Positions 1-32,000 of a stretch of 32,000 bases of DNA are shown in pieces. The stretch covers positions 19,384-51,383 of the forward strand of contig NZ_CAKKMF010000008.1 in NCBI RefSeq assembly GCF_918697925.1. The letters are read 5' to 3'. The DNA is from Arthrobacter sp. Bi26. Its GTDB lineage: Bacteria; Actinomycetota; Actinomycetes; Actinomycetales; Micrococcaceae. The position numbers and the translations under genes were made by a program. The notes under the pieces are model-generated. The model did not search any database, was not told the origin of the DNA, and saw nothing but the letters and a program-made list of their open reading frames with translations. Every line of letters begins with the position of its first letter. The stretch's first letter is position 1.

Positions 1-607
1 TGTGCAGGCCCTGGCCGACGGACTGGAAGATGGTCTCGACGTCGAGTCCCAGCAGGGTGCCGATGCCGGCCGCGGCGGAGGGGCCGAGGTGCGCCACGTG
101 GTCGATCTTGTGCTTGTGCAGGCAGATGGCCTTGACCAGGTTGACCTGGATCTCGTAGCCGGTGGCGATGCCGCGGATCAGGTCCTGGCCGCTGGAACCG
201 ACGTGCTGCGCGACGGCCAGGATCGGGGGGATGTTGTCGCCCGGGTGCGAGTAGTCCGCGGCCAGGAAAGTGTCGTGGTAGTCGAGTTCGCGGACCGCGA
301 CGCCGTTGGCCCAGGCAGCCCATTCGGGGGAGACGCGTTCCTCGATGCCGAAGACCTTCGAGCCCTTGCCGCCGGTGCTGGGGCCGTGAGTGAGGGCCTG
401 GGCCCGGGCAGCGACGATCGGGGCACGGTTCAGCGACGCGATCGCCACCGAGGCGTTGTCGATGATCCGGTTGATCACCATGTCGGTGACCTCATCGGTG
501 ACATCCACGGGATCCGCGGCGACCTTGGCGATCTTGTAGGCGAGCTGGTCCTCGCGGCCCAGGTTTTCCTCGCTCTTGTAAACGCGGACGTGGTGTTCCT
601 TAACCAT
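1..607 (-). CDS. prpD: 2-methylcitrate dehydratase (MmgE/PrpD family), N-terminal ~202 codons; gene runs off the left edge
   Basis: Not in the ORF track because it is open at the window edge. Manual reverse translation from ATG (607-605) gives [63 protein letters not shown]..., a PrpD-type N-terminus. The 2..643 + ORF is its antisense shadow. Context fits: GntR regulator and propionate-CoA ligase. Confidence 0.8.
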
Positions 608-1259
608 GGTGCTCCTTTTGCTGAGGTGTATGAGTGGCTTTGACGTGTGAGAGGCTGCGGTGCAGGTGAAGCGTAGTGGCGGCCTCGGCCAGCCGCGGGT
701 TGCCTGCGGCGATCGCCTCGGCGATGGCGGCGTGCTCTGCGGCGGCGGCGGTGAGCCGTGCGGCGTCGTCGGCGGCCAGGCGCCGGACGCGCACGAGGTG
801 GACGCGCAGGCTGCGCATGGCCTGGACGAGGTAGGCGTTGGAGATTGCGGCGTCAATGGCCGCGTCGAGCCGCCCGACCAGCCCGTAGTAGTCGTGCAGA
901 GCCGGATCCTGACCGCCGATCAGTTCCGGTGCCTGGAGCAGTTCGCGCCGGAGCTGTTCGAAGGTTGCGGGGTCTCCGCGCTCGGCGGCCAGGGCTGCTG
1001 CCCTGCCTTCGAGGGTTTCGCGCAGTTCGAACAGTTCGTCGATGTCGTCCAGGGAAATGTCGGTCACGACGACGCCGCGGCCGCCCGCCGTCGTCGTCAG
1101 GCCCTCGGCCGTGAGCCGGCTCAGGGCCTCCCGCAGCGGGGTGCGGGAGATGCCGAGGCGCTCCGACTGCTCCACTTCCGCGAGCACGGTTCCGGGCAGG
1201 AGGCGCCATTCGATGATGTCGTCGCGCAGGGCCGCGTAGGCCTTGTCGCTGGCGCGCAT
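600..1259 (-). CDS. GntR/FadR-family transcriptional regulator (N-terminal winged HTH, C-terminal FCD-like helical domain)
   Basis: Part of ORF 600..1412. I place the start at ATG 1259 ([49 protein letters not shown]...), preceded by GGAGG. Its stop overlaps the prpD start by 8 nt, so it appears to be the first gene of the prp operon. Confidence 0.85.
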
Positions 1260-1303
1260 CCTGCCTCCTTCGGTGGTGGCTCCGTAACGGTGGAACATCA
1301 ACA

Positions 1304-1313
1304 GTGTATACAC
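1304..1313. promoter_or_regulatory. Perfect 10-bp palindrome GTGTATACAC, candidate GntR-family operator
   Basis: Read directly. It lies 45 nt upstream of the regulator start in the divergent intergenic region. The core TGTATACA is repeated at 1368-1375. Confidence 0.5.
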
Positions 1314-1364
1314 GCGGGGTCGCTTTGCCCAGCAATTGCGGTCCGTGGGGTGGAAATTGATGAG

Positions 1365-1376
1365 CTGTGTATACAG
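1365..1376. promoter_or_regulatory. Second palindromic box CTGTGTATACAG (core TGTATACA), candidate operator
   Basis: Read directly. Same 8-bp palindromic core as 1304-1313, centre-to-centre spacing about 63 bp, about 75 nt upstream of the prpE-like start. Confidence 0.5.
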
Positions 1377-1448
1377 AAGCCCTTGTAACGCCGGTCCGCC
1401 CCGGTTTACCATGGGCTACATCACAACGTCGTGGACAGGATGTAAGTC

Positions 1449-3362
1449 ATGGTCACCAAGAGCTACCAGGCCGCCTACGAGCGGAGCCTGGATCACCCCG
1501 CGGAGTTCTGGCTGGAGGCCGCGGACGGGATCTCCTGGCAGACGCCACCGCGGCAGGCCCTCGATCCGGGCCGGGCACCGCTCTACGACTGGTTTCCGGA
1601 CGGTGTCCTGAACACTTCCTACAACGCCCTCGACCGGCACGTTGCCCAGGGCCGGGGTGCGCAGGACGCCCTGGTCTACGATTCCGCGATGTTGGGCATC
1701 CAGCAGAGCTACACGTATGCGGAACTGACGGACCTCGTGGCCCGGTTCGCCGGTGTCCTGCGCCGCAGCGGCGTCGGCAAGGGCGACCGCGTGGTGATCT
1801 ACATGCCGATGATCCCCGAGGCCGTGATCGCGATGCTGGCCACCGCACGGCTCGGCGCCGTGCACTCGGTGGTCTTCGGCGGCTTCGCCCCCAAGGAACT
1901 TGCCGCCCGCATCCGCGACGCTGCCCCTGCGGCGGTGGTGACGGCGTCCGGCGGCATCGAGCCATCGCGCCGGATCGAATACCTTCCCGCCGTCGCCGAG
2001 GCCCTCGGCATCGCCGGCGCCCCGGACATCCCGGTGCTGGTCAAAGCCAGGGAAGGCTTCGCGTCCACCATGGCCTCCATGGCGGCCGAACAGCCCGGGT
2101 GGCTCGATTGGGACGCCGAGATGGCCACCGCCGAGCCTGCCGCGCCGGTGGATGTCACGGCCACGGATCCGCTGTACATCCTCTACACCTCGGGCACCAC
2201 CGGGGCGCCGAAGGGCGTGGTGCGGGACAACGGCGGCCATGCCGTGGCCCTGAAGTGGACCATGGAAAACATCTACGACGTCGGCCCCGGGGACGTCATG
2301 TGGACCGCCTCGGACGTCGGCTGGGTGGTGGGCCACTCCTACATTGTGTACGGGCCGCTGCTGGCCGGCGCCACCACGGTGCTGTACGAAGGTAAGCCGG
2401 TGGGGACACCGGACGCCGGCGCGTTCTGGCGGGTCATCGAGGACCATAAGGTCAACGTGCTGTTCACCGCGCCCACCGCGCTGCGCGCCATCCGAAAAGC
2501 CGACCCTGAGGGCCAGCTCCTGGACAAGTACGACATTTCCAGCCTGCGGACCCTGTTCGCGGCCGGCGAGCGGCTGGACACAGACACCTTCCACTGGGCC
2601 TCCAGGGTCCTCGGCGTTCCGGTGGTCGACCACTGGTGGCAGACGGAGACGGGCTGGGCCATCTGCGCCAACCCCCGCGGCCTCGACGGTCTGCCGATTA
2701 AGGCCGGTTCACCGAGCGTCCCGATGCCCGGCTTCCGGCTCAACATCGTCGACGGCGGGGGCGGGGACGTCGAGGCCGGCACGGAAGGGAACATCGTCCT
2801 GGGCCTTCCGCTGCCCCCGGGCACCCTGACCACGCTGTGGCGCAACGACGAACGCTACATTTCCTCCTACCTGCAGGCGTTCGAAGGCTACTACGCCACC
2901 GGCGACTCCGGCTACCGGGACGAGGACGGCTATGTCTTTGTCATGGGCCGAACCGATGACATCATCAACGTCGCCGGACACCGGCTCTCCACCGGCGCCA
3001 TGGAACAGGTGATCGGCCAGCACCCGGCGGTCGCCGAATGCGCGGTGATCGGCCTCGCCGACCCGCTCAAGGGCCAGCGTCCCAGCGGCTACGTGGTCCT
3101 CAAATCCGGTGTGGACATTCCCGAGGACCTTCTGGCCAAGGACCTGATTGCCCTGGTCCGGCGCGACATCGGGGCCGTGGCGGACTTCAAGCACGTCACC
3201 GTGGTCGACGCCCTGCCCAAGACCCGTTCCGGAAAGATCCTGCGCAAGACCATGCGCCAGATCGCCGACGGCGAGACCTACGTGGTGCCGTCCACGATCG
3301 AGGATGCCGGCGTGATCGACCGGCTGCTCGTAACCCTGCGCCCCGGCCCGCCGTCGAGATGA
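1449..3362 (+). CDS. prpE: Propionate--CoA ligase / AMP-forming acyl-CoA synthetase (PrpE-like)
   Basis: 637-aa ORF. The N-terminus YQAAYERSLDHPAEFWLEAADGISWQTPP and the segment YMPMIPEAVIAMLATARLGAVHSVVFGGFAPKELAARI resemble E. coli PrpE as I recall it. AMP-binding motif YTSGTTGAPKG is present. The gene is divergent from the prp regulator/prpD. Confidence 0.85.
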   Translation: MVTKSYQAAYERSLDHPAEFWLEAADGISWQTPPRQALDPGRAPLYDWFPDGVLNTSYNALDRHVAQGRGAQDALVYDSAMLGIQQSYTYAELTDLVARFAGVLRRSGVGKGDRVVIYMPMIPEAVIAMLATARLGAVHSVVFGGFAPKELAARIRDAAPAAVVTASGGIEPSRRIEYLPAVAEALGIAGAPDIPVLVKAREGFASTMASMAAEQPGWLDWDAEMATAEPAAPVDVTATDPLYILYTSGTTGAPKGVVRDNGGHAVALKWTMENIYDVGPGDVMWTASDVGWVVGHSYIVYGPLLAGATTVLYEGKPVGTPDAGAFWRVIEDHKVNVLFTAPTALRAIRKADPEGQLLDKYDISSLRTLFAAGERLDTDTFHWASRVLGVPVVDHWWQTETGWAICANPRGLDGLPIKAGSPSVPMPGFRLNIVDGGGGDVEAGTEGNIVLGLPLPPGTLTTLWRNDERYISSYLQAFEGYYATGDSGYRDEDGYVFVMGRTDDIINVAGHRLSTGAMEQVIGQHPAVAECAVIGLADPLKGQRPSGYVVLKSGVDIPEDLLAKDLIALVRRDIGAVADFKHVTVVDALPKTRSGKILRKTMRQIADGETYVVPSTIEDAGVIDRLLVTLRPGPPSR

Positions 3363-3403
3363 CACTTGGCGGCAGTGTTTCCGGGAATCATTGCCGCCAA
3401 GTG
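3363..3403. terminator. Hairpin between convergent genes (12-bp perfect stem CACTTGGCGGCA / TGCCGCCAAGTG, 17-nt loop)
   Basis: Inverted repeat read directly, immediately after the prpE stop. There is no clear U-tract, so function as an intrinsic terminator is uncertain. Confidence 0.45.
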
Positions 3404-3441
3404 CCATGTCGATGACAGGAACCGCGGGGGAGCGGTGAAGC

Positions 3442-4161
3442 TTAGGGCCGCGGCCGTAACCAGCGGTATTCGTTCTCCGGCCGGCCGGGGGCGCCGTAGC
3501 GTGCGGCGCGGGAGACCGTTCCGGCATCGGCGAGGTACTCGAGGTAGCGCCGGGCGGTGACCCGGGACATGCCGAGCGCCTCCATGACTTCGCTGGCCGA
3601 GACCGCCCCGTCCTGCTCTTTGATGTAGTCCTGGACGGATTCCAGCGTGGATACGGCCAGGCCCTTGGGCAGCGACACTTCGGACGGGGCACGCAGGCTG
3701 GCGAAGGCCTGGTCCACATCGCTTTGGGACGCCCGGGCCCCCGCGACTCCGGTCACAGGGGAGGCCAGCTGCTCGCGGAATTGCCGGTAACTGGCGAGTT
3801 TGTCCGCAAACGTTGCGTAGGTGAACGGCTTGATCAGGTATTGGACCACGCCGGTGGCCACAGCACTGCGGACGATATTCAGTTCCCGCACGGCGGTGAT
3901 GGCGATGATGTCCGCGAAGAGCCCGGCCGCCCGCATCCGGCGTGCGATGTCCAGCCCGTGCAGGTCCGGGAGGTTCATGTCCAGCAGTACCAGCTCCACC
4001 GGATTGCCCGCCGCCGCGAAATCCGTGAGCAGGCGCAGCGCGGACTGCCCGTCCGGCGCGGAGCCGGCCAGGGTGAAACCGTCCAGCCGTTCAATGTAGG
4101 CGGCGTGCGCCGCGGCGGCGATGGGCTCGTCTTCGACGACGAGCACCCTGATCTCGCTCAT
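3442..4161 (-). CDS. Two-component response regulator, CitB/DcuR family (receiver + C-terminal HTH)
   Basis: 239 aa. Receiver domain begins MSEIRVLVVEDEPIAAAAHAAYIERL...LVLLDMNLPDLHGLD, and the C-terminal part is an HTH (VSASEVMEALGMSRVTARRYLEYL). The ATGA start/stop overlap with the upstream kinase indicates coupling. Confidence 0.9.
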   Translation of the reverse strand: MSEIRVLVVEDEPIAAAAHAAYIERLDGFTLAGSAPDGQSALRLLTDFAAAGNPVELVLLDMNLPDLHGLDIARRMRAAGLFADIIAITAVRELNIVRSAVATGVVQYLIKPFTYATFADKLASYRQFREQLASPVTGVAGARASQSDVDQAFASLRAPSEVSLPKGLAVSTLESVQDYIKEQDGAVSASEVMEALGMSRVTARRYLEYLADAGTVSRAARYGAPGRPENEYRWLRPRP

Positions 4162-5849
4162 GGCTGTCCCTCTGTTGTGACCGGCAGCGTTGTGACCGGC
4201 AGCGTGACGCGGAAGAGCGCCCCGGCCGGGCTGGTGATTGTCATGGTACCGCCCAGCCGCTGCACTGCCTGGCGGACCAGGGCCAGCCCGAGGCCACGTC
4301 CGAAAGGTCCCGGTGTCTTGGTGCTGAAGCCGTGACGGAAGATGTCGTCCACGGCCGAGGGGTCGATTCCCGGGCCGCTGTCTTCCACGGTGATCTCCAG
4401 CGCGGACCCGGTGGACTCGACGGTCAGCTCCACGAGCCTGGGCGCCGGCGCCTCGGCCGCGGCGTCGATGGCGTTGTCCAGCAGGTTTCCAAGGATGGCT
4501 ACGAGATCCTGCACGGCCAGTCCGGTCACCGACGTGGAGCCGCCTGCGTTCAGGATCAGTTCGACGCCGCGCTCGTGCGCTTCGGCGGCCTTGCCCATGA
4601 TCAGGGCGCCGAGCACCGGTTCCTCGATGGAGCTGACAATGTCATCCGTCAGACTCTGGCTGAGTTCCAGATCCTTCGTGGCGAAGTCCAGCGCCTCGGG
4701 GGTACGCCCCAGTTCCATGAGCGAGACGATCGTGTGGAGCCGGTTGGCATGTTCATGCGTCTGTGCCCGCAGGGCGTCGGAGAGCGTGTGCATGGTTTCG
4801 AGTTCGCTGCCCAGGGATTCGATTTCGGTGCGGTCCCGGATGGTGGCCACAGTGCCGTAAACATGGGCGCCGGAAGCCGCTCCCCGCTGGCGGGCTCCGG
4901 CCGATGCGGGTCCGACCGCCGGGCCTTGGTTGACCACCAGGATCCGTGAGCCGGTCAGGTGGATCTCGTCGTGCGCGGTACGCCCGGATTCGAAGAGTTC
5001 CTTAAGGCTGGGTGCCAGCGGCAACTCCGCGAGGGAGGGCGCCTCCGGGCGCCTGCCGTCTGGCGCGCCGGGGGCATGCGTGCCGGCAGCGGCGTCGGAG
5101 GCCTGCTTCTTCAGCCCCAGCAGTTCGGCGGCCTGATCGTTGTACATCACCACTTTGCCCTTGGGGTCGATGAGGATCACGCCCTCACGCACCGAGTGAA
5201 GCACCGATTCGTAGTACGCGAAGAGCTGGCCCAGTTGCTCCGGGCCCCAGCCGCGGGTCACCCGGCGCAGGTAGCGCCCGAGCAGCCAGGACGCCACGGA
5301 ACCGCCTACCAGCAGCGCCAGAGCGATGGCCAGCAGCGCCGGCAGCCTGCCGGAGACTGCCACGTCCACGGTCCGGACGGTCACGCCAGCGGCCACGAGT
5401 GCCCGGACCTTGCCGTCCGCATCCTTGACAGGGGCGATGGTGCGCACCGAGGGGCCGAGGGTGCCGGCCGTGACCTCCGTGAACACCTGGCCATTGAGGG
5501 CCGCATCGATCGAACCGATATACGGCTTGCCCAGTTCCTCATCGCGCGGATGGGTCCACCGCGTGCGGTCCGGGGCCATGATCGTGACGAAATCGGCGTC
5601 GGCATCCTTCATGATTTTGAGGGCATACGGCTGGAGCAGGGCCGTGGGGTCGGTGGCGCCCGCCGCCTCGAGGACGAAGGGGGCGTCGGCCACCGTCGTG
5701 GCTATGCCGGCCATCCGGCGGCCGGCCTCGTCGTAGGCGTGGTCGCGCGCGTCGACGAACGTGGCCGTGCCGACGATGGCCGTCAGGGCCACCACGAACA
5801 GCAGTTGGGCCACAAACAGCCTGCGGGCGATGCTCCAGCGCTGGATCAT
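4158..5849 (-). CDS. Sensor histidine kinase, CitA/DcuS family
   Basis: ORF 4158..5879. The track start at 5879 is TTG. I prefer ATG 5849, which is preceded by GGAAGG (MIQRWSIARRLFVAQLLFVVALTAIV..., first TM). The protein has two TM segments flanking a periplasmic sensor region and the H-box RAQTHEHANRLHTIVSLMELG. The ATPase domain carries LLDNAIDA...DSGPGI...GRGLGLAL. Confidence 0.9.
   Translation of the reverse strand: MIQRWSIARRLFVAQLLFVVALTAIVGTATFVDARDHAYDEAGRRMAGIATTVADAPFVLEAAGATDPTALLQPYALKIMKDADADFVTIMAPDRTRWTHPRDEELGKPYIGSIDAALNGQVFTEVTAGTLGPSVRTIAPVKDADGKVRALVAAGVTVRTVDVAVSGRLPALLAIALALLVGGSVASWLLGRYLRRVTRGWGPEQLGQLFAYYESVLHSVREGVILIDPKGKVVMYNDQAAELLGLKKQASDAAAGTHAPGAPDGRRPEAPSLAELPLAPSLKELFESGRTAHDEIHLTGSRILVVNQGPAVGPASAGARQRGAASGAHVYGTVATIRDRTEIESLGSELETMHTLSDALRAQTHEHANRLHTIVSLMELGRTPEALDFATKDLELSQSLTDDIVSSIEEPVLGALIMGKAAEAHERGVELILNAGGSTSVTGLAVQDLVAILGNLLDNAIDAAAEAPAPRLVELTVESTGSALEITVEDSGPGIDPSAVDDIFRHGFSTKTPGPFGRGLGLALVRQAVQRLGGTMTITSPAGALFRVTLPVTTLPVTTEGQP
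4174..4208 (-). repeat. In-frame 15-bp tandem duplication (GTTGTGACCGGCAGC x2 plus a 5-nt partial third copy) encoding LPVTT-LPVTT at the kinase C-terminus
   Basis: Read directly. Copies at 4174-4188 and 4189-4203 are identical. The protein tail reads ...RVTLPVTTLPVTTEGQP. Confidence 0.9.
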
Positions 5850-5880
5850 CAACACCTTCCATGACCAATATGAACGCAAG

Positions 5881-5896
5881 GGTGATGCGCGTCACC
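5881..5896. promoter_or_regulatory. 16-bp near-palindrome GGTGATGCGCGTCACC (GGTGA-N6-TCACC) in the kinase/dctA divergent region
   Basis: Read directly; 14 of 16 positions are symmetric. It is followed by a second small palindrome, CATCAATGATG (5901-5911). The geometry resembles CRP/GlxR-type TGTGA-N6-TCACA sites, but the regulator is unknown. Confidence 0.35.
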
Positions 5897-5988
5897 TTGT
5901 CATCAATGATGGGGGTACACGCAAGAACGGACGCGAGCGGACCCTAGCGGGAAGCTCACGAAAGTCCAGCCTATCCAAGGAGAACACC

Positions 5989-7347
5989 ATGGCCTCTCAA
6001 CGAGGAGAGTCAGCAGCACCGGCCGCAGCCCCGGCCAAGAAGCGCAAGGGACTGGACAAGTCCCACTACCTCTACATTGCAGTCATCGTCGCCGTGATTG
6101 CAGGTGCCGTTATCGGTCTGCTGTTCCCCGAGGTCGGCAAATCCCTCAAACCGCTGGGCGACGGCTTCATCAAACTCATCAAGATGATGATCGCTCCGGT
6201 GATCTTCTGCACGATCGTGCTGGGCATCGGCTCGATCGCCAAGGCCGCCACAGTAGGCAAGGTCGGCGGCCTGGCGCTTGCCTACTTCGTCGTCATGTCC
6301 ACCTTCGCCTTGGCGATCGGCCTCGTGGTGGGCAACCTGATCCACCCGGGCGAGGGCCTCAAGCTCGCCCCCTATGATCCGAACAAGAAGGCGGCGGTCG
6401 ACAGCACCGTTGACTTCCTGCTCGGCATCATCCCGGGCGACATTCCTGTGTTGCCGACTCTCCTCGCCGCGATCCTGGTCGGCTTCGCGCTGCAAAAGAT
6501 GGGCCCTCAGGGAGCACCGATCCTCAAGGCGGTCGGTTATGGACAGGCCCTCGTGTTCCGCATCCTGATCATGATCATGTGGCTGGCCCCGGTCGGAGCC
6601 TTCGGTGCGATCGCCGCAGTTGTCGGTGCCACCGGCTTCCAGGCCATCATCAGCATGGCGACCCTGATGGGCGCCTTCTATGTCACCTGTGCCCTGTTCA
6701 TCGTCGTGATCCTCGGTGGCCTGCTCAAGGTGGTCGCAGGCGTCAGCATCTTCAAGCTCATGAGGTACCTCGGCCGCGAATACCTGCTGATCTTCTCGAC
6801 GTCCTCCTCCGAAGCGGCGCTGCCCCGCCTGATCGCGAAGATGGAACACCTCGGTGTGTCCAAGCCGGTCGTGGGCGTCACCGTCCCCACCGGCTACTCC
6901 TTCAACCTGGACGGCACCGCCATCTACCTGACCATGGCCGCGCTCTTCGTCGCCAACGCCATGGGCACGCCGCTGGATCTTGGTGCCCAGGTTTCCCTGC
7001 TGGTCTTCATGATCATCGCTTCCAAGGGTGCCGCCGGCGTCACCGGCGCCGGCCTGGCCACGCTGGCCGCTGGACTCCAGGCGCATGCACCTCAGTTGCT
7101 GGGCGGCGTGGGCATGATCGTAGGCATCGACCGGTTCATGTCCGAGGCCCGCGCCTTGACCAACTTCACCGGCAACGCCGTCGCCACGGTGCTGATCGGC
7201 ACCTGGGTCAAGGAGATCGACGCCGGACGCGTGGACCGTGTCCTCGCCGGTGCCGAGCCGTTCGACGAAGTGACCATGCTCGCCGACCACATCGGTGGGC
7301 AGGAAACCGTCGAACAACCGACGCAGCCGGTCCTGGCACACGCCTGA
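5989..7347 (+). CDS. dctA: C4-dicarboxylate transporter DctA (dicarboxylate/amino acid:cation symporter family)
   Basis: Part of ORF 5761..7347. Start set at ATG 5989, preceded by AAGGAG. The sequence ...HYLYIAVIVAVIAGAVIGLLFPEVGKSLKPLGDGFIKLIKMMIAPVIFCTIVLGI... and SSSEAALPRLIAKMEHLGV...PTGYSFNLDGTAIYLTMAALF are typical DctA motifs. Confidence 0.93.
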   Translation: MASQRGESAAPAAAPAKKRKGLDKSHYLYIAVIVAVIAGAVIGLLFPEVGKSLKPLGDGFIKLIKMMIAPVIFCTIVLGIGSIAKAATVGKVGGLALAYFVVMSTFALAIGLVVGNLIHPGEGLKLAPYDPNKKAAVDSTVDFLLGIIPGDIPVLPTLLAAILVGFALQKMGPQGAPILKAVGYGQALVFRILIMIMWLAPVGAFGAIAAVVGATGFQAIISMATLMGAFYVTCALFIVVILGGLLKVVAGVSIFKLMRYLGREYLLIFSTSSSEAALPRLIAKMEHLGVSKPVVGVTVPTGYSFNLDGTAIYLTMAALFVANAMGTPLDLGAQVSLLVFMIIASKGAAGVTGAGLATLAAGLQAHAPQLLGGVGMIVGIDRFMSEARALTNFTGNAVATVLIGTWVKEIDAGRVDRVLAGAEPFDEVTMLADHIGGQETVEQPTQPVLAHA

Positions 7348-7423
7348 ACCCCAGGCCGGACACCGGCCTGAACCGCGGCCTGAACCCCGGCCGCGGCCGG
7401 ACCGGACATCAAACCGCCAGATG

Positions 7424-7466
7424 ACGCCAAAGCGCCCGGCAGCTAAGCTGCCGGGCGCTTTGGCGT
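7424..7466. terminator. Bidirectional terminator-like hairpin with 20-bp perfect stem (ACGCCAAAGCGCCCGGCAGC / GCTGCCGGGCGCTTTGGCGT)
   Basis: Inverted repeat read directly, between the convergent dctA and ABC ATPase genes. Confidence 0.7.
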
Positions 7467-7471
7467 TCGGA

Positions 7472-8221
7472 TCAGCGCTCGTCTGCGCCGAATGGGGTCA
7501 CCACTGTCCGGCGGGGCGTCCCGGCGTCGTCGTAGTTCAGTGTGCTGACACGGACGCCGTACAGCGCCGAGAGCTGCGCGTCGGCGAGTAGCGGCCCGGC
7601 AGGACCAGTCACCACCCCCTCGGCGCCCATGAGGACCACCGAGTCTGCGAGGAACAGGGCGTGGTCCGGGTGATGGGTGCTCACCAGCAGCGACATCCCG
7701 CTCCGCACGAGTTCCCTCAGGAGCTGGAGGACCCGGACCTGGTTTTTCAGGTCCAGCCCGGTGGACGGCTCATCCAGGACAAGGAGCCGCGAACCTCCCG
7801 CGACGGCCCGTGCAATGAGGACCAGCTGCTGCTCGCCGCCGCTCAGGGTCGGGAACAGCCGGTCGGCCAGGGCGGCGATCCCCACCCGGTCCATGGCCTG
7901 GAGGGCGGCAGCCCTGTCCCGGGTGCCGGGGGAGCGGAAGACGCCGATGTGGCGGGCACGGCCCATGACCACCATGTCCAGGGCCGGGTAGCCGAACGTG
8001 CTGCCACGCGCCTGGGGAACATAGCCGGCCGTCTCGGACCGGCGCACCGCCCCCTCCTGGACGGCCAGCATGCCCGCCGCGCAGCGCACCAGCGTCGTTT
8101 TGCCGCTGCCGTTTGGCCCCAGGACCGCCGTCACGGTGCCCGGCGGCACCGAGAAGCTCAGATCCTTGAACACCCAGTTCTGCGGTGAATAGCCAAACCC
8201 GGCACCGCGTAGTTCAAGCAC
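7472..8221 (-). CDS. ABC transporter ATP-binding protein (FecE/FepC/BtuD-like)
   Basis: 249 aa with a GTG start. Walker A GPNGSGKTT, signature LSGGEQQ, Walker B LLVLDEPSTGLD. It overlaps the upstream permease stop by 8 nt. Confidence 0.92.
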   Translation of the reverse strand: MLELRGAGFGYSPQNWVFKDLSFSVPPGTVTAVLGPNGSGKTTLVRCAAGMLAVQEGAVRRSETAGYVPQARGSTFGYPALDMVVMGRARHIGVFRSPGTRDRAAALQAMDRVGIAALADRLFPTLSGGEQQLVLIARAVAGGSRLLVLDEPSTGLDLKNQVRVLQLLRELVRSGMSLLVSTHHPDHALFLADSVVLMGAEGVVTGPAGPLLADAQLSALYGVRVSTLNYDDAGTPRRTVVTPFGADER

Positions 8222-9320
8222 CGTCCCAGATCCTCTCCCTGTTCCGGCGCAACAGCACGAAGAAGACCGGCGCCCCGATTAGGGCGGTGAGGACTCCTAA
8301 CGGGATTTCACCGGCCGTTGCGGTGCGCGCAATGGTGTCTATGGCGATGAGGTACGCCCCGCCCAGCAGGAATGAGACCGGCAGCAGGACGCGGTGGTCC
8401 GGGCCCACCCACATCCGCGCCAGGTGCGGGATGACCAGCCCCACCCAACTGATGACGCCGCTGACGGCCACGGCCCCTGCCACCATGAGGGCCACGGCGG
8501 AGAGGACAGCCCAGCGCAGCGGACGCGGCCGGAGGCCCAGGGCCGCGGCGTCGTCGTCGCCGAGCGAGAGCACATTGATCCGCCACCGCAGTGCCAGCAG
8601 GACGACGCCGCCGGCAGCAATCGGAATGAAGGCCACCAGTACCTTCGCCCAGGTTGCGGTGGCGACACTGCCAAGCAGCCAGAAGACGATTGCGGGAAGG
8701 GTGGTGAACGGGTCCGCCAGATACGTCACCAGGGCCACCAGGGCGGAGAAGAACGAGGCCGTGACGATTCCTCCGAGGACGACCATGAGGATGTGGGTGC
8801 CGCCCCGGCCGGACGTGATGAGGAAGACGATGGCCAGTGCCAGCAGCCCGAAGCCGAACGATCCGCCCACGAGGGCCACCGGACCCAGGCCCAGCAGCAG
8901 GGCCAGGGCACCACCGAAGGAGGCACCGGATGAAACGCCGATGACCTCCGGACTGACCAGGGGATTACGGAACACGGCCTGCAGCGCCGCACCGCCAAGT
9001 GCGAGGCCACCACCCACCAGCAGGGCCAGCAGGACCCTGGGCAGCCTGACCAGCAGCACCACGTTTTCCTCGGCAGCGGGAAGGCTTGAGCCCAAGGGAA
9101 CTATCCGGGAGGCCAGGATTTCCGCGACATGGGCGAGGGACACGTTGTAGCGGCCGCTGGCGAGGGCAAGCGCCGACACGGCGGCCAGGACGGCCGCTGA
9201 GAGCAGGCATGGACCGATGACCTGGCGCAGCCTCGGTCCGCGGCGGCCGCCAAGGTGTCCCGTGGTCAGAGGCTGGGCCTCACGAAGCATCGAACTGCCG
9301 GTAGTTGGCCGAGATGCCAT
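8214..9320 (-). CDS. ABC transporter permease, FecCD/BtuC family
   Basis: The 368-aa ORF is polytopic and hydrophobic, with the C-terminal FecCD signature ...ARTATAGEIPLGVLTALIGAPVFFVLLRR. The start is ambiguous: ATG 9320 or ATG 9290 (MLREAQ...). Confidence 0.88.
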   Translation of the reverse strand: MASRPTTGSSMLREAQPLTTGHLGGRRGPRLRQVIGPCLLSAAVLAAVSALALASGRYNVSLAHVAEILASRIVPLGSSLPAAEENVVLLVRLPRVLLALLVGGGLALGGAALQAVFRNPLVSPEVIGVSSGASFGGALALLLGLGPVALVGGSFGFGLLALAIVFLITSGRGGTHILMVVLGGIVTASFFSALVALVTYLADPFTTLPAIVFWLLGSVATATWAKVLVAFIPIAAGGVVLLALRWRINVLSLGDDDAAALGLRPRPLRWAVLSAVALMVAGAVAVSGVISWVGLVIPHLARMWVGPDHRVLLPVSFLLGGAYLIAIDTIARTATAGEIPLGVLTALIGAPVFFVLLRRNRERIWDGA

Positions 9321-10458
9321 TGGCTTCAGTCCACAGGATCTTGTCCGTCTCCGGCGCTGATGGCCGGTAGCGGTACAGGAAATCGAAGTAGTCGCTGGTC
9401 TGGTCCCTCAGCGCGGACCGGCTGCCGGAGGGGAAACTGATATCGCTGAGCCAGCGCCACATCAGGGGTGACTCCTGGCCCGGGGGATCCCAACGGTACC
9501 CGCCCAGCGGCACCTTGTACACGCGCCGGGAACGCACGGCGGACACGCTTTGCCACACCGGATTGCCGTAGACGTCCGCGGGCATCGCGTCGTCGAAGTT
9601 CCCCAGCAGGATGATCTCCGGATCCCATGCCAGGACCTGTTCGACGTCGACCCCCACCATGCCCTTGCCCTGGAGGCCCTGCGGGCCGGTTGCTGGATTG
9701 TGGCCGCCGATGAGCTTGATGTAGAAGTCGTTGTAGCTGTCGTTTCCGGCAACCTTGAGCCCGCCGCTGAACCTGTTGAAGTAGATGATGCCCGGGCCGC
9801 CGGTGCCGCGGGAGGCGGCCTCGGCCTGGATGGACCTCTGTTGCTCGTCGCTGCGCGCCTTCATCTGCGCGGCCCGCTCCGGGTGCCCCAGCATCGTCGC
9901 GAACAGCGCGGTCCAGGTGTCCACATCCTGCTGCGTACCGGTGTTCGTGATGCCCAGGACCTTCATCCCGGCTTGTTCCAGCGGTGCCGTAAGTTGCGCA
10001 TCGCTCCACTGGACCACGACGTCCGGGTTCAGTGCCCGGATGCTTTCGACATTGGGCGTGAAATCGGTAGTGGCGATGTCGTGCGGAATATTCAGGGCCT
10101 CCGGGTACATGGTGCCCATGGCGCCGTCACGCATGGCAACCCAGGAGGCGTTATGCATCCCGGCGAGATGGCTTGCGCCCTGGTCGACGGCGGCGAGCAG
10201 GGAGGCGGCCGGCATGGGAATGGTCACCACCCGGGTGACCGGGCGGTCGAAACTCAGCACGGTCCCGCGCTGGTCCGTGACCTGGATCCCGGCCGAACCG
10301 GCGGCGGAACCCGGTGGCGAGGTACCTGCCGGTGGCATTGACAGTGGTGTTGGCTGCGGCGGCGTGCTTCCCGGGGCGCAGGAAGCGAGGAACAGCGCCC
10401 CTCCGCCGTAGAGGGCCGCTGCCAGTACTGATCGTCGGTTGGCTTCGGGGATGTTCAT
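9280..10458 (-). CDS. ABC transporter substrate-binding lipoprotein (periplasmic binding protein, FecB/BtuF/CeuE class)
   Basis: Part of ORF 9280..10563. Start set at ATG 10458, preceded by GGGAGG. The N-terminus MNIPEANRRSVLAAALYGGGALFLASC looks like a signal peptide with an RR motif and lipobox LASC, followed by a Pro/Ser/Gly-rich tether. The body (VTRVVTIPMPAASLL...NPDVVVQW...WDPEIILLGNFDD) fits a class III binding protein. Confidence 0.85.
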   Translation of the reverse strand: MNIPEANRRSVLAAALYGGGALFLASCAPGSTPPQPTPLSMPPAGTSPPGSAAGSAGIQVTDQRGTVLSFDRPVTRVVTIPMPAASLLAAVDQGASHLAGMHNASWVAMRDGAMGTMYPEALNIPHDIATTDFTPNVESIRALNPDVVVQWSDAQLTAPLEQAGMKVLGITNTGTQQDVDTWTALFATMLGHPERAAQMKARSDEQQRSIQAEAASRGTGGPGIIYFNRFSGGLKVAGNDSYNDFYIKLIGGHNPATGPQGLQGKGMVGVDVEQVLAWDPEIILLGNFDDAMPADVYGNPVWQSVSAVRSRRVYKVPLGGYRWDPPGQESPLMWRWLSDISFPSGSRSALRDQTSDYFDFLYRYRPSAPETDKILWTEANGISANYRQFDAS

Positions 10459-10671
10459 CGGCCTACCTCCCGGGAAGGACCGCACACGAGCGGCCATTCG
10501 CTCCGCGCCAGCCATGGCAGTGTTTCCAGCCACGACAGTGTTCCAGGCACGGCATTCCCTCACAGCATCTGCCGAATGCGCAGGGGTGTCAATGCCGGCA
10601 ACGCGGACATTGTTTGCCGATGGGCGGCGGTGCTAGCCTCGCACATATCCCCTGTGAAACGAGGCCACGGG

Positions 10672-11445
10672 ATGCAAGTCAATGGCGCTCAACTCTTTGT
10701 CCGGTACGCATATCCGCCGAATTCGCGGGGCAGCTGCGGGCCGCCGGACAGCGATGCGCTGCTGCACTATGGCCAGTCGGGGGTGACGGACGCGGGCCTG
10801 CGGGAACTGGCCAAGGGGTTCGCCGGCGCCTGGCCGTATCTGGAGCTCATCGCCGGTGCCACGGGCAACCCGGACCCGCTTGACTACCCGGTAGTGGAGG
10901 CCTACTGGGTGGGAAACACGCTGCTGGACTCCGTGGGTGTGCGCAGCATCGGCAATTCCATGGAGGACAGGTTCCGAGCACGGACCGGCCATCAGTTTCC
11001 GCATCTCATGGAAGGGGTCCTGGCCGGCGGCGTACCGCACCACAGCTTCCATGTGCTGGAAATCTATCCGTGGCTTGGACTGTTGCGCGATGATCGGCGC
11101 TCATCCACGGCCCTGAACGTCCTTGACCAATGCCGCATCCGGTGGGGCGAAGTGGTGGCCGTCGAAGGGGACAGCGCCCTGGTGCGCTCCCGGCCCCTGG
11201 TCTGGGACGGGATGGCGCTCTCGCTCGGCGAACCGGTGATCGAGACGGCCAAGTACGCCGTGGCCGGGTCCGGCTTCATCGCTGACCTCACGGCAGGCGA
11301 CATGGTGTCCCTTCACTGGGACTGGGTGTGCGACCGGCTGGGGCCGGCGCAGCTCCACCGGCTCCAGCACTACTTTGCGCGCCACCTCAAGATCGCCAAC
11401 TCCGGCGTGGAGCATCGCGGCGCCGCGATTGCACTCGAACAGTGA
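10672..11445 (+). CDS. Conserved hypothetical protein (I recall such genes annotated DUF6390 next to actinobacterial hydrogenase genes; unverified) with a C-terminal HypC/HupF-like segment
   Basis: Part of ORF 10576..11445. Start set at ATG 10672 with GAGG upstream. N-terminal motif YAYPPNSRGSCGPPDS. C-terminal aa ~154-225 (CRIRWGEVVAVEGDSALV...GDMVSLHWDWVCDRL) mirror the HypC pattern of the adjacent hypC (CLGIPGRIIEVIDG..LALV...GTWVLIHMGFALERV). Confidence 0.7.
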   Translation: MQVNGAQLFVRYAYPPNSRGSCGPPDSDALLHYGQSGVTDAGLRELAKGFAGAWPYLELIAGATGNPDPLDYPVVEAYWVGNTLLDSVGVRSIGNSMEDRFRARTGHQFPHLMEGVLAGGVPHHSFHVLEIYPWLGLLRDDRRSSTALNVLDQCRIRWGEVVAVEGDSALVRSRPLVWDGMALSLGEPVIETAKYAVAGSGFIADLTAGDMVSLHWDWVCDRLGPAQLHRLQHYFARHLKIANSGVEHRGAAIALEQ

Positions 11446-11473
11446 ATACAGAACAGTAAGGGGGGAGCGCAGG

Positions 11474-11731
11474 CTACGGGACGTTGTCGGTGGGGTCCGG
11501 GCCCCGTCCCATGAGCTCCAGTCCCGTCATGGCACGGTCGGCGCCAGCCTGGTCCACGCGCTCCAAGGCGAAGCCCATGTGGATCAGGACCCACGTACCG
11601 CTCTCCAACGGGCCGTCGTCGAGGAGCCCAATGTTGATCTTTCGCTGCACGCCTGCCACATCCACGAGGGCCAGTTGCCCGTTGTAGCCGTCGATCACTT
11701 CGATGATCCGGCCCGGTATTCCCAAGCACAT
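11474..11731 (-). CDS. hypC: [NiFe]-hydrogenase maturation chaperone HypC/HupF
   Basis: Part of ORF 11474..11758. The start must be ATG 11731 to give the obligatory MCLGIPG N-terminus (Cys2). A strong SD, GAGGAGGAAG, lies upstream. About 85 aa, typical length. Confidence 0.93.
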   Translation of the reverse strand: MCLGIPGRIIEVIDGYNGQLALVDVAGVQRKINIGLLDDGPLESGTWVLIHMGFALERVDQAGADRAMTGLELMGRGPDPTDNVP

Positions 11732-11744
11732 CCGCGCTTCCTCC

Positions 11745-12317
11745 TCAGCCTGCTTCATCCGAACCGGCGCTCGCGGTCGCTGCGTCCGCGGACGTTATGT
11801 GGGCCGTGACCAGTGTGCGCACTGCCTCCACGGCTGCCGGGACGGCGCGGGACACGTCCTCGGTCAGCTCCATGCCGTCGTCTGTTCGCCCCGCGATGCA
11901 ACCCACCAGGTAGGTCTCCGGCAGCGATCCGCCCAGGATGCGGAGGCGGCGCAGGACAGCCAGCGGGTCCATGCCATGCGGATCGAACTCCGGGTTGACC
12001 GGCAGGCCGGCCGGCGTGAGCGGTCCGCCGGGTTCCAGATCCTCCGCCCGGATCTTGAGGATCCGGAGGGTCCCGGCGCTTGTGCTTCCGTCCGCCGGGG
12101 CCGGAAGCACATCCACGAGCACCAGCGCATCCACCCCGTCCAGGAGATCGTAGGCGAGGTGCAGCCCGCGGACCCCGTAGTCCCTCACCTGAACGTGCTC
12201 TGGCACCCAGCCGGGCAGGCTTGACGCCTCCTGCGCCAGGCGGCGGGCGACGGCCGGTCCGAATCCGTCGTCGCGGAGGAACACGTTCCCCACGCCCGCC
12301 ACGAGAACCCTGCTCAC
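11745..12317 (-). CDS. hupD: Hydrogenase maturation endopeptidase (HupD/HyaD/HybD family)
   Basis: 190 aa with a GTG start. The N-terminus (M)SRVLVAGVGNVFLRDDGFGPAVARRL is the classic maturation-protease motif (GxGNxxxxDDGxG). Confidence 0.9.
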   Translation of the reverse strand: MSRVLVAGVGNVFLRDDGFGPAVARRLAQEASSLPGWVPEHVQVRDYGVRGLHLAYDLLDGVDALVLVDVLPAPADGSTSAGTLRILKIRAEDLEPGGPLTPAGLPVNPEFDPHGMDPLAVLRRLRILGGSLPETYLVGCIAGRTDDGMELTEDVSRAVPAAVEAVRTLVTAHITSADAATASAGSDEAG

Positions 12318-12324
12318 AGCGGGC

Positions 12325-12444
12325 TCACATGCTGCGCATTCGCATGTAGCGCTTGATGTCCGGAATCGAACGCAGTCCGACGACGGCCACTGCCAGGCCC
12401 GCGGCCAGCAGGAGCACGACGGTCATGATGCCCAGACCTTTCAT
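12325..12444 (-). CDS. 39-aa single-pass membrane micropeptide (MKGLGIMTVVLLLAAGLAVAVVGLRSIPDIKRYMRMRSM)
   Basis: Internal ATG of ORF 12325..12534. It is preceded by GGAAAGGAA, and its ATG overlaps the stop of the upstream gene (ATGA at 12441-12444). It has one hydrophobic helix and a basic C-terminal tail. Calling this a real gene is an inference from coupling and SD. Confidence 0.6.
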   Translation of the reverse strand: MKGLGIMTVVLLLAAGLAVAVVGLRSIPDIKRYMRMRSM

Positions 12445-13934
12445 GATGATGGTTCCTTTCCGTTGTCCGGGGGCTGCGCCGCGGCGAGCGGCACGAGTTC
12501 CTCGGGGGCGAAATACAGATACCGGCCGTACCATTCCTGCAGTTCGGCCGCCGGGTCGGCTTCGAGGACCACCGCGACGTGCGTTCCGCCGTCGACGTCG
12601 AAGTGGACTCCTGTGACACGTCCCGATTTACCGGCGAAGAAGAGGTCCTGCGCATCGGCGCGGCGCAGTGGAACAACCCGCACCCGGCTGCCGCGTGAGA
12701 CCTGGACGCCGTCGATGAAGACAGTGTCCGATTCCGGATCCACGGCTGCGTCCCGGGCCGGATCCCACCACGGCGTATCGGCGCCGGTGTTCGCGGCGGC
12801 GCCGTTGCCCGGGACGGAAAATTCAGGGACGGACAATTCCGAATCTGAATATTCCGGAACGGCGAAGCCGGGGAACTCGTCGTACCCGGACGTCCCGGGT
12901 CCGCGGGGCGAACCGGCGTGCGGGTTCCGCAGGATGCCGTGCAACTGCTGGAGCTCCTCTGCTGTCATGTTTTCGCAGCGATCGATGATCGCTGCCGCCC
13001 GGGCATCGGTTGACCGGGCTTCCGCCTTTTCCTCATCGGTCAGCGTGAGCACCCGGAGGGTCAGGATTTCATCGATCTCCGTCGCGTCGAACAGTTCCAC
13101 GGTGCTCTCCGGCGCCACCGCGGGGTGGTCATAGAGGATGATCGGGGACAGGAGCAGGACATCGCGCTGCCCCTCGGGGCCGGCGAGCACGGGCCAGCAG
13201 CGGTGCTGGCGGCACGAAGCCGCCGCCGCCGACGCCCACTGCGGCGGATCGATCACCGAGAGGAAGTCGGCGTCGTGGACTGCGAGCAGGACGTGGGCTC
13301 CGATGAACGAGAGCTCGATGGCGGACCGCTTGTCGGTGGTTGCTGCCGCCGTGTTTTCGACCGTGACCCTGAGCCGCCACAGCGGACCTGCCGCCGGCAC
13401 CGGTGTCGCCACTTGCGTCGCCATCAGGCGCAGCTCCCCGCGGAGCGTCCGACGCCGGCGTACGAGCCTGCCGGCGGTGGCGCCGCGGGTGTCCCGTAAG
13501 GGCTCGATGTCCTCGGTCGCCGGGACGTTGACCGGCGCGCGCACGCCCGCGGCAAGTTGGCCGAGGCTGTACGGCCCGAGCGTGATCTCCTGATCCGTGG
13601 CCTCGTCCCAGCTGAGCCACCGGGACGGGCCGACCAAGAGTTCATCGACGGGTGTGAAGCCGCCGTCATCCGCGCGCTCGGCGGACCTTGTCTGCAGGTG
13701 CAGGAAGCGAAGATGGACTTCGACCCGGGCTGCGGGTCCCGGCTCGAGGAGGCAGTCCGCTGCCATGTCCGGCTCTTCACCGGCGCCGGCGGCTGCCGCG
13801 CCCGGCGGCCCAAGCACCCCGAACTGCCAGCGGGCCTGGTTCTTGGCGGACGAGGCGCGGTACGGGTACAGGAGGTACCCCTCATAGAGGACAGCGTCGG
13901 CGACGGCGCGTGCCAGGCTGAGGCCGGCGTTCAC
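12441..13934 (-). CDS. Conserved hypothetical protein of Hhy-type hydrogenase clusters (497 aa, two domains joined by a low-complexity linker)
   Basis: GTG start overlapping the upstream stop (GTGA). N-terminal motif LYEGYLLYPYRASSAKNQARWQFGVLGP. Acidic/Pro-rich linker at about aa 338-400 (…EFPGFAVPEYSDSELSVPEFSVPG…). The C-terminal ~95 aa look beta-rich (VFIDGVQVSRGSRVRVVPL...GRVTGVHFDVDGGTHVAVVLE). I recognise no catalytic motif. Confidence 0.75.
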   Translation of the reverse strand: MNAGLSLARAVADAVLYEGYLLYPYRASSAKNQARWQFGVLGPPGAAAAGAGEEPDMAADCLLEPGPAARVEVHLRFLHLQTRSAERADDGGFTPVDELLVGPSRWLSWDEATDQEITLGPYSLGQLAAGVRAPVNVPATEDIEPLRDTRGATAGRLVRRRRTLRGELRLMATQVATPVPAAGPLWRLRVTVENTAAATTDKRSAIELSFIGAHVLLAVHDADFLSVIDPPQWASAAAASCRQHRCWPVLAGPEGQRDVLLLSPIILYDHPAVAPESTVELFDATEIDEILTLRVLTLTDEEKAEARSTDARAAAIIDRCENMTAEELQQLHGILRNPHAGSPRGPGTSGYDEFPGFAVPEYSDSELSVPEFSVPGNGAAANTGADTPWWDPARDAAVDPESDTVFIDGVQVSRGSRVRVVPLRRADAQDLFFAGKSGRVTGVHFDVDGGTHVAVVLEADPAAELQEWYGRYLYFAPEELVPLAAAQPPDNGKEPSS

Positions 13935-14572
13935 GGTACCGGGTCACCCGCCCCGGCCAACAGGCCCTCGATTGCCGCCTCCCAGGAAGTCAGGCCGTGG
14001 ACCGCCTTGTACCTGGCCAGGGCCGCCAGGACGTCGCGGTCCAGGCGGATCCATCCCTGGTTGGGGAAGAATGCGTCTATCAGCGAGCGCCAGACGGCCA
14101 CGGGCAGGGCGTACCGCGCTTCCCGGTCCCAGGGAATCTGCTCGACGCCGAAGCCCGCCGCGCCGCGCGTGAAAACTGTCCCGGAGAAGAGGAACTCCAG
14201 CGGAACGGTCCCGTCCCGCAGGGAGTTCAGGTACTTTGCCGCGGCGACCTCGAAATCGAAGGTGCAGGGGAGCGGCAGGTCAACCTCGACGCTGTCCGCA
14301 AATCCCTGCACCAGGACGCTGCTGTGCATCCACATGAAGGGCTTGAGGGTGGTGGGCCACCGCCCGCGGTTGCCGAAGAGTTCCAGCAGCCCGGCTTCCT
14401 CGTCGGCGTCGTAACCGCGGCGTTGGGCCAGGATCCGCACCTGGCAGCGCAGGGCCATGGCGTGGATGGCGGCGCCGCTTCGCTCCTGGATCCGCAGGCG
14501 CGCGGTCAGCTGGGGTGCGGCCGCGTAGGGCTCGGGGGTGATGTCCAGCACGCTGAATTCGAGGTCAACCAT
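13931..14572 (-). CDS. Conserved hypothetical protein of Hhy-type hydrogenase clusters (213 aa; I recall the label DUF6084, unverified)
   Basis: ATG start. It overlaps the upstream gene by 8 nt and the downstream gene by 4 nt. Coding-like composition. No motif recognised. Confidence 0.75.
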   Translation of the reverse strand: MVDLEFSVLDITPEPYAAAPQLTARLRIQERSGAAIHAMALRCQVRILAQRRGYDADEEAGLLELFGNRGRWPTTLKPFMWMHSSVLVQGFADSVEVDLPLPCTFDFEVAAAKYLNSLRDGTVPLEFLFSGTVFTRGAAGFGVEQIPWDREARYALPVAVWRSLIDAFFPNQGWIRLDRDVLAALARYKAVHGLTSWEAAIEGLLAGAGDPVP

Positions 14573-15311
14573 GGCGTCCCTCCTGCTCTGCCTGGGCCGG
14601 AGCGGGGGCGGGCCTGCTGCGGCTGCTGATCCGGTCGAAGAAGCCGGCGAGCTCCTGGCGGGACTCCTGGCCGCCGTCGAAGCCCTTCCACACCCGCCGC
14701 AGGCGGCCCACCAGCTCGTAGCACGTATCGATGGGGACCAGATGGCAGTCCGCCCGGTCCCGCTCGGGGCCGGGGGAGCGGATCAGCAGGGCTTCCGTGT
14801 CGGGGGCGAGCATGGCGATTGCCGGGTTGGCGGCTTGGACCGATGCCCAGGCGTTCAGGGGAAGTTCCGACTCCGTGGCGCCCGCCGGGCTCGGGTAGAA
14901 AGCAGCGGTCCGGCCCAGCGCCGAGTTGAAGAAGAAAAATGCCAGTCCCACCGGGATTTCCAGCTCGTCCCACTGGGCCTGCCCGAGCTCGAAGGGCTCG
15001 AATGAGACGTAGCGGTCAGGGACGGAACGGTAGCGCAGATGGGCCGACGAGTCCGTGAACAGCAGATAGCAGGGCCGGCACGTGCACAGCAGGGAGCGGC
15101 TCTCCAGATCCACCACATGCTGGTGGGCCTCCGGAATGGGCTCCGCGCACATCTCGCAGCGCTCGCCGGCAGGCTGGGCCGGGCGGGTGGAAGCTATCCG
15201 GCGGAGCACGGAGAGCGCCGACGTTCCCCCGGCTCCTGTACCGCCCGTGGGCTCCCTCCCGGCTCCTGTGCCGCCCGTCGCCGGCCTCCCGGTTCCCGGC
15301 GGCGCCGTCAT
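14565..15311 (-). CDS. Conserved hypothetical Cys-motif protein of Hhy-type hydrogenase clusters (248 aa; I recall the label DUF5947, unverified)
   Basis: ATG 15311 with GGAG upstream. Gly/Thr-rich repetitive N-terminus. It contains CEMC-X20-CTCRPC (C52, C55, C76, C78, C81). The true start could be further downstream. Confidence 0.75.
   Translation of the reverse strand: MTAPPGTGRPATGGTGAGREPTGGTGAGGTSALSVLRRIASTRPAQPAGERCEMCAEPIPEAHQHVVDLESRSLLCTCRPCYLLFTDSSAHLRYRSVPDRYVSFEPFELGQAQWDELEIPVGLAFFFFNSALGRTAAFYPSPAGATESELPLNAWASVQAANPAIAMLAPDTEALLIRSPGPERDRADCHLVPIDTCYELVGRLRRVWKGFDGGQESRQELAGFFDRISSRSRPAPAPAQAEQEGRHG
15228..15280 (-). repeat. 30-bp-period tandem repeat (CCCGGCTCCTGT[A/G]CCGCCCGT[G/C]G x2) encoding TGGTGAG(REP/GTS)
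   Basis: Read directly: copies at 15228-15250 and 15258-15280 differ at 2 positions. It lies in the N-terminal low-complexity region of the 248-aa protein. Confidence 0.8.
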
Positions 15312-15353
15312 TCCCGGCTCCGTTCCCGTGCCGCGGCGTTCATTTGCGGCACC

Positions 15354-16328
15354 TCACAGCGGGTCCGCGGTGGTGGGAACGGCCACGGAGGGAACACCGT
15401 CGCGGAGCAGCAGTGGTAGAGGATCAAGATGCAGTGCCTTGTCCTCGAGGCAGGCCCCGGCCTTCCGGACGTCGAAGTGGCTGCGGCAGTGCGGGCAGCG
15501 CAACAGCCCGCCGCCCACCGGGGCCGCCAGTGCACGCTGCAGCGAGGCGCCCGGCATGGAATGGGTGCAACGGGGGCAGCGGTCCACAAACGCGTAAACG
15601 TCCGGGCCGATCCGGCAGGTGAGCACCTCGACGCCCGCCACCAGGAAGCCCGCGACGCTCCCGGACTCGAGTTCAGCGAGGGCCGGGACCGCCTGCCACG
15701 TGCCGGAGGCCGGCGTGGCGGCGTCGTGCGCCGTCCAGTCCGGTGCGCCGGCGTCGGACGGGCCGCCGTCGTGGCCGCCCAGCCCGTCCAGCCTGGAGCG
15801 CAGGGCACCGACCGGGATCAGGGCAGGTACGGCGGCGGGGGCCGCCTCCTCCACTTCGATGGCGGTCACCTCCGGCGCCGCGGTTTCTATCGCGTCCTCG
15901 ACGGCGAGTTTGAGAGTGACCGACGACGACGGACAGCCCTGGCAGCTGCCCAGCAGCCTCAGCCGGACGACGCCCTCTTCGCTGATGCCGAGAAGCTCCA
16001 CATCCCCGCCGTGCGAGCCGAGGTAAGGCCGGACTGAGTCGAGGGCGGCGGCGACCCTCCCGGGCAGGTCCACGGGGTGCAGTCCGTGGATCAGCAGCAG
16101 GCCGGACACCAACGGGTCCGACGTGAGAGCGGACACCGTTCCAGAATCGAGCACACCCTGCGCATCCAGCACATGCAGGATTCGTTCCAGCCCGGCACCG
16201 TACAGCTCCGTTACCTGCCGGACCAGTTCCTCTGCCCGGTCCCGGGCCACAGGACCGCCGGAACCCAGCGCATCGAGGAGCGAACTGATCCGTTCACCGG
16301 CCGAGCCCAACAGATTCTCCCGGTCCAT
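15354..16328 (-). CDS. hhyE: Hydrogenase-associated iron-sulfur protein: NifU-like domain fused to a Rieske-type [2Fe-2S] domain (HhyE-like)
   Basis: 324 aa. NifU C-terminal-type segment VRPYLGSHGGDVELLGISEEGVVRLRLLGSCQGCPSSSVTLKLAVEDAI. After an Ala/Pro-rich linker comes a Rieske-like pattern, C-T-H ... C-R-S-H (DRCPRCTHSMPG...LLRCPHCRSHFDVRKAG). It sits immediately downstream of hhyL (6-nt gap). Confidence 0.8.
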   Translation of the reverse strand: MDRENLLGSAGERISSLLDALGSGGPVARDRAEELVRQVTELYGAGLERILHVLDAQGVLDSGTVSALTSDPLVSGLLLIHGLHPVDLPGRVAAALDSVRPYLGSHGGDVELLGISEEGVVRLRLLGSCQGCPSSSVTLKLAVEDAIETAAPEVTAIEVEEAAPAAVPALIPVGALRSRLDGLGGHDGGPSDAGAPDWTAHDAATPASGTWQAVPALAELESGSVAGFLVAGVEVLTCRIGPDVYAFVDRCPRCTHSMPGASLQRALAAPVGGGLLRCPHCRSHFDVRKAGACLEDKALHLDPLPLLLRDGVPSVAVPTTADPL

Positions 16329-16334
16329 GGCGGG

Positions 16335-18128
16335 CTACTCACCGGTGAGCGACTGCGTGGGGGAGTGCAGCAGGTCCAGCGTCTGCCCGTCCCCCAGGTA
16401 CATGTGGACGCCGCACGGCAGGCAGGGGTCGAAGCTCCGGACGGTGCGCATGATGTCGATGCCCTTGAAATGATCGCGGTCGTTCTCCTCGAAGATGGGC
16501 TGGCCCTGCACCGCGTCCTCGTACGGACCCGGCGTTCCCTCGGAGTCGCGCGGGCTCGCGTTCCATGGCGTCGGCGGGTAGGGATGATAGTTGGCGATCT
16601 TGCCGTCGCGGATCACCATGTGGTGGGAGAGCACGCCGCGGACGGCTTCGGTGAAGCCGCAACTGATGGCTTCGTCCGGGACCTCAAAGGACTCCCAGGT
16701 CTTGGTGCGGCCCGCCCGGATCTCCTCGAGTGCCTTTTCGGCGAAGTGCAGTGCAGCGGCGGCCGCGTAGGCCTGGAAATAGGTCCGCGCCCGGTTGCGT
16801 TCCAGCGTGTTGCTCCACTGCGGGATCTTCCATTCCAGGGTCACCGGGCCCTTCAGCGCCGTCTTGGGCAGCTCGATCTGGACGCTGCTGCCCGTTGACT
16901 TGAGGTAGCCGGTCTCGACGAGTCCGGCAAGGGCGGTGGACCACAGCCGGGCAAGCGGCCCGCCGCCGGTATCCAGCGCCAGATTGTTTTCGCCGTCAGA
17001 CCACCGTGGCGACATTACCCAGCTGTACTTGTCCTCCAGGTCGCGCTTCTGCGGCCGCGGGTTGGTGTGCTGGTTCCAGGGGTGCCGGCGGTCCACCGGG
17101 TTGCCCAGCGGATCACGGGTGACGAACATTTCCTGGTCGCCCCAGTCCTCGTAGTACGACGAGCCCAGCATGATGCGGATCCCCAGATTGATCCGCACCA
17201 GGTCCGTGGTCACGAGTTTGCCGTCCACCACCACCCCGGGGGTGACGAACATCTTCCGGCCCCACTCCGTCATGTCCTTGTAGGCGAAATTGCAGAACTC
17301 CGGATCCTGGAAGGAACCCCAGCAGCCCAGCAGGGTGCGCCGCAGCCCCACATGCTCGTAACCGGGAAGTGCCTCATAGAAGAAATCGAACAGGTCGTCG
17401 TGCATCGGCACGACCTTCTTCATGAACTCCACGTAGCGCATGAGCCGGGTGATGTAGTCCGTCATCAGTTGGATCGTCGCCACGGTGCCCACGCCGCCCG
17501 GGTAAAGCGTGGAGGGATGGACATGCCGGCCCTCCATCAGACAGAACATTTCCCGGGTCATCCGGCTCACCTGCAGCGCCTCGCGGTAGAACTCCCCGGT
17601 GAACGGGTTCAACGAGCGCATGATGTCCGCGATGGTGCGGTAGCCGTGCTCGGCCGCGTGAGGGGCCGGCGTGTTCTCGGCTTTGGCGAGCACCGCCGGG
17701 TTGGTTTCGGAGACCATCTTCTCGCAGTAGTCAACGCCGACCAGATTCTCCTGGAAGATGTTGTGGTCGAACATGTACTCGGCAGCCTCGCCCAGGTTGA
17801 CGATCCATTCGCCGAGGTGCGGAGGCTTCACCCCGTAGGCCATGTTCTGCGCGTAGCAGGAGCACGTGGCGTGGTTGTCGCCGCAGATTCCGCAGATCCG
17901 GCTCGTGATGAAGTGGGCGTCCCGGGGGTCCTTGCCGCGCATGAAGATGGAATAGCCGCGGAAAATCGATGACGTGCTGTGGCATTCCACCACTTCGTTG
18001 TTCTTGAAGTCGACCTTGGTATAGATGCCGAGGCTGCCGACGATCCTCGTGATCGGGTCCCAGGCCATCTCCACCAGGTTTTCGCCCGCGGAACCGTCCG
18101 CCGAAGGCATCGGAATCGTCGAAGTCAT
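16335..18128 (-). CDS. hhyL: [NiFe]-hydrogenase large subunit, group 1h (formerly group 5; Hhy type)
   Basis: 597 aa. The N-terminal Ni-binding motif is TSRICGICGDNHATCS and the C-terminal motif is RSFDPCLPCGVHMY. I recall these as the group 5/1h L1/L2 signatures. Confidence 0.95.
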   Translation of the reverse strand: MTSTIPMPSADGSAGENLVEMAWDPITRIVGSLGIYTKVDFKNNEVVECHSTSSIFRGYSIFMRGKDPRDAHFITSRICGICGDNHATCSCYAQNMAYGVKPPHLGEWIVNLGEAAEYMFDHNIFQENLVGVDYCEKMVSETNPAVLAKAENTPAPHAAEHGYRTIADIMRSLNPFTGEFYREALQVSRMTREMFCLMEGRHVHPSTLYPGGVGTVATIQLMTDYITRLMRYVEFMKKVVPMHDDLFDFFYEALPGYEHVGLRRTLLGCWGSFQDPEFCNFAYKDMTEWGRKMFVTPGVVVDGKLVTTDLVRINLGIRIMLGSSYYEDWGDQEMFVTRDPLGNPVDRRHPWNQHTNPRPQKRDLEDKYSWVMSPRWSDGENNLALDTGGGPLARLWSTALAGLVETGYLKSTGSSVQIELPKTALKGPVTLEWKIPQWSNTLERNRARTYFQAYAAAAALHFAEKALEEIRAGRTKTWESFEVPDEAISCGFTEAVRGVLSHHMVIRDGKIANYHPYPPTPWNASPRDSEGTPGPYEDAVQGQPIFEENDRDHFKGIDIMRTVRSFDPCLPCGVHMYLGDGQTLDLLHSPTQSLTGE

Positions 18129-18153
18129 TGCATTGCCTCTCTGCTTAGCGTCC

Positions 18154-19212
18154 CTACCAGGTCCGCTTGGCGCCGGTCAGCAGTTCATTGCCGGGTTTGC
18201 GCCAGCGTGGTTCCTGGTCCAGCGTGTGCTTCGTGATGTTCCGCAGTGTCCTGATGGTCTTGCCGTAGGGCATGACCGACGCGGTGGACAGTTTGCCGCC
18301 AGGAGGTTCGTCCATGAACGGCATGAATTTGTCCGGGAATCCCGGCATCGTGCAGCCGATGCAGATGCCGCCCACGTTCGGGCAGCCGCCGATTCCGTTC
18401 ATCCAGCCACGCTTGGGCACGTTGCACTTGACCACAGGTCCCCAGCAGCCGAGTTTGACGATGCACTTCGGGGACCCGTATTCGGTGGCGAAGTCGCCCT
18501 GTTCGTAGTACCCGGCGCGGTCGCATCCCTCGTGCACCGTCTGGCCGAACAGCCACGTTGGCCGGAGTGCCTCGTCAAGGGGAATCATGGGTGCCTGCCC
18601 GGTGGCCTGATACAGCAGATATGTCATGGTCTCTGACAGGTTGTCCGGCTGGATGGGGCAGCCCGGGACGCACACGATCGGGATTCCGGCCTTGGACCGC
18701 CAGTCATATCCGAGATAGTCGGGCACCCCCATGGCCCCGGTGGGGTTCCCGGCCATGGCATGGATGCCGCCGTAGGTCGCGCAGGTTCCCGCCGCGATGA
18801 TCGCCGTCGCCTTGGGGGCCAGCCGGTCCAACCACTCGCTGGTGGTGATCGGCTGTCCGGTCTCAAGGTTGTTGCCGAAGGCAGCCCAGTAGCCGCCCGC
18901 GGCGTGCAGCTTCTCATTCGGGATGGACCCCTCCACCACCAGCACGAACGGCTCCAGCTCGCCGCGGTCCGCCTTGCGGAACCACTCGAGGAAGTCGTCG
19001 GCTCCCTGCTGCGGGCCGCATTCGAAGTCGATCAGCGGCCAGTGCATGGCGATTTTGGGGAGTCCGGGAAGCGCCCCGAGGGCTATCTCCTCGACGCTGG
19101 GCTGGGTTGCCGCCGTCAGGGCCACGGAGTCACCGTCGCAGCTGAGTCCGGCGTTGATCCACAGGACGTGGATCAAAGTTTCTTCCGCTTTCAATGCAGT
19201 AGCTGTAGGCAT
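18154..19212 (-). CDS. hhyS: [NiFe]-hydrogenase small subunit, group 1h (Hhy type), no Tat signal peptide
   Basis: 352 aa. The start MPTATALKAEETLIHVLWINAGLSCDGDSV runs straight into the conserved core without an RRxFxK leader. Multiple Cys clusters (GTCATYGG, CVPGCP, KLGCWGPVVKCN, GGICIGCTMPGFPD). GGAGG SD. Confidence 0.93.
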   Translation of the reverse strand: MPTATALKAEETLIHVLWINAGLSCDGDSVALTAATQPSVEEIALGALPGLPKIAMHWPLIDFECGPQQGADDFLEWFRKADRGELEPFVLVVEGSIPNEKLHAAGGYWAAFGNNLETGQPITTSEWLDRLAPKATAIIAAGTCATYGGIHAMAGNPTGAMGVPDYLGYDWRSKAGIPIVCVPGCPIQPDNLSETMTYLLYQATGQAPMIPLDEALRPTWLFGQTVHEGCDRAGYYEQGDFATEYGSPKCIVKLGCWGPVVKCNVPKRGWMNGIGGCPNVGGICIGCTMPGFPDKFMPFMDEPPGGKLSTASVMPYGKTIRTLRNITKHTLDQEPRWRKPGNELLTGAKRTW

Positions 19213-19269
19213 CGTTGCCTCCTTCGGAGCCCCGCCCTGCGGCTGCGGCTCGAATGTTGCGTCAGCAGG

Positions 19270-20205
19270 TCAAACGCGTAGTCCACCGGAGCGCGGTGCG
19301 CTCCCGACGGCGGCCGTCGCCGCGTGGGGATTCTTCCGGATCCACTCCAGCCAGCCATCCATGCCTTCGCCGGTGGTAGCTGACAGGGTCAGGACGTCGA
19401 CGCCGGGATTCAGCCGGCGCGCCTGGCCAACGCAGCGCTCGACGTCGAACTCCACGTAGGGGAGCAGGTCTGCTTTGTTGATGATCACCAGGTCGGCAGC
19501 CAGGAACATGTGGGGGTATTTCTGCGGTTTATCATCGCCCTCCGTAACTGAGATCACGACGACCCTGGCCGATTCGCCGAGGTCGAACAATGCCGGGCAC
19601 ACCAGGTTGCCCACGTTTTCGATGAAGACTGTGGAGCCGGGTCCAGGGTCCAGTGCGTCCAGGGCCCGCTGCAGCATCCCGGCATCCAGGTGGCAGCCTG
19701 CTCCGGTGTTAATTTGGATCACCGGCCGCCCCGTGGACCGGATCCGGTCGGCGTCCAGCGAAGTCTCCTGGTCGCCTTCAATGACACCGATGTCCAGTTC
19801 TCCGGCCAGTTCCCGGATGGTCCGCACCAGGAGCGTGGTCTTGCCGGCCCCGGGGGAACTCATGACATTGAAGGCCCGGATGCCGCGTCCTTCCAGCCAT
19901 CCCCGGTTCCGTGCGGCCAGGAGGTCGTTCTTGGCGAGAAGATTCTCCTCCAGGGAAATGAGCGTCCGTCCATCAGGCGCGTGGCTGTGCCCGTCAGGCC
20001 CGTGATCGTGCGGATGTTCGTGCCCGTGATCGTGGGGATGCGGATGGGGATGCGGATGCTCGTGCGGGGCTGCAGCAGCGTGCACCGTATTCTGCACTGT
20101 TCCGTCGTGCACTGTTCCGTCGTGCACCGTTCCGTCGTGCACCGTTCCGTCGAGGTCGGAAACCCTTGTTCCGGCGTCGTCGCCGCATCCGCACGTCGCA
20201 CACAT
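19270..20205 (-). CDS. hypB: Hydrogenase nickel-incorporation GTPase HypB with His-rich N-terminal extension
   Basis: Part of ORF 19270..20331. Start set at ATG 20205, giving the MCATCGCG N-terminus (the CxxCGC high-affinity Ni motif). GGAGG lies upstream and the start is 2 nt after the hypA stop. GTPase motifs SSPGAGKTTLL, IENVGNLVCP and INKADLL are present. Confidence 0.93.
   Translation of the reverse strand: MCATCGCGDDAGTRVSDLDGTVHDGTVHDGTVHDGTVQNTVHAAAAPHEHPHPHPHPHDHGHEHPHDHGPDGHSHAPDGRTLISLEENLLAKNDLLAARNRGWLEGRGIRAFNVMSSPGAGKTTLLVRTIRELAGELDIGVIEGDQETSLDADRIRSTGRPVIQINTGAGCHLDAGMLQRALDALDPGPGSTVFIENVGNLVCPALFDLGESARVVVISVTEGDDKPQKYPHMFLAADLVIINKADLLPYVEFDVERCVGQARRLNPGVDVLTLSATTGEGMDGWLEWIRKNPHAATAAVGSAPRSGGLRV
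20092..20151 (-). repeat. Four tandem 15-bp units ([C/G]TGCAC[C/T]GTTCCGTC) encoding (DGTVH)3-DGTVQ in HypB, adjacent to an HPHPHPHPH/HDHGHEH tract
   Basis: Read directly. Units at 20092-20106, 20107-20121, 20122-20136 and 20137-20151, plus a degenerate copy at 20077-20091. His-rich coding continues to about 19985. Confidence 0.9.
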
Positions 20206-20207
20206 AC

Positions 20208-20537
20208 CTATGCAACCTCCACCGACGTGACCAGGAGTTCCCGGCCGCTGACGATTTCGACATCGGCGCTGCCGCACGGACAGAGCAGAAATATGTCCTC
20301 GAGGACGAATTCGTCGCGGCAGCTGCGGCACCTGGCCCGGCCCTCGGATTCATCGATAGTGAGGGCTGCCCCGGCCAGCGGCGTGTCAGCTGAAACCACT
20401 TCGAAGCAAAAGCGCACTGCGTCCGGCAGGACACCGCTCAAGGGGCCGATTCGCAGGTTGACGCCCGTGACGGGGCGGTCGCCGGTCCGGTTCAGGACCG
20501 CCTCCACAAGACTTTGGGTAATCGCAAGTTCGTGCAT
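20208..20537 (-). CDS. hypA: Hydrogenase nickel insertion protein HypA
   Basis: 109 aa. N-terminus MHELAITQSLVEAV (the MHE Ni-binding motif). Zinc motif CRSC...CPCG. First gene of the operon. Confidence 0.93.
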   Translation of the reverse strand: MHELAITQSLVEAVLNRTGDRPVTGVNLRIGPLSGVLPDAVRFCFEVVSADTPLAGAALTIDESEGRARCRSCRDEFVLEDIFLLCPCGSADVEIVSGRELLVTSVEVA

Positions 20538-20561
20538 GAGCTGCTGCCACCTCGTCGTTTC

Positions 20562-20590
20562 AATGTAGGCCCGCGGGGTACAAACTTCAA
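20562..20590 (-). promoter_or_regulatory. Candidate sigma-A-type promoter of the hypA-hhy operon: -35 TTGAAG (20590-20585), 17-nt spacer, -10 TACATT (20567-20562)
   Basis: Hexamers read on the minus strand. The -10 ends 24 nt upstream of the hypA ATG, with GAGGTGG SD between them. The spacer contains the palindrome CCCGCGGG. This is prediction only. Confidence 0.4.
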
Positions 20591-20858
20591 TATGCCTGCA
20601 CTAGGCTCGGAGCCGCCCCTCGCCGGCTGTCTTCCTCCCGTAGCCGCTCCCGCCAAAGCTGCCGGCGTGCTCCGGCCGTCGTGCCCGGCCGGAGGCCGCA
20701 ACCTTCGACTTCAACCAGAACGTCAAGGCACAGCGCCCGCGCCAGTGTCAAGGTCCGGCGAATACCGTGTCGGGCGCTGTAACCTTGGGAGGAACGCGCT
20801 GGGCTCTGGGAGCCCGGAGGCGGCAATATGAAGCACGACAATCACCGTCATCGAAAGT

Positions 20859-21770
20859 GTGGATAGATACGTGAGCAGCGAGCAGGGTTCAGCAACTCTG
20901 GAAGGCACCGAATTCGACCTGGAAGACGCCGTTATGGGTCCCACCGGGCGGCCCCATCGCGACTTTCCGGAGCCCGCACCGCTGTCTTCCCACGGTCCTG
21001 CGCGGGTGATTGCCATGGTGAACCAGAAGGGCGGCGTGGGCAAAACCACGTCCGCGATCAACCTCGCCGCAGCCCTGGCCGAATACGGCCGCCGGGTGCT
21101 CCTGGTCGACTTCGATCCGCAGGGTGCCCTGTCCGCCGGCCTGGGCACTAACCCGCACGAGCTCGATCTCACCGTTTACAACGTGCTGATGGACCGCAAA
21201 GTGGACATCCGCGACGCCATCCAGAAGACCGGCGTGGAAAACGTGGATCTGCTCCCTGCCAACATCGACCTCTCCGCCGCCGAGGTGCAGCTGGTCAACG
21301 AAGTGGCCCGCGAGCAGGTCCTGGACCGTGCGCTGAAAAAGGTCGAAGACGATTACGACGTCGTCCTGATCGATTGCCAGCCCTCACTCGGGCTCCTCAC
21401 GGTCAACGCGCTGACCGCCGCCCACGGCGTCATCATCCCGCTCATCTGTGAATTCTTCGCCCTGCGCGCCGTCGCGCTGCTCGTGGAAACCATCGACAAG
21501 GTCCAGGACCGCCTCAATCCGCGCCTGCAGGTCGACGGCGTGCTCGCCACGATGTACGACGCGCGGACCCTTCACAGCCGGGAAGTGATCGCCCGCCTGG
21601 TGGAGGCCTTCGGTGACAAGGTCTTCGAAACCGTCATCAAGCGCTCCATCAAGTTCGCCGACGCCACGGTTGCAGCCGAGCCCATCACAACCTACGCGGG
21701 CAACCACGTCGGTGCCGACGCCTACCGCCGCCTGGCCAAAGAGCTGATCTCGCGCGGCGGCGCGCCCTAG
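20859..21770 (+). CDS. ParA/Soj-family ATPase (the ParA-like gene that precedes scpA-scpB in actinobacteria)
   Basis: Deviant Walker A VNQKGGVGKTTSAINLAAALA, then LLVDFDPQGALS. The start is uncertain: GTG 20859, GTG 20871 or ATG 20934. Confidence 0.9.
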   Translation: MDRYVSSEQGSATLEGTEFDLEDAVMGPTGRPHRDFPEPAPLSSHGPARVIAMVNQKGGVGKTTSAINLAAALAEYGRRVLLVDFDPQGALSAGLGTNPHELDLTVYNVLMDRKVDIRDAIQKTGVENVDLLPANIDLSAAEVQLVNEVAREQVLDRALKKVEDDYDVVLIDCQPSLGLLTVNALTAAHGVIIPLICEFFALRAVALLVETIDKVQDRLNPRLQVDGVLATMYDARTLHSREVIARLVEAFGDKVFETVIKRSIKFADATVAAEPITTYAGNHVGADAYRRLAKELISRGGAP

Positions 21771-21778
21771 CCAGGATC

Positions 21779-22726
21779 GTGGCAGGCGCCTTCTCTCCGC
21801 TAGCGGAGCTCGACATGCCAGCGACTCTCGACATACCGGCGGAGCTCGACACACGCGCGGATTCCGCGCAGTCCGCAGGCCCGGCCGTCCCCGCAGCACC
21901 TGACCTGGCTGCGTCGTCCGGGAAGAAGCCCGGATTCGAAGTGCGGCTCGCCAACTTCACCGGCCCGTTCGACCTCCTTCTCGGCCTGATCTCGAAGCAT
22001 CAGCTGGACATCACCGAGGTGGCGCTGTCCACGGTCACGGACGAATTCATCAAGTACATTCGAGGCCTGCAGCAGCTGGGGGAGGAATGGGCGCTGGATG
22101 AGGCCAGCGAATTCCTGGTGATTGCGGCCACGCTCCTGGACCTCAAAGCGGCCCGGCTGCTGCCCGCAGGCGAGGTCGAGGACGATGAGGACATTGCCCT
22201 GCTGGAGGCCCGGGACCTCCTGTTCGCCCGGCTGCTGCAGTACAAGGCCTTCAAGCACGTGGCCGGCATGATCGGCTCCACCCTTGAGCTCGAAGCCCGG
22301 CGGTATGCCCGGCAGGTTGCCCTGGAGGGACACTTTGCTGCCCTCCTTCCGGAACTTCTTTGGCGGCACACCCCGGAGCAGTTCGCTTCCCTGGCCGAGG
22401 CGGCCCTCAAGCCCAAGGAGGCCGCCCCCACGGAAGTAGGCCTCGCGCACCTGCACGGTACGCCCGTGAGCGTCAAGGAACAGGCCGAGCTGCTGGGGAA
22501 CCGGTTGCGGCTGGGGACGCCGCTGACGTTCCGGGCGCTGATCGCCGACGCCGAATCCACGCTGGTGGTGGTGGCGCGGTTCCTGGCCCTGCTGGAACTG
22601 TTCCGCGACCGCGCGGTGGGCTTTGACCAGCTGCTGCCGCTGGGCGAGCTGACCGTGCACTGGACGGCCGATGCCGACGGGTGGAGCAGCGAAAACCTGA
22701 GTGAAGAATACGAGGACCAGCCGTGA
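21779..22726 (+). CDS. scpA: Segregation and condensation protein A (ScpA kleisin)
   Basis: FEVRLANFTGPFDLLLGLISKHQLDITEVALSTVTDEFIKYI is the canonical ScpA N-terminal motif. The start is either GTG 21779 or ATG 21815 (GGAG upstream). Confidence 0.9.
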   Translation: MAGAFSPLAELDMPATLDIPAELDTRADSAQSAGPAVPAAPDLAASSGKKPGFEVRLANFTGPFDLLLGLISKHQLDITEVALSTVTDEFIKYIRGLQQLGEEWALDEASEFLVIAATLLDLKAARLLPAGEVEDDEDIALLEARDLLFARLLQYKAFKHVAGMIGSTLELEARRYARQVALEGHFAALLPELLWRHTPEQFASLAEAALKPKEAAPTEVGLAHLHGTPVSVKEQAELLGNRLRLGTPLTFRALIADAESTLVVVARFLALLELFRDRAVGFDQLLPLGELTVHWTADADGWSSENLSEEYEDQP

Positions 22727-23433
22727 ACGAACGATTGCCGGACACCGAACCGGACGCCGAACCGGACACGCGGCCGGACGTCGAGAGCCTGCCCGGCGGG
22801 GCCCGCGCGGCCCTCGAAGCCGTCCTGATGGTGATCGACGAACCGGCCACAACCATGGCCCTCGCCGCCGGACTGGACCTGACGGTCGACGTCGTCGAGT
22901 CCCTCCTGGCTGAACTGCAGCGTGATTATAACGGCTATACTGTTAATGCCCCGGATGCGGACGTCGCCAGCCAGAACAGCACCAACACCAGTAGCAACAC
23001 TGGCAAAACTGACGGCAACAATGCCGCCCCCCGGGGTTTTGAATTGCGGAATATCGCCGGAGGCTGGCGGATCTATTCCCGCGCGGAGTTCGCCGAGATC
23101 GTTGGCGGATTCGTGCTGGAAGGACAAACAGCCAGGCTGACGCAGGCGGCGCTCGAAACGCTCGCCGTCATCGCATACCGCCAGCCCGTATCAAGGGCGC
23201 GGGTGTCTGCAATTCGAGGAGTCAACGTCGACTCTGTCGTGCGGACGCTGACGCAGCGGGGGCTGATCGAGGACTCGGGAACTGATCCCGAATCCGGGGC
23301 AATCCTGTACCGCACGACATCGTATTTCCTTGAGCGGATGGGAATCGGCTCTGTGGCTGAATTGCCACAGCTTTCCCCCCACCTTCCGGGTCTGGAAGGC
23401 ATCGAGGAGTACTACGACGCAGGAAGAATGTAA
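22723..23433 (+). CDS. scpB: Segregation and condensation protein B (ScpB)
   Basis: GTGA overlap with the scpA stop. Motifs ALEAVLMVIDEPATT, LTQAALETLAVIAYRQPVSRARVSAIRGVNVDSVVRTLTQRGLIE and YRTTSYFLERMGI are present. Confidence 0.9.
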   Translation: MNERLPDTEPDAEPDTRPDVESLPGGARAALEAVLMVIDEPATTMALAAGLDLTVDVVESLLAELQRDYNGYTVNAPDADVASQNSTNTSSNTGKTDGNNAAPRGFELRNIAGGWRIYSRAEFAEIVGGFVLEGQTARLTQAALETLAVIAYRQPVSRARVSAIRGVNVDSVVRTLTQRGLIEDSGTDPESGAILYRTTSYFLERMGIGSVAELPQLSPHLPGLEGIEEYYDAGRM

Positions 23434-23552
23434 GAAGTATCTTGTGCGGGCACAACGTCTGCACAAGAGTATCCACCGGGCAGAATAATTTGCCCGGCCG
23501 GCGGGTGTTGTCGGGAGACAGCGGCCGCGGGCCACCAACGTAAGGACGGGTC

Positions 23553-24806
23553 ATGACACAGGCGGGACGCCAGGGTTCACCACGTAACAGTTCGGGACGC
23601 AACAGTGCCGGACAAAGCAGTGCCGGACAAAGCAGAGGCCAGGGCAAGACCGCACGCGGCCCGGTCCAGGGCGGCGGACCGCGCGCCGCCGGCGGCAAGG
23701 GAGGCCGTGACTTCTCCAAGGGCGGCGGAGACCGCCCCTTCAAGCACCCCAAGCCTCGCGAAGAGGCCTTCATCGATCCGGACCTCCAGGGTCCCGACGG
23801 CGCGCCGTCGGCTGCCCGCCAGGCCTCCGCTGACTGGAAGTCCAAAGCGCCATCTGGCAAGGAAGCAGCCCGCAAGGCCGCCGCCCGCAAGCCCGGCTTC
23901 GGCAAGACCCCCGGCACCCCCGGTGCCCTCAAGCCCAAGCCGCGCACCGGCGCCGCCAAGTTCGCCGGTCCCCGGGCCTTCGGCAGCGAACGCTTCGGCC
24001 AGAACCTCGGACCGGTGCGCAAGCCAGTCCGCAACCGCGGACCGCGCCGCGAGGTGCCGCAGTCTGAGCTGCACGACGCCGACGGCACCCGCCTCCAGAA
24101 GGTCATGGCCTCCGCCGGAGTCGCCTCACGGCGCGTCTGCGAGGAAATGATTGCCGAAGGCCGCGTCGAGGTCGACGGCCAGGTGGTCACCGAGCTCGGC
24201 GTGCGCGTCGACCCGAAAACGGCAGTGATCCACGTCGACGGACTGCGCATCCAGCTGGACGAGAACATGGTCTACATGGTCTTCAACAAGCCCAAGGGCG
24301 TTGTCTCCACCATGGAGGACCCGGATGGCCGCCCGTGCATCAGCGATTTCGTCCGCAACCACCACGGCGAACGCCTGTTCCACGTGGGCCGGCTCGACGT
24401 CGCCACGGAAGGGCTCCTGCTCCTGACGAACGACGGCGAGCTTGCCAACCGCCTGACGCACCCGTCCTACGAAGTGCCCAAGACCTACCTCGTGCAGGTC
24501 CGCGGGCCGTTCCCGCAGGGCATCGGCGCCGAACTCAAGGCCGGCGTCGAACTCGAGGACGGTATCGCCTCGGTGGACTCCTTCAAGCTCGTCGACTCGA
24601 CCCCCGGCCACGTGCTGATCGAGGTCGTGCTCCACTCGGGTAAGAACCGGATCGTCCGGCGCATGTTCGACGCCGTTGGCTTCCCCGTGCTGCGCCTGGT
24701 CCGCGTCAAGGTTGGCCCCATCGGTCTGGGCGACCAGCGCCAGGGCAGCATCCGCAACCTCGGCAAGCAGGAAGTCGGCCACCTGCTGGCATCCGTGGGG
24801 CTGTAA
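23553..24806 (+). CDS. rluB: 23S rRNA pseudouridine synthase (RluB/RsuA family) with ~190-aa basic low-complexity N-terminal extension
   Basis: S4 domain RLQKVMASAGVASRRVCEEMIAEGRVEVDG. Catalytic motif HVGRLDVATEGLLLLTNDGELANRLTHP. AAGGA SD before ATG 23553. Confidence 0.9.
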   Translation: MTQAGRQGSPRNSSGRNSAGQSSAGQSRGQGKTARGPVQGGGPRAAGGKGGRDFSKGGGDRPFKHPKPREEAFIDPDLQGPDGAPSAARQASADWKSKAPSGKEAARKAAARKPGFGKTPGTPGALKPKPRTGAAKFAGPRAFGSERFGQNLGPVRKPVRNRGPRREVPQSELHDADGTRLQKVMASAGVASRRVCEEMIAEGRVEVDGQVVTELGVRVDPKTAVIHVDGLRIQLDENMVYMVFNKPKGVVSTMEDPDGRPCISDFVRNHHGERLFHVGRLDVATEGLLLLTNDGELANRLTHPSYEVPKTYLVQVRGPFPQGIGAELKAGVELEDGIASVDSFKLVDSTPGHVLIEVVLHSGKNRIVRRMFDAVGFPVLRLVRVKVGPIGLGDQRQGSIRNLGKQEVGHLLASVGL

Positions 24807-24808
24807 GC

Positions 24809-25918
24809 ATGTCCGCTTTCCGCACGCACGGCCGCGGCCACCTGAACGGCCCGGTGGTCGTCTTGGGCTCCGGGCTCCTGGGCACCAGCATCGGGCTGGG
24901 GCTGCGGGGGCGCGGTGTCGCTGTGTTCCTCTCGGATCCCTCGCCGACCAACCAGGCCGTCGCCGTTGACATCGGCGCCGGCCTGCCACTGGCGCGCCTC
25001 GACGGGGACCAGCCGGAGCTCGTCGTAGTGGCGGCGCCGCCGGATGTCACGGCGGACGTCGTTGCCGGCGCGCTCCGGGACTACCCGCACGCCGTCGTGG
25101 TGGACATCGCGAGTGTGAAGGCGTCCATCCTGGCCGATCTCCGCAGCCGCGGTGCCGACGTGGGCCGCTACGTGGGGACCCACCCCATGGCGGGGCGCGA
25201 GAAATCCGGCCCCGTCGCAGCCCGCGGCGAGCTGTTCACCTCCATGCCGTGGGTCGTGTGCCCCGCGGAAGAGACTCTGCCGGAGTCCCTGCAGGTGGCG
25301 CGTTCGCTGGCCGGCGATCTCGGCGCCGTCGTGTCCGAATTCGCCGCCGACGAACACGACGAAGCCGTGGCGCTTGTCTCACATCTGCCGCAGGTGATGT
25401 CCTCGCTCGTGGCCAGCCGCCTGCAGGGCACGCCCCTGCACGCCCTTTCCCTGGCCGGGAACGGGCTGCGGGACGTCACCCGGATCGCTGCGAGCGATCC
25501 CACGCTCTGGGTCCAGATCCTGGGCGCGAACGCGGACAAGGTGGTGGAGATCCTGCACGGAGTCCGCGAGGACCTCAACCGGCTGATCGGCACTCTGGAG
25601 GCCCCGACCGCTCCTGGTGCCCGGCTGGACCTTGCCCAGCTGATCAGCGAAGGCAACGCCGGCCAGTCCCGGATCCCGGGCAAGCACGGCGGACCCCCGC
25701 AGGCCTATTCGTGGCTGACGGTCCTGGTGGATGACACGCCGGGACAGATCGCCAAGCTCCTGACCGAGATCGGCGAGATCGGCGTCAACGTCGAGGACCT
25801 CCGCCTCGACCACTCCTCGGGACAGAATGTGGGCATGGTGGAAATTTCCGTCCTGCCCAATAAGCACGACCTTTTGATCGAAGCCCTCAACGACCGCGGA
25901 TGGCGGGTACTCCAGTAA
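24809..25918 (+). CDS. tyrA: Prephenate dehydrogenase (TyrA) with C-terminal ACT-like domain
   Basis: Rossmann motif VVVLGSGLLGTSIGLGL. Core GTHPMAGREKSG...SHLPQVMSSL. The C-terminal part LTVLVDDTPGQIAKLLTEIGEIGVNVEDLRL resembles an ACT domain. Confidence 0.88.
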   Translation: MSAFRTHGRGHLNGPVVVLGSGLLGTSIGLGLRGRGVAVFLSDPSPTNQAVAVDIGAGLPLARLDGDQPELVVVAAPPDVTADVVAGALRDYPHAVVVDIASVKASILADLRSRGADVGRYVGTHPMAGREKSGPVAARGELFTSMPWVVCPAEETLPESLQVARSLAGDLGAVVSEFAADEHDEAVALVSHLPQVMSSLVASRLQGTPLHALSLAGNGLRDVTRIAASDPTLWVQILGANADKVVEILHGVREDLNRLIGTLEAPTAPGARLDLAQLISEGNAGQSRIPGKHGGPPQAYSWLTVLVDDTPGQIAKLLTEIGEIGVNVEDLRLDHSSGQNVGMVEISVLPNKHDLLIEALNDRGWRVLQ

Positions 25919-26661
25919 TGACCCAGGAACTCATCGAGACAGTGGACGTGCTCCGCCCCGGGAAAAGCCTCGTGGTGGCCATCGACGGCCCCTCCGGCTC
26001 CGGCAAATCCAGCGTCAGCAAAGAGGTGGCCCGCCGGCTAAAGCTGGCCTACCTCGACACAGGCGCGATGTACCGCGCCCTGACGTGGTTCTGCCTGGAG
26101 AACGGCACGGACCTGGACGACGGGGCGGCCGTCGAGTCCGCCTCTGAGGCGCTCCCGCTGGAAATCAGCACGAGTCCGCAGGAAGAGTACGTCCGCGTCG
26201 GCGGCCACGATGTCACTCTCGCCATCCGGGAGCCGGCCATTTCCGCGGCCGTCAGCGCCGTCGCCACTACCCTGGGCGCACGTACGGAACTGATCCGCCG
26301 GCAGCGGGAGCTGATCGAAAAGCACCACCGCCGCATGGTGGTCGAGGGCCGGGACATCACCACCGTCGTCGCGCCCCATGCCGAGGTCCGGATGCTGCTG
26401 ACCGCCAGCGAGGAAGCCCGGCTGCGCCGCCGCGGCATCCAGCTGGGCGGGAGCCAGAATGCCGAGCAACTGGCAGCCCAGGTCACGCACCGCGATGCCA
26501 GGGACTCCACCGTTGTGAACTTCACCACAGCCGCCGACGGCGTCGTCACGCTCGACTCCTCGGAGCTGGACTTCGACGAGACGGTTCAGGCCGCTCTCGA
26601 CATCGTGGACACGGTGGTCAACCACACCGCTGTCCCACACCGGACCGTCCACGGTGACTGA
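25918..26661 (+). CDS. cmk: Cytidylate kinase
   Basis: Part of ORF 25900..26661. Start set at ATG 25918 (TAATG overlap with the tyrA stop). P-loop VAIDGPSGSGKSSVSKEVARRLKLAYLDTGAMYRA. Confidence 0.9.
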   Translation: MTQELIETVDVLRPGKSLVVAIDGPSGSGKSSVSKEVARRLKLAYLDTGAMYRALTWFCLENGTDLDDGAAVESASEALPLEISTSPQEEYVRVGGHDVTLAIREPAISAAVSAVATTLGARTELIRRQRELIEKHHRRMVVEGRDITTVVAPHAEVRMLLTASEEARLRRRGIQLGGSQNAEQLAAQVTHRDARDSTVVNFTTAADGVVTLDSSELDFDETVQAALDIVDTVVNHTAVPHRTVHGD

Positions 26662-27415
26662 GGGGCGCGCAGATTGGCAGGCGGGCGTGCACGCCTCCCT
26701 GCCCGGCCATTGGACGACGGTGTGGAGCCGGCCGGTCGGCTGGATCCTGGACCACCTCGTCTACCGCACCTCGGTGACCGGACGGTCCAACGTCCCGGCG
26801 GCCGGCCCTGTCATCTTCGCGGGCAACCACATCAGCTTCCTCGACGGACCCGTCATGTACGGCGCCTCGCCCCGGCCCATGCACATCCTCGTCAAGCAGG
26901 AGATGTTCACCGGGCTCCTCGGCCGCGTGCTGGCGGCGTCGGGCCAGCTGCCCGTCGACCGCCGCGGCGGCCGTGCGGCTCTGGCCACGGCCCGGAGCCT
27001 GCTCGACGCCGGCCGGTGTGTCGGGATTTTGCCCGAAGGCACCCGGGGGAGCGGTGAGGCAGCCGCGATCAACAACGGCGTCGCCTGGCTGGCGCTCAAC
27101 TCCGGCGCCACAGTGGTTCCCGTCGCCATCCTGGGCACCAGAATCGGCGGCGAACACCTGGACACGGTTCCCCCGCCCCGCCGGCGGCTGCATGTCAGCT
27201 TCGGCGGTGCCATCAACGTCAGCCGCAGGCCCGGTGAGACCGGGCGTGTTTCAATGGACAGGGCGGGAACCGAAATCCGGGCCGCGCTAGCGCGCCATGT
27301 CCAGGACTCAGTACTAAGAACCGGGCAGTCCCTGCCCCACGCGGAATCCCCGCACGAACGACATGTTGCAGTAGCCGGGACGCCGGCAGATCACCACCTA
27401 AGGAAAGTGCAATGA
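26654..27415 (+). CDS. plsC: 1-acyl-sn-glycerol-3-phosphate acyltransferase (PlsC family)
   Basis: HX4D motif [12 protein letters not shown] and the second motif [11 protein letters not shown] start overlapping the cmk stop. Confidence 0.85.
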
Positions 27416-28962
27416 GCGATACGACTCAAACCTCCGGCAATTTTGGCGCCGGCGAAGACGAATACACGCCCACCGGCACCGACCAGGTGGCTGAACACCT
27501 CGCCGCCCTGGACGATGACGAAGCGGAGCTACGCGCGGCCTCCCTTCGGGCCGGCCTTGACGACTACGAGCTGGACGAGGACGACGCCGCGCTGCTGAGC
27601 GGCCAGTTCGACGACCAGGACTTTGACGGTCCGGTCAAACTGGATCCTGTCCTGGCCATCATCGGCCGGCCCAACGTGGGCAAGTCCACCCTGGTCAACA
27701 GGATCCTGGGCCGCCGCGAGGCAGTCGTCGAGGACACCCCCGGCGTCACCCGCGACCGCGTCATGTACTCGGCGAACTGGAACGGCCGCAACTTCACGGT
27801 AGTGGACACCGGCGGGTGGGAACACGATGCCCGCGGCATCCACGCCCGTGTGGCGGAGCAGGCCGAGATGGCTGTAGAACTCGCGGACGCCGTCCTGTTC
27901 GTCGTCGACTCCGCCGTGGGCGCAACCGCGACCGACGAAGGCGTCATGAAGATGCTGCGTAAGTCGAAGAAGCCGGTCATCATGGTGGCCAACAAGGTGG
28001 ACGACTTCGCCCAGGAAGCCGATTCGGCAACCCTCTGGGGCCTCGGCTTCGGCGAACCGTACCCGGTTTCGGCCCTGCACGGCCGCGGCGTGGCCGACCT
28101 CCTGGACCACGTCATGGACACCCTCCCGGAGTACTCCCTGATCGAGGGCCTCGAGCGCTCCGGCGGACCCCGCCGCATCGCCCTGATCGGCCGCCCGAAC
28201 GTCGGGAAGTCCTCGCTGCTGAACAAGCTCGCCGGTTCCGAGCGCGTGGTGGTGGACAACACCGCCGGCACCACCCGTGACCCGGTCGATGAATTCATCG
28301 AACTCGGCGGCCGCACGTGGCGCTTCGTGGACACCGCCGGCATCCGGCGCCGCCAGCACATGGCCCAGGGCGCAGACTTCTACGCCTCCCTGCGCACCCA
28401 GAGCGCGCTCGAAAAGGCTGAGGTCGCCGTCGTGCTCCTGGCCGTGGACGAAGTGCTCAGCGAGCAGGATGTCCGCATCCTGCAGCTCGCCGTCGAATCC
28501 GGCCGCGCCCTGGTGCTCGCCTTCAACAAATGGGACCTCCTCGACGACGAACGCCGCCGCTACCTGGAACGCGAAATCGAGCAGGACCTGGCACACGTCG
28601 CCTGGGCCCCTCGCGTGAACATCTCAGCCTTGACTGGCTGGCACAAGGACCGGCTGGTCCCGGCCCTGGACATTGCCCTGGAGAACTGGGACAAGCGCAT
28701 CCCCACCGGACGCCTCAACGCGTTCCTTGGCGAACTCGTGGCAGCGCACCCGCACCCGGTCCGCGGCGGCAAGCAGCCGCGCATCCTGTTCGGCACCCAG
28801 GCGTCCAGCCGGCCGCCGAAGTTCGTGCTGTTCACCACCGGATTCCTGGATCCGGGATACCGCCGCTTCATCACCCGGCGCCTCCGCGAGACCTTCGGTT
28901 TCGAGGGCACGCCGATCGAGGTCAACATGCGTGTACGTGAAAAGCGCGGCAAGAAACGTTAA
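27412..28962 (+). CDS. der: Ribosome-biogenesis GTPase Der (EngA), tandem GTPase domains + KH-like C-terminus
   Basis: Two P-loops ([16 protein letters not shown] and [16 protein letters not shown]), NKVD/NKWD motifs and an acidic N-terminal extension. ATGA overlap with the plsC stop. Confidence 0.95.
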
Positions 28963-29111
28963 TTCCGACACACCTTGGGCGTGACAGCATGAAATTGTCA
29001 CAGGCACCCTCCGGGATCGTGTAAGCTTTTGGAGGTGGTTCGGCCGGACTGCTTGGAAGAAAACCTGGAGCGAATCCGGGCAGACTTCCCAGCGGAGAAC
29101 GGTGGAACCAG

Positions 29112-29188
<77 letters not shown>

Positions 29189-29198
29189 ACAGACGAAA

Positions 29199-29240
29199 CC
29201 CCGCCATTCCTGACGAAGGAATGGCGGGGTTTTCTGTTTT
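29199..29240. terminator. Rho-independent, bidirectional terminator (stem CCCCGCCATTCC / GGAATGGCGGGG, loop TGACGAA, T-tract TTTTCTGTTTT)
   Basis: 12-bp perfect stem read directly. There is a U-tract on the + side and AAA on the 5' side, so it could also serve the convergent minus-strand gene ending at 29251. Confidence 0.85.
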
Positions 29241-29250
29241 GGAGGGCGAC

Positions 29251-29874
29251 TCAGTTCGGCGCCGTTCCGTCCATGGAGGCAGTGTTGGCATCGGGTATGG
29301 CCGCGGGGAAGGACGCGCGGAGCGCCGCGAGCAGCCGGCCGAAGATCTGATCCTCGCTTCCCATGCCGTTGACGCTCAGGAGGATCCCGCGCTGTGAGTA
29401 TGCTGAGGCCACAGGCTCAGTCTCGTGGTGGTACAGCTCCAAACGGTGCCGGATGACGTCCTCGGTATCGTCGCTGCGTCCGGTCAAAGTGGCGCGGTGG
29501 AGCATTCGGCGGACAAGTTCGCCGTCGTCAACCGTCAGCTGGACCGCAACGTCCAGAACCTGTCCGTTGGCGGCAAGGATGACGTCGAGTTCAGCCAGCT
29601 GAGCCGTGTTTCGGGGGTACCCGTCCAAGAGGAACCCTGCCCTGACGTCCTTCTGGTTCAGCCGCTCACGCACCACACGGTTCGTCAGGGTGTCGGGCAC
29701 CAAGTCGCCCGCATCCAGATGCACAATGACTTCCCGGCCCAGCGGCGTCAGGTTCCTCACATGGTCGCGGAATACCTCGCCGGTTGACACCACGGTGATG
29801 CCGAGGCGCCGGGACAAACGTTCGGCCTGGGTGCCCTTGCCGCACCCCGGGGGACCCATAATCAGCATTCGCAT
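29251..29874 (-). CDS. adk: Adenylate kinase family protein (short-lid type)
   Basis: 207 aa. MRMLIMGPPGCGKGTQAERL...STGEVFR...GFLLDGYPRNTAQ...RSDDTEDVIRHRLELYHHETEPV parallels E. coli Adk motifs. Its location away from the secY-map context suggests it may be a paralog (inference). Confidence 0.8.
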   Translation of the reverse strand: MRMLIMGPPGCGKGTQAERLSRRLGITVVSTGEVFRDHVRNLTPLGREVIVHLDAGDLVPDTLTNRVVRERLNQKDVRAGFLLDGYPRNTAQLAELDVILAANGQVLDVAVQLTVDDGELVRRMLHRATLTGRSDDTEDVIRHRLELYHHETEPVASAYSQRGILLSVNGMGSEDQIFGRLLAALRASFPAAIPDANTASMDGTAPN

Positions 29875-29982
29875 CTTGGAGACAACTCCCTCAGGCGCCG
29901 TTGAAAGGTGTCCTTGTATCGTGTTCGCTCAGGAGGCGCCAGCGCAAGGGATTCAGACGCCGGTGCCCGTTTCAAGAAGCGC

Positions 29983-30852
29983 CTATTTCAGGAAGCGCGA
30001 AGTCCGGCGGTCGGCCAGGATCTTCCCCTTCGTCTGGCACGTCGGGCAGTACTGCAGGGCGGTGTCCGCAAAGGAGACCTCCCGAACCGTGTCGCCGCAC
30101 ACCGGACACGCTTCGCCGGTGCGGCCGTGGACCCTCATGTGGCTCCGCTTGGTGTCCTTGAGTTCGTTGGGCGGCTTGCCTTGGGCTTCCTTCACGGCCG
30201 TGCCCAGAATGGTGTGGACGGCGTCGTAGAGGCGCTGGACGTCCGTCCGGTCCAGGGACTTGGCGAGGGCGAAAGGCGAGATCCTGGCGGCGTGCAGGAT
30301 CTCGTCGCTGTACGCATTCCCAATCCCGGCAATAATGCTCTGGCTCCGCAGGACGCCCTTGATCTGGTGGGAACTGGAACCGAGGATCCCGGCCAAGGCG
30401 TCGACGTCGAAGTCTGGACTGAACGGATCCGGTCCGAGCGCGGCGATGCCGGGAACGTCGTTCGGATCGCGGACCACATAGACCGCGAGGCTCTTTTTCG
30501 TGCCCGCCTCGGTCAGGTCCATGCCCACCGGGCCGGAAGCGCCGGAAAATGTCAGCCGCACCGCGATGTGCCCCTTGCCCATTTTCAGCTGGGCGTCGGT
30601 GGGCGTGTCAGTGAAGCGGACCCAGCCGGCCCGCGCCAGGTGGAAGACAAAATGCAGCCCGTCGGCTTCCATGCTGACGAACTTGCCGAACCGCCGCACC
30701 CCGCTGACGGCCCTGCCCTCGAGGTCGGTGAAGAGGGGGTCTGCCGTCTTGAGCACGGCGAAGGAGACCAGCTGGATCTTCGTCACAACTGCCCCGCGCA
30801 GGTGCTCGTGGAGAAAGTCCGTCAGGGCCGCAACTTCCGGAAGCTCAGGCAT
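29983..30852 (-). CDS. Fpg/Nei-family DNA glycosylase / AP lyase
   Basis: 289 aa. The catalytic N-terminus is MPELPEV. There is an H2TH region (IAGIGNAYSDEILHAARISP) and a C-terminal zinc finger CPVCG...CPTCQ. Confidence 0.88.
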   Translation of the reverse strand: MPELPEVAALTDFLHEHLRGAVVTKIQLVSFAVLKTADPLFTDLEGRAVSGVRRFGKFVSMEADGLHFVFHLARAGWVRFTDTPTDAQLKMGKGHIAVRLTFSGASGPVGMDLTEAGTKKSLAVYVVRDPNDVPGIAALGPDPFSPDFDVDALAGILGSSSHQIKGVLRSQSIIAGIGNAYSDEILHAARISPFALAKSLDRTDVQRLYDAVHTILGTAVKEAQGKPPNELKDTKRSHMRVHGRTGEACPVCGDTVREVSFADTALQYCPTCQTKGKILADRRTSRFLK

Positions 30853-31048
30853 GGCCTAGCCCCTGCGGGTCCGGAGGGTCCCGGCGCCCCGGTTGTTCAC
30901 GTTCCTGACACACAGCGGCGCATGTTCTGACATCGCACCATCTTCTCAGATCCCTCCCCGGCCCCTGCCGGATATGCCTATACTTTCAGCGGCGGCTAGA
31001 ACAAACGACTGCCGCCGCATAGGTGATTGACCCGATGAAAGGCCCGTC

Positions 31049-31435
31049 ATGAGCATCATTCCCGAAGACCTGTCCTACACCGCAGAACACGAATGGGTTT
31101 CGGCCCCCAATGCTGACGGGATTGTGCGCGTCGGCATCACCGATTTTGCCCAGGACGCCCTCGGGGATGTCGTCTACGCCCAGATGCCTGAAGTGGGGAC
31201 AACCATCAAGGCCAATGACGTGGTTGGAGAAGTCGAATCCACCAAGAGCGTCAGCGACATCTACGCCCCCGTGACGGGCGAGGTGGTGGCCCGGAACGAG
31301 GCTCTGGACACCGATTCCGCCCTTATTAACTCGGATCCGTACGGTGACGGCTGGCTGATCGAAATCAAGCTCGCGGAAGCCGACGCGGTAGAGTCCCTGC
31401 TCAGTGCATCCGAGTATGAACAGCAGGTAGGCTAA
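31049..31435 (+). CDS. gcvH: Glycine cleavage system protein H
   Basis: 128 aa. YTAEHEWV...GITDFAQDALGDVVY...VGEVESTKSVSDIYAPVTGEV contains the lipoyl-lysine motif ESTK. Confidence 0.95.
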   Translation: MSIIPEDLSYTAEHEWVSAPNADGIVRVGITDFAQDALGDVVYAQMPEVGTTIKANDVVGEVESTKSVSDIYAPVTGEVVARNEALDTDSALINSDPYGDGWLIEIKLAEADAVESLLSASEYEQQVG

Positions 31436-31594
31436 AGACAGAGGTCGTTCGGTCCGGGGTCGCCGGAGTGTGTTGTTGGGATAACAAAACAAGCCGCGCC
31501 CCGCCGAAAGGCCTCAATACCGGGACTGCGAGGCTTTTCCGGACGGCATGCGTTGTTTGCAGGGGGGACACCTGCAACGAATGAGGAGGACTCA

Positions 31595-32000
31595 ATGTTT
31601 GGGCACGAACGGAACGACACCGGTGACGGTTACGGCACGGGTGGAGTGAAAGCTTCGGAGACCACGTCGATCAACCTCACTCCGGTGCGCGATGAACCCA
31701 ACTTCACGCCGAAGCTCTCGGCCGAGGAGCGGGTAGCGGTCGAGGCCCTTCCCTTCGGATCGGCCCTGCTCGTGGCACACAGCGGCCCCAACGCCGGCGC
31801 GCGGTTCCTGCTGGACTCGGACGTCACGACGGCGGGCCGCCACCCGGACGCCGATATCTTCCTCGACGACGTCACCGTGTCCCGCAGGCACGTGGAATTC
31901 CGCCGCACCGCGCGCAGCTTCGAGGTAGTGGACACCGGGAGCCTGAACGGCACCTACGTCAACCACGACCGCGTGGACTCCGTGGAACTGAAGTCCGGCA
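31595..32000 (+). CDS. garA: FHA-domain regulator GarA/OdhI (oxoglutarate dehydrogenase inhibitor type), runs off the right edge
   Basis: Not in the ORF track because it is open-ended. Manual translation from ATG 31595 (GAGGAGGA SD) gives MFGHERNDTGDGYGTGGVKASETTSINLTPV...GARFLLDSDVTTAGRHPDADIFLDDVTVSRRHVEFRR...VVDTGSLNGTYVN. This shows the ETTS phospho-threonine motif plus an FHA domain. The gcvH-garA adjacency matches M. tuberculosis Rv1826-Rv1827 as I recall. Confidence 0.88.
   Translation, partial: MFGHERNDTGDGYGTGGVKASETTSINLTPVRDEPNFTPKLSAEERVAVEALPFGSALLVAHSGPNAGARFLLDSDVTTAGRHPDADIFLDDVTVSRRHVEFRRTARSFEVVDTGSLNGTYVNHDRVDSVELKSG

Follow-up and report, generated by a model that had tools for sequence, protein, structure and literature searches.

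Which function is fulfilled by the four genes located between hhyE and the maturation protease gene of a group 1h [NiFe] hydrogenase operon? Hydrogenases of this group are major catalysts of the soil sink for atmospheric H2 and are also interesting as air-stable catalysts. A paper from 2026 still gives "four hypothetical proteins" and "no anchoring membrane subunit". We analyzed the locus of Arthrobacter sp. Bi26 on a stretch of 32,000 nucleotides, here called the window. All genes of the window described below are located on the minus strand. The group 1h structural genes hhyS (18154-19212) and hhyL (16335-18128) together span 16335..19212, and HhyL has a 22-aa C-terminal extension past CGVH575. 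They are followed by hhyE (15354..16328), which encodes a NifU-like domain (Pfam NifU, 2e-22) and a C-terminal Rieske-like Cys motif. Behind the four genes, a HupD/HycI-type maturation endopeptidase is encoded (11745..12317; TIGR00072, 3e-27).

The four ORFs lie exactly at the coordinates given in the initial annotation. The DUF5947 protein (14565..15311; 248 aa in the longest ORF, ATG) is the orthologue of C. necator PHG067 and M. smegmatis MSMEG_2717. It is followed by the DUF6084 protein (13931..14572; 213 aa, ATG), the orthologue of PHG068, and by a protein of 497 aa (12441..13934; GTG), the orthologue of PHG069, which is called X497 here. The last gene codes for the DUF6893 micropeptide (12325..12444; 39 aa, ATG) with the sequence MKGLGIMTVVLLLAAGLAVAVVGLRSIPDIKRYMRMRSM. 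Its ORF is contained in a longer 69-aa ORF listing. The protease gene starts 7 nt past the stop of the peptide. The overlaps of stop and start described earlier were found as well: 8 nt between the DUF5947 and DUF6084 genes (14565..14572), 4 nt (GTGA) between DUF6084 and X497 (13931..13934) and 4 nt (ATGA) between X497 and the peptide (12441..12444). They are conserved across related loci. An overlapping DUF6084 start is possible in 74 of 80 loci, the 8-nt overlap is annotated likewise in pHG1 and pMpar-2, and the 4-nt DUF6084/X497 overlap can be drawn at 79 of 82 loci. The GC3 of the four ORFs (0.80-0.88) is similar to that of the adjoining hydrogenase genes, and homology searches revealed thousands of homologues for each large protein. 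GC3, Pfam matches, homologue numbers and conserved overlaps together exceed chance and show that all four ORFs represent real genes.

Wherever the contig reaches, all 80 genomes keep the order hhyS-hhyL-hhyE-DUF5947-DUF6084-X497-(peptide)-protease. In all related loci with a contig reaching that far (73/73), hhyL is located upstream of the accessory genes. Among 72,556 plasmids, X497 and DUF5947 were found in 13 records, and these are the very ones with a group 1h large subunit (HhyL identity 71% or higher). A single large subunit outside group 1h was recovered in this collection, that of Methylovirgula (35% identity), and it is found without partner matches. On one metagenomic contig (L086) the accessory module is present but hhySL is missing from the surrounding 8 kb, so the linkage is very strong but not absolute. 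Apart from this exception to adjacency, synteny and plasmid co-occurrence agree with the earlier view that the genes are hydrogenase-specific. Homologues beside hhySL had been expected in Mycobacterium, Streptomyces and the Cupriavidus megaplasmid. This was confirmed for the three large genes; the 39-aa peptide is missing from Cupriavidus and Methylocystis. The association with hhySL, also expected to be described already without a function, is indeed not new; the three large genes are orthologues of PHG067/068/069, and the literature lists ORFs with function unassigned or 'hhaABC' conserved hypotheticals (names taken as a set, not gene by gene). New are the invariant order, the plasmid co-occurrence, the conserved overlaps, the natural fusions and the widespread micropeptide with its invariant, predicted cytoplasmic tail.

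The first of the four proteins belongs to the DUF5947 family (PF19372; E 2e-73, 246 bits, cut-off 25; positions 1-176 of the 177 in the profile) and has 7391 homologues. It consists of a variable N-terminal tail, a Cys/His-rich segment and an alpha/beta C-terminal domain. The variable tail (residues 1-31) is encoded by a tandem repeat (30-nt repeat, 15228-15296) and the conserved core starts near residue 32, which makes the start of the 248-aa ORF uncertain. The Cys/His-rich segment carries a metal-ligand-like motif, C52-x2-C55-x7-H63-x-H65-x10-C76-x-C78-x2-C81 (15069..15158), which is at least 95% conserved in 83 sequences, including those of Cupriavidus and Methylocystis. A further conserved cysteine, C197, is distal and lies outside this span. 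The initial annotation had called it a Cys-motif protein. The residues of this conserved Cys5/His2 cluster are candidate ligands of a putatively bound metal. In the AF2 model, pLDDT is about 90 at residues 100-235 and about 57 in the Cys region, and a Foldseek search of the PDB gave no fold match.

The second protein is a member of the DUF6084 family (PF19562; E 1e-92, 309 bits, cut-off 25; positions 1-209 of the 213 in the profile) and matches an Arthrobacter protein by 100%. Its alignment contains no conserved Cys or His, and the conserved residues are mainly Trp, Arg, Phe and Gly. This pattern suggests that DUF6084 is probably an adaptor or scaffold.

X497 has no family match in Pfam or NCBIfam, and like DUF6084 it shows no conserved multi-Cys or His motif in the alignments. 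Its homologues form 3865 clusters at 50% identity (E<=1e-3). By tblastn, X497 matches a hypothetical protein of pHG1 with 33.6% identity over residues 10-485 (96% of the length, E 7e-45), encoded between DUF6084 and the protease, and is therefore PHG069-like. In the N-terminal domain, delimited by alignments and the AF2 model (residues 1-338; 12921..13934), a beta-sandwich core (56-225) is modeled confidently, and residues 283-336 form a helical part. The best-conserved motifs YEGYLLYPYR (17-26) and SPIILYDHP (263-271) are modeled with low confidence. For this domain, Foldseek gave only a weak match to DrmA (E 5e-4, TM 0.21). A variable, low-complexity linker (residues 339-386; 12777..12920) contains a 15-nt tandem repeat (12811-12839), and pLDDT is about 30-43 at residues 341-400. 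The C-terminal domain (residues 387-483; 12486..12776) is predicted as an SH3-like beta-barrel. It superposes on PetP, the SH3-fold peripheral subunit of cyanobacterial cytochrome b6f (Foldseek, 2n5u and 7r0w_V: TM 0.66-0.75, rmsd 2.1-2.4 A, probability 1.0), but identity is only 20-23% and a match at the sequence level is missing. SH3-like barrels are very common, so the function of PetP is not transferable to X497.

The micropeptide belongs to DUF6893 (PF21833; E 6e-14, 52 bits against a cut-off of 24.6), a family name not found in the literature searched. It is predicted to form a single transmembrane helix of variable sequence, followed by a conserved basic tail, S-x-P-D-x-x-R-Y-x-x-x-R-x-M, which reaches the C-terminus. 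The hydrophobic core and this tail are common to 73 distinct DUF6893 homologues. The peptide was found in 74 of 77 related loci and is exactly 39 aa long in 72 of these 74; M1, G5, D29, R32, Y33 and M39 are invariant. The loci of pHG1 and pMpar-2 are those of Cupriavidus and Methylocystis, in which the gene was not found.

That no catalytic or cofactor family is recognisable in any of the four proteins had been noted before, and Pfam, NCBIfam, PDB sequence/profile and Foldseek searches agree. For Fe-S carrier domains (ferredoxin, rubredoxin, Rieske), Pfam and NCBIfam gave no match besides the DUFs even at E<=10. Comparison of the HoxR rubredoxin with the accessory proteins by hhalign gave a probability of 0.5%. 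The PDB sequence/profile searches found no chain homologous to the three large proteins.

Natural gene fusions connect the components of the module. Fusion of X497 to the HycI protease domain was found in 7 of the 150 clusters used as representatives (mutual identity <50%). In these seven independent clusters, found on several contigs and in several sources including an Acidimicrobiaceae MAG, the HycI domain follows directly after the X497 C-terminal domain and the protease motifs GDDGFG, xDA and DAHG are kept. A DUF6084-X497 fusion forms a cluster of 28 members, a DUF5947-X497 fusion occurs on four contigs, and the N-terminal part of HhyE is fused to DUF5947 in a further locus (L087). Pairwise fusions thus connect all five larger components, with X497 as the hub. 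They give independent support to the earlier inference of complex partners from translational coupling. Judged by its fusion to DUF5947 in one lineage, and since it moves with the module when this is away from hhySL, hhyE can be regarded as a member of the module. In L086, a separate operon consists of an HhyE-like gene, a DUF5947-X497 fusion and the protease. The NifU cysteines are missing from the HhyE-like partners of both L086 and L087, the CxxC motif being lost in L086. On the plasmid pSCAT, X497 is located in the order hypX-protease-hypA-hypB-X497 upstream of hhyS, and a hemerythrin gene and hypX adjoin X497. In pHG1 and pMpar-2, 4-nt overlaps lead from these genes to the protease gene, and the hyp genes come next. 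HhyS and HhyL have a median identity of 85-86% to the window; the values are 49-59% for the four ORFs and HhyE, and 46-53% for HypA, HypB and the protease. The accessory proteins therefore diverge at rates similar to those of the Hyp proteins.

The initial annotation had considered assembly, tethering or electron relay. Of these we favour assembly because of the fusions to the maturation protease. We propose that the genes may encode a maturation and assembly complex specific for group 1h and organized around X497, the endopeptidase included, and consider the chances of this explanation to be about evenly balanced. HhyE, DUF5947, DUF6084, X497, the micropeptide and the endopeptidase would then form one machine that is not part of the working enzyme. 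X497 would serve as scaffold, bind DUF6084 and DUF5947, and bring the endopeptidase to the HhyL precursor with its C-terminal extension. DUF5947 would be the metal-handling member via its Cys5/His2 cluster and may act with the NifU-like HhyE in the supply of a metal centre or its protection in air. DUF6084 would be an adaptor, and the tail of the micropeptide would attach the machine to the membrane on its cytoplasmic side in Actinomycetota. The four types of fusion, the gene positions near protease and hyp genes in L086, pSCAT, pHG1 and pMpar-2, and the Hyp-like rates speak for this proposal. The deletion of hhyE removes even the activity band obtained with the artificial acceptor NBT (PMC6883350), which fits a role in assembly or stability. 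In the PDB sequence search, HofG of 5AA5 was the single group 1h large subunit found, aligned to HhyL residues 8-575. The accessory proteins do not seem to be part of this crystallised enzyme, as the entry presumably contains only HofG and HofK. Some observations stand against a maturation role. The DUF5947 cluster could hold a redox-active Fe-S centre, actinobacterial Hhy is membrane-associated and the micropeptide readily suggests itself as a candidate to anchor the mature enzyme, the gene position right behind hhyE and before the protease is ambiguous, and known maturation factors show no homology to the module by hhalign. In addition, HhyE was reported to run together with HhyL and HhyS in native gels (PMC6883350). 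Together with the fusion link of HhyE, the fusion network could therefore describe a supercomplex of the holoenzyme.

The proteins might instead work on the mature enzyme as electron relay, membrane tether or both, which we regard as rather unlikely. An Fe-S centre in DUF5947, with HhyE, would take electrons from HhyS, X497 and DUF6084 would act as adaptor, and DUF6893 would anchor the enzyme for menaquinone reduction. In function, this would correspond to HucM or to the cytochrome b found in other group 1 hydrogenases. The conserved Cys5/His2 cluster is consistent with this, and PHG067 had been suggested to accept the electrons of the C. necator enzyme (Schafer 2013, cited in PMC6883350). Hhy is membrane-associated without transmembrane regions, and its anchor is not identified in the literature. 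The peptide is present in Actinomycetota and missing from C. necator, for which a cytoplasmic enzyme is described. The modeled X497 C-terminal domain shares the fold of PetP, which sits at the periphery of a membrane redox complex, and a YceI-like gene (polyisoprenoid-binding family) is next after the peptide gene in two loci. However, X497 is repeatedly fused to the maturation protease, the module can stand apart from hhySL yet with the protease, and its HhyE-like partners in L086 and L087 are without NifU cysteines. X497 and DUF6084 offer no conserved multi-Cys/His motif, all accessory proteins evolve far faster than HhySL, and the PDB, the crystallised C. necator enzyme included, contains no homologous chain. 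Moreover, the peptide gene lies amid protease, hypA and hypC in L085 and L087. In a further reading, unlikely in our opinion, the unannotated micropeptide would be the long-sought membrane anchor of actinobacterial group 1h hydrogenases, with its tail docked on the SH3-like domain of X497, and X497, DUF6084, DUF5947 and HhyE would remain on the working enzyme as a membrane/quinone adaptor of a new type. If true, it would explain how a hydrogenase without Tat signal and cytochrome b feeds electrons from atmospheric H2 to the respiratory chain.

Protection or repair after assembly would mean that the proteins re-insert or re-reduce Fe-S or Ni-Fe centres in air, or stabilise the enzyme in long starvation, and have no part in primary maturation. 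Group 1h enzymes of dormant cells are described as active in air over long times, a hand-over of clusters would agree with a NifU-like HhyE and a Cys/His-rich DUF5947, and hemerythrin and hypX genes adjoin X497 in pSCAT. This appears quite unlikely, because the endopeptidase acts once, on the precursor, and its fusion to X497 points to biogenesis; sequence alone cannot separate such a role from primary maturation. That the ORFs are spurious, or unrelated genes merely located in the operon, is extremely improbable: the absence of an assigned function is the one point in favour, and the idea was rejected because of coding-like codon-position GC, thousands of homologues per protein, invariant synteny, perfect plasmid co-occurrence with group 1h large subunits and invariant residues in the peptide.

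With the maturation and assembly complex, conserved hypotheticals become a testable model: a module of five proteins, which X497 would tie to the maturation endopeptidase, together with a membrane micropeptide so far overlooked. Should maturation require the module, heterologous production of the hydrogenase would probably depend on its co-expression.

The closest known systems are PHG066-PHG070 on pHG1 of C. necator H16, an actinobacterial-type hydrogenase cluster, and M. smegmatis MSMEG_2717 with the following genes. They share the gene order of the window, from small and large subunit via NifU-like protein, DUF5947, DUF6084 and a protein of some 480 aa to the protease. The overlap pattern matches (4/8/4/4 nt in pHG1), and identity to the window proteins is 34-43%. 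In contrast, the window has in addition the DUF6893 gene between X497 and the protease, which is missing from pHG1 and pMpar-2, and HhyE has 324 aa with an extra Rieske-like C-terminal half in the window and 192 aa in pHG1. HucM, which serves the group 2a Huc as scaffold and menaquinone conduit, is likewise a small extra protein encoded beside an atmospheric-H2 hydrogenase, and it accounts for membrane association and quinone access of Huc (PMC10017518). The prediction for X497, however, is a mostly beta structure that ends in an SH3-like domain, and the micropeptide is a single-pass transmembrane helix. A long amphipathic C-terminal helix for a coiled-coil tube as in HucM was not seen in the AF2 models of X497 and DUF5947, where the longest helix has 19 residues and none resembles a coiled-coil stalk. 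The maturation proteins specific for the group 1d MBH (HoxL, HoxO, HoxQ, HoxR, HoxT, HoxV; HyaE/HyaF/HybE) are required for assembly in air. Profiles of 83-85 sequences compared with each C. necator protein by hhalign gave no homology to HoxL/O/Q/R/T/V or HypA/C/X (30 comparisons, probability 0.1-1.7%), and group 1h small subunits are without the Tat signal, the binding target of HoxO, HoxQ and HybE. Like the module, these proteins are isoenzyme-specific and encoded between structural and hyp genes beside a specific endopeptidase, and by this analogy we think that the accessory module may work in a similar way.

An operon for a group 1h [NiFe] hydrogenase (Hhy) lies on the minus strand of the window in the order hypA, hypB, hhyS (small subunit, 18154-19212), hhyL (large subunit, 16335-18128), hhyE (15354-16328), four ORFs and, as the last gene, a HupD/HycI-type protease (11745-12317). 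The four minus-strand ORFs, which the initial annotation had placed between hhyE and the maturation protease, are indeed present. They encode a DUF5947 protein (248 aa, 14565-15311, Pfam E 2e-73), a DUF6084 protein (213 aa, 13931-14572, E 1e-92), a 497-aa protein termed X497 (12441-13934) and a DUF6893 micropeptide (39 aa, 12325-12444, E 6e-14), and the claimed start/stop overlaps of 8 nt, GTGA and ATGA were found exactly so. GC3 values of 0.80-0.88 for all four ORFs are similar to those of the hydrogenase genes, and the starts of DUF6084 and of the peptide are preceded by Shine-Dalgarno-like purine runs. Proteins of the window give 100% matches to NCBI "unclassified Arthrobacter" entries, in line with an Arthrobacter species as the source. 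Where the 248-aa DUF5947 ORF truly starts is uncertain, as its residues 1-31 are variable across homologues and encoded by a 30-nt tandem repeat. This in-frame repeat (15228-15296, 2.3 copies) covers the variable DUF5947 N-tail; a second one (12811-12839, 15 nt, 1.9 copies) lies in the variable linker of X497, and both regions vary in length between homologues. A promoter and terminator scan of 10400-20900 revealed none exceeding shuffled controls.

The longest hypB ORF (19270-20331, minus strand) overlaps hypA by 124 nt, and its real start is therefore probably located further downstream. HypB contains a His-rich stretch, and a 15-nt tandem repeat (4 copies, 20093-20152) encodes DGTVH repeats. 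Within the annotated parts of the window, no hypCDEF genes were identified. Convergent to the operon end is a DUF6390 gene (10576-11445, plus strand, E 5e-89), and 63 of the 80 related loci have a homologue no more than 10 kb away from X497; DUF6390 seems to be a further hydrogenase-linked family without assigned function. Beyond it lie genes for the binding protein, permease and ATPase of an ABC importer of the FecCD type (7472-10563, minus strand), which may serve to take up a metal or siderophores.

X497 belongs to a large family (3865 clusters of 50% identity at E ≤ 1e-3 and 1107 at E ≤ 1e-30), but matches no family in Pfam or NCBIfam, and the NCBIfam search gave no useful match. Searches of PDB sequences with single proteins and with profiles yielded no homologue of DUF5947, DUF6084 or X497; matches to CarS, ACP and DUF2059 were at chance level only. 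The only further Pfam match at E ≤ 10, a sub-threshold one to Phage_TAC_7 on X497 residues 283-332, was taken as chance, and DrmA, retrieved for X497 by Foldseek against the PDB (E 5e-4), was not interpreted (TM 0.21, rmsd 19 Å). The same search gave no fold match for DUF5947 (best E 0.12, TM < 0.3), a BFVD structure search retrieved small SH3-like barrels only, and hhalign detected no profile-level homology to the maturation and accessory proteins specific for the C. necator group 1d hydrogenase (MBH). The earlier statement that no catalytic or cofactor family is recognisable holds for the Pfam, NCBIfam, PDB and Foldseek searches.

Residues C52, C55, H63, H65, C76, C78, C81 and C197 of DUF5947 are at least 95% conserved among 83 sequences, including proteobacterial ones. 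In its AF2 model the alpha/beta C-domain is confident (pLDDT about 90) but the Cys region is not. The DUF6084 alignment contains no conserved Cys or His. In the X497 model, a beta-sandwich core is predicted with confidence; the protein further comprises a helical segment, a variable linker and a C-domain of SH3-like fold, which superimposes on PetP with TM values of 0.66-0.75. Its two most conserved motifs show low model confidence, which would fit segments that fold upon a partner.

A scan of species-representative genomes revealed at least 595 stretches encoding an X497 relative, and synteny was analyzed in the best 80 of these loci, a set biased towards Actinomycetota. It consists mostly of this phylum, with one Sericytochromatia MAG and one "delta proteobacterium" MAG. 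As far as the contigs extend, the order hhyS-hhyL-hhyE-DUF5947-DUF6084-X497-(peptide)-protease is kept. The idea that the set occurs only together with group 1h enzymes is largely, but not fully, supported. Among the best 80 loci, hhyL is located upstream in all 73 with sufficient contig, the other seven being cut off by a contig end, and among 72,556 plasmid records X497 and DUF5947 occur on exactly those 13 whose large subunit shares 71% identity or more with HhyL (DUF6084 on 11 of them). One exception to adjacency is a module at locus L086 (7465-10339), an HhyE-like-[DUF5947-X497]-HycI operon (square brackets denote a fused protein) standing alone amid unrelated genes. Neither hhyS nor hhyL lies within 8 kb of it, and its HhyE-like protein lacks the CxxC cysteines of NifU. 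The 4-nt DUF6084/X497 overlap can be drawn in 79 of 82 loci, and overlapping starts are possible for DUF5947/DUF6084 in 74 of 80 and for hhyE/DUF5947 in 60 of 78, in contrast to the hhyS-hhyL gap of usually 16-46 nt. Taking the start candidate closest to the upstream stop favours small gaps in this analysis, but such a bias cannot explain why 96% of loci show the specific -4 register, and the coupling is conserved. On a Mycobacterium intracellulare plasmid (L084), where hypC is the terminal gene of the hydrogenase cluster, a nuoA-G (NADH-quinone oxidoreductase) set follows about 700 nt downstream (10944-17308).

In 74 of 77 loci, X497 and the protease are separated by a small ORF with a hydrophobic helix, and in 72 of these it encodes exactly 39 aa. 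Among 73 distinct sequences M1, G5, D29, R32, Y33 and M39 are invariant and S26, P28 and R37 are 95-99% conserved; the helix varies freely. Such a pattern would be expected if selection acted on a docking tail and not on the helix. As the tail is basic, the C-terminus is predicted by the positive-inside rule to be cytoplasmic. The plasmids pHG1 and pMpar-2 (the latter from Methylocystis) and three actinobacterial loci lack the gene. It is tandem-duplicated between X497 and the protease in two others (L053, 11461-11713; L066, 11437-11689), and present on the M. intracellulare plasmid (L084, 9335-9454) but missing in its gene table.

The most informative result is the occurrence of natural gene fusions. 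Seven of the 150 best X497 family representatives, with mutual identities below 50%, carry a C-terminal HycI protease domain which retains the motifs GDDGFG, xDA and DAHG; by the HybD structure, these correspond to the three metal ligands of maturation endopeptidases. One representative each was found for DUF6084-X497 (a cluster of 28 members from JGI, NCBI, ENA and Logan) and DUF5947-X497 (four contigs). The genomic contexts confirm the fused ORFs as real genes, e.g., hhyS-hhyL-NifU-like-DUF5947-DUF6084-[X497-HycI]-DUF6893-YceI-hypA-hypC-x-hypD in L085 and [HhyE N-part-DUF5947]-[DUF6084-X497]-HycI-DUF6893-YceI-hypA-hypC-x-hypD in L087. Frameshift artefacts are ruled out by the recurrence across many contigs and sources, the 28-member cluster and the seven mutually distant clusters; moreover, no frameshift could give rise to the fusion of DUF5947 with X497, in which DUF6084 is left out. 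HhyE, DUF5947, DUF6084, X497 and the protease are thus each covalently joined to another of them somewhere in nature, and X497 is the hub of this network. In L085 (11044-11565) and L087 (4361-4873), the lineages with fused accessory proteins, a YceI-like gene (polyisoprenoid-binding family) directly follows the DUF6893 gene. On Streptantibioticus cattleyicolor pSCAT (NC_016113.1, 556000-574000) the group 1h cluster is rearranged to hypX-protease-hypA-hypB-X497-hemerythrin-hhyS-hhyL-NifU-like-DUF5947, with the HypX-like to hemerythrin genes upstream of hhyS, and DUF6084 was not found in this cluster.

The maturation endopeptidase has a single established job, namely to remove the C-terminal extension from the large-subunit precursor once this is loaded with Ni. 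Together with the repeated fusion of the enzyme to X497, this speaks for biogenesis, as does the finding that HhyE, DUF5947 and X497 travel with the protease when apart from hhySL. Upon deletion of hhyE even the NBT-stained activity band is lost (PMC6883350). Median identities are 49-59% for the four proteins and HhyE, which are Hyp-like rates, and 85-86% for HhyS and HhyL. The only group 1h entry found in the PDB is 5AA5, whose HofG chain aligns to HhyL 8-575 and ends with the His preceding the 22-aa extension; an Hhy structure with partner proteins was found neither there nor in the literature searched. The four proteins and HhyE are presumably absent from the crystallised enzyme. This absence, the Hyp-like rates and the deletion phenotype support biogenesis as well. 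From sequence, context and fusions we infer, at about even confidence, that the four proteins, HhyE and the protease may form a maturation/assembly machine, in which X497 would be the scaffold, DUF5947 a metal-handling member, DUF6084 an adaptor and the micropeptide a pin to the membrane. As the main rival reading, the network could serve the mature enzyme as an electron-relay and tether complex, which seems rather unlikely; it is supported by the Cys/His cluster of DUF5947, the reported co-migration of HhyE with HhyLS (PMC6883350), the still unexplained membrane association of actinobacterial Hhy, the YceI-like neighbour genes and the presence of the peptide in Actinomycetota but not in C. 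necator, the enzyme of which has been reported to be cytoplasmic (PMC4377017). A role in repair or protection, by sequence indistinguishable from maturation, is considered improbable. The readings are not mutually exclusive, as one peptide might anchor the assembly line of the favoured machine as well as its product.

The association with the hydrogenase had been presumed to be known already, and the literature agrees. In Thermomicrobium, "conserved hypothetical proteins hhaABC" were described, and MSMEG_2717 was reported to be homologous to PHG067, which has been proposed as the electron acceptor (Schafer et al., 2013, as cited in PMC6883350). A comparative study from 2026 refers to hypothetical proteins and reports no membrane anchor for group 1h enzymes. 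In the literature searched, DUF5947, DUF6893 and DUF6390 are not mentioned, and the single paper naming DUF6084 deals with aurodox biosynthesis. The window holds a further copy, from Arthrobacter, of an accessory set that is conserved and already known but has no assigned function, so that the finding as such is not new. With the fusion network and the micropeptide, the function of the set becomes directly testable.

The counterpart on C. necator pHG1 is annotated as small subunit, large subunit, NifU-family protein, DUF5947, DUF6084, a 476-aa hypothetical protein and protease, followed by hypF, hypC, hypD, hypE, hypA and hypB; a SIS-domain gene separates hypC from hypD. In the RefSeq-derived records of this plasmid and those of Methylocystis and M. 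intracellulare, the small subunit of the group 1h enzyme carries the annotation 'hydrogenase expression protein HypE'. The accessory genes of pHG1 overlap by 4/8/4/4 nt. Its gene order and the published numbering, with hofK as PHG064, hofG as PHG065 and the protease as PHG070 (PMC4377017), identify the three large ORFs of the window as orthologues of PHG067, PHG068 and PHG069. Unlike the window, pHG1 carries no DUF6893 peptide gene, but its accessory genes stand in the same order.
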